A stretch of DNA of 64,000 nucleotides from an uncultured virus (IMG/VR IMGVR_UViG_3300042861_002374). Lineage: Varidnaviria > Bamfordvirae. The stretch lies in the IMG/VR virus record IMGVR_UViG_3300042861_002374. One strand, 5' to 3'. Positions 1 to 64,000 of the stretch are shown piece after piece. Numbering within the stretch: the first letter of the stretch is position 1; each line of letters begins with the position of its first letter. The translations under genes and the position numbers were made by a program. The notes under the pieces are model-generated. The model saw only the letters and a list, made by a program, of their open reading frames with translations. It was not told where the DNA came from and did no database searches.

Positions 1-12836
<12,836 letters not shown>

Positions 12837-12930
12837 TTTTTATTTTAAAAAAGTTTTAAATTTTTTACCAAAAAAAATTCTATAATTTTTTATATAAATT
12901 TAATTATAAAAGTTCGCTTATATTTAAATA

Positions 12931-12956
12931 AAAATAACACAAAATAGTGTTATTTT
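12931..12956. terminator. AT-rich hairpin 3' of the P-loop kinase gene
   Basis: aaaataacac-aaaata-gtgttatttt, 10-bp stem. Confidence 0.55.
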
Positions 12957-12965
12957 AGAATAAAT

Positions 12966-13832
12966 CTACGTTTTCGTTTTGCCTAAAAAAATAGACATTT
13001 CACATTTAAGCCTCTTAAGAGAAACACCGTTTGATGCTTCTTCTAATGCTTTTTCAAATTTAAGATCATTCTTATCATTATCTATAGAAAAAATTAATTT
13101 CATACTGTCATTATTATCAAATATCAGTAATATTTTAGGAGGAACATTACCACACTTAGAGTCATTATGACTTTTTATACAATTTTCATATATATCTTTT
13201 AGAACACGTTTCATTTCATCTGATTTTTTGTTCAATGTCTCTTTGCTGACATCTGGAAGACGAGGAGCTGACGAGTTTTTGTCATTTTCAAATTTTTTTA
13301 TTGAATCAAATGCTCTTGTAATATTTCTTTCATATAATTTTTTAGAATTTACAATTGAATATGCAAAAACGGGAGTATACTTTGTTTCAATAAAATTTGT
13401 ATCAAGCAACCAGTTTGGAATATACTGTCCGGTAAACTCAAATATTATGTGTTCTCCATTCTTTACTGCTTTTTTAAGATGTTCATCTAGAAGACCGTCA
13501 CATGATAATTCAGAATCTTTCGTACATCTATTTTTCCTAGCTGTAAAATAGGCATCTCCAAAGTCTTTATACATTTCTTTAGTTGGTTGTTTATATTTCT
13601 TTTCTATACAATCAACTTTACCTTTGCAACTTTTTTTAATTTTATCAAGAATTTTTATTATTTCTTCTTTATATTTTTCATTATTTTCTATTATATCATC
13701 AATTAATATTTTGACATATTTTTCTCCTTTGATATTCAAATATTCAATCGTTTTTTCAATAAGACTTGTTTTACCTGATCCTGTCATACCTGTTGTAATT
13801 ATTAAATATGTCTTTTTCTTCTGATTTCTCAT
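12966..13832 (-). CDS. P-loop kinase, zeta-toxin/AAA_33-like
   Basis: Walker A GMTGSGKTS, then IDDII, HIIFEFTG and C-terminal LIFDNN. Confidence 0.65.
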   Translation of the reverse strand: MRNQKKKTYLIITTGMTGSGKTSLIEKTIEYLNIKGEKYVKILIDDIIENNEKYKEEIIKILDKIKKSCKGKVDCIEKKYKQPTKEMYKDFGDAYFTARKNRCTKDSELSCDGLLDEHLKKAVKNGEHIIFEFTGQYIPNWLLDTNFIETKYTPVFAYSIVNSKKLYERNITRAFDSIKKFENDKNSSAPRLPDVSKETLNKKSDEMKRVLKDIYENCIKSHNDSKCGNVPPKILLIFDNNDSMKLIFSIDNDKNDLKFEKALEEASNGVSLKRLKCEMSIFLGKTKT

Positions 13833-13895
13833 ATTTATAATAAAATAATATTTTTAAAAAGTTTGTAATTACTTTAAAATAAACTAAGATAATAA

Positions 13896-14237
13896 ATGTT
13901 TAACATTGCAAATATACACAATGAGATTACAAAAAAGAAGGAATCTAAACCGTATTTTGCAACTACTCATCAAGCTGTTCAGGTTTTAACAGATTATGAT
14001 ACTTTTCCTTATCCGAGATATTTTCGTGGTGTACCAACATCTTCAGTTCCTATTATTGCAGAAAGAGAGGCTGGATGGAGACCACGCAGAGACGAATGCT
14101 ACAAAAATCAAGATAAACCTTGTAAATCTTTGCACCCCAAGCTTTGTTTTCAAGGTGCTTGCAGTACTGTTAAACCTTGCGTTTTAACAGAAAAAGAAGT
14201 TATTGATAACGGAGTATGTAATGTAAAATATCGTTAA
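13896..14237 (+). CDS. Hypothetical protein with Cys-containing C-terminus
   Basis: 113-aa ORF with TAAATG start, followed by a hairpin. Confidence 0.7.
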   Translation: MFNIANIHNEITKKKESKPYFATTHQAVQVLTDYDTFPYPRYFRGVPTSSVPIIAEREAGWRPRRDECYKNQDKPCKSLHPKLCFQGACSTVKPCVLTEKEVIDNGVCNVKYR

Positions 14238-14243
14238 GAGTGA

Positions 14244-14270
14244 AATCTAATACTTATCAAGTATTAGATT
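14244..14270. terminator. Hairpin between convergent genes
   Basis: aatctaatactt-atc-aagtattagatt, perfect 12-bp stem. Confidence 0.7.
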
Positions 14271-14406
14271 ATTTGTTGTTTGTCATAAACATGTATATTG
14301 ATTGACCGATCATTAAAGCTATAATAATTGCTATAAAAATCCAAAGAGCATTTCCAGTTTCTTTATCATTTAACATAGGTGAATAATCTACTCCTCTCTT
14401 GTACAT
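14269..14406 (-). CDS. Small single-TM protein (45 aa), not in ORF track
   Basis: MYKRGVDYSPMLNDKETGNALWIFIAIIIALMIGQSIYMFMTNNK. TAAATG start; stop overlaps the hairpin. Confidence 0.6.
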   Translation of the reverse strand: MYKRGVDYSPMLNDKETGNALWIFIAIIIALMIGQSIYMFMTNNK

Positions 14407-14525
14407 TTATTGTATGTCAAGAACTAATTTTTTTTCAAAATCTACTTTCCATAAGGTTTAAAGAAGATTCGTCACGTATAATTCTTTTGGTGTTTATCAA
14501 GATAAATTAGTTAATTTTCTTAGCC

Positions 14526-15044
14526 TCATCCTGCAAGTAGATTTCCGCCTGTATATTTTTCGTCTAGAGGACTATGATCATTAAATTTTAGTTGGCTAAA
14601 AGAAATTGATTTCATTTCTTGTGAATTGCTACTTTTACCACCTGTCTCTTTATAATTATAAAGTTTCATTCCAAGATATCCACCCGAAAGCAATGATCCA
14701 ATAATAGCAAGAGTAAAAATAACAGAAGTATCATTTTTTGCAGCTTGACAATCAGTCTGAATATTATAAGTTAGTATAGTAGTACTCAAAGAAATAATAA
14801 ACATAAAAGTAATAAAAGCGGTGCCAAGCAAGGGATGTGTCTTGTCTGATGAACAACCACATATCAAAGTTGTGGCACAAATAGACACAAGGGCTACACC
14901 CATTACAAGAAGACCGCGTACAGAATTTTGAGAGTTAGCACTGCAAGTTGTTACATCATTAGATATTTTAAAAGCATAAACTGTTATTATTATTCCTATA
15001 ACAAACATCATTATTGTAAACATATTAATAGTAAGATATGTCAT
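14526..15044 (-). CDS. Four-TM membrane protein
   Basis: Four hydrophobic segments with short Cys-containing loops. Confidence 0.75.
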   Translation of the reverse strand: MTYLTINMFTIMMFVIGIIITVYAFKISNDVTTCSANSQNSVRGLLVMGVALVSICATTLICGCSSDKTHPLLGTAFITFMFIISLSTTILTYNIQTDCQAAKNDTSVIFTLAIIGSLLSGGYLGMKLYNYKETGGKSSNSQEMKSISFSQLKFNDHSPLDEKYTGGNLLAG

Positions 15045-15074
15045 TTTATTATAGAAAAAGAAAAATATTTTTTA

Positions 15075-16073
15075 TTATAGTTCAAGAAGGGCGAGTTCTT
15101 CATCTAGAGAAAGTTCACTTTCTTTGTCAGAATCGTCAAGTGGTAGTAGACGTTCTTCAATCTTATCAAATGATGTACGAATAATAGAAAGAAAATAATA
15201 ATATACTTCTCTCATAAAATCAGCTGTTAAACCAGACATAATTACTTTTCCACTGTGAAAAACCAAAAATGTATTATGTCTTTCAGATTGCAATTTTGTC
15301 TCTCTTTCTTTTGGTAAAAGAATGTCTAAGTATTCTTTATATGTAGTCCATACTTCTTGCCATTCTTCATCTTTAATGAATATTTTTTTAACTTTCATGG
15401 TTGTAATATCTTTAGTAAGAGGTACTTTGATATTTACACCTGTATAACCAAAAGATGTTTCCAAAAGGCAGTGATATTCCTTCTGGCTACACATATACTT
15501 ATTTAGTTTTTCTCTGTCTACAATAAAACCAAGAGAAAAGTCAATATTACGCATAGAAGGTATGAAAATAGCTTCTAGACTATTTCCTCTTGTAAAAGAG
15601 TAAATATCTTTAAAATCTTTTATGTATTGCCATATGAATTGGACACATTTATCAGCATGTTCATGTGTCTTACATCCAGTCATTTGAAAAGTACCATTTC
15701 GACAAATTTTAAAGTTAATTGGTTTATCAAATATAATGACAACTGTAATAGAGTTACGAAACCATTTTCTTTTCTTTCCTGCTTTAGCCTTCTTTGGTTT
15801 TAATTCAACACCTCTTATCTGATTTTCATACTTTACTGTAATTATTGAACCTGGTTCAACTGATTTGTTATGATCAATTTGTTCACATTTCTTCTTTCGA
15901 CCTCTTTTCTTTAATACAACCACATAATCAGTTATAGGAAGTTTTTCATATAATTCACTTATTTGTATATTCAAATTGGTTGTAGCAGTGAATGTTTTAG
16001 TAGATACTTTAATATCATCAAAATTGGGAAATGACAAACTGTCACCAGTCTTTACTTTATCAAATGAAGTCAT
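15075..16073 (-). CDS. TATA-binding-protein-like factor (viral type)
   Basis: Two TBP-like half repeats, INFKICRNGTFQMTGCK and TFLVFHSGKVIMSG. Confidence 0.75.
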   Translation of the reverse strand: MTSFDKVKTGDSLSFPNFDDIKVSTKTFTATTNLNIQISELYEKLPITDYVVVLKKRGRKKKCEQIDHNKSVEPGSIITVKYENQIRGVELKPKKAKAGKKRKWFRNSITVVIIFDKPINFKICRNGTFQMTGCKTHEHADKCVQFIWQYIKDFKDIYSFTRGNSLEAIFIPSMRNIDFSLGFIVDREKLNKYMCSQKEYHCLLETSFGYTGVNIKVPLTKDITTMKVKKIFIKDEEWQEVWTTYKEYLDILLPKERETKLQSERHNTFLVFHSGKVIMSGLTADFMREVYYYFLSIIRTSFDKIEERLLPLDDSDKESELSLDEELALLEL

Positions 16074-16316
16074 TTTATTACTTAAAGGATACTTCTTCTT
16101 TAAACTCCAATTTTATTTTTTTGAACAAAATTAGAGTTTAATAAATCATCTTTATTCTACATTTCTTGTAAATAACTGTGCAGTATTGTATGGTTAAATT
16201 GTTATAAAACTCAAATTTGATTTCTAAATGTGGTTTTTGCTTATTTTACCTTCAATATATAAAACAATAAACAACTCAACAATTAATCAAATTATAAAAT
16301 ATAATAATAAGAATAA

Positions 16317-18794
16317 ATGGAAATTCATAATTTTGACAAACATGCTACAGAATCTTTAAAAGAATCATTGAAATCTTTTATGGGAATTACAAGTGAGCAA
16401 TTAATATTATTTTGTTCTTTAATGAAAAATACAAATTCTGTTATCTGCGGAGGCTTTATTTTACATTCTCTTTCTGAATTTGAAGATTATTATCCAGAAT
16501 CTATTCATATACAATGTACTTATAATGCAGCTTTAGAAATAAATAACTTTTTCAAAGACGAAAAAATTGTTAAAACAGAAAAACAGAATGTTTACATTAC
16601 AGAAACAAATAATATTCCTTCTGAAACGGAATCGTTTTTTTTTAAAAATAGAATAAAGGCAAGATTACATTATTATATTGCATATGAACATCCACACTTA
16701 TATCCTAGGATAAAAATATACATTGTTGAAAATACTAAAAACGTTCTTGAAACTGTGAAAAATTTTGATTTAAGTTTTACGCAGATCTGGTTTGATGGAG
16801 AGAATCTTAGTGCGACATATGAACAGAAAAAAATAGAAAAGAAAAAAGGCAAAATTAATTATGAATACACAAATTTAATCTTACAATTTAATCCAATCTT
16901 AATAGAAAGGATTAATATATACAAAAAAAGAGGTTTTGAAATAACATATGATACTCTTCCTGGTTCTGTAATAATAAGCAGTACAAATGAACGAAATCGA
17001 GAGCCTGATGATGATGTACTAGTTAATTTTTTATATAGAAACTTGATAAGAAAAATGGTAAATAATTCTATAGAATACAACAACCCAGATTATACACAGA
17101 TATTAGGTCAAGCTGATTTTTATCTTACCTACTTTTGGTTAGAAGAAAATGTAAAGGAAGATCCATTACAAATGTTACTAAATCTTCTAAACAAATTAGA
17201 AATGAAAAAATGTTTATTACCTTCTTGGATACAATATACATACGCTGAACAAAATAAAGTTCGCAAACGTGAATTTAAACCATATAAACCACCAACTGAA
17301 GATGATAGAAATAAAACCGAAATTGTAAAAATGTTACTTTTTGATGTATGTGAATTATCTAAACTAATTAGATTAGGTAAATTACAAGCAAGCACATTCA
17401 TAATGAACAAATACAAACTTGATCCGGATTTAAAAGTTAGAGATGAATTTTTATCTGAAATTTCAAAAAAGAATGATCGTGATAAAAAAATATATGAAAG
17501 ATATAAATATGAAAGAAAGCAATCACTCGTATATGAAAAAGGTAAAATGTTATGTTTGAAAAAAGATGAAGAAATAAGGTTTCAAAAAGTCGCAAAAGAT
17601 ATTCGAAAAGAAAATAATACTCGTGAAATAGAATGGATAAATATTACAGATCCTATAGTTACAGACCCGGTAATATTTAACGAAAGAGAACTTGTGACTT
17701 CTAATTCACAACCACCAATTATTACGATCGAGGATGGCAAAGAAGTTTCAAAAAATCGCACAGGTTGTATGAGTATACATACGTTTGGTATATATAACAT
17801 AAACTCTTATTTGAAAGGTGAAGCAGTAGAAGGTTATAATACACAAGATGATCTTCGAGACGAAGATCTTGATTTAATTGAAGAAGATGCTAGAGAAAGA
17901 TTAGTATTCTTTTTGGCAAACTCTACAGACTTATCAGACTTAACTCCCTATTGTTATACTCTAAGCGATTTGGCAAACAATGTTGCTCATAGATTATACT
18001 TAAATTGTAAAAAAGGAAAAGCTACGCAAAAAGATGAACTTTTAGAGGAAATAGATGAAGCTATAATAAAATTAAGTTTAGGAGGTCATCAAATATATGT
18101 GCCTTTAGGGGAAATTATACACGCTATATATAACACTAAAAAACAGATTTTTATTTTAATCCCAACAGAAAAAGTTTTTAAGTACACTGCTTCTATGGTT
18201 TATACATATCGTTCGTATAATAGTAGATCTATAGATCATTGTCAAGATGGTTCTAACAAGACAATTCATACTATAAGAGTTTGCCAAGGAGATGGCGAAG
18301 GTGATAATTGCTGGCCTATTAATGAAACATTAGAAACAGTTGAATATTCAAAAGATAAGTTTTACATGAAAAGAAAATATTATGTAGATGATCAATTCAT
18401 TGAATCCTTAGATGTTGATCAAACTCTCATGGATGAGTCGATAAAGGAAGATATTCTTACAGATAACTTGCAAAATGAAATGACAGAAATATTAAGTTTT
18501 ATGGACGATGAACAAAGATATGATTTTTTAGATAACAATATATCAAAATTATTAATTATGACTGATAATGATAGAGAGGAACTTGCTTTTAAGAATATGT
18601 CCGATCTTCAAATTCTATTGTATAAAACTCGTAATTCATTACATTTTATGTCGAACGACGAAAAAAATGATTTTTTATCCAAGTATATTAGTATAGCTGA
18701 TACAGAAGAAATATTAAATGAGCTAGAACAAAGAGATTATGATGAAACTAAAATTCGTGATTTATATAATTTTATAAGAATAAGAACATACTAA
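16317..18794 (+). CDS. Large hypothetical protein with a degenerate N-terminal nucleotidyltransferase-like region
   Basis: 825-aa ORF. ICGGFIL and FDLSFTQIWFDG motifs; the expected DxD is absent (ESIHI). Confidence 0.6.
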   Translation: MEIHNFDKHATESLKESLKSFMGITSEQLILFCSLMKNTNSVICGGFILHSLSEFEDYYPESIHIQCTYNAALEINNFFKDEKIVKTEKQNVYITETNNIPSETESFFFKNRIKARLHYYIAYEHPHLYPRIKIYIVENTKNVLETVKNFDLSFTQIWFDGENLSATYEQKKIEKKKGKINYEYTNLILQFNPILIERINIYKKRGFEITYDTLPGSVIISSTNERNREPDDDVLVNFLYRNLIRKMVNNSIEYNNPDYTQILGQADFYLTYFWLEENVKEDPLQMLLNLLNKLEMKKCLLPSWIQYTYAEQNKVRKREFKPYKPPTEDDRNKTEIVKMLLFDVCELSKLIRLGKLQASTFIMNKYKLDPDLKVRDEFLSEISKKNDRDKKIYERYKYERKQSLVYEKGKMLCLKKDEEIRFQKVAKDIRKENNTREIEWINITDPIVTDPVIFNERELVTSNSQPPIITIEDGKEVSKNRTGCMSIHTFGIYNINSYLKGEAVEGYNTQDDLRDEDLDLIEEDARERLVFFLANSTDLSDLTPYCYTLSDLANNVAHRLYLNCKKGKATQKDELLEEIDEAIIKLSLGGHQIYVPLGEIIHAIYNTKKQIFILIPTEKVFKYTASMVYTYRSYNSRSIDHCQDGSNKTIHTIRVCQGDGEGDNCWPINETLETVEYSKDKFYMKRKYYVDDQFIESLDVDQTLMDESIKEDILTDNLQNEMTEILSFMDDEQRYDFLDNNISKLLIMTDNDREELAFKNMSDLQILLYKTRNSLHFMSNDEKNDFLSKYISIADTEEILNELEQRDYDETKIRDLYNFIRIRTY

Positions 18795-18835
18795 AGTAAA
18801 TATATTGTTTAAAAATATATTTTATAAATATAATT

Positions 18836-19384
18836 ATGTTTAAGAAACTAAAAATTGCATTTGGTCATAAAATGGGTGTAGGCAAAGATACTGCTTGTTC
18901 ACACCTTGTTAATAAATATGGAGGTAATCATATTTCATTTGCAACTCCTTTATACGATATACAACGTTATGCACAGCAAAAATGCGGTTTCTTTGAGGAA
19001 AAAGATAGAGAATTTTTACAATATGTTGGCACTGAATGGGCTAGAAAAAAAGACCCCGATGTTTGGGTTCGTCTCGCTCTACAAGATCACATGCAAGATG
19101 AAAATATATTCTTATCAGATTTAAGATTCAAGAATGAATTTTATGCCTTAAAAAAGGAAGGATGGTTTTGTGTAAAGATTGTTAGATCGGATCAAGAAGA
19201 AAATAGAAAAGGAACTGGTACAAATGATCATGATAGCGAAACTTCACTTGATTCTATTGAAGATAAAGAATGGAATTATATAATTTATAATAATAAAAAC
19301 ATACAAGATTTTTACGATAATTTAGATAATTTGTACTTAAAATGTTGGCGTGAATTGATAAACAATAGAAGAAATCAAAGTTAA
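18836..19384 (+). CDS. Deoxynucleoside monophosphate kinase
   Basis: GHKMGVGKDT, SFATPL, REFLQYVGTEWAR, SDLRFKNE and HDSET motifs. Confidence 0.88.
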   Translation: MFKKLKIAFGHKMGVGKDTACSHLVNKYGGNHISFATPLYDIQRYAQQKCGFFEEKDREFLQYVGTEWARKKDPDVWVRLALQDHMQDENIFLSDLRFKNEFYALKKEGWFCVKIVRSDQEENRKGTGTNDHDSETSLDSIEDKEWNYIIYNNKNIQDFYDNLDNLYLKCWRELINNRRNQS

Positions 19385-19461
19385 TTACATGATCTGAAAA
19401 ATTACTAAAATATAGTAGCAGTAAATTATTTAAATTTAAACAATTATAATCTTGTACTAAA

Positions 19462-19983
19462 ATGTATACTTATATTTTACTAGCTGTCGGATCAATGTTT
19501 TTGACAGTATGCTGGAAAATAGAAGCTCATGTAATAATTAAACAATCAATTATATCAAAATATAATAAATGGAAAAGGTTGAATCGTCTTGTATCTAAGA
19601 TGGAAAAGAATAATGCACGTATGTTTTGGATTAGTTTAAAACTGCTTATTAGAGCTCTTTATGTCTCATTTATTCAATATATTAATAATTCAGTACGTAA
19701 ACTTGATAATAAAACTTTTGAACTTACGTACGTGATTAATGGAAAAATGTATAAGATGATTGCGATACCTAAACGTGGTCCTAATCCTATTTTGCAAATT
19801 AGCAATGATTTACAGAATGATGTGACAGATTTTATACTTCCATATATGGGACCTCAATATGACTGGCATGGAAACAAATTTAAACCGGAGTTTTTTGGTT
19901 ATAAATCTCTGACCTTTGAACTTGGAGATGGAAGTGAACATACGTATGATGAAACTGATAACGTTGAATATAATGTAAAATAA
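19462..19983 (+). CDS. Hypothetical protein
   Basis: 173-aa ORF with hydrophobic N-terminus and DVTDFILPYMGP motif. Confidence 0.7.
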   Translation: MYTYILLAVGSMFLTVCWKIEAHVIIKQSIISKYNKWKRLNRLVSKMEKNNARMFWISLKLLIRALYVSFIQYINNSVRKLDNKTFELTYVINGKMYKMIAIPKRGPNPILQISNDLQNDVTDFILPYMGPQYDWHGNKFKPEFFGYKSLTFELGDGSEHTYDETDNVEYNVK

Positions 19984-20025
19984 AAATGATTTTATATTTA
20001 TTCTTTTTAGTATAAAATCAAAATC

Positions 20026-20682
20026 ATGACAACCGATCCTAAGATTACACAAGATATTATGATTATTCTAGATGCGTCTGGATCTATGGTATCTATGGGA
20101 GATGAACCTGTTCAGGCTGTAAATGCATTTATTGATGAACAAAAGAAAACTTTGGATAAAGACGGTTCTACTTTTTCACTGTGGACATTTAACTCTAATG
20201 TAAAAAAGGTAATTGATGATGTACCTCTGCATGATATTGACGAATTTAAAGATTATAAGCCTGAAAGTATGACAGCATTATATGATGCGATCGGGGAAGC
20301 AATAAATAATAAGAAAAAGAAAGAAAAATATGATGATGTTGTTTGTGTTATTCTAACGGATGGACTAGAAAACAGCTCAAAAGTTTTTAACATTTCGCAA
20401 ATTAAATCTATGATCAAAGACATGGAAACAAATCATAATTGGAAGTTTGTATATCTAGGAGCAAATCAAGATGCGTTTGCAGTTGGAGGAGATATGGGAA
20501 TGCAAGCCGATTGTTGTTCTGAGTACAGATGCGAACCAGGTGAAATGATAGGTGCGACTCGTGAAGTGAGTAAAGCTGTTTCCTCATACAGGACAAGGTC
20601 TGCAACTGATGGAAAAGAAGCAAAATTTACACTAAAAGATGATAGAAAGTTCCAAAGTGCTCCCCCTAATCTTAATTCATAA
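20026..20682 (+). CDS. von Willebrand factor A domain protein
   Basis: MIDAS motif DASGS, TALYDAIG, ILTDGLEN and FVYLGANQDA. Confidence 0.9.
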   Translation: MTTDPKITQDIMIILDASGSMVSMGDEPVQAVNAFIDEQKKTLDKDGSTFSLWTFNSNVKKVIDDVPLHDIDEFKDYKPESMTALYDAIGEAINNKKKKEKYDDVVCVILTDGLENSSKVFNISQIKSMIKDMETNHNWKFVYLGANQDAFAVGGDMGMQADCCSEYRCEPGEMIGATREVSKAVSSYRTRSATDGKEAKFTLKDDRKFQSAPPNLNS

Positions 20683-20696
20683 ATAAGGAAGCTATA

Positions 20697-20725
20697 ATTT
20701 TTACACAAGAATATTGTGTAAAAAT
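20697..20725. terminator. Hairpin 3' of the vWA gene
   Basis: atttttacacaa-gaata-ttgtgtaaaaat, 12-bp stem. Confidence 0.65.
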
Positions 20726-20781
20726 AAATCTTAATGTGTTTTTCTCATCTGATAAGAGAAGTTAATTTAACATTTTCTTAA

Positions 20782-20968
20782 TTCAAAAAGGCGGAGGAAA
20801 AAAATCCAAATCCAAAGAAAATTTTGTAATAATTTCTTAAAATATTGGAAAAGAAAATGAAAAAGGAAAACCTTTTTTTTGCTCCTCCGCCTTTTTGAAA
20901 AGTTCGTACGAAAAATGATTTTTTCAGGAACGGGTATTTTTAAAACGCGTCTTACACACACACAAATT
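20782..20968 (+). repeat. Conserved non-coding inverted-repeat element, copy 1, upstream of zinc-finger gene
   Basis: Perfect 17-bp IR ttcaaaaaggcggagga (20782-20798) / tcctccgcctttttgaa (20883-20899). Homologous to the reverse complement of ~35215-35408. Confidence 0.9.
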
Positions 20969-21126
20969 AGAGATTTTTGCAAAAAGTGACTTTTATCAGA
21001 AAATAGTGACTATTTTCAATTTTTTTTGGACAATTTTGGACAATTTTAGACAATTTTAATTTACCAGAAAAAAGTTATCTTTATCTCTAAAAAATATTTA
21101 AAAACAAATGAACAAAATAAAACAAA

Positions 21127-22512
21127 ATGGAAAAATGTCAATTTTGCAATAACATGTTTGGAAATAAACAAATGTTACGCCAGCATCAGACTAAAACAAA
21201 ATATTGCCTAAAAATACAAGAAACTCAATACAAAGAGGAAGCTGAATCTTTAAAAGAATTAACTTGTCAGTTTTGCGGAAAACAGTGTAAAACTAAGTAT
21301 CTTTTAAGTAGTCACCAGACACAAGCAAAATATTGTCTCAAAATACAAGAATCTCAAAATTCTGAAAAAATGATAGTATCTTTAGTGACGTGTAAATTTT
21401 GTGATAAAAACTTTTCATGTAGGAGTTTTAATAGACATGATTTAACATGTAAGAAAAAACTTGAATTTATTATTAATGAAAAGACAGAAGAAAATATCAG
21501 ATTAAAGTTGAAATCACAGAATGATGAGAAAGATCAAGAAATAGCAATGCTAAAGTTAAAAGCCGAGAAAGATGAAGCAATTGGTTCAATATATAAAGCA
21601 TCTGCAGAAAATTCTCAGGCTACAGCTGAACGTGCGCAGGCTACGATAAACGAGATAGCAAAACAACCAACTTATCAAAAAAACAGTACAAAAAACATTC
21701 AAAACAATTTGATGATCTCAAATCTTACTCCTCTTGATTTAAGCCAAGCTCGTGTTGACAGTATAATAGATGAAAAATATACAAAAAACGATTTTTATGA
21801 AGGTCAGAAAGGAGCGGCCCAGGTTGTTTACAAATATCTTTCTACAGACTCAAATGGCAAGTCTCAAATAGTTTGTACTGATACAGAACGTGGTACGTTT
21901 CACCACATAGATGTTAATGGCGAACATGTTGTTGATTACAAGAATGTTCATTTGATAGATAGAGTACATTTACCTCTTAAGAGAAAAGCAAGTAAGTTTG
22001 CGGCAGAAGAATCAATAAAAAATCCAACTGCTTTTAAAGACATTGTTATGAATGAAACTTCTATCAGAGAACTAGAAGCAAAACCTGGTTTGTTCAATAG
22101 AACAATGGCAAAACTTACAGGAAAAAATTGTGCGAAACAACTCATTGGTCAACCAACTAATTTATCAATCACGAAAGAGTGGTTATTAGAAAATGCAAAA
22201 TTTCTGACCATAGAGCATATTTTAAGAGGTCCGGAGGGGTATGCGGATTATGCATTGTCTTATCCTCTAAACAACCGGCTTATTATTGATGACAATTATT
22301 ATGATTCCGGACATAAAGTTACATTTTTAAAGTATAAAGATTTTAATGGTGATATAATAGTAGACCTAAATGGCCAGTTTTTAGTAAAAATGATTATTGA
22401 TTCTCTTAATGATCAGAAGAAGAATTTGATGATTGAACACGACATAGTTGATTTTAATGAAGATACTATTTTTACGGATGAGTTTAGAAAGATTTTAATT
22501 GCCAATATATGA
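21127..22512 (+). CDS. C2H2 zinc-finger / coiled-coil protein, MIGE-like family, with duplicated C-terminal domain
   Basis: Three CxxC...H...C fingers, a coiled coil, an Asn-rich linker and IVCTDTER motif. Paralogous to 34046-35077. Confidence 0.85.
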   Translation: MEKCQFCNNMFGNKQMLRQHQTKTKYCLKIQETQYKEEAESLKELTCQFCGKQCKTKYLLSSHQTQAKYCLKIQESQNSEKMIVSLVTCKFCDKNFSCRSFNRHDLTCKKKLEFIINEKTEENIRLKLKSQNDEKDQEIAMLKLKAEKDEAIGSIYKASAENSQATAERAQATINEIAKQPTYQKNSTKNIQNNLMISNLTPLDLSQARVDSIIDEKYTKNDFYEGQKGAAQVVYKYLSTDSNGKSQIVCTDTERGTFHHIDVNGEHVVDYKNVHLIDRVHLPLKRKASKFAAEESIKNPTAFKDIVMNETSIRELEAKPGLFNRTMAKLTGKNCAKQLIGQPTNLSITKEWLLENAKFLTIEHILRGPEGYADYALSYPLNNRLIIDDNYYDSGHKVTFLKYKDFNGDIIVDLNGQFLVKMIIDSLNDQKKNLMIEHDIVDFNEDTIFTDEFRKILIANI

Positions 22513-22522
22513 AAATTAGACG

Positions 22523-22548
22523 TCTTCATATTCAAAATAATATGAAGA
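22523..22548. terminator. Hairpin between convergent genes
   Basis: tcttcatatt-caaaat-aatatgaaga. Confidence 0.65.
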
Positions 22549-22554
22549 AAGATT

Positions 22555-23121
22555 TTAATTACTCCAACACTTCCAGCACATAGGCTGATATTTTTCTTCA
22601 CAGCCTAAGTCTATCTGTTCTGAACCATCTCTGACAATTACTCTATCTTTTTTATCTATGTAAAATTTAGCGTTAATTATAGCTTTTCTGTCGCATTTTA
22701 CACAAATTGTTTTAATCTCTTCTAAAACATCTGCTATTTCAAAGAGTCTCTTTGATCCAGGAAAAAGTTTGGAACGGTAATCTGTTCTAAGACCGTAGCA
22801 AATTACCGGAATTGTTTTTGTAATTTCTCTCAAAGCGTCAACATTTTTTTCAGATAAGAATTGAGCCTCATCTACAAGAATACAATGTATATTTTCTAGA
22901 CAAATATTATCAAAATTATTCATTTTTGAATCCATAATAATATCTGCTTTAGCTCCTTCTATTGCACGAGAAGAGATCATGTCTTTACCAAATCGATCAT
23001 CTGCCTGTGGCTTTACAAGTAATACATTTTTACCTTGTGAACGATAATTCCACGCTACCATAAGTAAATTTGCAGTTTTAGAACTATTCATAGCTCCGTA
23101 TCGAAAGTAAAGTTTTGGCAT
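22555..23121 (-). CDS. tdk: Thymidine kinase
   Basis: YGAMNSSKT, LVDEAQFL, CYGLRTDY and Zn-binding CVKC...CWKC. Confidence 0.95.
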   Translation of the reverse strand: MPKLYFRYGAMNSSKTANLLMVAWNYRSQGKNVLLVKPQADDRFGKDMISSRAIEGAKADIIMDSKMNNFDNICLENIHCILVDEAQFLSEKNVDALREITKTIPVICYGLRTDYRSKLFPGSKRLFEIADVLEEIKTICVKCDRKAIINAKFYIDKKDRVIVRDGSEQIDLGCEEKYQPMCWKCWSN

Positions 23122-23152
23122 TTTCTTTTATAAAAATGATGAATATTAAAAA

Positions 23153-23160
23153 TCAATTTT
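23153..23160 (-). promoter_or_regulatory. AAAATTGA early-promoter-like motif
   Basis: Exact match to the Mimivirus early motif, about 32 nt upstream of the TK start. Confidence 0.55.
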
Positions 23161-23188
23161 ATAGATACAGCAATAAAGATAAACCAAA

Positions 23189-23947
23189 ATGAATGAATTT
23201 TTATGTCGAATAGGTTTAGTCGCTAAGCCATGTGACTCAACCCAAAACTATTTCATTAATCTTGGTGAAGTAATATGCAAAGATATAAGTAAACTTTATA
23301 ATTTACATACAGATATGCGTTTTTTGTGCGCTTTTAAAGCAAGAAAAGAAGGTGATATAGCATATCTAGATAATATTGAAGAATTGCTTGCAATACAAAG
23401 ACGATACAATATAGTAAACAAAATAACCATAAATGGTGTGGTCAAAAAAAAAATTATGAAATTACTTTCACCAGAGCTATATGATATAACATGTATGGTT
23501 CCTCTATTTACAGATAAGATTTGTCGATCTATAAAACCAAAAGGTGACAAAAATAATATAGTTATATTTATACTTTTTCCATATAGCGATCCTATTATAC
23601 GGGGAAAAATTATAGATAATTGTTTTAGCATATTAGGTAATAGAGAAAGTATTTTTTATGTATTAGGAGATTGTCATGGCCAAAATACTATCAGTACTTG
23701 CTATCTGAGTAGAAGATATCTTCTGACTTGTGAGATAGAAGATAAAAATATTATTCTTAGTAAATATGATGAGTTTCCAGATTGTATTTTAGATGCATTT
23801 AATATGATTAATTTTATGTTTCCAGACAAAAAAATGACTACTTATATAGGTGTTTCAAGAGAAGATATAACTAAGGTTATGAAACATATTCGTTTAATAA
23901 AAACACAAAAACTTATAGATAAAAAAGTATCTTTAATATGCGACTAA
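23189..23947 (+). CDS. Hypothetical protein
   Basis: 252-aa ORF, no motif recognised confidently. Confidence 0.7.
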   Translation: MNEFLCRIGLVAKPCDSTQNYFINLGEVICKDISKLYNLHTDMRFLCAFKARKEGDIAYLDNIEELLAIQRRYNIVNKITINGVVKKKIMKLLSPELYDITCMVPLFTDKICRSIKPKGDKNNIVIFILFPYSDPIIRGKIIDNCFSILGNRESIFYVLGDCHGQNTISTCYLSRRYLLTCEIEDKNIILSKYDEFPDCILDAFNMINFMFPDKKMTTYIGVSREDITKVMKHIRLIKTQKLIDKKVSLICD

Positions 23948-24658
23948 GTTTTCTAATGAATGTATATTCATCATAAAATTCATCCCAAGATGTGAGTCTG
24001 GTACTATTTTAGAGTTGGAAGTAAAATTGTATTTCTTGTTAACTAAACAAATTTTCAACCTCTCAGATACAAAATGTAAAGGATCAACAGCAAAACAAGT
24101 CGTTGCTATTAATTTTAAGTTTTGAAAATCCGCAAAAAAATTTGGCAAATATCGATCAACTCCCAAATCAATTCTGATTACTTCTATGTTTTTACATAGT
24201 TCTATTCCTGTAAAATTAATATCATAAACTTTTAGATCTAATACCTTTAATTTTGATAATTTTTCCCATTCAATATTGACTACTGTCCTATTCTTGTCTC
24301 GATGCAAATCTTCAATAATTAGTGTCTCTGTGTATGACATAGGAATATCTACGCGTCGGTTTAGTATACAGCAGTTTTTTAATATAAGTTCTTTCGGTAA
24401 GGAAAAATAAGATAGCCATTCATAGTCTATTCCTTCTATAGTTAGTCTTTCTATATAGTCTTTATTTTTGGCGCAGAATCTAATAAAGTGTATAAAATTT
24501 TTATTATAACCTTGCAAATTGAATTTAATATACTTAAAGTAAGTATGTAAAAATTCAAAATGCCTGGATGATATAATTAGAAAGTATATTATCTCTTTAT
24601 TGTAAATAAAATCGCAAATATGTAGTATTAAATCATCAGGAATATTATTCAATAACAT
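23933..24658 (-). CDS. F-box-like / leucine-rich-repeat protein
   Basis: N-terminal LNNIPDDLILHICDFI and LRR-like segments LSKLKVLDL and FQNLKLI. Confidence 0.65.
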   Translation of the reverse strand: MLLNNIPDDLILHICDFIYNKEIIYFLIISSRHFEFLHTYFKYIKFNLQGYNKNFIHFIRFCAKNKDYIERLTIEGIDYEWLSYFSLPKELILKNCCILNRRVDIPMSYTETLIIEDLHRDKNRTVVNIEWEKLSKLKVLDLKVYDINFTGIELCKNIEVIRIDLGVDRYLPNFFADFQNLKLIATTCFAVDPLHFVSERLKICLVNKKYNFTSNSKIVPDSHLGMNFMMNIHSLENLVAY

Positions 24659-24729
24659 TTGACTTAACTAAAAAGATTTAATATTAAATCATTTTTATAG
24701 ATTATAAATCTTTTCATTTGTAAAGAAGT

Positions 24730-27075
24730 ATGCCACCGAAGAAGATCGACAAAGTCGATACGATATTAAAAAAACTTAAGAAGGATTTGAAAAAGCAAGA
24801 ATTAGCTGAAAAAAAACGTCAAGATAAGGAACGCGAAAAAAATTATCAAATTATTAAGCCTTTTCCTCTTTCTGAAGGAAATTTACGTGCAAACTTAGAA
24901 GAAGAACAAAAAATTAAAGCTCTTTTTGAAAAAATTCAAACTCTTACCGAAGAAGAATCAAAAACAGAATTAGAAAAGTTTTCAAAAGAAAAAGGTCTTT
25001 GGGGTAGAAAAAATCAATTTGAAATAATAATAACTACTCTACCCGAATCACTTTACAAAAATTTGGCTTTTGAATATTTAAATCAGAACAAGTCTCTTGA
25101 TAAATTTTGGGGGTCTTATACTAAAAGACATAGAATAGAGATTGATAAAGAGTGGGAAAAAAAGTTAGCTGATGATATAGAAAATGAAAGAAAGCAGAAA
25201 ATTTTAAATCAAATCATGCCAGAACCTGTCTTACCTGTTAAGAAACCTGTTGAGCCAAAAGATAAAAAAGGTGTCATAGAACTTGATTTTGATGGTAACA
25301 TAATAGAAAAGATTCCTACTGTTCTTAAACCTAAGACAAACCCTCCAATTGTACCAGAAGAAAAAATAAAAATTACACAGTATAAAGGATGTTTTGCAGA
25401 TCAGAGAGACATTCCTTGGTTAAAAGAAATGCCTTGGATGGAAAATGTTAAGAAGACTTTTATCGCAGCTCCACCAAATGAAAATAAAGATTTAATAAGC
25501 GAATACTGTTTCTTAAAAGAAAAGGTGCAAATAGGTGGTACTATTTGGTATCCGGTTAAAAAGAATTTTTCTTCTTTAATGTGCAATAGTTTTCGCACTC
25601 GGGATGGAAAAGTACTTACTGCAAAAATTAATAGTGGTAAAGAAGTGCGTATGCAAGTTGCTTACCTAACAACATCAGACAAATTTATTATACAAGATGA
25701 TGAAGTTTTTAATGCAGAAAGAAAATACATATATCAGAAAAATTTAAGTAGAGGAAAAGAAATTGAAAGACTGCTGAATTCTAAAGTAAATAAAAACGCA
25801 GAACAACTAACACGAGTTCGGTTATCCGAAATTTTAAAGAAAGTTGCGCCAGAAATAAAAGATTATGAAAGTGCAGAAACAAAATATATAACTGATGCTG
25901 TAAAAAAAATGGTAGAGATTTCTGTTACTACAAAAGATCTATTCAAAAATTTGGCAAATATTCAAGTATATTTAGAAAATCCTAATAGAGTATTTGCTCT
26001 TCGTGTTAAAGAATCCTATTACACAGCAGAGATTTTAGTTACACTTACACAAGAAGAAAAACTTCCAGAACTTTTTGATGATCCTGACACAACAGAAGAT
26101 AATATTCTGTTAATTACAAGTAAAATAAATAGAGAAATTAGTAATTTTATACAAAGAATGGGTGAAAATATGTATCAAAAAGAATACGTTACTGAAAATG
26201 TACCACTCAACCCATCTAGAATAGTTCCTGTTCGTTATAACCTTAAAAAATGGAAACATGGTTGTACAAATAAAGATGATGTAAAAGATATACCAGATGC
26301 ACATGTTGTTTATTATAAAGAAGATGGTCAAGTATACTGCTTACTTATATCTGATATATTCAAACAACTTAAGACAGAAAACCCATCAAATCCTATAACA
26401 GGTAAAAATCTTGATAAAGACTTTCTTCAAAGATTTACCGAAGTATACTCAAAATTTAATATCACCGAAACAGACAATTCTGATATTCCTACACCATCTG
26501 TTATTGTATCTCCTTCTCCAGTTAAAATATCTCCTAAAAAACAACTTCTTGCTCCTGAATTGCTAGATAAAATAATTAAGAATATTAACACATTATGGAA
26601 TGAATTATACCCGGAACAGTCAGAATCAGAGTCAGATGAGGAGGTAATAGTTGAAAAAGTAAAATCACCACCTACTAAAGATAAAATAGATAAACTTTTT
26701 GATTCATCTACCGACGATGATGATGATGATTCTAAAAAAGAAGAACGTGATCTGTTTGGTTCTTATACCGATTCTGAAAAAGATGACAAAGATGAAGAAG
26801 ATGATGAAGAAAAAGATGATGGAAATTCACCTGGAACCAGACTTACTATAAAAAAAGGATTTGTTTGTCAGAAATGCGAAAAAGATATAGACGTTAATAA
26901 AGCTTTAAAAACCATTATTGAAGCAAACGAAAAATTCCATCCTATCTACTTTTGTTGTGTCGTCTGTTTTGAAAATTATAATAATTGGCCTAAAACAAGG
27001 ATAAGAAAAAAGAGCAAAAATGTTGGCATAAATGGTGGCAGGAATGGTACTAAAGAAAGAAATAAAACAAAATGA
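24730..27075 (+). CDS. Large hypothetical protein with acidic tract and C-terminal TRASH/MYM-like zinc finger
   Basis: 781 aa. NPITGK motif, acidic region, CQKC...YFCCVVCF. Confidence 0.75.
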   Translation: MPPKKIDKVDTILKKLKKDLKKQELAEKKRQDKEREKNYQIIKPFPLSEGNLRANLEEEQKIKALFEKIQTLTEEESKTELEKFSKEKGLWGRKNQFEIIITTLPESLYKNLAFEYLNQNKSLDKFWGSYTKRHRIEIDKEWEKKLADDIENERKQKILNQIMPEPVLPVKKPVEPKDKKGVIELDFDGNIIEKIPTVLKPKTNPPIVPEEKIKITQYKGCFADQRDIPWLKEMPWMENVKKTFIAAPPNENKDLISEYCFLKEKVQIGGTIWYPVKKNFSSLMCNSFRTRDGKVLTAKINSGKEVRMQVAYLTTSDKFIIQDDEVFNAERKYIYQKNLSRGKEIERLLNSKVNKNAEQLTRVRLSEILKKVAPEIKDYESAETKYITDAVKKMVEISVTTKDLFKNLANIQVYLENPNRVFALRVKESYYTAEILVTLTQEEKLPELFDDPDTTEDNILLITSKINREISNFIQRMGENMYQKEYVTENVPLNPSRIVPVRYNLKKWKHGCTNKDDVKDIPDAHVVYYKEDGQVYCLLISDIFKQLKTENPSNPITGKNLDKDFLQRFTEVYSKFNITETDNSDIPTPSVIVSPSPVKISPKKQLLAPELLDKIIKNINTLWNELYPEQSESESDEEVIVEKVKSPPTKDKIDKLFDSSTDDDDDDSKKEERDLFGSYTDSEKDDKDEEDDEEKDDGNSPGTRLTIKKGFVCQKCEKDIDVNKALKTIIEANEKFHPIYFCCVVCFENYNNWPKTRIRKKSKNVGINGGRNGTKERNKTK

Positions 27076-27620
27076 TTTTTACAAAAAAAAACGTAAAAAA
27101 TAAAAAAATGACAAATCAAATACAACGCCAAAGTATGAACAAGTATGATTTTGAATTAGGCATTGCAGGAGAATGCTTAGTAGAAATGAATGATGGACAG
27201 TTAAAAAAAGTTTATAAGATTGAAAAAGGAGATATAGTGCAAACTGAGTTTGGTATAGCAAAAGTGTTATGCGTTCTTAAGTTGTACTGTAAGAACAATG
27301 AGAAGGATTTGATCGATGTCGCAAACATTTCATCTATACTAAAAATATCTCCTTATCACCCGATAAAGTGGGAAGGAAAATGGAATCATCCAGCAAAACT
27401 TTTTTCAAACTCATTTCGAAGACCATGTCCAGCTTTATATAATTTTTTATTGGATGGTAATGATCATAATATGATTATTGGTAACACTGTTGTTTCTACT
27501 CTATCTCATGGTCTAACAGGGGATTTACATCATTGGTATTATGGAACAGAAGAGGTAACTAAATTCCTTATGTCATGTCCAGGATGGAAAAATGGTCTTG
27601 TACAAACAGATGAGCTTTAA
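27072..27620 (+). CDS. Stand-alone Vint-type Hint domain protein (start possibly 27108)
   Basis: IAGECLVEMNDGQLKKV...GDIV, ISPYHPI, LYNFLLD, TLSHG and HWYYGT..V...L...PGWKNG. Confidence 0.8.
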   Translation: MIFTKKNVKNKKMTNQIQRQSMNKYDFELGIAGECLVEMNDGQLKKVYKIEKGDIVQTEFGIAKVLCVLKLYCKNNEKDLIDVANISSILKISPYHPIKWEGKWNHPAKLFSNSFRRPCPALYNFLLDGNDHNMIIGNTVVSTLSHGLTGDLHHWYYGTEEVTKFLMSCPGWKNGLVQTDEL

Positions 27621-27684
27621 GTAATTATTTTATTCTGAATATAGAATAAAATTTCTATTTTAAGAATATTTTATTTTTAAGTAA

Positions 27685-28446
27685 ATGGACTATTCTCAAC
27701 TAGAAAATTATAGTTACATAGAACTTAAAAATCTTGCTCAAAATATGGATTTACCAATCAAACGTAATAAAGTAGGACTTATAGAAGAAATAACAACAGC
27801 ATTCAAGGAATATGAAACATATAAACGTACTAAGATTGATAAATATCAGAGATTTGAACAACTTGGAGAAAAAGGAAAGGAAGGAACTACTTTCTTGGTA
27901 AGAACTAAAGATGGTTCTGAATATGCTATGAAAACATTTCGAAAACAAAAATCATCTTCAAACTTGTGCAAAGAAGCAGAATTGCAAAAAATGGCTGCTG
28001 ATGTAGGAGCTTCACCTAATGTTATCGATATAGATACAGTATCAAAATATATTGTTATGGAGAAAATGGACAAACATCTTATAGATTTAATAAATCAACA
28101 AGAAGGTTGTTTATCTAAACAACAACAAAAACAGATAATCTCTATATATAAAAAACTTGATAAAGCTGGTGTTTTTCATGGAGACGCTAATCTTCTTAAT
28201 TACATGTACAAAAATAATAAACTTTACATTATTGACTTTGGGATGGCAAAAGAAATAACAACTGCATTAATTAAAAAGTTAGGTACAGAAACTCCAAACA
28301 TACAAATTATGACACTTGGATTAGCTCTTAAACTTAGAGAAATGAAATGTCCTCCTCAATCATATGAATATATCATTAACCATCTTTCTCATGAACAAAG
28401 GTTACAATTTAATTTTTGTGTTGATAATACTAAAATTAAAAGATAA
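27685..28446 (+). CDS. Ser/Thr protein kinase with N-terminal SAP/HeH-like helix pair
   Basis: LGEKGKEG, YAMK, HGDANLLN and IIDFG. Confidence 0.88.
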   Translation: MDYSQLENYSYIELKNLAQNMDLPIKRNKVGLIEEITTAFKEYETYKRTKIDKYQRFEQLGEKGKEGTTFLVRTKDGSEYAMKTFRKQKSSSNLCKEAELQKMAADVGASPNVIDIDTVSKYIVMEKMDKHLIDLINQQEGCLSKQQQKQIISIYKKLDKAGVFHGDANLLNYMYKNNKLYIIDFGMAKEITTALIKKLGTETPNIQIMTLGLALKLREMKCPPQSYEYIINHLSHEQRLQFNFCVDNTKIKR

Positions 28447-28475
28447 ATATAAGATAAATATAACAGTGTATTTTA

Positions 28476-30071
28476 TTAAATGGAATTATATATGTCATAA
28501 ATGTAAGTTCCACGAGACATTGGATGTAATTCATTCACCATTTGCAAATGCTCATTTGGAATTTTATACATATTACATTCCTCTTTATGCGCATCTATGA
28601 TAAAAACAGAAGTATTTTCGTTATATACATAATCATCAGGTAAATTAGCTTCTATACTAGCGTATATTTGTTCTACTGACTTTAATGGAAGTTTTCTATA
28701 TTCTCGATTTTTCTCAGTCATTCTTTTTTCTATTACTTTGTATAAAACACCCTCCATACATCTTGAAAAAATTATCATAGAACATAAAAGTTTTTCAAAA
28801 TGGATTTTTTCTAATTTGCAAAAATTAGCAACTTCTGCAACTCTTTCTTGTACTCTATGTCTAAAAGTACGTATAGCATCTAATCTAGTATCTTTATTGA
28901 CATAAGCAGCTCTTACAAATCGTACAGCGTCAGTTATTCCTTTAAGTATAAAAAGATTATAAAAAGGAGATGATATCTGGTTTTCAATTTTTAAGAACTC
29001 TTCTATCATTGTACGATATGCTTTGTGAATATTTGTGTATTTTTGTTTTTCTAATGGTATAATAATTAAAGTTTGCAAAATATCAAGACAATAATGTTCA
29101 TACCTTTCAAATAAAAGTGATCCTGGATTATCTTTTTCTAGCATTTCCGAAACATAATCTGAAGCTCCAAGCTCGTCACCCTCATCCCATCCAGATCCCC
29201 AATCTATATCTAGTGGATCAAATAAGTTTCTTACTATTCGCCTTAACTTTTTGGATTTTTTTGTTTTTCTTTTATCTTTAATTTCTGCTGATACTGTTAC
29301 CAAAAAAAGTTTAGGATCAGCTACCCAGTCAAAACGGTCGCTCATAAATCCTACACAAGTATGAGCCATACTAGGCCATAATGGGCCATCTGTCATATCT
29401 TTGATATAAGAAAATCCAAAATCAATAATAACAGGATAATGACCATAAGTAGGAATAACAAACTGATTCTCAGCGTCAAGAGAATATAAAAAAACTACAT
29501 CTTTAGAACACTTTCGCATCATAACATTAAAAGAATGTAAGTCATAATGAGAAAATTCTTTTTTCTTTTGAGCTATGGCTATAGCCAATAAAACTTGTTT
29601 AATACTAGAATATAATACATCCTCTTTAATCCTATCTACTGCGCGAATATAATTGTAAAATTTGCAACTCTTATCTATAAATTCACATAGAAGAACTTCC
29701 TTTTTTATAGGATGATCAGCTTTTAAGTTAAAAGGATTGCCTTTTTTTCCAGATTTTGGATCAGTAGAACACAAAATTCCTCCAAAAGATTTGCAAAAAT
29801 GAGGACAATAAGGAGATAATTCGTTCAAACCTTTCATTACGCATTCTTCATGTTGGATCAAATAATTTATATACTGAGAAAGTTTAAAGACGTATTTTTT
29901 TTTCTTATCGTCACTCTGGCTAAATAAACCAACTAAACCCTGTTTTCCAGGTTTATCAAACACTGTGTCAAAAGAAAGCCATTCCTGCCATGGTCGATCC
30001 TTATTTTTTTCATAATAAGAAAATAAGTCATTATATCCATAAACATCGTTTAAACTATTTATTTTTGACAT
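28476..30071 (-). CDS. Viral Ser/Thr protein kinase
   Basis: GKQGLVG, YVFK, HYDLHSFNV and IIDFGFS. Confidence 0.88.
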   Translation of the reverse strand: MSKINSLNDVYGYNDLFSYYEKNKDRPWQEWLSFDTVFDKPGKQGLVGLFSQSDDKKKKYVFKLSQYINYLIQHEECVMKGLNELSPYCPHFCKSFGGILCSTDPKSGKKGNPFNLKADHPIKKEVLLCEFIDKSCKFYNYIRAVDRIKEDVLYSSIKQVLLAIAIAQKKKEFSHYDLHSFNVMMRKCSKDVVFLYSLDAENQFVIPTYGHYPVIIDFGFSYIKDMTDGPLWPSMAHTCVGFMSDRFDWVADPKLFLVTVSAEIKDKRKTKKSKKLRRIVRNLFDPLDIDWGSGWDEGDELGASDYVSEMLEKDNPGSLLFERYEHYCLDILQTLIIIPLEKQKYTNIHKAYRTMIEEFLKIENQISSPFYNLFILKGITDAVRFVRAAYVNKDTRLDAIRTFRHRVQERVAEVANFCKLEKIHFEKLLCSMIIFSRCMEGVLYKVIEKRMTEKNREYRKLPLKSVEQIYASIEANLPDDYVYNENTSVFIIDAHKEECNMYKIPNEHLQMVNELHPMSRGTYIYDIYNSI

Positions 30072-30191
30072 TTAATTCTTTTAACCAAGACTTTAAACTC
30101 AATAAATTTACTTTTAGATTAATTACTACGTATAAAATATTACATAAAGAAATATATTTTGGTCTAAAATATATTTCCTTAAAGTAACAGA

Positions 30192-30536
30192 ATGACGAAT
30201 TTGCTTAATAAAAGTTCTCTTTCACGTTCTGCTCGCCTCAGAAAATATGAAGTCGCATATGAAGAATGTATAAAAAAAACCTTTGATACTTCTAAAAAGA
30301 AGCCAAATAGATTGGAACCTTCTAAAAAATCACGTTCTATAAGAAATGTTATTTCTAGCAGCCCTAAAAAATCAAAAGTAAAACAATCACCTCCTCCTCC
30401 AAATAAAAAAAAAAGGTCTTTAAATGCATATCAAAAGTTTGTCAAAGAAGAAAGTCAGAAAAATAAATACAAGTCACTTACACCATCCGAACGTATGAAA
30501 GAAATCAGTAAAGAATGGAATAAAAAAAAAATATAA
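30192..30536 (+). CDS. Basic protein with C-terminal HMG-box-like motif
   Basis: KRSLNAYQKFVKEE...ERMKEISKEWNKKK. Confidence 0.75.
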   Translation: MTNLLNKSSLSRSARLRKYEVAYEECIKKTFDTSKKKPNRLEPSKKSRSIRNVISSSPKKSKVKQSPPPPNKKKRSLNAYQKFVKEESQKNKYKSLTPSERMKEISKEWNKKKI

Positions 30537-30558
30537 ACTTTTTTACAAGTAAAGAAGA

Positions 30559-31368
30559 ATGGAGCAATACAGAGAATATTTGAATTCAGCTATTTTAGCT
30601 AATGTTTCATATAATGAACATATATATGACATTTGGTTCAATACTAAAGATTTAAATGAAGATAATATATTTAGAGGAGTAAAAGAAGTTCCTGAATTTT
30701 ACAGCGACAATGAAACTGGTGCATACGCTTTTTCTATTGTAAAAGAAAATACTTTGTACTTTGTTTTTAGAGGAACAAATGATTTTCAAGATATTATGGT
30801 CGACTTGAACTTTTTTCTAGTTCCTTTTGTTGAAGCTAATAAAAAATGCAAGATTCATGCTGGATTTTTAACACAATTTAGTGTATTAAAAAATCCTGTT
30901 TTAATTACTGTTCTTAAACATAAAAAAAATATTGAAACTATAAAATTTATTGGTCATTCTCTTGGTGGAGCATTAGCAACTCTATTTGCTGGATATATAG
31001 CAAGTTTACATAATGATCTTAAGATAGTTTGCCACACCTTTGGATCTCCTCGAGTAGGAAACAAGAATTACTGCAAATGGTTCCAACAAAATGTTTCTTC
31101 TTCCAACTGTGCGCGTATTGTGAACAGACAAGATCCTGTAGCTCAGATACCTATATCAATGCATTTTAAACATGTGTTTAATTCCAAATGTATTATGGAT
31201 GACTTAACTGTCAAAGAGTTACCAGATGGAAATGTATTATCACGAATTGTACATTTCAAAATCAACTGTTTTAGGCCTGTTTTAGCACACTCCTGTGAAA
31301 AGTATATACAAGTTATTATGAAATTGTACGAAAAATATAAAAACACAGAACAAGTCGTTCGTGTATAA
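30559..31368 (+). CDS. Class 3 lipase
   Basis: FRGT, IHAGF, GHSLGG, TFGSPRVGN and DPVAQIP. Confidence 0.92.
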   Translation: MEQYREYLNSAILANVSYNEHIYDIWFNTKDLNEDNIFRGVKEVPEFYSDNETGAYAFSIVKENTLYFVFRGTNDFQDIMVDLNFFLVPFVEANKKCKIHAGFLTQFSVLKNPVLITVLKHKKNIETIKFIGHSLGGALATLFAGYIASLHNDLKIVCHTFGSPRVGNKNYCKWFQQNVSSSNCARIVNRQDPVAQIPISMHFKHVFNSKCIMDDLTVKELPDGNVLSRIVHFKINCFRPVLAHSCEKYIQVIMKLYEKYKNTEQVVRV

Positions 31369-31481
31369 ATAAAAATAAATTTTTATTTAGTACTTGAAAG
31401 CGTGCAAAGATTTGATTCTTATATTTTATCAGTCATTCATTAACTTTATAATTAATGAATTTTTACACTGTATTTACAGTC

Positions 31482-31832
31482 TTAATTTTCACGCACAAGA
31501 TGCAGAAAAGACTTTGTTATACGCAAATGTGAATCAAGAAGTTTGCTCAATGCTATCCACCTAAGATCATCTTCATTTGAAATAAGCTCATTACTCTCCG
31601 AACTCTCACTATCAGAATCCTCTTCGTTATCCTCTTCATTACACTCTTCATTACACTCTTCGTTATCCTCTTCATTATCATATGGCTTAGAATCCTTATT
31701 AGGTGATTTAGTCTTGCGAGATCCAACAGATTGAGACAACATCGAACTTAATAGGTTATTTAGCATATTGTTATCATTATTTTTTGTATCGGAACTGGCA
31801 TTTTGAGTTTCGTTTTGATTTACACTTGTCAT
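31482..31832 (-). CDS. Acidic low-complexity hypothetical protein
   Basis: 116 aa with NEED/NEEC repeats. Confidence 0.6.
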   Translation of the reverse strand: MTSVNQNETQNASSDTKNNDNNMLNNLLSSMLSQSVGSRKTKSPNKDSKPYDNEEDNEECNEECNEEDNEEDSDSESSESNELISNEDDLRWIALSKLLDSHLRITKSFLHLVREN

Positions 31833-31893
31833 TTTGTTTATTAATAATTCTACCTTTAAATCAAATCTAAGAACTCAAAAATATTAGATAAAA

Positions 31894-32073
31894 ATGAGTA
31901 AGAATAATAATTTATATTATCAAGTACAAAGATTACGTCATACACGTAATAAACTAGAGAAACTTAATACTGATATATCTGAAGATTCTTTTTATTTAAA
32001 AAAAATAATTATAATCCAATCAGCCTTCATTGCTTTGGTTGGAATTGTTTATGTTTATAAAATATTTTTATAA
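31894..32073 (+). CDS. Small tail-anchored protein (59 aa), not in ORF track
   Basis: MSKNNNLYYQVQRLRHTRNKLEKLNTD... ending in a hydrophobic segment; fills an intergenic gap. Confidence 0.5.
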   Translation: MSKNNNLYYQVQRLRHTRNKLEKLNTDISEDSFYLKKIIIIQSAFIALVGIVYVYKIFL

Positions 32074-32116
32074 CTAACACTACTAAACTTATATTTATTT
32101 ATATTTCTAAATATAA

Positions 32117-33235
32117 ATGAAAAAAGAATTAAAAATAGTAGTTATTTCTTTTTCTATACTTTTAGGTTTAAGTTTACTTATATTATTAATAATACATTTC
32201 ATAAACAAAGATTCTAATACTGGGCATGATTCAAGTGAGTGTACAACATGTGGAACTGATAACTATTGCGATGGTACTAAATGTGTTGTAAATTCCAATT
32301 TTATTTCTATTAATTCTCAATCAGAAAATACTATTCAGTTAGCTAACAATACTAATGACAATTATTTGCATGTTTTTATACAATGTACTAGTACAACTCA
32401 ATGGATTAAAGAAAGTGGTGATGGAGAAATTTTTGATCCGGTTAATTGGGGTACTAGTAATTCTAAGGGAGGAAACTATGCATGGGATCCATTAGGCGCT
32501 TCAATATATGCAGAAACTATTATACCTAAAAATAAATTTATAATTTTGACATTACCTCCTTCTGATCTAACTTTTATAATACAACCTGTTAAGATGCAAG
32601 ATTCTAACAACAAGGTTCCTCTTAAAATAGGTGATGATATATATTCTAAAATTATACCTGGTCAATCACCTATATTATTCGAAGCAACAAAAAATTCCTC
32701 GCAAAGTGGTGTAGCAGATATTAGCGGTGTTAATGGCTTAAATTTTAAAGTAAAATACGAAGTAACTACTTCTAAAGGTATAAAAAATATGGAAATACAA
32801 AAAAATCCATGTACAAGAATAGCTGATAAATTTAAAGTATTAAACGCTGGATGTTGGAGTCCTGTCAAAAAAATTTGTGGAAATTCACCAACGTGTGACT
32901 GTAAGAGCGGTACTCAAAACTGTAAATTAAATGATTGTTCAAAATTGTTGTTTACTATTCCTGATAATTTGCTAAAATATTATAATAATTTTGATAACGC
33001 AGGTGGACCAAATTCACCATATAATGACTATGGTAAGTATCCTGAGTATGTTAAACCATTTATAAATAATAATAAAAATATTATTAAAGATTCCGACCAA
33101 GATAAGTATTGTAATGATATTCAATTTAATTCTGGTGATTATACTACTTACTGTTATGATTATAATGATCTTAATTCATCACCAATATGGACACAACCAT
33201 TCAAAGCAAAATTAGTATATTCTGATTTGCAATAA
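32117..33235 (+). CDS. Membrane-anchored Cys-rich protein, thaumatin-like
   Basis: N-terminal TM, DISGVNGLN (cf. DxSxVDGFN), GCWSP and YCYDYND (cf. YSYAYDD). Confidence 0.6.
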   Translation: MKKELKIVVISFSILLGLSLLILLIIHFINKDSNTGHDSSECTTCGTDNYCDGTKCVVNSNFISINSQSENTIQLANNTNDNYLHVFIQCTSTTQWIKESGDGEIFDPVNWGTSNSKGGNYAWDPLGASIYAETIIPKNKFIILTLPPSDLTFIIQPVKMQDSNNKVPLKIGDDIYSKIIPGQSPILFEATKNSSQSGVADISGVNGLNFKVKYEVTTSKGIKNMEIQKNPCTRIADKFKVLNAGCWSPVKKICGNSPTCDCKSGTQNCKLNDCSKLLFTIPDNLLKYYNNFDNAGGPNSPYNDYGKYPEYVKPFINNNKNIIKDSDQDKYCNDIQFNSGDYTTYCYDYNDLNSSPIWTQPFKAKLVYSDLQ

Positions 33236-33237
33236 TT

Positions 33238-33735
33238 TTAATATCTACGAAATACCAAAAACAGAACTACACCTGTTAATACAATAGTAGGTATATAGAA
33301 AGCCAGGAATTTATTCCAATCAATATGATCTATATTATTACTATCTTTCGTAGTTACAATTATAGGTTTTGAAAAGTATAAATACATAAACAATCCTACA
33401 GCTATAATAAAAAAAATTATAATAGGTATTATCATCTTGTTAAAGCGAGGAGGACCTTTCTCTGCACGTTTGCGCTTACCAATTCCGATTCCTTTTTGAA
33501 TACATTGTGACAAACTTCCTAGACTATCATAATCATTTGGTTTTTCTAATTTATTTCCGCAGTAAATTCTGCGTTCATCAATTGGTGCATATGGTCCTGC
33601 AAATTTTGGATCATAAGGCATGTTAAAACCTTTACCAAAACCTTTTTTCATGCAAGCATGTCGTGTTCCAAGAACACTTCTACCTGAAAGAAGTTCAGGA
33701 TCTTGTGAATTATTTCCACAATATATTGGTGGCAT
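33238..33735 (-). CDS. Two-TM membrane protein with duplicated YCGN motif
   Basis: IYCGN...C..KG.G.G twice, followed by two TM helices. Confidence 0.75.
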   Translation of the reverse strand: MPPIYCGNNSQDPELLSGRSVLGTRHACMKKGFGKGFNMPYDPKFAGPYAPIDERRIYCGNKLEKPNDYDSLGSLSQCIQKGIGIGKRKRAEKGPPRFNKMIIPIIIFFIIAVGLFMYLYFSKPIIVTTKDSNNIDHIDWNKFLAFYIPTIVLTGVVLFLVFRRY

Positions 33736-33789
33736 TTTATATTATAAAAACATTTCTGGTTTAAAAACTTATCTGTACATTTATAGATT

Positions 33790-34011
33790 ATGAATCGTGT
33801 ACCGCAACAAACCAAACATAAACGTCTTCTTAATCAAACTGGTGAAAAAGTTCTTGAAAAGAAAGTTCTTGAAAAGAAAGTTGTTGAAAAGAAAGTTGAT
33901 GAAAAAGTTTTTAAGAAAAATGATAGTGTAACTAAGAAAAACACTGAAATCTGTATAAAAAAGATACAAGAAAAAGATCCTACTTATAATCAATTCACTG
34001 TTCTTGGATAA
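33790..34011 (+). CDS. Small basic protein with EKKV repeats
   Basis: 73-aa ORF with a 15-bp repeat; hairpin at 34015-34032 follows the stop. Confidence 0.55.
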   Translation: MNRVPQQTKHKRLLNQTGEKVLEKKVLEKKVVEKKVDEKVFKKNDSVTKKNTEICIKKIQEKDPTYNQFTVLG

Positions 34012-34045
34012 TTGTTATTCTAAATAGAATAATAATCAATCATTT

Positions 34046-35077
34046 TTAATTCGAACGATAAGAACCAGTTGCTAACTCCTTGACAAATTGATGGAAAAGA
34101 TCTGGTTTTAATCCATCTGAAATTTCATTTGACTGTCTTTTCTGAGAGAAAGCAGCAGTTATAAGATCAATCAGATCATCTGTGATTCCTGTATTTATGC
34201 ATGCTTCTTCTTCAGTAATCTCATTATTAGAGGAAGAATTAAAGCTGTCCATCTTGGCTTTTAAATCATTAGCGTATTCGGTTACTAACTTACCATTTCT
34301 TTCATTTATTGCAAAAAATAATTTCTTAGTTATACTAGACATCTCTGGATCAGATACAATGTTTCCATCCGAATCCTTGTACTTTCCTTTTTTGCGAGAA
34401 GTATCAGTACACACCAACCGATCCTTTAAAGGATGTTCAAGTGCATACTTTGCATAGCCAACTGCTCCATTCTTTACATGATCAATAGTTAAATACTGGA
34501 CCTGTTCATCAAGATGCTCCGTAGTTATAGGCAATAAATTGTTTATTATTTGAGTTGTGTTCTGATTGAAGGAAGACGGTTTTGCAATTGCCTTCTCTGC
34601 CATAGATTGCATCCGATCCTGTAAATCTTTATTCTGCATTTCCATCTGTCTCTTATATTCTGCCTGTAATTCCTTTATAACGCTTTTATGTTCCTGTAAA
34701 TCTTTGTTCTGTATTTCTATGATTTTATCCTTCTCTAAAATCTTTTGTGTAGTTTCTAATCTTATTTTTTTTATAATTTTATCCTTTAGAGATAATTTTT
34801 TCTCATATTCAAGTTGAGTATCTTGTAATTTTTTTTTCAAATCAATATTTTCCTGTTCTATAAATTTTAAGTTTAACAATGCTTTTGTTTCAATTGTTTT
34901 ACAACTTTCTTGATGTCGTTGAAGATGAAAAAGTTTAGTAAAACCTTTTTTACAATGTTCACAGTTATATAAGGTTGCTTCTACATTTCTTAACACTAAA
35001 CAATATTTTGCTGTTTTTTGATGCGAATTTAAAGTATTTTTGTTAGAAAATTCATTACTACAAAATTCACACTTCAT
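34046..35077 (-). CDS. C2H2 zinc-finger / coiled-coil protein, MIGE-like family
   Basis: CEFC...HQKTAKYC and CEHC...HQESC fingers, coiled coil, LVCTDTSRKKGKYKDSDG. Confidence 0.85.
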   Translation of the reverse strand: MKCEFCSNEFSNKNTLNSHQKTAKYCLVLRNVEATLYNCEHCKKGFTKLFHLQRHQESCKTIETKALLNLKFIEQENIDLKKKLQDTQLEYEKKLSLKDKIIKKIRLETTQKILEKDKIIEIQNKDLQEHKSVIKELQAEYKRQMEMQNKDLQDRMQSMAEKAIAKPSSFNQNTTQIINNLLPITTEHLDEQVQYLTIDHVKNGAVGYAKYALEHPLKDRLVCTDTSRKKGKYKDSDGNIVSDPEMSSITKKLFFAINERNGKLVTEYANDLKAKMDSFNSSSNNEITEEEACINTGITDDLIDLITAAFSQKRQSNEISDGLKPDLFHQFVKELATGSYRSN

Positions 35078-35214
35078 TTATTTCTGTTTATTTTCTCCTT
35101 AAATAAATATTTCTCATTTTTTTGAGAAATAACGAGAATCTAGTGATATTTTTGATACTTTTAGTATTAAAATTGTGTGTATTTTTATGTCGCTATCCAT
35201 CTCACCAAAACACA

Positions 35215-35408
35215 AAAATTGTGTGTTGAAGATTTTTTTTCACTGACCTTTCCGGATTTTTGAAAGTTTTTCCTCCGCCTTTTTCAAAAGTTCGGAGGAG
35301 CAAAAAAAGGTTTTTTGGTTTTCGCTTTTCTTTCCTAATATTTTTGAAAATTATTATAAATTTTCCTTTGGATTTGGATTTTTTTCTTTTCCTCCTCCGA
35401 CTTTTAGA
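35215..35408 (-). repeat. Conserved non-coding inverted-repeat element, copy 2, upstream of zinc-finger gene
   Basis: Shares gaaaaaaatccaaatccaaag (21/21) and aaaacct(7-8)gctcctccg with copy 1. IR arms at 35286-35300 and 35392-35405. Confidence 0.9.
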
Positions 35409-35610
35409 TTTATAATAATCATTTTTTTTGTTAAGTCCTCCGTTTAGTAAGCAGCCGCTGTGTATTTTCAAATCTATATTTTCCTCAAAATGAGAGGTTT
35501 TTAAAAAATATCTAAACGTTTTTTTACTGTATCCTATCACCAAGTTTTAACCATAAGTAATGTCATCTTCATATTTAGAAAAATAAATTGGTGCTTCTGT
35601 AAAAACAAGA

Positions 35611-37047
35611 TCATTCCATACATAAATCTTCTACTTCTAGAGGTTTTTGATCACACGAAATAATATTGTCAACAATGCTCCAATATTCCCATTGTGAATA
35701 TATTTTTACAGCCTCTATAATATGTGAATGCACATCACCATATTCTTTCAAGATATCTAAAATCTTATCATTCGTTATCTCTTTAATAAAGTCATAGAAT
35801 GGTTGTTTAACATGTGAGCACATCGCTTCCATTACATTTTCAGGCGCATTTTTACATCTTAAATCTAGATAGTGTCCTAATACTGCATTAATTTGTTCCT
35901 GAACAGAAATACGAACTTGAAGCTTTTCGTCATCAGTGTATCCTTGTATAGTGTTTATAAAACGACTTAGATGACCTGTAGTACAGTGTTTTACCATGCT
36001 AGACATTTCCTCTACTAGTCGTATATACAAATTATCTTTCTCAGGATGTTTGTTGATCCAAGCCCACAAAGAAGAAAAGACATCGTAAAGACCAAATATA
36101 TTTGAATCTGAATTGAATTTGGAAGTATCAATCTCAATACGCTCCATCACAGTGTCAATAGTTCGTGAAAAATTTGGAGAACAAAGTTTAAGTATTACCT
36201 TAACTTTATCTGGGTCAAATGAATTAGGCTGTTCAATCTCCATTAGTCGAACACACGCGCTTAATACAGATTTATTCAAATTTGAATTATGAACATTTTG
36301 ACTATCATCATAAACGATGTGTAGTTTTTCTTCAAACATTTGGTATGTATCTTCTTGTTGATTTAAATTAAATTCTATTTCTCTAATGACTCTTAGCATT
36401 TGGCGGGCTCTTTCATTTCTATTATTAAGAAAGAATATGTCTGCTATTTCCATCTTGGTAAAAATAGAAACTTGATCGTCATTAAATAAAGTTTCAAATT
36501 CATCTAGAACAGAAGTACAGTGTTGTTCTTTTCGCAAGTTAATACTAGAATTAAGAATAAATTTTAGAATCTGAAAGTATGGAACAACAGCCATTTTATT
36601 TCTTACGTCGGAGTTGAAAAGTCTTATTGACACAGGATATGAAATTGATTCGTCTCGAAATTTTAGATAAAATAGACGCAAAGGCACTGACATAGTTTCT
36701 GCGTTTAATATAGTTACAACTAGTTCATTAATTATAATCTCTCTATTGTTATCAGTCATCCGATAAATATTGAATAATTTATTACCCATAAATTCTGCAA
36801 TTTTTATTTTTGCTTCTGGAGTAGTTTCTGGCTTTACTATCATTTTCATTAAATCTTTGATTTTTCTAGGTAAATTTTTACTATCTATTATATTTTCATT
36901 ACCTTTGTTTGTTTTACTCAGAAGAGCTGTTGAAAAATTATCAGATTTGAAAAGATTATCAGCTTCTGTTTTGGCTGATTGTAATATTGTGGGTTCAGAT
37001 ACAGATGCTGCAACAGCCATTGCTCTTATATCTTCTCTTTCGTCCAT
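35611..37047 (-). CDS. Hypothetical helical protein of the DSQNVH...CxxGxxxRxxN family
   Basis: YDDSQNVHNS and CTTGHLSRFINTIQG. Confidence 0.7.
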   Translation of the reverse strand: MDEREDIRAMAVAASVSEPTILQSAKTEADNLFKSDNFSTALLSKTNKGNENIIDSKNLPRKIKDLMKMIVKPETTPEAKIKIAEFMGNKLFNIYRMTDNNREIIINELVVTILNAETMSVPLRLFYLKFRDESISYPVSIRLFNSDVRNKMAVVPYFQILKFILNSSINLRKEQHCTSVLDEFETLFNDDQVSIFTKMEIADIFFLNNRNERARQMLRVIREIEFNLNQQEDTYQMFEEKLHIVYDDSQNVHNSNLNKSVLSACVRLMEIEQPNSFDPDKVKVILKLCSPNFSRTIDTVMERIEIDTSKFNSDSNIFGLYDVFSSLWAWINKHPEKDNLYIRLVEEMSSMVKHCTTGHLSRFINTIQGYTDDEKLQVRISVQEQINAVLGHYLDLRCKNAPENVMEAMCSHVKQPFYDFIKEITNDKILDILKEYGDVHSHIIEAVKIYSQWEYWSIVDNIISCDQKPLEVEDLCME

Positions 37048-37077
37048 GTTTACTTAAAACAAAACATTGTTTTAAGT

Positions 37078-38208
37078 TCAAAAAATAGGTTTATAAAAAT
37101 ATTGTGTTCCGTTAGTAAAAGGATTTATAATCTTACCAATTGCATCTTGAAAAGAATTGAATTTTCTTAATGGTACACCCTTTCCGTAAGGTACATCATC
37201 ATAATAGTACCATATTTTACCGTATTTTGCTATACATGTATAATGACATCTTCCATTATGAACAATTACTGCGTAAAAGACAAATTTTTGTCCGTTTGAT
37301 GTAGTAATATATTCATCCGGGTAAACAGGAGTATGACATAATTCCTTACGACCACCCAATTCCTCTGTAATCAATCTTCTAATATTGACAATTATAATAG
37401 GAGAATCTACTATTGAAGTAATTTTTATACATCGTTTGTATTTTTTACCATTGAATTCAGACTTCCAATATTCTTCATCTTCAATAATTCCACTATCATT
37501 TTTTTCTATTATCAAATCAGAAATATTGACTCCACTTTCTGGTAAGTCTAAAAGTTCAAATATACTAACTATATGAACTACCGAGGCGGTGCCTTCAATA
37601 CTACTTATTTCGGTACTTTTAGTATTGAAAAGGGGTTTGTTATCATTGCTTCCATATGTAATTATTTTTTTAGTTGCTCTTTTAACAGGAAGAACCTTAA
37701 ATAAATATCTTAAAAATTCACCAGAATCTGCTTCAGATCCTGTATGATATTCTTCTTCACCTTTAAACTCTTTACACGGTATACCTCTACAATGTATTAG
37801 TGATTTACGAAAGTCAGTACAATATTCAACTATTTTGTCACTTTTTCCAGTAATAGATTCAGCAATATATCTTAATTGTTTTTGTACTTCTTTTCTGTTA
37901 GTAATATCTGTATTCAGAGGGTTGCCACAGAACCTGAGTGTCCCATTTTTTTCAATTTCTTTTTTTCTTTTATCTAAATCTGTATATAACATATCATTAA
38001 TAAAATCTTTGGGACCTGCAAATAAACAAAACAAAGCAGTATCTAAATAACAACTGTTTGCAATCCATTTTAAAGGACGCGGAATAGACGGATTTTCCCA
38101 TTGAGATAGACCTTTTTCTAAATTTATGTAGTAACTCCTATTTTTTCTATTACTAAACTGTTTTTTCCAACACTTTGGATTCTTATCCATTTTATTATAA
38201 TACACCAA
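37078..38208 (-). CDS. WW-domain + USP (peptidase C19, CYLD-like) deubiquitinase
   Basis: One WW domain (W...YYIN...SQWENP), Cys box NSCYLDTALFCLF, His box HYTC...WYYYDD. Confidence 0.85.
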   Translation of the reverse strand: MVYYNKMDKNPKCWKKQFSNRKNRSYYINLEKGLSQWENPSIPRPLKWIANSCYLDTALFCLFAGPKDFINDMLYTDLDKRKKEIEKNGTLRFCGNPLNTDITNRKEVQKQLRYIAESITGKSDKIVEYCTDFRKSLIHCRGIPCKEFKGEEEYHTGSEADSGEFLRYLFKVLPVKRATKKIITYGSNDNKPLFNTKSTEISSIEGTASVVHIVSIFELLDLPESGVNISDLIIEKNDSGIIEDEEYWKSEFNGKKYKRCIKITSIVDSPIIIVNIRRLITEELGGRKELCHTPVYPDEYITTSNGQKFVFYAVIVHNGRCHYTCIAKYGKIWYYYDDVPYGKGVPLRKFNSFQDAIGKIINPFTNGTQYFYKPIF

Positions 38209-38235
38209 TCAAAAAGATAAATAAAAATATATAGA

Positions 38236-39621
38236 CTAAATAGGTTTGTAAAAATATTGTGTTCCCTGAGTATAAGGATCAATATTGTCAGGGTCTTTAG
38301 CAGCATCTTCAAAAGTTTTATATTTTTTTAATCGTTGAGGAGGATTATTATCATCATAATAGTACCATATTTTACCGTATTTTGCAATACATGTATAGTG
38401 ACCTTCGTTGTTAATAACTACTGCGTAAAAGACAAATTTTTGTCCGTTTCCTGTAGTAATATGAGTATCTGGGTAAATAGGAGTTTTACATATTCCCCCA
38501 CCCAATAGCGCATGAGTCAATCTTTTAAAACTAAAAATTATAATAGGAGATTGTTGTATTGAAGTAATTTGTATACGTCGTTTGTATACTTTACCATCAG
38601 CTTTAAACAGATTGTCAGTGGTGTAGTTGCCCATGCCATCTACAAGGCTTATTTCACCACTGTCATCTGTTTCTTCTATAAATTCAGAAATAGTGGTTCC
38701 CTGCGGTCGCACTTTCAAAAGTATGTCGTTATTAATCACATTAACTAGTGATATTTCCTCGAAATTACGAGATGTCATTGTAAGCTTATTCTTAGGAATT
38801 TCGTTGAAATCATTAGTTACATCATTAGTTCCATATGTAATTCTGGTTCGTACGGCTTTTTTAACAGGATGGAGAATTTTAAATAAATATGTCAAAAATT
38901 CCCCTGGATCTGCCATCTTTCCTGTATGATATTGATCCTCATCTCCCTGCAAAACTATACCAGCTTTAGGTCTGCAATTTGTTAGTGTTTTACGAAAGTC
39001 ACTACAATATTTAACTATTCTTTCGCTTTTTCCAGTAATAGATTCACCAATATATCTTAATTGGTTTTGTACTCTTTTTCTGCCAACAATATCTGTGTCA
39101 ATGGAGCTACCACAGAAAAAGGATGTATCACCAGTTTCAATTTCTTTTCTTTTTGTATATAAATCTGTATAGAGTATATCATCAATAAAATCTTTAGGAC
39201 CTGCAAATAAACAAAACAAAGCGCTATCTAAATAACAACTGTTTCCAACCCATTTTAAAACTCTATCCTCAAGAATTTCGTTGATAACCGGACTTTTAAC
39301 CGGACTTTTAGCCGGGTTTTCCCATCGAGAAATATTTAATGATTCATTTCTATAATAATAGTTACCACAATCGGTTACCCTAGATTCCCATCCAGGTGGT
39401 AAAGGATCAGGCTTTATAAATTTTGGTTGTTCCCATTGAGTTTCACCAGTAAGTGTATTTCCATAGTAAATATCATTACTTCCTTTTGCATGATGCATTT
39501 CCCATCCTTCTGGTGTGAGATAATTTGTTATTCCCCATTGAGACGTACCTTTTTCTACATTTATGTAGTATCGTCTTTTTCCGTTAGTGCTTAAAGCGGT
39601 TTTCCAACATTTTGGATCCAT
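38236..39621 (-). CDS. 3xWW-domain + USP (CYLD-like) deubiquitinase
   Basis: Three WW domains including LPPGWE...YYYRN...SRWENP; NSCYLDSALFCLF; GHYTC...WYYYDD. Confidence 0.88.
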   Translation of the reverse strand: MDPKCWKTALSTNGKRRYYINVEKGTSQWGITNYLTPEGWEMHHAKGSNDIYYGNTLTGETQWEQPKFIKPDPLPPGWESRVTDCGNYYYRNESLNISRWENPAKSPVKSPVINEILEDRVLKWVGNSCYLDSALFCLFAGPKDFIDDILYTDLYTKRKEIETGDTSFFCGSSIDTDIVGRKRVQNQLRYIGESITGKSERIVKYCSDFRKTLTNCRPKAGIVLQGDEDQYHTGKMADPGEFLTYLFKILHPVKKAVRTRITYGTNDVTNDFNEIPKNKLTMTSRNFEEISLVNVINNDILLKVRPQGTTISEFIEETDDSGEISLVDGMGNYTTDNLFKADGKVYKRRIQITSIQQSPIIIFSFKRLTHALLGGGICKTPIYPDTHITTGNGQKFVFYAVVINNEGHYTCIAKYGKIWYYYDDNNPPQRLKKYKTFEDAAKDPDNIDPYTQGTQYFYKPI

Positions 39622-39647
39622 TTATTATATATTAAAAAATATATAAA

Positions 39648-40028
39648 TTAATTAAATTCTTCGTACAACCATTTATAGTATGCATTTTCTAAATCTACTT
39701 TTTGATAAGAAAAAAAATCATTATTATTGTTAAAATTATTATAATACTCAAGTGCAAGATTTTTAGCTTTATCACGAAGTGTGATAGGTGTTTTACTAAT
39801 TTTCCAGCACACTGAACATTTTCCTACATCAGATGAATTTTTTTGTATCATTTCTTTTTCTTTTCTACCATTTTTTTTTGTTATATATATATGTCCGCAT
39901 TTTGAGTGTTTAGCCATGATTTTTCCCAGATTTGAATTATTATGTATATTTTTACTCATAACTTTTAATTCATTCTGAGAGTATGGACGAGTTGATCTGA
40001 TGTATTCACTTTCAAGAATAGAAGTCAT
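39648..40028 (-). CDS. Hypothetical protein, possible zinc ribbon
   Basis: HSKCGH...GKCSVCWK. Confidence 0.65.
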   Translation of the reverse strand: MTSILESEYIRSTRPYSQNELKVMSKNIHNNSNLGKIMAKHSKCGHIYITKKNGRKEKEMIQKNSSDVGKCSVCWKISKTPITLRDKAKNLALEYYNNFNNNNDFFSYQKVDLENAYYKWLYEEFN

Positions 40029-40055
40029 TTATATATAAGAGTTTTCTTTTTAAGT

Positions 40056-40547
40056 CTATTGTAAAGTTAATATAGTGGAATAAGTTTCTAAAGCTGCTAT
40101 AATATTTCCACGAGATTGATAATCTTGTTCACTTTTTTTATGAAGTAGAGTAATAATCAATGGAAATGTGTCACATTTGTATGTACTTGCTTCTGGAGTT
40201 ACATTCGTTCTGAAAATAGGAATATTTAGACAACCTTCTCTGTTAGGGTGATAACCATGAGGCGGAAGATCGTGATTATCTGCAATGGCTCTAGTTTGCA
40301 GTGAAATCCATCGTAGTGTAGATAAAGAATCTTTGGTGCCAATATGCATATTATCTTTAGGAAGAAAACAAATGATATATCTACATTCATTAGTTAATAA
40401 ACATGATGTTTTACTCATATACATACTATGATTATTAACATCTTTAATTTTGTGCATAATAGGATTATTAAAATAATCAGAAAAAGCTTTATACATTTTT
40501 TCTTTGTCAGGTTCAAATATATCTAATAGTTGACCGTAGTGTGCCAT
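40056..40547 (-). CDS. Hypothetical protein
   Basis: 163-aa ORF. Confidence 0.7.
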   Translation of the reverse strand: MAHYGQLLDIFEPDKEKMYKAFSDYFNNPIMHKIKDVNNHSMYMSKTSCLLTNECRYIICFLPKDNMHIGTKDSLSTLRWISLQTRAIADNHDLPPHGYHPNREGCLNIPIFRTNVTPEASTYKCDTFPLIITLLHKKSEQDYQSRGNIIAALETYSTILTLQ

Positions 40548-40615
40548 TTTTCAATCTTTTTTTTCTTTTTAGACTAATGGTTTTTAATCTTAAAATTAAA
40601 TATTTACATAGAGAA

Positions 40616-40795
40616 ATGAGTAATAATTATCTTATATCTCCAAAACTTTATAACACTGGGTTTATAGCACTCTCAGATACTAAAATACGTTTAAAGCAAG
40701 GTCTTCCTTCACAAAAGATTGCAAATAACTGTATATATCCTGGTGCATTGTGCAATCAAGAAAATCTTTATTTAGACAATTTTAGGAGTTCCTAA
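40616..40795 (+). CDS. Small hypothetical protein
   Basis: Internal ATG (MSNNYLISPK...) of track ORF 40541-40795. Confidence 0.4.
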   Translation: MSNNYLISPKLYNTGFIALSDTKIRLKQGLPSQKIANNCIYPGALCNQENLYLDNFRSS

Positions 40796-41608
40796 AACGA
40801 TTGCAACTTCTTTGGCATTTTTATTTATTGTGAGCTCACTTAAATCAGCCTTTTGAGCAAATTTTTTCAAACTAATGTCCATATTTTTCTTACAAATCCA
40901 GTAATAAGTTAATGCAGCGGCTACAGATTGAGGACGTGCTCTATTCAATTTAGAAGATCGATTTTTTGTTTTGCAATACAATTCGATTACTTCGTTTTTC
41001 TGTGATGGTGTTGCAGAAAATTTATCCATAACATCATGAATATGATGAACTGCTGTTAGAGTTGTTGTATGCAAAGGAGAATCTTTTGGTGCATTAACAT
41101 TAACAATTTTTAGACCTTTAAGACTACTTTTTTTATTTAATCCAAATGTTTCCATCAAATTTTTGGGTGTTTGACATTTACCAGCGATTTTATATGCATG
41201 ATAAATACATGCAAATACAACAGCTTTTCTCGAATCACCTCTATATATTTGACCTTTAGTAACTTGGGCATAGATTTCATTTGCTGTGGATACAATAGTT
41301 TCAGAAAAACCCATGTTTTCAACATCTTTGTTAATACTTCTTTCTTCTGACTTTCGCATTTGCACTCTATTAGGATCAGAAGATCTTTTACTGTCCGAGT
41401 GTCCGTAAAAGCGCCATTCCTTTTCATGCATAATTGTCCGATGTATCTGTTCTCCACATTCTAAGCAACTAATTATTCCGTTTTCAGCAACTAGATCATG
41501 ATGATCGCACAAAATCTCAGTATATTCGTCATTTAGGGAATCCTTATGTGTACATCTGGTTGTTTCGTATTCGGCGAGAGCTTGTTCAAAAAGTGCAAAT
41601 TCCGACAT
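40772..41608 (-). CDS. TFIIB: Transcription initiation factor TFIIB
   Basis: Zn ribbon (CDH...CLECG), EWRFY and two cyclin folds (RKAVVFACIY, RPQSVAAA, SELTI). Confidence 0.9.
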   Translation of the reverse strand: MSEFALFEQALAEYETTRCTHKDSLNDEYTEILCDHHDLVAENGIISCLECGEQIHRTIMHEKEWRFYGHSDSKRSSDPNRVQMRKSEERSINKDVENMGFSETIVSTANEIYAQVTKGQIYRGDSRKAVVFACIYHAYKIAGKCQTPKNLMETFGLNKKSSLKGLKIVNVNAPKDSPLHTTTLTAVHHIHDVMDKFSATPSQKNEVIELYCKTKNRSSKLNRARPQSVAAALTYYWICKKNMDISLKKFAQKADLSELTINKNAKEVAIVLGTPKIV

Positions 41609-41710
41609 TATTGGATTAAATTTAGTATTATCAATATATTAAATGAATAAATCAATTTAATTAAATAGTAAAAATTATTTAACTTAAAACTAAATCATAA
41701 TAAAATAAAA

Positions 41711-42427
41711 ATGGATCGTCTTTGTGTACTATTATACAGCAAATATTCTCCAATGTCAAATAAGTTGATGAATGCTTTAAAATCTTGCCCTATTGATTTA
41801 AATATATCAGTTGGTCTTAATATTGTATGTATTGATAATGAGGGAATACGTTCACAAATTTTAAAAGCTAACAAGATTGAAATTTCAACAGTTCCATGCG
41901 TATTAATTGTTTATCGTACTGGAGGAGTAGAAAAGTACGAAGGAGAAAATGCATTTCAATGGATTAACGAAACAGTAAGTAAATTTATGCCACCTGATCA
42001 AAATCAACCAGAACAAATTCCTCAAAAGCAAGTTCCTAGGAAGATTATTCCACGTCCTGTTCCTAAAAGAGAACAAAGAGAACAAAGACAAGAGATAGAA
42101 GAAATAGAAGATATAGAAGAAGAAGAAGAACCTATTCAAAAGCCTTTGAGAAAAGTCAAATTTGAGCAACAAAAAAATTTAAAAAAAGAAACAACAATGG
42201 AAGAACTAGGTATCGAAATAAATACACAAGAAAGTTTACATCAAACTCAACTTGAAAGTTATGATAATAACGAAGGTCTTGAAGAAAAAGAAGTGAAAAA
42301 ATCAGGAAGTACAAAAGGAAAAGATTTGATGGCTACAGCTATGGCAATGCAAAAAGAACGAGATTCGGTTGAAAGTAACAAACCTAGATCAAATGGAGAT
42401 ATTGTTACAAATAAAAGACCTATTTGA
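41711..42427 (+). CDS. Thioredoxin-fold-like N-terminal domain with disordered tail
   Basis: VLLYSKYSPMS...VCIDN...VPCVLI...YEGENAFQWI; no CxxC. Confidence 0.65.
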   Translation: MDRLCVLLYSKYSPMSNKLMNALKSCPIDLNISVGLNIVCIDNEGIRSQILKANKIEISTVPCVLIVYRTGGVEKYEGENAFQWINETVSKFMPPDQNQPEQIPQKQVPRKIIPRPVPKREQREQRQEIEEIEDIEEEEEPIQKPLRKVKFEQQKNLKKETTMEELGIEINTQESLHQTQLESYDNNEGLEEKEVKKSGSTKGKDLMATAMAMQKERDSVESNKPRSNGDIVTNKRPI

Positions 42428-42468
42428 AAATAAATTTATATTATAGTTTCTCTCTTGAGTAATAATAA

Positions 42469-43095
42469 ATGTCAACGCGCTATAAAAAAAAGCCATCGAT
42501 TTTTTTAGATCTCGATAATACTTTAATATGTTCAGAAACTTTCGAAGAGTATGATGATAAAGATCCAAAAACCAAGAAAAAAACGAAAAAATTTCGAAAT
42601 AAAAAAATGGATGATTGTTATATTGTATTTGAACGTCCAGGTTTGCAATCGTTTCTGAGTTTTCTTTTTAAGAATTTTAAAGTTTCTGTTTGGACTGCTG
42701 CCAGTAAGGACTATGCATTGTTTGTTATAGATAAGATAATTTTGAATGGTAAGAAAAACAGACAAATTGACTGGATTTTCTTTTCATATCATTGTGATAT
42801 TTCCAATAGTATAAAAAAAGGAACTAAAGATTTGAATATTATTTGGGATGATTATAAGCTTGATGGTTATTGTAAAAATACTACTGTTATATTAGATGAT
42901 TATGATGAAGTGTATAAAACACAACCAAACAACTGTATTTTAGTTTCACCATTTAAGTTTACCGATGATGAAAGCGAAGCTGATATTCATTTATTAGAAA
43001 TTAAAAGTTCTTTGGAAAATATGATAAAAGATATTAAAAATGGAAAAGAAAAACCGGCATCTGATGTTAATAAAAAACTTAAAGTAGTTAAGTAA
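42469..43095 (+). CDS. NIF/FCP1-like CTD phosphatase (HAD family)
   Basis: FLDLDNTL, ERPGL, VWTAASKDYA and ILDD. Confidence 0.9.
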   Translation: MSTRYKKKPSIFLDLDNTLICSETFEEYDDKDPKTKKKTKKFRNKKMDDCYIVFERPGLQSFLSFLFKNFKVSVWTAASKDYALFVIDKIILNGKKNRQIDWIFFSYHCDISNSIKKGTKDLNIIWDDYKLDGYCKNTTVILDDYDEVYKTQPNNCILVSPFKFTDDESEADIHLLEIKSSLENMIKDIKNGKEKPASDVNKKLKVVK

Positions 43096-43345
43096 TTTTT
43101 GTACAAACAACTCATCAGAAATTCTCACTTGACATTTTTGTAAGAATTGTGTTATAAAATAAAAGTTAACTATGCTTTTATTTTAAGAGGTCCAGAGGGG
43201 TATGTAGAATATGAATTATTTTATCCTTGATATAATAGTAGACCTAAATGGAAGATGATTACAGTAAAAACTTTGATAAAAGATAATCAAGAACTTTCTA
43301 TTCATGACAAGACTGACAATTTTTTATAAGTGAGTTTATAGAGAT
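43095..43345 (+). pseudogene. Decayed 3' fragment of the zinc-finger/MIGE-like gene
   Basis: 43179-43204 matches 22218-22243 at 25/26 nt; 43228-43251 is identical to 22350-22373. Deletions and stops present. Confidence 0.85.
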
Positions 43346-43460
43346 TTTATTTAATAATATATAATTTTCTCTTACTTGACTTGCATTAAAATAATGGTGA
43401 ATCTCTAAATATTGTAGCAACTGTGTAAGTTAGTTTAAAAATTAAATATAATATTTTTAA

Positions 43461-44591
43461 ATGGATAAAAATATATCAGTTTTTGGTGTTGGAAGGCTTG
43501 GTATTTGTGTTTCTCTATGCTTAGAGAAGGCTGGTTATAATGTATTAGGAGTTGATACTATAACAAGTTATGTAAAGGAAATTAATGATAAGACTTTAAA
43601 CTCGCCTGAACCTGGAGTTACGAAAATGTTAAAGGAAAGCGAAAATTTTTCAGTAACTACAAGTATAGATGAAGCGTTGGATTTTAGTGACATAATTTTT
43701 ATTTACCTTGCTACACCATCTGGTGGTGGAAATAAGCATTATGATCATACTGCATTAGGTAAATTGCTTATGATTATTAATGAGAAAAAAGTTGAAAATA
43801 AACATATTGTAATAGGTTGTACTATTATTCCTGGATATATAAGAGAAGTAGGTAATTATTTGATAAAAGATTGTGTTAATACCTCACTGAGTTATAATCC
43901 TGAATTTATCTCACAAGGAAATATAATTGACGGAATTTTCTTTGCAGATTTTATTTTAATTGGAGAAGGATCTAAAGAAGCCGGAGATAGGTTAGAAAAA
44001 ATATACAAAAACATAGCAAAATGTAATAAAAGTATTACTAATGAAGAAATTTCTATTCATAGAATGAGTCCGAGTAGTGCAGAAATAACAAAATTAAGTG
44101 TAAATTGTTTTGTTACAACTAAAATAGCTTTTGCGAATATGATTGGAGATGTGGCTGATCTTACACCAGATGCTGACAAATTTGGTATACTGAAAGCTAT
44201 TGGTTCTGATTCTAGAATAGGAAAAAAATATTTGACACCCGGTTATGGTTTTGGTGGACCTTGCTTTCCACGTGATAACAGAGCATTGGGTGGTTATATT
44301 AAAAGCCTTGGAGTTGATCCTTTGATACCAGAGGCGACTGATTTATCAAATAAATCACATACTCAATTTCAAGTGAAACAAATATTAGAAACAAATGTTA
44401 AGGAATATACTGTTCAAGGTGCTGGATATAAGGAACCTTGTACAGTGCCTATTATTGAAGAGTCTCAAAAACTATTTATTGGAGCAGAACTTGCTAAAAA
44501 AGGTGTAAATGTAACAGTTAAAGATAATAAATTACTATTGGATTGTGTAAAACTAGAGTACGGTGATCTGTTTTCTTATCATCAGATATAA
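43461..44591 (+). CDS. ugd: UDP-glucose/GDP-mannose dehydrogenase family protein
   Basis: GVGRLG, YNPEF, AEITKLSVN and GYGFGGPCFPRD. Confidence 0.9.
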   Translation: MDKNISVFGVGRLGICVSLCLEKAGYNVLGVDTITSYVKEINDKTLNSPEPGVTKMLKESENFSVTTSIDEALDFSDIIFIYLATPSGGGNKHYDHTALGKLLMIINEKKVENKHIVIGCTIIPGYIREVGNYLIKDCVNTSLSYNPEFISQGNIIDGIFFADFILIGEGSKEAGDRLEKIYKNIAKCNKSITNEEISIHRMSPSSAEITKLSVNCFVTTKIAFANMIGDVADLTPDADKFGILKAIGSDSRIGKKYLTPGYGFGGPCFPRDNRALGGYIKSLGVDPLIPEATDLSNKSHTQFQVKQILETNVKEYTVQGAGYKEPCTVPIIEESQKLFIGAELAKKGVNVTVKDNKLLLDCVKLEYGDLFSYHQI

Positions 44592-44593
44592 AA

Positions 44594-44617
44594 AATTAAT
44601 ACTAATTAGTATTAATT
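44594..44617. terminator. Perfect 24-bp palindrome just after the stop codon
   Basis: aattaatactaattagtattaatt. Confidence 0.65.
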
Positions 44618-44692
44618 AAACGACAGAACAACTGTTTATTTATTCTCAATTATTTTTTTAATCTATAAGTTAATCTTTACAATAAATAAATA

Positions 44693-45190
44693 ATGGAATA
44701 CGGAATAGAAATTTGTGAATCTGTACGAGACGATAATTATAATAGAAATGTTGGCTATAAAGAAGATAACGATTGTATTAGGAAATACTTTAGCACTAAT
44801 ACATTACGTATAATTTCTGCAAAAATTACACAGTTACTTCAGGGTGTTGATCAAGAAAACCGACCTATCATTGTTCCGGATAAAACTATTTCGAGTGTTA
44901 TGAGTGAAATTTATAATTCGTATCGACCTCCTACTGGTGATATTTATTCTCGGTATATTATTCCTTCTGGAACAAACTCAGATGATTATGTTCAAAACAT
45001 GATAGACCAGACTATAGAAGTTATTACTTCAGACGTAAGGAATAACTTGGGAATGGATGAAATTAACAAAAATTTGACTATTTGGACATCTGTTTATGGT
45101 GATTTTAATCGTCACGGTCTTAGACAAGTTCCACCTATCAAGATTAGGAACAAGCATCCGGCTCATTTTCAATTTCACATGAGATATTAA
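44693..45190 (+). CDS. Hypothetical protein, possibly virion-associated
   Basis: 165-aa ORF with YFSTNT and TIWTSVYGDFN. Confidence 0.7.
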   Translation: MEYGIEICESVRDDNYNRNVGYKEDNDCIRKYFSTNTLRIISAKITQLLQGVDQENRPIIVPDKTISSVMSEIYNSYRPPTGDIYSRYIIPSGTNSDDYVQNMIDQTIEVITSDVRNNLGMDEINKNLTIWTSVYGDFNRHGLRQVPPIKIRNKHPAHFQFHMRY

Positions 45191-45191
45191 A

Positions 45192-46370
45192 TTATTTTGT
45201 TTTAATCTTTAAAAAACTAGCAGCACCTGTAGCATGACGAAGAGTAGGTATAAGTCGTTTTTTCCAGTCAGCTCCAACTGATTTTTCAGACATTACATAT
45301 ATATCTCCTGGATCAAGAGGTATTTTAATCATTTCACCGACCGGTTTAAGTTGATAAAACCATTGAAAATAAATAGGCATTGAACTATATCCAAGACGTA
45401 TAGCAATTACTTTCACACGTTCCGAATCACCATGCCAACCAATTCCGCATTTGTCAGTATCATAGTAATAATTTGATTCAACTTTTAAATCTTCAGCTTT
45501 TTTACCAAAAAGAGTAGAAAATTTTTCTCTCAATTCTTTCATAATAGGTACCTTATTGTAACCGATTATAGTTCCTTTACCTTCTTCGTAAGAAGACGAT
45601 CTATCTTTTTCATCAAAGCACAAGTTCCATCTAGCGTTTTTATTTCTAACTTGTCCATACATAAATGCTTTTTTATCATATGCTAGTTTTGTTTGCTCAT
45701 TAAACAAATCAATTTGATTGAAATTTTTTCCATTTTCATTCACTAATGTAGTAGCTGCTCCTTTCATAACAAGCACATATGCATCTGTCTTATTTGGAAT
45801 ATCTGGATGATCTTTTAGTGCGTCAGTTAAGCATATTAATTTACATTCAACATTACGTTTTTTCATGATTTCACTCATTTCTTCAAGATCAGCAAGATTA
45901 AAACCATTACCAGGTGGTAATTTTTTACCAACTTGTTCCATACCTTTATGATTTTCTGCTGCATCTCCAAAAGTAAGAGTAATTAATTGTTTTGCCATTT
46001 CTTTTTTTTTACGTTTTATTAGATCCTCGACAGGTTTATAACATCTGTTGATCAAATCTACAAGAACTTGATTGTTACACATAGGTTCTTGCCATTCTTT
46101 ACGAGGATTATGACAAAAACATCCAAGATTTTTGCCCTTTAATTCGTCAATATCGTAAATAAGATTAGAACGAAACAAATAAATAACATATAATTTTAAA
46201 GATTTTTTTATATCTGGTTCTGAAGAGAATGGGTTTCCCCATTTGCTTGGACCATAATATCCGATCTTATTACCAGTGTAAACATTTATAGGATTATCCA
46301 TCCATTCTTGTATACTACTATATCCTGCCTTTTCTAATTCATCTGTTTTAAGACTTACTTCTCTTGTCAT
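45192..46370 (-). CDS. DUF4326-like domain fused to an AlkB-type 2OG-Fe(II) oxygenase
   Basis: SKWGNPF and ELKGKNLGCFC at the N-terminus; NYY...GIGWHGDSE...LRHATG in the oxygenase. Confidence 0.78.
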   Translation of the reverse strand: MTREVSLKTDELEKAGYSSIQEWMDNPINVYTGNKIGYYGPSKWGNPFSSEPDIKKSLKLYVIYLFRSNLIYDIDELKGKNLGCFCHNPRKEWQEPMCNNQVLVDLINRCYKPVEDLIKRKKKEMAKQLITLTFGDAAENHKGMEQVGKKLPPGNGFNLADLEEMSEIMKKRNVECKLICLTDALKDHPDIPNKTDAYVLVMKGAATTLVNENGKNFNQIDLFNEQTKLAYDKKAFMYGQVRNKNARWNLCFDEKDRSSSYEEGKGTIIGYNKVPIMKELREKFSTLFGKKAEDLKVESNYYYDTDKCGIGWHGDSERVKVIAIRLGYSSMPIYFQWFYQLKPVGEMIKIPLDPGDIYVMSEKSVGADWKKRLIPTLRHATGAASFLKIKTK

Positions 46371-46437
46371 TCTTTCTTATAAGTTAATATTGAATAATAA
46401 AAATTCAATATTATTTAAAGTATTAAAAAATGTGTAC

Positions 46438-47223
46438 TTAGAACTTTATTTTTTCTTCAAAAAGAGTACCAAGTGATAGAAATTTAGGTACTTGTTTTGT
46501 GTTTCCATGACATTCATAATCTATTTTGTTGAATCCTTCCCTAAATTTGATTATGTTCAAATGTCCTCCGTATTGTTCCAGAACACGCCAATGTGGAGAT
46601 GGCCCTATAACTACTGTTTTCGTACCCATCATAGAATTATACATTTTTGCAAGAAGAGTTATAGATAAATCGTAAAGTCTATTATGTTTATTATCATTAA
46701 TCCAAGCTTGGCAGCAGTTAAATGAACAAAAAACTCCATCTGTTTCATAATAGTCTCCAATTTTTACAGAGAGTTGATCATTATTTTTAATAAGGTGTCT
46801 GCGCTTTTCAGTAATATTTTCTTTAATAGTGTAAGTATCTCTGCTAATATGAGAATGATATGTTTTTTCAGCTTGACTTGTAATATATTTAATTGGACAA
46901 CCGATTGGGCGTGTATCAAATGGATTCTTGCACCAAAAACAATGGTATCTTAATAGATTTACATCCATTCTAGATTGAAAATCTATCATAGAAACATGAC
47001 ATACATGATTCCTTTTAGACTCGTCCAAAAATGATATTACTTCTGGAGTGCCTTTATCAGTATTCAAATCAGTAAGTTTTGTTGTATTAACACAAATCTT
47101 ATCTTCAATAAACTGTTCTGGTATAATTTTAATATTGTAAGTATTGTTTATACGAGAGACGTTTACTCCTGTAAGAGTAAATGCATACTTTCCCTTTTTG
47201 GTTGCAACTTTTTTAATAGTCAT
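46438..47223 (-). CDS. Late transcription factor VLTF2-like
   Basis: CFWC..PF...PIGCP, DGVFCSFNC and P.WRVL..YGG.L.I..FR. Confidence 0.85.
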   Translation of the reverse strand: MTIKKVATKKGKYAFTLTGVNVSRINNTYNIKIIPEQFIEDKICVNTTKLTDLNTDKGTPEVISFLDESKRNHVCHVSMIDFQSRMDVNLLRYHCFWCKNPFDTRPIGCPIKYITSQAEKTYHSHISRDTYTIKENITEKRRHLIKNNDQLSVKIGDYYETDGVFCSFNCCQAWINDNKHNRLYDLSITLLAKMYNSMMGTKTVVIGPSPHWRVLEQYGGHLNIIKFREGFNKIDYECHGNTKQVPKFLSLGTLFEEKIKF

Positions 47224-47284
47224 TTGGTTTATAAATTAATTTTCTTATAATGTTTTCATTTTTATATTTACTTCTAATAAGTAA

Positions 47285-48733
47285 ATGTTTAAGTGTAAGA
47301 AAAATAAATTTTGGCTTGAAAATATATCAAATCTTTTTTGTAATTTTACTCTCTTGCCTTTACAAGGTATGAGTTTAGCCGCTCAAATGAATTCTTTAAC
47401 AAGATTAAGTATTATGATTTTTTTTATTTTGCTTTTACTTGGATTTAAATTTTGTGGTCTTTTTTTACTTATTTCACTGTTATTTATAATTATTCTTTAC
47501 TACATAGAAAGGAATAACATGGAAAGATTTAAAACAGAATATTATCGTCCACAAAATAACAGAACACAAATGAAAGATCAACACATTCATAGATTTGAAA
47601 ATTTAAGTAACTCTCAAAGATTTTGCAATGACGAAAAATCTTTAGAAGCTCCTAAAGGAGGTATTAATAATCCAGAGTGGATGTCAGAAAATCAAAAACT
47701 TGTAGGAGGACCTAATCCAAAAACCAAGATCCCCCCTGTTATTATAGCACCTCTGGCTGATCTTAGTTACTGGAGAGGTACTAATTTGGTTACTTATCCT
47801 CAAATTAATGAAGAATGTAACATTGATATATATCGTTCTGGATATCAGATATCTTCTGAATGTGATCACAACAAAACACCTTTTTCAGAAAATTATTGTA
47901 GTCGCAATAATAAAGAAAAAAGACTTTATCAATATAACCAAAATTATAACCAAAATTATAAAGAAAATATTAAAGAAGAAAATTTTGAACTTCCATATCT
48001 TCTTCGCGAAAAAACTCCTGGTGATATCAATACGGCGTGTGGTTATAATCCAGAACAACTAATAAGATCTGGTTTACCAAGTAATATGTCATCAGGAATT
48101 TGTTCTCAAAATCCTTATATGAAACAATACAATGAAAATTTATTTACTCAAACAATTCAACCTGGTATATACACACGCAATGAAATCAACGAACCTATTA
48201 ACTCCAATATTGGTATTTCTTTTAATCAACAATTTCCACCAACAACTTCAAAAACAAATATGATTTCTGGAAATATAAACTACACTCAAAATGATCCGCG
48301 TATTATAGAACCTGTATATGAAAACACAAAACCAGTATTTTTTGGAGAACCTACAGAAGCAGATATCTATGATCCGCGTTTTACTGGTTATGGAACTTCT
48401 TATCGATCTTACACTGATGATAATATAGGACAAACAAGGTTCTACTATAACGATGTAGATGCAATCCGTATGCCAAACTACATTACTCGAAGTCATATTG
48501 ATAATCAACCTTTTGCGGATAGTTATGGTCCTCTTCCACCAGGAGGTGAAAATGGAAATCGTTTTACATCAAGTATTCATGATATGGCCAACGATGCATT
48601 TCTTCAAGGAGCTCTTCAACATAGAACAGAAATATCTGAAAGATTAATGCGTAAAGTTAACTCAGAACAATGGCAACGTCGTTCTGCACCTATTAGAACA
48701 CATAATACTCGTATGTTAGGAGGATTGAGTTAA
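47285..48733 (+). CDS. Virion-associated protein with N-terminal TM helices (P9-TM-like)
   Basis: FWLEN...QMNSLTRL followed by a TM pair; NPKTKIPP and YDPRFTGYG. Confidence 0.7.
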   Translation: MFKCKKNKFWLENISNLFCNFTLLPLQGMSLAAQMNSLTRLSIMIFFILLLLGFKFCGLFLLISLLFIIILYYIERNNMERFKTEYYRPQNNRTQMKDQHIHRFENLSNSQRFCNDEKSLEAPKGGINNPEWMSENQKLVGGPNPKTKIPPVIIAPLADLSYWRGTNLVTYPQINEECNIDIYRSGYQISSECDHNKTPFSENYCSRNNKEKRLYQYNQNYNQNYKENIKEENFELPYLLREKTPGDINTACGYNPEQLIRSGLPSNMSSGICSQNPYMKQYNENLFTQTIQPGIYTRNEINEPINSNIGISFNQQFPPTTSKTNMISGNINYTQNDPRIIEPVYENTKPVFFGEPTEADIYDPRFTGYGTSYRSYTDDNIGQTRFYYNDVDAIRMPNYITRSHIDNQPFADSYGPLPPGGENGNRFTSSIHDMANDAFLQGALQHRTEISERLMRKVNSEQWQRRSAPIRTHNTRMLGGLS

Positions 48734-48738
48734 TTAAA

Positions 48739-48762
48739 TTCTAATACAAAAAAGTATTAGAA
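48739..48762. terminator. Hairpin between convergent genes
   Basis: ttctaatac-aaaaaa-gtattagaa. Confidence 0.65.
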
Positions 48763-48766
48763 CATT

Positions 48767-49423
48767 TTACCATCTAGGAGCCCACCTCTCCCAATTGTGT
48801 TTACTCATCTGTTTTGAAAGAAGATCCTCTCGATGTTCTTGACTGTCTTCTATCCAAGATAATCCTCCTTTATAATATTTTTTATCCGTGTTTATTGGAT
48901 CATTACTGATTAGAGGCTCTCTTTCATAATGTGCCTTTAAGGAACCCATTGGATCTCTGTAAAGTATACCTTGTGATCTTATTGGTGTAGAAAAAAGTGG
49001 TGAGAAAAATGGATCTTGAATAGATTTATCAATGTAATATGTAATTTGACCAGCATTTATGTCAGAATATGTATTATATGATTTACCGTAATTAGTTAGG
49101 TTTTTATCTGTATAAATTTTATCTAGATCAATTTTACTATCAATTGGTGGATTATCCAAAGTAAGTCTGTCACCTCCGTGAGACGCTGAAATTAATCTAG
49201 GATCATTACTTCTATATTGAACTTTTGAAAAACTTTGTACAGGAAAAAAATCAGTTGCATACTTACTTTCCATCGCATATGGATTTAGATAACTATATCC
49301 ATTTTTTTTCACTGGTTCAATACCATCTCTAAACAACATTTTATTGTGAGCATCAAAGTTTTTTGGAATTTTGCAATTTCTGATAGACATGTTAGTAGGA
49401 AAATCTATAGAGCTACTATTCAT
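48767..49423 (-). CDS. Hypothetical protein, distantly similar to the C-terminus of the convergent neighbour
   Basis: Both share DPR, YG.SY..Y.D...GQ..[YF]Y and HR......M.K.N.E.W. Confidence 0.7.
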   Translation of the reverse strand: MNSSSIDFPTNMSIRNCKIPKNFDAHNKMLFRDGIEPVKKNGYSYLNPYAMESKYATDFFPVQSFSKVQYRSNDPRLISASHGGDRLTLDNPPIDSKIDLDKIYTDKNLTNYGKSYNTYSDINAGQITYYIDKSIQDPFFSPLFSTPIRSQGILYRDPMGSLKAHYEREPLISNDPINTDKKYYKGGLSWIEDSQEHREDLLSKQMSKHNWERWAPRW

Positions 49424-49483
49424 TTATAAGATAAAAGGTTTTTCTTTTTTAATGGTTTTTGTTATCATTAAAAAATATTACAA

Positions 49484-50260
49484 TTACTTGTTGCGGCAAC
49501 GTTTAGTTGAGCGATTACGAACTTGTCCAGACTTGCATGGAACTAGCTTCTTAGCAGACTTCTTAGCAGACTTCTTGGCCGACTTCTTGGCCGACTTCTT
49601 AGCAGACTTCTTAGCAGACTTCTTAGCAGACTTCTTAGGAGAATTCTTGTCAGACTTCTTGCGACCAGCCGACCTCTTCTTACGGCAACGCTTGGTGGAT
49701 TGATCACGAACCTGACCGGACTTGCACGGAGCCCTTGACTTTCGTGTAGCAGACTTTCTTTTACCGGGCGACCTCTTATTACGGCAACGCTTGGTGATTT
49801 GGTCACGAACCTGACCAGACTTGCACGGCGCCCTTGACTTCTTGGCAGACTTCTTTCGACCGGCCGACCTCTTATTACGGCAACGCTTTGTAGATTGATC
49901 ACGAACTTGACCAGACTTGCACGGAGCCCTTGACTTTCGAGTAGCCGACTTTCGCTTCTTGGAAGACTTACTTTTCTTGGAAGAAACAGACTTACGACCA
50001 GCTGATCTCTTCTTTCTGCAACGTTTAGTGGATCTATCACGAATCTGACCAGACTTGCACGGAGCTCTCGATTTCTTTGAAGAAGACAATTTAACTTTAT
50101 TAGAACGAAGCTTTGTAATTAGACTAGACTTTTTTAGTCCGGTATATTTAATTCCTTTAGATTGTGCCAACTTTTGAAGTTGTGCCAAAGTATGTACTTT
50201 TTTCGACCGTGAACTTCGAGACGAACTTTTACGTGACTTTGCCATTTCTTTATTATACAT
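49484..50260 (-). CDS. Highly basic DNA-binding repeat protein with histone-H1-like tail
   Basis: K/R/S-rich. HeH/SAP-like N-terminal motif, five PCKSGQxRxxxTKRCR repeats and a (KKSA)n tract. Confidence 0.8.
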   Translation of the reverse strand: MYNKEMAKSRKSSSRSSRSKKVHTLAQLQKLAQSKGIKYTGLKKSSLITKLRSNKVKLSSSKKSRAPCKSGQIRDRSTKRCRKKRSAGRKSVSSKKSKSSKKRKSATRKSRAPCKSGQVRDQSTKRCRNKRSAGRKKSAKKSRAPCKSGQVRDQITKRCRNKRSPGKRKSATRKSRAPCKSGQVRDQSTKRCRKKRSAGRKKSDKNSPKKSAKKSAKKSAKKSAKKSAKKSAKKSAKKLVPCKSGQVRNRSTKRCRNK

Positions 50261-50368
50261 CGAGAAAAATAAAAATGTTGTAAATAAATTTCAAATCTAA
50301 ACATTTGAAGTTCTTTAAAATAAGTTTCTTCATAATCATAATATGAAGAAAAATTATATTTTAATTTT

Positions 50369-50611
50369 TTATTCTTTCAAAACGTAACACTCTGAAGTTG
50401 TGTTGGATTCACTGGGATGTGAATATTTTAACAAATTATTAATAAGATCTACGTGACCTAAAATCATTCTTCTACAACAAATTTTTTTTAAACCCAATCG
50501 ATCAAGTGCGTCTTTAGTTGATACGTCTTCTGACAACATATTCTGATATGAATCCCATTTATTAGCTATTGTTTTTCCACAAGTGTAGCAGCGAACTGGT
50601 AAAATACACAT
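50369..50611 (-). CDS. rpb10: RNA polymerase subunit RPB10
   Basis: [10 protein letters not shown]...[15 protein letters not shown]. Confidence 0.95.
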
Positions 50612-50699
50612 TTGCTTTAATTATCTTAAATTAGTATTTAATTTCATTTTAAAATTTAAAAATGATTTTTTTCTTCTGCTAAGTTAATTTTTTATAAGA

Positions 50700-53600
50700 A
50701 TGATGTCTGAAACGCATACATGGGATATTTTGAAAGATCACTTTAAAAGAAAAGGTTTTGTGCATCACCAAACTGAATCATTTGATCATTTTATAAATGT
50801 AGGAATTCAAAAAATTATTACCGAGGAACCTGACATTGTAATGAACTCTAAATCAGGAAAAAATCCAGGATCTTATACTTCATATAAAGTATCATTTAGT
50901 AATGTTCATATTCCTCACCCAACTATTACAGAAGATACTCGAGTTCTTAGAAATTTTTATCCTTCCGAAGCGCGTCAGAGAGATTTGACTTATGATTCTC
51001 CAATCTATGCAACTGTCACAGAAACATTACAGATTGAAGGAAAAGAAACAGAAGTTAACCAACACGTGAGAGTAGTTTTAGGGCGTATTCCTATAATGAT
51101 AAGAAGCAGTAAATGTTATCTTACAAATATGACACCAGACGAAAGAATTTCAGCCGGAGAATGCGAATATGATCAAGGTGGATATTTTATTGTTAAGGGA
51201 AAGGAAAGAGTTTTAATATCACAGTTAAGAGGAGTCTATAATGTTCCGTTGGTTTTAGAACAGAGAACAGGTGATAAAAATATCTATTCTTGTGAAATGA
51301 GAAGTATGTCAGAAGAAACTGGACATTCTGTTCTTATTAGCGCTGTAATAGGAACTGATGACAGAACTTTATCTTTTTATCTGCCCTATATTAAGAATCC
51401 AATCCCAATAGGTGTAGTTTTTAAAGCAATGGGATATAGATCAGAACAATTTTCTGATTTAATTGGTCTAACTTGCGATAAAATGAATAAGTATATTAGA
51501 TTAATAATCAACGATTCGTTTTTTGTTGAGGAAGAAAACGACGGGTTTGATTTCTTTGTGAGCGAGAATCAAAGCATTATCTCAAAACAATTAGGAATAG
51601 ATGATTCAAAAAATATTACAAATGAGAACAAAAAAAGAATTTCCGATAAATTGACTTTATTATGGAAGGAACAAGATCAGTTAGAGTGGAAAACGAAATC
51701 TACACGAAACAACGCTTTAAAATATATAGGACAACATACTAATCACCCTATTAAAGAAGCGGAGAGAAAAGATTACGCAGAACAGGTTGTTGATAGCGAA
51801 ATTTTTCCTCACATGGGAGTAACTTCTAGTACCCGTGAGAAAGCTTATTTACTTGGTCATATGGTACATAAATTAATGGCTACATTACTGGGTTTTCGTA
51901 AACCAGATGATAGAGACAATTATATAAATAAACGTGTTGAATCTCCAGGAGTTTTATGTCATGAACTCTTTCGACAATTGTTTAAGAAATATATTGCGAC
52001 TATTGTAGCTACAATTGAAAAGAAAAAACAACTTCCAGATGTAATGAGTATCATTCCTCGTCTAACAGATATCACAAAAGGATTTAATCACTGTTTTGGT
52101 ACAGGTAATTGGGGTGTACCCAAAAATAGCTATGTTCGAGCTGGTGTAGCACAAATTTTGTCTCGTTTATCATATGGAGCTACTTTATCAAATTTGCGGA
52201 GAGTTTCTATTCCTGTAGGTAAAGAATCAAAAAATGCTGCAATTCGACAAATTAATCCATCTCAAATTATGTACATATGTCCAGTTGAAACACCCGAGGG
52301 AGCACCAGTTGGTATTGTTCTAAATTTATCTTTGCTCACGCGTATTTCTGATAGAATACCAACTGTATTAGTAAAAGAAGTGATCGAACTATGTGACAAC
52401 ATTTCACCTATAGAAAATCTTGAATGTTTTAAAGAGCAAACAAAAGTATTTTTAAATGGAATTCTTCTCGGATCAGCAGAAGATCCAAATGAACTTTTGG
52501 AAGAATTAAAGGAATTGCGTAGAATCAAAATGCTTCCATGGGACGTTTCCATTTCGTATGATAATATTGATGATGAACTTCACGTATGTTCTGATGAAGG
52601 AAGACTTTTACGACCTGTTTTTAAATTAAAAGATAATAAGTTAATTATCACAGAAACAGATGGAACAAACTGGGATGATTTGGTTGAAAAAGGAATAATA
52701 ACTTATATTGATAATATGGAAGCAAATAACTCTGTAATAGCTTTTCATCAAAAAGAATTAGGAAAATATAAGAACGACTATTGTGAAATTTCTCCTGCAA
52801 TGATGCTTGGAGTGATGGCATCTATTATTCCCTTCCCAGACCATTCACAATGCATCTTTAAAGATGAGCCAGTGTATATGGCTAATGGAACTGTGAAAAA
52901 AATATGTGACGTCCAAGTTGGAGATGAAGTAATCACATTCCATCCTGAAACACAACAACAAAGTATCACAAAAGTTTCACATACATATACAAATAAAACA
53001 GATAAACAATTATTTGAAATAACTACATTAAGCGGTCGAAAAATCACAGCTACTTTTGATCATCGTTTTATGACTTTTGATGGATGGAAACGTATAGAAG
53101 AAATTGAAGTTGGAAAAACATTGGTAGGTGTATCAACAGAACCTAAACCTGTTTCTAATTTAGTTGATGAGTATATAGTTCTTACCAAAGAGCAATTTAT
53201 TGAAAGATGTTTGAATGCTAAAATAGAAGAACATTTTGTAACAAAATACGCGTCTGAAATATCCTTTCCGATAAAAAGTACTGATACTAATTTATATATT
53301 GTAAGTCGTCTTTTTGGATTTATATCTACAGAATGGTGTTATCTTGGCTTTTCAGATCAAGGTGATTTAATACTAAATGTATACTTTACAAATGAACATA
53401 GTGCTAGTTTATTTAATGAAGATGCTGAAAGGTTAGGATTTAAGTATAAATGCATTTCCGACGTGGCAAAGTTTGTAGACTTATACGAATCTACTTATCA
53501 TTCTACAATAGAATATTCTGGATCATTTCCTTCATTGTTTATTGCGCTTGGATGTAACAACACTATTCAAGAGGGTAAATACAAACCTTTGCCAAATTGG

Positions 53601-56600
53601 ATTAAAAATGGTTCGGATTTGGTTAAAAGAGAATTTTTAGCTGGATTTCAAGGTGGATGTGGTTCAAACATTATGTCTCCTACAAGTACTCTTATGCATA
53701 AGACAGATAGTGTAATAGAGTTTATGAATGATATAGTTGAACTTTTACGATATTTTAAAATTGAGACAAGTAATGCTAAATGCGACAATAATAGAAAAAC
53801 CGTGTCTTATCAGATTTCTGTTTTGTCGAATAATTTGATCGGGTATTTCAATATAGTTGGATATCGATACAACGTAAATAAAAATATTGAGAGTGGTATT
53901 TATGTAGAGTATCTTAAATATTTAGAGAATAAATTAGAAGATAATAAAATTGGATTATTAGAATGGCAAAATCTTGTAAAATGGAAGAGTACTACTCTTT
54001 TCATACCACTTGAAAGTAAAATAGAAAGTTTAGAAACAATAATATCAGATATTACAACTGAATCAACAAATCAAAGCTTTTTATGCGGTGATACATTTTG
54101 TGTACATAATTCTCCTCGAAATTGCTACCAATGCTTAGATCCGGAAACGTTGGTTGTAATGGCCGACAATACGAAAAAAGCGATAAAAGACATTAAAATT
54201 GGCGATTTTGTTGTATCGGTAGATCCTATCACTTGTGTACAAACAACAACAAAAGTAATAAACCAATATGTTAGAGAAACAGAGAAAGAAATAATAACTG
54301 TAGAAACAGAATCTGGTAGAAAAATAACTTGTACAGTAGATCATCCTGTTCTAACAACTGATGGATGGAAACACGCGATAGAAGCGGAAAATATATGTGT
54401 AATCCCTCAACAAGTTGTATATAGTGGTGGTGATGAAGATTTATATATTACTTTACCTGAAACATCGGTGAAAGAAAAACATATTAATGATTTGACAAGT
54501 ATTGGTCTATATCCAATTAAAAGTACATCATTACCTATATTAGCTAGAATAGTTGGATATTTAATTACAAATGGCAGCACTAGTTTATATGATAAACGTC
54601 CTCAAGTTAAATTTAATTTTTATTCTATAGAAGATTGTGAAGACTTTCTAAAAGATTTGCATAAATTAGGATTTTCTGCTAATAAAGTCATAGATGTTGA
54701 TAAAATAATAGATGTTATTAGTAAAAAATATGGTAAATGTAAACAAATAATTTATAACAATGCATTCGCAAGTCTTCTTATTGGACTTGTAGATGAATAT
54801 GTAGGAAAAAGAACAACTCAATCTTATCCTCCATTGATGAACTGGATTAAAAATGGGTCAATGTTAGTTAAAAGAGAATTTGTATCTGGATTTCAAGGGG
54901 GTAATAAATTAACAGGTGTAACATCTACAAAATTTCTATTCAATCATATAAGTTTACCATCACGAGTTGATTATGTAAATAGTTTACTTGAATTTATGAA
55001 AGAAATCAAACTGTTATTGGAAGAATTTGATATTGAGTGTTCTGGTCCTTTTTTAATTAAAAAATCACAACATTCTCAGAGTGATGATGTACATCTTTAT
55101 TTCAAAAATACACCTCTTAATCATATAAACTATTTTGAAAAAATAGGTTGGCGATATAATATATTTAAGTATTTAGAAAGCCTTACAGTTTATGAGTATC
55201 AAAAAACGTGTCAAAAAGCGATAGATGATATAATAATAGAAAGACAAATTATTAAAAAATATATAGAAGATAGTATGACAATAAGACAAATTAGCGATAA
55301 ATTAAATAAAACATATCAGTATATTAGCGATTCAGTAAAATCTATTGAAGAAAATAGAGATCCAAGAATACCTAATTCTTTTGAATCTTGGAAAAGACAA
55401 GTGAGAGATAGATCAATATTTGTTAAAATAGTGAGCAAGACAAGATGTGTAAATAAAGTAAATGGAAATATGATTGCCGATATTACAACAGAATCTGAGA
55501 ATCATAGTTTCATAGCTGGAGATTCTTTTTGTGTACATAATTCATCGATGGGTAAACAAGCAATGAGTATGTTTGCTCTTTCATACTTGATAAGAGCTGA
55601 TACTGTCGTTCATGTGCTAAATACTCCTCAAAGACCTCTAGTTGGAACTAAGGCAGCTGAAATGATGGGTTTTAATGATATGCCATCTGGTGTAAATTGC
55701 ATAGTTGCTATTGCCTGTTATACAGGATTTAATCAAGAAGACTCTGTTATACTCAATTATGGAGCGATACAACGAGGATTATTTTGGGCTACCACTTACA
55801 AGACACACAGTGACGAAGAAAAGAAACAAGGATATAACTCTGAAATGATTGGAATTCCTCCTCTAAATAAACGCAAGCATGATGCTAACTATGGACTTTT
55901 GGGTGAAAATGGAGTTGTAAGATTGCGTCATCCAAAGTGGACAGATGAGAAGGGTATTGTACATGGAGGTGGAGCTTTATATGTACAAAGAGGAGATGTT
56001 ATCATTGGAAAAGTTTCTGTACAATCTGATAAATCTGGAAATGAAGTTTTGACTGATTGTTCAGTAATTATTGGAAAGGGAGAGGAAGGATATATTGATC
56101 GTATATTTACTTCTATTACTCCAAATGGATATAAACTGATAAAAGTAGTAATTAGGAGCTTGCGCATTCCAGAAGTTGGTGACAAATTTGCGTCTAGGGC
56201 AGCCCAAAAGGGTACAGTTGGAATGATATACAGGCAAGAAGATATGCCATTCACTCAAGAAGGGATAACTCCGGATATTATTATTAACCCACACTGTCTA
56301 GCTGAAGATCATGAAATTCTTACCGAGAAAGGATTTATGAATTGGAAAGAAGCAAAACAAGGGTACGAAAAAGGAAATCTTAGAATCGGTGGTTATGATC
56401 ATAAAACAGGTCGTCTTATATATGAGTACCCAACTGATTTCATATTAAATGAAACAAAAACACAAGAAATGATAGAATTTACACAAAAGATTGAAAAAGT
56501 ATCACTACTTGTTACTAATAACCATGATATGTTTGCTAAACAAATCAAACCATTAGAATCTGATTATAAAAAAATTAAAGCACAAGAACTAGTGATTTCA

Positions 56601-59480
56601 GAAGTATTTAAATTTACAGGAAAAGCTCGATTTGGATTTGAAGGAAATATAACGGGTATACCATTTTTAGAGTTGCTCTCTCTTAATACATATGAAAAAC
56701 TTATTGCATTTTTTGAGTTATATGGTTACTTAGTAGGTGACAATTGCTTACGTTTTGGTTTTGATTTATTATCTACTGATGATTGGTTAAAAAAGAGATT
56801 TGAAATACTTGTTCTAGTTCCAACAATAGATTATATTTATGAAAATTCAATATTTACAATTATAAATAAAAATTGGTTGAGTGTATTATCTCCTGATTAC
56901 AATACTGGTAAAAGATTAGCTGAATGGGTATGGAACCTTCCAATTGATCTTACTCGATCAATTCTTTTTGGTCTTACTTGTAGTCGTAATATAATTTATA
57001 CATCTTCTGTTAAATTTAGAGATGATGTAGTTCGTCTTTATCTGCATTGTGGATATTCATCCCATTTTGAAATTAGTCAAAAATTATGGAAAATATCTTA
57101 TACAAACATTGATCCTATTTTACAATCATGTGATGACGTCAAGAAAGTAAAATACACTGGTTTAACTTGGTGTGTTACAATGCCTCATGGATTTATTATT
57201 ACTCGTAGAGCAATTCGTGATAGTAACAATGTTGTTATAGAAGCATCTAGGCCGATTATTACGGGACAGTGTATTCCATCTCGTATGACTATTAACCAGT
57301 TGATAGAAACTGTAATGGGAAAAACTTGTGTTATTGATGGAAAATATGGAGATGCTACACCATTCACAAATGCAAGTAAAACTGTCGCTGAGGATGCATG
57401 CAAAGCTCTTGGTATGCACGGATATGAAAGTACAGGCAAAGAAATGTTGATGAACGGAATGACCGGAGAAAATATGGGAATGTTCTTCATCGGACCGGTT
57501 TATTATCAACGCCTCAAACATCTTGTCTCAGATAAAATGCATGCACGAGCGACAGGTCCTGTTACAACTCTCACCCGACAGCCTCTGGAAGGTCGCTCTC
57601 GTGACGGAGGACAGAGGTTTGGGGAGATGGAACGTGATTGTTTTTGTTCCGTTCCAATTCCCTTAAATTGCGGATTGAGTGTTAAAATTGAAACTATGGA
57701 AAATAAGGACTATTCCGTACTAAGTTATCACGAAGAAAAACAACAAGTAATCCCTTCTAAACAAAGTAATTTCTTGTATAAAGGTGAACGTGAATGTGTA
57801 GATGTTGTTTTTCAAGACGGACGTACAATTCGTGGTACAGACAATCATAAAATACTTACAAGTGAGAATATGTGGATACCTATTAGTGAAGTGGTAAAAG
57901 GAGTTACGCAAATTAAAACTAGTATTACAAATCCATTGATTGATGTAAAAGAAGAAATAGAAAAGTGTGTAAATTGGAAGTTACAAGCAGGAAATACAAA
58001 GCTAGAAATTACAGATGAAGAATCATATTTTCGTTCACTTTCATTTGCTCGTTTAGTTGGGTATATTTGTGCTGATGGAGGTATTTACTATATTAATAGA
58101 ACTAAAAAATATACAGGGGTAATAAATCTTGGTCATGAAATAGATGTAACTTCTGCACTAGAAGATTTAGAAAAATTTTCTATAATAAAACAACAAGTAT
58201 TTACTAGTAAAAATTATTATTCTATAAGAATCCCGCAAAATTTTGTAGAAGATCTTATGACTATAAAAGGTATGATTATTGGTAAAAAAGTTAATCAAGC
58301 AGCAACTTTGCCTAATTTTATTACAGACCCATCTTGTCCATTGCCAATAGTTAGAGAATTTTTGAGTGGATTATTTGGAGCAGATGGTCATACTTGTGTT
58401 CTTGCTCTTCATAGAGGAAAACGGGATTTGTTGACTTCTGTTAGTTTTTCAAAAAGCAAATGTGGATCGCAACTTGATTCGTTACAAGAAATGATGGAAC
58501 AACTTCAGACTTTGTTAGCTAGATTTGATATTCATAATGTTACTATACAAAAAGCAAAAGAGACAACATCATCAAAGAAAAAGTTAGATTCTGTACAAGA
58601 AAATAAAAGTTATCAACTCACTCTGCACTTGTGTATAGATGAATTGCCTCGTTTTCACGAAAAAATTGGGTTTCGGTATTGTTGTCATAAATCTCAACGA
58701 CTGGAAGCTGGAGCATCTTATAAACGTCTAAGAGATGGAGTAACTCGTCAACACAATTGGTTGGTTCAAAGGGTAGATGAACTTACCAATTTTAGTGAAA
58801 TTAAGAACGAATTTCCAGATAAAAATGTGCCTACTAAAAAGGCAATTTTACAAGCGGTAAAAGATTTGAATAAAACAGAAGCACTTCTTCATCCTTATGC
58901 TATTCCAAGTACACATGATATTAATGATCATTTAGTAAAGGGAACAAGTTTTGGAAAATTCAGGGGAAAAGGCTTTCCGAATGCTGAAGAATATTTGAAA
59001 GATATCGGTGTATTAGATTGGTTTTTAGAGGATGAGCCTGTCAAGCCAGAAATTACTGGTGACTCTCTTCCATCTGAAGAAGGTATAACCAATGTAAGTG
59101 TATCATATGGAGTGAATCGCAAATGCGAGGGTTTACCAACAATGAATTTAAGAGTTATTGATATTCGACCGGCAGGAGTCCATCCGGTGTACGATATTCA
59201 GGTAGACGAGACTCATACTTTCTTAGCAAATGGTATTGTTGCTCACAATTGTATGATTGGTCATGGTGTATCAAAGTTTCTACAGGAACGTTTATTCTTG
59301 GTCTCTGACAAGTATCAGGTGAATATTTGTAGCAAGTGTGGAAATTTCGCAACAAGCAAGACAGAGTGTCAAGCTTGTGACACTGATCAAGTTGTTTCCG
59401 TAAAGTTGCCATATGTAGGAAAATTGGTTCTTCAGGAACTTAATGCTATGATGATAAAGACAAAAATCACGGCTAAATAA
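50700..59480 (+). CDS. rpb2: RNA polymerase second-largest subunit RPB2 with four inteins (predicted mature protein 1,174 aa)
   Basis: GGYFIVKGKERV, CPVETPEG, GFNQEDS, GDKFASR, QRLKHLV.DK and GGQRFGEMERD. 2926 minus 1752 intein residues gives 1174. Confidence 0.97.
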   Translation: MMSETHTWDILKDHFKRKGFVHHQTESFDHFINVGIQKIITEEPDIVMNSKSGKNPGSYTSYKVSFSNVHIPHPTITEDTRVLRNFYPSEARQRDLTYDSPIYATVTETLQIEGKETEVNQHVRVVLGRIPIMIRSSKCYLTNMTPDERISAGECEYDQGGYFIVKGKERVLISQLRGVYNVPLVLEQRTGDKNIYSCEMRSMSEETGHSVLISAVIGTDDRTLSFYLPYIKNPIPIGVVFKAMGYRSEQFSDLIGLTCDKMNKYIRLIINDSFFVEEENDGFDFFVSENQSIISKQLGIDDSKNITNENKKRISDKLTLLWKEQDQLEWKTKSTRNNALKYIGQHTNHPIKEAERKDYAEQVVDSEIFPHMGVTSSTREKAYLLGHMVHKLMATLLGFRKPDDRDNYINKRVESPGVLCHELFRQLFKKYIATIVATIEKKKQLPDVMSIIPRLTDITKGFNHCFGTGNWGVPKNSYVRAGVAQILSRLSYGATLSNLRRVSIPVGKESKNAAIRQINPSQIMYICPVETPEGAPVGIVLNLSLLTRISDRIPTVLVKEVIELCDNISPIENLECFKEQTKVFLNGILLGSAEDPNELLEELKELRRIKMLPWDVSISYDNIDDELHVCSDEGRLLRPVFKLKDNKLIITETDGTNWDDLVEKGIITYIDNMEANNSVIAFHQKELGKYKNDYCEISPAMMLGVMASIIPFPDHSQCIFKDEPVYMANGTVKKICDVQVGDEVITFHPETQQQSITKVSHTYTNKTDKQLFEITTLSGRKITATFDHRFMTFDGWKRIEEIEVGKTLVGVSTEPKPVSNLVDEYIVLTKEQFIERCLNAKIEEHFVTKYASEISFPIKSTDTNLYIVSRLFGFISTEWCYLGFSDQGDLILNVYFTNEHSASLFNEDAERLGFKYKCISDVAKFVDLYESTYHSTIEYSGSFPSLFIALGCNNTIQEGKYKPLPNWIKNGSDLVKREFLAGFQGGCGSNIMSPTSTLMHKTDSVIEFMNDIVELLRYFKIETSNAKCDNNRKTVSYQISVLSNNLIGYFNIVGYRYNVNKNIESGIYVEYLKYLENKLEDNKIGLLEWQNLVKWKSTTLFIPLESKIESLETIISDITTESTNQSFLCGDTFCVHNSPRNCYQCLDPETLVVMADNTKKAIKDIKIGDFVVSVDPITCVQTTTKVINQYVRETEKEIITVETESGRKITCTVDHPVLTTDGWKHAIEAENICVIPQQVVYSGGDEDLYITLPETSVKEKHINDLTSIGLYPIKSTSLPILARIVGYLITNGSTSLYDKRPQVKFNFYSIEDCEDFLKDLHKLGFSANKVIDVDKIIDVISKKYGKCKQIIYNNAFASLLIGLVDEYVGKRTTQSYPPLMNWIKNGSMLVKREFVSGFQGGNKLTGVTSTKFLFNHISLPSRVDYVNSLLEFMKEIKLLLEEFDIECSGPFLIKKSQHSQSDDVHLYFKNTPLNHINYFEKIGWRYNIFKYLESLTVYEYQKTCQKAIDDIIIERQIIKKYIEDSMTIRQISDKLNKTYQYISDSVKSIEENRDPRIPNSFESWKRQVRDRSIFVKIVSKTRCVNKVNGNMIADITTESENHSFIAGDSFCVHNSSMGKQAMSMFALSYLIRADTVVHVLNTPQRPLVGTKAAEMMGFNDMPSGVNCIVAIACYTGFNQEDSVILNYGAIQRGLFWATTYKTHSDEEKKQGYNSEMIGIPPLNKRKHDANYGLLGENGVVRLRHPKWTDEKGIVHGGGALYVQRGDVIIGKVSVQSDKSGNEVLTDCSVIIGKGEEGYIDRIFTSITPNGYKLIKVVIRSLRIPEVGDKFASRAAQKGTVGMIYRQEDMPFTQEGITPDIIINPHCLAEDHEILTEKGFMNWKEAKQGYEKGNLRIGGYDHKTGRLIYEYPTDFILNETKTQEMIEFTQKIEKVSLLVTNNHDMFAKQIKPLESDYKKIKAQELVISEVFKFTGKARFGFEGNITGIPFLELLSLNTYEKLIAFFELYGYLVGDNCLRFGFDLLSTDDWLKKRFEILVLVPTIDYIYENSIFTIINKNWLSVLSPDYNTGKRLAEWVWNLPIDLTRSILFGLTCSRNIIYTSSVKFRDDVVRLYLHCGYSSHFEISQKLWKISYTNIDPILQSCDDVKKVKYTGLTWCVTMPHGFIITRRAIRDSNNVVIEASRPIITGQCIPSRMTINQLIETVMGKTCVIDGKYGDATPFTNASKTVAEDACKALGMHGYESTGKEMLMNGMTGENMGMFFIGPVYYQRLKHLVSDKMHARATGPVTTLTRQPLEGRSRDGGQRFGEMERDCFCSVPIPLNCGLSVKIETMENKDYSVLSYHEEKQQVIPSKQSNFLYKGERECVDVVFQDGRTIRGTDNHKILTSENMWIPISEVVKGVTQIKTSITNPLIDVKEEIEKCVNWKLQAGNTKLEITDEESYFRSLSFARLVGYICADGGIYYINRTKKYTGVINLGHEIDVTSALEDLEKFSIIKQQVFTSKNYYSIRIPQNFVEDLMTIKGMIIGKKVNQAATLPNFITDPSCPLPIVREFLSGLFGADGHTCVLALHRGKRDLLTSVSFSKSKCGSQLDSLQEMMEQLQTLLARFDIHNVTIQKAKETTSSKKKLDSVQENKSYQLTLHLCIDELPRFHEKIGFRYCCHKSQRLEAGASYKRLRDGVTRQHNWLVQRVDELTNFSEIKNEFPDKNVPTKKAILQAVKDLNKTEALLHPYAIPSTHDINDHLVKGTSFGKFRGKGFPNAEEYLKDIGVLDWFLEDEPVKPEITGDSLPSEEGITNVSVSYGVNRKCEGLPTMNLRVIDIRPAGVHPVYDIQVDETHTFLANGIVAHNCMIGHGVSKFLQERLFLVSDKYQVNICSKCGNFATSKTECQACDTDQVVSVKLPYVGKLVLQELNAMMIKTKITAK
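52851..54110 (+). mobile_element. Intein 1 (420 aa), degenerate LAGLIDADG domain
   Basis: PDHSQ|CIFKD...TFDH...FCVHN|SPRN. Confidence 0.93.
54132..55541 (+). mobile_element. Intein 2 (470 aa), degenerate LAGLIDADG domain
   Basis: NCYQ|CLDPET...TVDH...FCVHN|SSMGKQ. Confidence 0.93.
56295..57269 (+). mobile_element. Intein 3 (325 aa), atypical Gly-Gln C-terminus
   Basis: IINPH|CLAEDHEILT...TNNH...IITGQ|CIPSRMT. Confidence 0.9.
57639..59249 (+). mobile_element. Intein 4 (537 aa), apparently intact LAGLIDADG endonuclease
   Basis: EMERD|CFCS...LVGYICADG...FLSGLFGADG...VYDIQV...IVAHN|CMIGHG. Confidence 0.93.
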
Positions 59481-59513
59481 TATTTTTTTTGTTTTTCTTT
59501 CCCTATTATAAAA

Positions 59514-60299
59514 ATGATTCACTTTTATTATATGGAAAATTGTGGGTATTGTGCAAAAGCAAAACAGGTTTTAGCTCCTGATATTGCTTCTGGTTTCGTA
59601 GTTATTAAAGACGCTAAAGAGGCTAAAAATGTTGGTGGGTTCCCTCACTTTGTTGAAACAACAACTGGTGCTACTCACACAGGATTTATGGCTGATAAAG
59701 AAAAACTGTTTGAAAAATTGGGAGCAAAGAAACCACATACATCAAAAGAAGACTATGCACAAGCGATGATTCACTTTTATTATATGGAAAATTGTGGGTA
59801 TTGTGCAAAAGCAAAACAGGTTTTAGCTCCTGATATTGCTTCTGGTTTCGTAGTTATTAAAGACGCTAAAGAGGCTAAAAATGTTGGTGGATTCCCTCAC
59901 TTTGTTTCAACAACAACTGGTGCTACTCACACAGGATTTATGGCTGATAAAGAAAAACTGTTTGAAAAATTAGGGGTAAAACAAAATAAACAAGTGCAAA
60001 CACATGCGCAAGCACAAACACATTCGCAAGCACAACAACAGGCGCAAGCACAACAACAGGCGCAAGCACAACAACAGGCGCAAGCACAACAACAGGCGCA
60101 AGCACAACAACGTTCGCAAGCACATCAACGTTCGCAAGCACAACAACAGGCGCAAGCACAACAACAGGCGCAAGCACAACAACAAGCATATCAGCGTTCG
60201 CAAGAACAGTCTAAAGAAGTTGAAAATTGTTCTTCTATTAATGGAGGATATTTAAGTTTAAAACAGACTTGGACCGAACAAAAAAGATATGTAGCATAA
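59514..60299 (+). CDS. Tandem glutaredoxin/thioredoxin-like protein (CGYC x2) with Gln/Ala repeat tail
   Basis: Near-identical domains at a 252-nt offset, each with CGYC and GFP; 18-bp AQAQQQ repeats follow. Confidence 0.8.
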   Translation: MIHFYYMENCGYCAKAKQVLAPDIASGFVVIKDAKEAKNVGGFPHFVETTTGATHTGFMADKEKLFEKLGAKKPHTSKEDYAQAMIHFYYMENCGYCAKAKQVLAPDIASGFVVIKDAKEAKNVGGFPHFVSTTTGATHTGFMADKEKLFEKLGVKQNKQVQTHAQAQTHSQAQQQAQAQQQAQAQQQAQAQQQAQAQQRSQAHQRSQAQQQAQAQQQAQAQQQAYQRSQEQSKEVENCSSINGGYLSLKQTWTEQKRYVA

Positions 60300-60342
60300 A
60301 TTAAATTGAATTTTTTCTAATATATTTTTGTTGTATTTAGTT

Positions 60343-60750
60343 ATGGATAAAGAGAATTTGCCTCAAATATACACTGATGGTTCTTGTTTAAAAAATCCTG
60401 GAGGTCCTGGAGGTTGGGCATTTACTGTTCTAGAAAATAAACAACAATGGTCAATGACAGGTGGAGATCCTTGCACAACTAACAACCGTATGGAGCTTAA
60501 AGCTATTATTGAAGCTCTTAAATTCATTCAGGGAGATGAATATGTTATCTATACTGACAGTGAAATGACAATGAAATGCGCTACTGGTATATATAGTCGA
60601 AAAGCAAATAAAGATTTATGGGAAGAATATGATATATCTTTAGGGAATATCAAACTACATTGGGTTTGGATTAAAGCTCATGATGGTAATTTATATAATG
60701 AATATGTTGATAGTTTAGCGAGACACGAAGCAAAAAGTGTGAAAAAATAA
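60343..60750 (+). CDS. rnhA: Ribonuclease HI
   Basis: IYTDGSC, TTNNRMEL, YTDS, WIKAH and NEYVDSLA. Confidence 0.95.
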   Translation: MDKENLPQIYTDGSCLKNPGGPGGWAFTVLENKQQWSMTGGDPCTTNNRMELKAIIEALKFIQGDEYVIYTDSEMTMKCATGIYSRKANKDLWEEYDISLGNIKLHWVWIKAHDGNLYNEYVDSLARHEAKSVKK

Positions 60751-60769
60751 AAATCTTGTTGTCTAATAA

Positions 60770-61138
60770 ATGTTCAATCATGGAGAAACTAATAGTTCCC
60801 ATGTTGGTGGGAGTTCATGTTCCTATGCGACTTTATCTCATTACAATGATGGTTCTCAAGGAATGAACCCTCCTGTTAAAGGAAACGTAAGTGGCTCTTA
60901 TATTGTTCCAGTTTATGGTGCCCCTGGTTATGACGTTCTTACATTTCCAGGTGGATCTTGTTGTGGTCATCCGGGTATAGATAAAGCTTATGGACCAGAT
61001 TCTCTCAAATGCAACACTACATATACTAGAATGAATTGTAATGGTGGTCACGGCCATGGTCACGGCCATGGTCACGGTAGTGGTCCCGGTCACGGTAGTG
61101 GTCCCGGTAATGGTAGTGGTCGCAGACACGGTAGTTAA
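60770..61138 (+). CDS. Small protein with Gly/His-rich tail
   Basis: YATLSHY and VPVYGAPGYDVLT, then (GH)n and GSGPG repeats. Confidence 0.7.
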   Translation: MFNHGETNSSHVGGSSCSYATLSHYNDGSQGMNPPVKGNVSGSYIVPVYGAPGYDVLTFPGGSCCGHPGIDKAYGPDSLKCNTTYTRMNCNGGHGHGHGHGHGSGPGHGSGPGNGSGRRHGS

Positions 61139-61147
61139 AATATTTAA

Positions 61148-61176
61148 TTTCTAATACTAAATTCTAGTATTAGAAA
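61148..61176. terminator. Hairpin between convergent genes
   Basis: tttctaatacta-aattc-tagtattagaaa, 12-bp stem. Confidence 0.7.
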
Positions 61177-61193
61177 AGAAATTTAGATTTTTG

Positions 61194-61373
61194 TTAGCTA
61201 AAAACAATAAACCAAAGAATAATACAAAATAATATTCCAACCCCAAATCCAGAAAAAATACCTTTGTAAAAAGATTTTTTCTTATTTCCTATATAATACC
61301 CTAGCCAACTATAAAACCAGATAATATATAAAAAAACTGCTATAATCTCAAGTGTACCTGTTTTATTAACCAT
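61194..61373 (-). CDS. Small two-TM protein (59 aa), not in ORF track
   Basis: MVNKTGTLEIIAVFLYIIWFYSWLGYYIG...GFGVGILFCIILWFIVFS; TAAATG start. Confidence 0.6.
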   Translation of the reverse strand: MVNKTGTLEIIAVFLYIIWFYSWLGYYIGNKKKSFYKGIFSGFGVGILFCIILWFIVFS

Positions 61374-61389
61374 TTATCTTAAGATATTA

Positions 61390-61548
61390 TTAATAAAATC
61401 TAAACCCAAAATTTTGTATTTTTTTTGTTTCTTTTAATTTTGAATTAAAAAATAATCCTAAAGCAAAAATACATCCAAGCAAAACAAATAATAACCATAA
61501 AGGAAATTTACATCTTTTAACTTTTTTTTCTTTAGATTCTTTGTTCAT
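61390..61548 (-). CDS. Small single-TM protein (52 aa), not in ORF track
   Basis: MNKESKEKKVKRCKFPLWLLFVLLGCIFALGLFF...QNFGFRFY. Confidence 0.55.
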   Translation of the reverse strand: MNKESKEKKVKRCKFPLWLLFVLLGCIFALGLFFNSKLKETKKIQNFGFRFY

Positions 61549-61568
61549 TTTAAAGTAAGTAAAGAAAA

Positions 61569-62666
61569 TTATACTTCACTCAATTTTACAAAATTCTTAA
61601 GTATTGCATCAATCATAATAATATTGTCGAACACTATATTATCAACTCTCAAAGACAAATTTTCATGTTTAGACTTAACTATTAAAATATTCCTAATAAG
61701 TTCTTGTTTAATAGAATTGATACGAGATAGTTCAGTTTCGTATTTACCTATTTGATGGGTTTTTTCAATATCAGAGTGCAATCCTTTCAAACTTGCTTGT
61801 CCGGAATATTTATCCTCTATTTCTAATAATTTATCTATAATTTTCTTTTCCGCCCGAGTCAGATCAATCAAAAGCTGCTCTAAACTTTTTAAATATGTAG
61901 AATATTGTTCTTTTTTTCTTAAAACTATATTAGAAAATTTTGTTAAAACTGTTTTTTGTTCTAACAATTTATGTATATTTTGAATGTGTTTTCCTTGGTT
62001 TTTATCTAATACACGATAAATACCTTCTCTAATAGTTTTAATATCAATAGAAACAGAATCTATCTTTTCATATAATGTCTCCAGATCTATAGTAATCATT
62101 AGTTTTTTATCTGATGAACCTCCGAAATTATGTATAAAAAAACATTCATAAGTATCATCTCTTCTAATACAACAAAGATAATTATTAAAAGTAATAGCAA
62201 TCTTATATTTGAGGCTTTGTGTGCAAAATTTAAGACGACGTAATTGACGGAAAACTTCTCTTAGTTGTTTAATATCATCACTTTTATTATTGTCTTTTAA
62301 CGATACAGGATGATTATATTTTTCTTCTAAATGATCAGCCAGATTGCCTTTACTACGTAATCCAGGACTTAAATCAATATCATCACATTCATACTCTTTG
62401 TCCAAATCAAAATTATCTGGCTCTCCTGCATAATCACCTGGGATATGACCATCTTCTGTTACATCTATATATTTTACCTTGAATACATCATCTCCTAGCC
62501 CAATCGCAATTTCATATTTGCTTGGTATATAAAGCATAAAGCTGTCTGCATTCTCTATGCTAAGAACTTCTATATAAACAATAAAACCATGCATGATGAA
62601 AAATTTTTTGGGTATTAATCCTTTTCTAGTCAATAATTTTTCCAACTTATTAAATGATAAAGCCAT
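61569..62666 (-). CDS. Hypothetical coiled-coil protein
   Basis: 365-aa ORF with FMLYIPSKY motif and helical C-terminus. Confidence 0.75.
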   Translation of the reverse strand: MALSFNKLEKLLTRKGLIPKKFFIMHGFIVYIEVLSIENADSFMLYIPSKYEIAIGLGDDVFKVKYIDVTEDGHIPGDYAGEPDNFDLDKEYECDDIDLSPGLRSKGNLADHLEEKYNHPVSLKDNNKSDDIKQLREVFRQLRRLKFCTQSLKYKIAITFNNYLCCIRRDDTYECFFIHNFGGSSDKKLMITIDLETLYEKIDSVSIDIKTIREGIYRVLDKNQGKHIQNIHKLLEQKTVLTKFSNIVLRKKEQYSTYLKSLEQLLIDLTRAEKKIIDKLLEIEDKYSGQASLKGLHSDIEKTHQIGKYETELSRINSIKQELIRNILIVKSKHENLSLRVDNIVFDNIIMIDAILKNFVKLSEV

Positions 62667-62715
62667 TTTTAGTTCTAAGTTTATTAGTTTAAAACCATAT
62701 TTAGAATTCTCTAAA

Positions 62716-63066
62716 ATGTCAATACAGTACCAACAAAATGCACCTTCAATGTCATTTCAAGCAGGTGATCCAATTTCCCAACTACCAGTTGATAAAAATC
62801 CTCCTAATATTAATGAAATACATATAATAGATACTTTGTTTAAAAAACATCGCAAAACTATGGATGTTATTTTAGAAGAAGCAAAAGATGCTATAATAGT
62901 CGGATTATTAATTATAGGTTTCTGCTTGCCACAAGTTGATAATATTATAAATAAAATTTTACCTATTAGCCAAAAATCTGTTTATTTTTTACTTGCAATA
63001 AAAGGTATATTAGCTTCTATAATCTATTGGTTTATTAAACATTTTTATCTTTCGCGTAAATCTTAA
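62716..63066 (+). CDS. Two-TM membrane protein
   Basis: ATG at 62716 avoids overlap with the divergent gene; GDPISQLPVD followed by two hydrophobic helices. Confidence 0.7.
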   Translation: MSIQYQQNAPSMSFQAGDPISQLPVDKNPPNINEIHIIDTLFKKHRKTMDVILEEAKDAIIVGLLIIGFCLPQVDNIINKILPISQKSVYFLLAIKGILASIIYWFIKHFYLSRKS

Positions 63067-63084
63067 TTATTCTATATATAATAA

Positions 63085-64000
63085 ATGAATAATAAAAAGA
63101 AATATATTATAGCTGGATGTATTATTATCGTATTTATAACTATTGGATTAATATTAGGTTTAACACATAAAGAAAGTGGATCAATTGGACAAGGAAGCAA
63201 AGGTGTGTTCACTGAAATTCCATTCATATATAAAGCAGATAAAAATACAATGCAACCTTGTGATGCAAATTCTCCTGATTTACTTTGCCCAACTGGGATA
63301 ACAACTTATGAAGATACATACGCAAAACATGGACTTTGGTACGTAGATCCGTTGAATGATCCTACAAAATCAATATGTCAATCTTTATACACAAAAACAT
63401 GTACTGCTGCTGATAAAACAAACTGTAATTTAGATCAAGGAGATCCACTTCTTAAAGGTAATGGAGATAAATATTCTGGCTGGTGCAATTATTATGGTAA
63501 TCAAGTAGAGAACCCTTTTAGTATTTGTTGTAATGTAGGAGATTATGCTCATGCTAAACCACAATGGAACTGGATTATTGGAACATGTAAAGGATATAAC
63601 TGTCAAAATCTAGATTATCATACAGACGCAAAAAATCACGGTACAGATCTAATTGTCAATTATGTTGGAGCATATCAATATGATCAGAAATCAGAAATTT
63701 GGGTATGTCAACAAGATAGTTCTTTTAATATGGATGGTAAACATAATCCACAAGATATAATGAAAGTTGATGAAAATTGGCTTCCCGGACCTTTACCCGG
63801 AGGAGCTAGTAATTGGGGATATGGTTATTACCCAGCCGGTCGTACTGGAGTTGGTGCTCCAGCTTTCGCATTTATCCTTTCAGTTGAAAAAATGTTTAAT
63901 GTAGCATGGTATATGTTAAACCAGGCTACATTAGATAGAGGACCTGCTAATAAAATGGGAGAAGTTATTTTACAAAAAATAGGTCTAAACCCAGAAGAAG
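63085..64000 (+). CDS. Membrane-anchored Cys/Trp-rich protein (partial, runs off window)
   Basis: MNNKKKYILAGCIIIVFITIGLILGL..., open to the window end. Confidence 0.75.
   Translation, partial: MNNKKKYIIAGCIIIVFITIGLILGLTHKESGSIGQGSKGVFTEIPFIYKADKNTMQPCDANSPDLLCPTGITTYEDTYAKHGLWYVDPLNDPTKSICQSLYTKTCTAADKTNCNLDQGDPLLKGNGDKYSGWCNYYGNQVENPFSICCNVGDYAHAKPQWNWIIGTCKGYNCQNLDYHTDAKNHGTDLIVNYVGAYQYDQKSEIWVCQQDSSFNMDGKHNPQDIMKVDENWLPGPLPGGASNWGYGYYPAGRTGVGAPAFAFILSVEKMFNVAWYMLNQATLDRGPANKMGEVILQKIGLNPEE

Follow-up and report, generated by a model that had tools for sequence, protein, structure and literature searches.

Two zinc-finger genes, each preceded by a long non-coding region, raise the question of what kind of unit a giant virus carries here and how its upstream DNA works. 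Both lie in a stretch of 64,000 nt (hereafter the window) from an uncultured lake-water NCLDV, and the original prediction took them for two copies of a dispersed, MIGE-like cassette in which a structured leader precedes the gene. MIGEs, reportedly first described by Santini et al. in 2013, belong to a small group of repeat units that abound in giant viruses and have no known mechanism. As outlined in parts of two sources, they consist of a zinc-finger ORF preceded by conserved non-coding DNA, with 6 to 20 copies per genome, and reside in Mimiviridae-type giant viruses, Mesomimivirinae and Aquavirinae (PMC4669402; bioRxiv 10.1101/299784).

Two zinc-finger cassettes in one window

The window carries several NCLDV hallmarks (RPB2 with inteins, TFIIB, P9 minor capsid and thymidine kinase), and no named isolate was found among its 120 best RPB2 relatives or in the clusters looked up. 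Using a regular expression on six-frame ORFs of at least 60 aa, C2H2-like motifs were detected in exactly two ORFs, as predicted, which we call genes A and B (Table 1). Both contain C-x2-C-x12-H motifs, and both match the Pfam zf-C2H2 family weakly, just under the cut-off. The gaps 5' of these genes measure 444 and 533 nt. No other of the 43 gaps in the window is as long, and they reach 7–8 times the median intergenic length of 63 nt, in agreement with the long leaders of the original prediction.

Table 1. Coordinates of the features of cassettes A and B in the window
Feature	Position	Strand	Description or basis
Cassette A arm 1, purine word ending GGCGGAGG	20782..20797	+	Perfect 16-bp inverted repeat with 20884-20899
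Cassette A 21-mer common with B	20797-20817	+	Exact repeat
Cassette A conserved AT-rich core centre	20798..20883	+	Best-conserved block in 49 unique cores
Cassette A arm 2, CCTCCGCC word	20884..20899	+	Reverse complement of arm 1
Cassette A 10-bp perfect palindrome	20903..20912	+	Sequence
Cassette A CACACA box	20954..20964	+	Sequence
Cassette A copy-specific tandem repeat, 10-nt unit TTTTGGACAA x3.4	21024..21057	+	Tandem Repeats Finder score 61
Cassette A promoter-like word AAATATTT	21092..21099	+	28-35 nt 5' of ATG
Cassette A gene, 461 aa	21127..22512	+	Fingers of C-x2-C-x12-H-x6-C type, helical middle, C-terminal region
AT-rich hairpin, likely 3' limit of cassette A	22523..22548		Sequence
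Cassette B arm 1, TCGGAGGAG	35392..35400	-	Inverted repeat; profile match 35411-35264
Cassette B conserved AT-rich core centre	35301..35391	-	Repeat search, shared 21-mer
Cassette B 21-mer	35386-35366	-	Exact repeat of A 21-mer
Cassette B arm 2, CTCCTCCGA	35292..35300	-	Inverted repeat
Cassette B third arm, GGCGGAGG	35272..35279	-	Can pair with arm 2 in place of arm 1
Cassette B CACACA...TGTGT palindrome	35209..35227	-	Sequence
Cassette B copy-specific palindrome, 9-bp arms TATTTCTCA, 6-nt loop	35105..35131	-	28-54 nt 5' of ATG
Cassette B gene, 343 aa	34046..35077	-	Two fingers, one long helix, C-terminal alpha/beta domain

The two upstream regions are homologous in the same orientation relative to the gene (120 nt at 81% identity, E 2.5e-25, BLASTN). 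The repeat search pairs 20797-20880 with 35303-35386 (84 nt, 80%), and a profile of the core matches 20778-20922 in A and 35411-35264 in B. A homology of about 190 nt had been proposed; the aligned span is about 145 nt, with short islands only beyond it. All the leader elements named in the original prediction lie where it placed them, including the inverted-repeat arms, the CACACA boxes and the identical 21-mer, which occurs exactly twice in the window (0 expected from 100 shuffles). When the region from 20740 onwards was used as BLASTN query, matches to relatives began at query positions 38–50, so that homology of cassette A to its relatives starts approximately at arm 1 (20777-20789).

The upstream region is built in layers: the core comes first, then a CACACA palindrome, then repeats or palindromes specific to the copy, and finally, about 30 nt 5' of the ATG, a promoter-like word of generic type. 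The core is made of GGAGG-type and CCTCC-type inverted words which flank a conserved AT-rich centre. In many relatives a third GGAGG-type arm occupies the place of the 10-bp palindrome of cassette A, and cassette B likewise has a third arm, while palindromes of the form CCACACAC...GTGTGTGG recur in the leaders of distant family members. The tandem repeat of cassette A lies 70–103 nt 5' of the ATG, and its word recurs in the gene's own ORF no more than expected by chance. Direct repeats of at least 10 nt near the gene were found in 29 of 46 cassettes, whereas the controls gave 2 of 35 (other genes) and 3 of 46 (shuffles); the period is 9–11 in 24 of the 46 related cassettes, and the copy-specific arrays are described by a period of 10–11 bp. 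The copy-specific palindrome of cassette B overlaps the word AAATATTT (35112-35105). This word does stand 28–35 nt before both ATGs as predicted, but AATATTT is present upstream of 12 of 37 window genes, so AAATATTT is a general promoter-like word and not specific to the cassette. Two antisense ORFs over the core (20767-20982 on the minus strand and 35260-35415 on the plus strand) were rejected as coding because their frame is not conserved, and no open frame through the core is consistent across relatives.

The upstream element as DNA or RNA

The leader had been described as structured, and a reading as RNA would make the arms a long hairpin in a 5' UTR or a small RNA, read by the protein or the translation machinery. 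Folded as single sequences, the leaders of A (-38.9 kcal/mol, z -4.5) and B (-30.4 kcal/mol, z -3.2) were matched by none of 200 shuffles. In cores L081 and L084 a T stands opposite a G at one junction position, a pairing that works only in RNA, and in one marine metatranscriptome run RNA contigs of relatives overlap the core (152 nt, at a depth of 2.7 summed over relatives), so the core may be transcribed. However, the opposite strand of the A leader folds equally well (z -5.6), and the alignment of 49 cores gave no consensus pair by RNAalifold. Complementarity at the arm junctions was found in 6 of 29 evaluable cores, compared with 6.4 expected if the arms vary independently, so the proposed structure showed no covariation. 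Furthermore, three of the 49 cores (L013 and two in L066) have no arm 2 and still precede intact genes, the promoter-like word lies downstream of the core near the ATG, and no Rfam family reached its gathering score in the upstream region. An RNA leader is very unlikely on these data, and the upstream element probably works as DNA.

Linkage of core and gene across relatives

To what extent the core travels with the gene can be read from uncultured giant-virus contigs. The v1 21-mer was found at 11 loci, each with a family ORF downstream of it. The v2 29-mer was found at 62 loci, where the family ORF is intact in 56 and frameshifted in 1; the exceptions are three solo cores of identical sequence, one locus without a family gene within 847 nt and one cut by the contig end. 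Altogether, 68 of 73 leader-first matches are followed by a family gene at fixed distance and orientation, a count from which only exact duplicates were removed, so that near-identical loci of related assemblies remain and independence is overstated. With the core profile, 100 matches were obtained from the window and 85 loci, 49 of them unique; a family ATG follows each at about 250–430 nt. Leader and gene are inherited as a block, and leaders without the gene exist but are rare. Distant cassettes whose leaders can no longer be aligned retain the same design, which indicates long co-inheritance of leader and gene. No match was found by BLASTN in the phage collection.

Core identity is 0.86–0.91 (near 0.88) in all bins of protein identity, from below 0.3 to 0.9, while the rest of the leader and the CDS drop to the level of alignment noise, about 0.76. 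The idea that the leader is better conserved than the coding sequence is therefore correct for the core; the remainder of the leader is at noise level like the CDS.

Could the core of about 120 bp be an element in its own right, a miniature inverted-repeat element inserted repeatedly, whose association with the gene is secondary? Inverted arms do bracket it, it stands alone before an unrelated gene in L114 and L173-178 and also occurs solo in L126, and it is doubled in tandem in L001/L010. Such an origin is hard to reconcile with the tight linkage described above, with the design kept by distant members whose leaders cannot be aligned, and with the lack of a visible target-site duplication. 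Moreover, the solo cores are found at the very site that a full cassette occupies in the window, consistent with loss of the gene. We consider an independent miniature element most improbable.

Cassettes are also found in tandem arrays (L033/L034, L070, L031, L012), and chimeric v1/v2 cores occur in L003, L004 and L006. Compared with the two copies in the 64-kb window, related contigs contain 3–7 copies per 141–279 kb. Copies on the same contig are mostly old, with 26–85% amino acid identity and one pair at 91%, and no burst of recent copying was seen among them.

Gain and loss at syntenic sites

Cassette A is absent from all four evaluable relatives of the thymidine-kinase locus (L086, L087, L088 and L199). 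At locus B, the closest relative (L177) keeps the gene order and contains neither core nor gene. Two genome types that are less closely related carry a solo core there, 45 nt 5' of the same neighbour gene. The genes most similar to A (76% identity) and B (62%) lie among neighbours of which none is shared with the window. Cassettes are thus gained or lost at syntenic sites, and the pair is not an old duplication fixed in place, the alternative named in the original prediction, since both orthologous sites are empty in the closest relatives. The window offers a clean pair of copies for study, with empty syntenic sites for both and a solo-core remnant at one site elsewhere. As for the reach of the locus A comparison, the thymidine-kinase protein search returned 80 loci, of which three (L199-L201) were viral relatives and the cellular-looking rest were excluded, and a degenerate 29-mer from the thymidine-kinase end had no match in metagenome contigs. 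Two joints that skip the cassette were seen in read-derived contigs, with sides of 21–22 letters, too short to trust.

Hallmarks of transposition, which the original prediction had not seen, were likewise not found in the Pfam searches or the window sequence. No transposase or integrase domain was detected by Pfam in A or B, and the first 25 families listed for 110 relatives were finger and coiled-coil families only. Neither window copy has a repeat bracketing the whole unit, both inverted arms being inside the upstream region, and no flanking duplication was seen around either, where intergenic divergence blurs the exact limits of insertion. With empty syntenic sites and relatives in unrelated contexts, the cassette is a patchily distributed discrete unit.

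A plainer reading is an ordinary viral transcription-factor family that expanded by co-duplication with its promoter, without mobility or self-recognition, in which the core would be a shared enhancer or timing element. The age of the within-genome copies, the tandem arrays, the promoter-like word at the place where other genes have it and the lack of transposase, target-site duplication and terminal repeats all suit this reading. Nevertheless, it does not agree with the empty sites and unrelated contexts, with the solo and doubled cores, or with upstream regions of such length, and the constancy of core identity as the proteins diverge is not predicted by plain co-duplication. An ordinary transcription-factor family is accordingly a fairly unlikely account of these loci.

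The multicopy non-coding leader, the zinc-finger ORF tightly linked to it, the patchy presence and the lack of a transposase make up the MIGE-like architecture that had been predicted. Compared with the published description, the window ORFs have zinc-finger motifs, are preceded by conserved non-coding DNA, occur in more than one copy with patchy presence and are accompanied by no known mobility gene. The host here is an uncultured lake-water NCLDV of unassigned family, which may belong to a different lineage as the original prediction had it, and the comparison with the copies of PgV and CeV is one of architecture. In a search of BFVD with the C-terminal tail, a protein of CeV-01B (A0A0N9QRA7) gave a weak match (E 0.072, probability 0.97, TM 0.42). 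Cassettes A and B are very probably MIGE-type units, and they represent no new kind of element. Relative to the outline in those parts of the sources, the layered upstream region, the phased repeats of 10–11 bp, the predicted dimeric coiled coil and the D5-like tail are additions.

A zinc-finger protein predicted to be dimeric

Proteins of the family carry two or three fingers, followed by a coiled coil predicted to be parallel and dimeric and by a conserved tail. In protein B, the long helix spans residues 49–163 and the alpha/beta domain residues 172–343. In protein A, the C-terminal region contains a duplicated subdomain of helix and sheet, to judge from relatives that match query halves 1–140 and 120–270 separately. 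The predicted CTDxxR motif is present in both, as CTDTER at residues 250–255 of A and CTDTSR at 223–228 of B; across 110 relatives its Asp never varies, and the conservation of Cys and Arg is 90% or higher. The fingers fold in the AF2 model (pLDDT 93.7), and C2H2 fingers were found by profile search against PDB at E 2.8e-17.

The homodimer prediction scored 0.50, compared with 0.00 for the best of three controls; by a rough calibration (own alignment used), the mark was reached by 20 of 30 solved one-chain pairs and 1 of 23 solved single chains. Repeated runs shared at least 59% of contacts, with a partner pLDDT of at least 75 and an interface in register over residues 70–145. The coiled coil may pass this test merely by its likeness to solved coiled coils.

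The residues at the canonical base-reading positions of the fingers are Asn, Gln, Thr and Ser, which in the zinc-finger recognition code suggest A/T-rich triplets and not GGA, so the fingers are probably not the readers of the GGAGG arms. Finger 1 is near-identical in copies with different repeat words, and hence does not set the word alone.

These features can be joined in one explanation, which we hold to be slightly better than an even bet: two MIGE-type copies, each made of a DNA-level control region and a gene for a dimeric zinc-finger protein, and each addressed to itself. The upstream region would act as double-stranded DNA, not as an RNA leader. A parallel coiled-coil dimer would set two finger modules on the phased repeats of the copy's own upstream region, and the protein would thereby regulate its own gene. 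The invariant core might be recognised by the same reader in every copy, for which the conserved C-terminal domain and a shared viral factor are the candidates. Recombination between cores and hairpins, and not transposition, may account for the spread and turnover of copies. Taken separately, binding of the protein to its own upstream repeats has an even chance, and autoregulation as the main effect is possible but doubtful. The upstream anatomy of A and B makes direct tests of protein binding feasible. Should the protein bind its own repeats, the family would amount to a naturally occurring collection of programmable DNA-address modules.

The C-terminal tail and D5-type primase-helicases

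The original prediction had proposed to compare the CTDxxR domain with nuclease folds; none was found for the C-terminal domain in fold searches, which pointed instead to a weak likeness with the region before the helicase in D5/ASFV-type enzymes. Seven entries of the ASFV primase-helicase are the top whole-domain matches of the tail, the best at Z 7.8 (rmsd 4.1, 129 residues aligned, model residues 13–176 on chain residues 380–539). Helical-bundle entries score about 2 Z lower, except for two entries of one designed protein (6.9 and 6.7). The wide fold search gave Z 5.8–6.8 to the ASFV enzyme, Foldseek against PDB gave E about 0.9, and in BFVD at least eight D5-like or P4-type primase-helicases match the tail (probability 0.77–1.00, E 0.026–0.37). 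None of these scores (Z under 8) reaches significance by the standard of the tool that gave it. The fold search with the whole B model was swamped by coiled coils.

Like the tail, the pre-SF3 region of ASFV C962R-type proteins (PDB 8iqh, 9ivf, 8wvz) has three short helices, a three-stranded sheet and long helices, and 129–134 residues align over the whole tail domain at Z 6.7–7.8. ASFV residues about 370–540 are what we take to be the D5N collar domain. In contrast, sequence identity to the tail is only 7–8%, and the isolated C-terminal parts of A and B matched no Pfam family at E up to 10. Unlike in D5 and C962R, no primase or SF3 helicase is attached to the tail, which lies behind zinc fingers and a coiled coil and forms the C-terminus of both proteins; Pfam detected no helicase domain in either. 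A narrow search, covering one genome for each prokaryote species, gave no close relative of the C-terminal domain; a passage of the preprint mentions bacterial homologues (bioRxiv 10.1101/299784). The tail thus weakly resembles, in predicted structure, the region that precedes the helicase in D5/ASFV-type primase-helicases, and plain autoregulation leaves this D5-like tail unaccounted for.

The tail would find a role if the cassette were an origin-like module, in which phased repeats and AT-rich core form a replication start or helicase-loading site and the dimer serves as an adaptor whose D5-like tail docks on the primase-helicase. Tandem repeats beside an AT-rich conserved centre, next to a gene for a predicted DNA-binding protein, are what such a module would look like, and the ASFV and BFVD matches agree with it. 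If one common machine reads the site, a core that stays constant whatever the divergence of the protein would also be expected. Iteron-type replicons offer a parallel, plasmid origins in which tandem direct repeats of about 20 bp and an AT-rich segment lie adjacent to a rep gene. The cassettes resemble them in layout, with tandem repeats that adjoin an AT-rich segment and a neighbouring gene for a predicted dimeric DNA-binding protein, but differ in that the repeats are 10–11 bp long, there is no skew signal, and many copies occur per genome.

However, neither GC nor AT skew flips at 20.8 or 35.3 kb, where skew tracks the coding strand. When 30 related cassettes were examined together with flanks of 2.2 kb, a rise across the cassette was seen in 11 for GC skew and in 13 for AT skew; this test is weak, being confounded by coding strand. 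Both sites are empty in the closest relative, the fold scores do not reach significance, and the protein has neither a helicase domain nor a Pfam match in its tail. We regard the origin-like module as unlikely. The more specific proposal, that MIGE cassettes are portable helicase-loading sites, in which a helically phased array private to the copy and the shared AT-rich core are paired with a zinc-finger dimer whose tail plugs into the virus's primase-helicase ring, is somewhat less likely again; the cassettes would then seed unwinding at many addressable points of the genome, and this unwinding may serve replication or the recombination-dependent copying of the cassettes. To our knowledge, replication starts in these viruses are still unmapped. 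If the helicase-loading proposal is true, it would explain both the role of MIGEs and where these viruses may start replication, and if the tail contacts a D5-type helicase, the family would provide a handle on replication start in them.

The likely 3' end of cassette A

The AT-rich hairpin that likely limits cassette A lies between the stop codons of two convergent genes, A (22512) and thymidine kinase (22555), and the "hairpin rule" of Mimiviridae gives the context for a hairpin at this place. Similar palindromes stand 3' of other genes in the window.

Two zinc-finger cassettes in the window

C2H2-like motifs are found in just two ORFs of the window, gene A (461 aa) and gene B (343 aa), and among 43 gaps (median 63) none is longer than the two upstream of these genes, of 444 and 533 nt. 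Each of the two gaps contains a conserved non-coding block (core), oriented alike with respect to its gene, and the two cores are alike over 84 nt without gaps at 80%, over 120 nt at 81% (E 2.5e-25) and over about 145 nt by profile. An identical 21-mer occurs twice in the window, where no occurrence is expected. Moreover, proteins A and B have the fingers and the C-terminal region in common (24–34% identity, E 4e-16), and both window copies carry the same core variant, although the genes belong to different subfamilies. All elements listed in the original prediction are present in the window. A and B are a real, non-chance pair of cassettes of the MIGE type, a transposase-less giant-virus repeat unit composed of conserved non-coding DNA and a zinc-finger ORF.

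Elements of the cassettes and other features of the window (core elements as read from the alignment of 49 unique cores)
Feature	Position (strand)	Description
Gene A	21127–22512 (+)	Zinc-finger gene of cassette A
Gene B	35077–34046 (−)	Zinc-finger gene of cassette B
Core, arm 1	First element	Purine word, GGAGG or GGA-repeat type
Core centre	After arm 1	About 85 nt, AT-rich, best-conserved part
Core, arm 2	After centre	CCTCC-type word, complementary to arm 1
Third arm	After arm 2	GGAGG-type, often present; in A, a 10-bp palindrome instead
CACACA box	Downstream of core	
Copy-specific repeat, A	21024–21057	10-nt unit ×3.4
Copy-specific palindrome, B	35131–35108	9-bp arms
AAATATTT	About 30 nt before ATG	Related words upstream of 12 of 37 window genes
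Depth interval, core	20749–20855	
Depth interval, coding	21712–22139	Conserved C-terminal coding part
Gene downstream of B	33238–33735 (−)	Small; protein starts MPPIYCGNN, C-terminal membrane helix
Collagen-like ORF	3–12836 (−)	Open-ended, >4278 aa; 9-nt periodic repeats, hundreds of copies
RNA polymerase subunit 2 gene	50700–59480 (+)	2926 aa, split by several intein or Hint-type insertions
Tandem paralogues	37078–38208 and 38236–39621 (−)	Each with WW and ubiquitin C-terminal hydrolase domains
32-nt block	19980–20011 and 24667–24698	91% complementary between sites; in promoter regions of genes 20026 (+) and 23933 (−) / 24730 (+)
AT-rich perfect hairpins	20698–20724; 22523–22548	Directly after stop codons; of vWA gene; common to gene A and thymidine-kinase gene
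Vint/Hint ORF	27072–27620 (+)	182 aa, domain E 3e-28; 4-nt overlap with end of next entry
781-aa ORF	24730–27075	
In-frame tandem repeat	59944–60223	18-nt unit ×11 inside ORF 59514–60299
In-frame tandem repeats	Within 49535–50091	12-nt and ~99-nt units inside ORF 49484–50260

Organization of the upstream region

The upstream region is layered. The core centre has two sequence variants, and chimeras of both exist in three related loci of metagenome or viral contigs (L003, L004 and L006). Within the last 130 nt before the gene, a direct repeat of at least 10 nt is found in 29 of 46 unique cassettes, compared with 2 of 35 other window genes and 3 of 46 shuffles, and in 24 of the 46 its period is 9–11 nt, which corresponds to one helical turn. 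In 19 distant cassettes, retrieved by peptide motif, the leaders are unalignable with the core profile but follow the same plan, with inverted words of the GGAGGAGGAG type and of a further type, CCACACAC...GTGTGTGG palindromes and tandem repeats near the gene. Some distant arrays are much larger than those of the window copies: a unit of about 17 nt is repeated about 12 times within 300 nt upstream of the family gene in L184 and L197, and 20-nt units stand four times before the gene in L183 and L185.

The original prediction described a structured leader, and this part found no support. The window cores do fold better than shuffles (z −4.5 for A and −3.2 for B), but the opposite strand of core A folds equally well (z −5.6). 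RNAalifold gave no consensus base pairs for the core family, and complementary variable bases at the stem junction occur in 6 of the 29 cores open to scoring (the pattern used missed the other 20 of 49), where independent variation would give 6.4. The second arm is absent from three cores, each before an intact gene; no consistently open reading frame runs through the core, and no Rfam family matches it at the Rfam threshold. From the above, the arms are conserved as words, and judged by sequence they are most simply putative protein-binding sites on DNA; "leader" is probably the wrong term. In one metatranscriptome, RNA contigs of relatives show a weak overlap with the core, so its transcription is possible.

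Linkage of the core with the gene family

With protein A as query, 74 loci were retrieved from viral contigs, several to a contig, and protein databases contain hundreds of relatives: 403 at E ≤1e-3 and, for the C-terminal region, 415 clusters at 50% identity. By blastn and the core profile, which has 100 strong matches (49 unique), the core lies immediately upstream of almost every family gene found. Searches started from the leader alone bear out the proposed linkage, since a family gene almost always comes next: in 11 of 11 loci with the 21-mer and in 57 of 62 loci with a 29-mer from the other core variant (56 intact ORFs and one frameshifted), counts which are not independent events because many loci come from related assemblies and exact duplicates alone were removed. 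Among the other 29-mer loci, three have a solo core before another gene (all three one sequence), one lacks a family gene within the 847 nt of sequence present and one is truncated by the end of its contig. A single family gene is preceded by two complete tandem cores, about 260 nt apart, in L001 and L010.

In sequencing runs X1–X3, the core and the conserved C-terminal coding part are covered about 20-fold more deeply, by summed contig depth, than the flanking thymidine-kinase gene (about 1100–1200 versus 55 in X1), and assemblies break at the cassette, indicating that many related copies coexist in lake samples.

Conservation and turnover of the cassettes

Core identity stays at 0.86–0.91 in every protein-identity bin, from below 0.3 up to 0.9, while the remaining upstream region and the coding DNA fall to about 0.76, the noise level of alignment scoring. 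Thus, the claim that the leader is better conserved than the coding DNA stands for the core and fails for the rest of the upstream region. This uniformity is due either to strong constraint or to exchange between copies, and the chimeric cores indicate that exchange happens.

Syntenic sites without the cassette, which the original prediction proposed to look for, exist for both copies. Cassette A is present at the thymidine-kinase locus in none of four evaluable relatives: the thymidine-kinase gene, which abuts A in the window, is directly followed, after a 170-nt gap, by the vWA gene (upstream of A in the window) in L087, by an unrelated 224-aa ORF in L086 and by the next gene in L088 and L199. 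At locus B, the closest relative (L177) keeps the neighbour gene order with a 274-nt gap that contains neither core nor gene. Two more distant genome types (L173–176 and L174/178) have a solo core 45 nt before a homologue of the gene downstream of B, which this core may now serve.

No flanking gene of the window recurs beside the closest relatives of gene A (76%) or gene B (62%). Within a contig, most copies are old (26–85% identity, with one pair at 91%). Many A-type cassettes end in an AT-rich hairpin followed by words also found before the next core, by which the unit limit is marked in head-to-tail arrays; no flanking repeat was found at the unit limits of the window copies. The cassette behaves as a discrete unit that turns over slowly, unlike a burst-type transposon.

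Predicted structure of the encoded proteins

AlphaFold models are confident (pLDDT 93.7 for whole B; pLDDT 95.1 and pTM 0.89 for its C-terminal domain alone). The B model contains two fingers, one helix of about 115 residues and the C-terminal domain, which is made of three short helices, a three-stranded sheet with the CTDxSR motif and three long helices; the helix-sheet part is present twice in A. One Asp is invariant among 110 relatives, with Gly, Gly, Cys, Arg and Asp near-invariant.

A B homodimer is predicted with a parallel, in-register coiled coil (residues 70–145). Its score is 0.50 versus 0.00 for the best of three controls. This mark is reached by 20 of 30 known homo-pairs and 1 of 23 proteins solved as single chains, counts that apply roughly given the custom alignment used, and coiled coils may pass it by likeness alone. 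The runs have at least 59% of contacts in common, with pLDDT of at least 75.

The C-terminal domain has no Pfam family and no significant Foldseek match in the PDB. Among solved structures, the ASFV primase-helicase alone (residues about 370–540) spans the whole domain, in seven entries at Z 7.8 to 6.7, about 2 units above the helical background. In a viral model library, metagenomic giant viruses supply the top matches, which are family members (E 1.6e-12), next come many C2H2 proteins of Mimiviridae-like viruses, and D5-like or P4-type primase-helicases appear repeatedly at weak E-values. As a consistent but sub-threshold lead from these matches, the tail may derive from, or mimic, the region before the helicase in D5-type enzymes, which we take to be the "D5N collar".

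Comparison with MIGE and proposed function

In published descriptions, MIGE is a zinc-finger ORF after a short non-coding piece, with as many as 20 copies (PgV has 12, CeV-01B has 6), and its mode of spread is unknown (PMC4669402; bioRxiv 10.1101/299784). The architecture and behaviour of the window cassettes match this outline, in agreement with the predicted MIGE-like module. One protein of CeV-01B gives a structural match too weak to decide on homology to those copies; the likeness to MIGE is one of architecture and behaviour.

The idea that the cassettes are replication origins fails to find support here. In the window, skew follows the coding strand without a flip at either cassette, and of 30 related cassettes taken with 2.2 kb on either side, 11 show a rise in GC skew across the cassette and 13 a rise in AT skew, in a short-range test confounded by gene orientation (upstream flank mostly co-directional, 17 of 30; downstream flank often opposite, 14 of 30). 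The best reading is that a dimeric zinc-finger protein would dock on the upstream region as DNA; the boldest is that the cassettes would play a role in helicase loading.

The window and its virus

The source virus is an uncultured NCLDV. The window encodes the giant-virus hallmarks RNA polymerase subunit 2, TFIIB, a TBP-like protein, minor capsid protein P9, thymidine kinase and a dNMP kinase. No named isolate was found among the best 120 polymerase relatives or in the clusters looked up, and the stretch around the cassettes is found mainly in lake-water metagenome runs. The window is AT-rich, with G+C of about 28–31% outside the collagen-like repeat gene and about 45% inside it, and this ORF dominates the skew profile.

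In RNA polymerase subunit 2, Pfam found Intein_splicing in three stretches, plus Hint and LAGLIDADG_3 (one insertion with a LAGLIDADG domain). The Vint/Hint ORF may represent a C-terminal Hint-type module of the 781-aa ORF, separated from it by a split or a frameshift. The two hairpins resemble Mimiviridae 3'-end hairpins. The promoter region of the thymidine-kinase gene, upstream of 22555–23121 / 23189–23947, holds AAAATTGA, which we take to be the Mimiviridae early-promoter word. The WW and ubiquitin hydrolase paralogues are 71–82% alike in DNA across several blocks.
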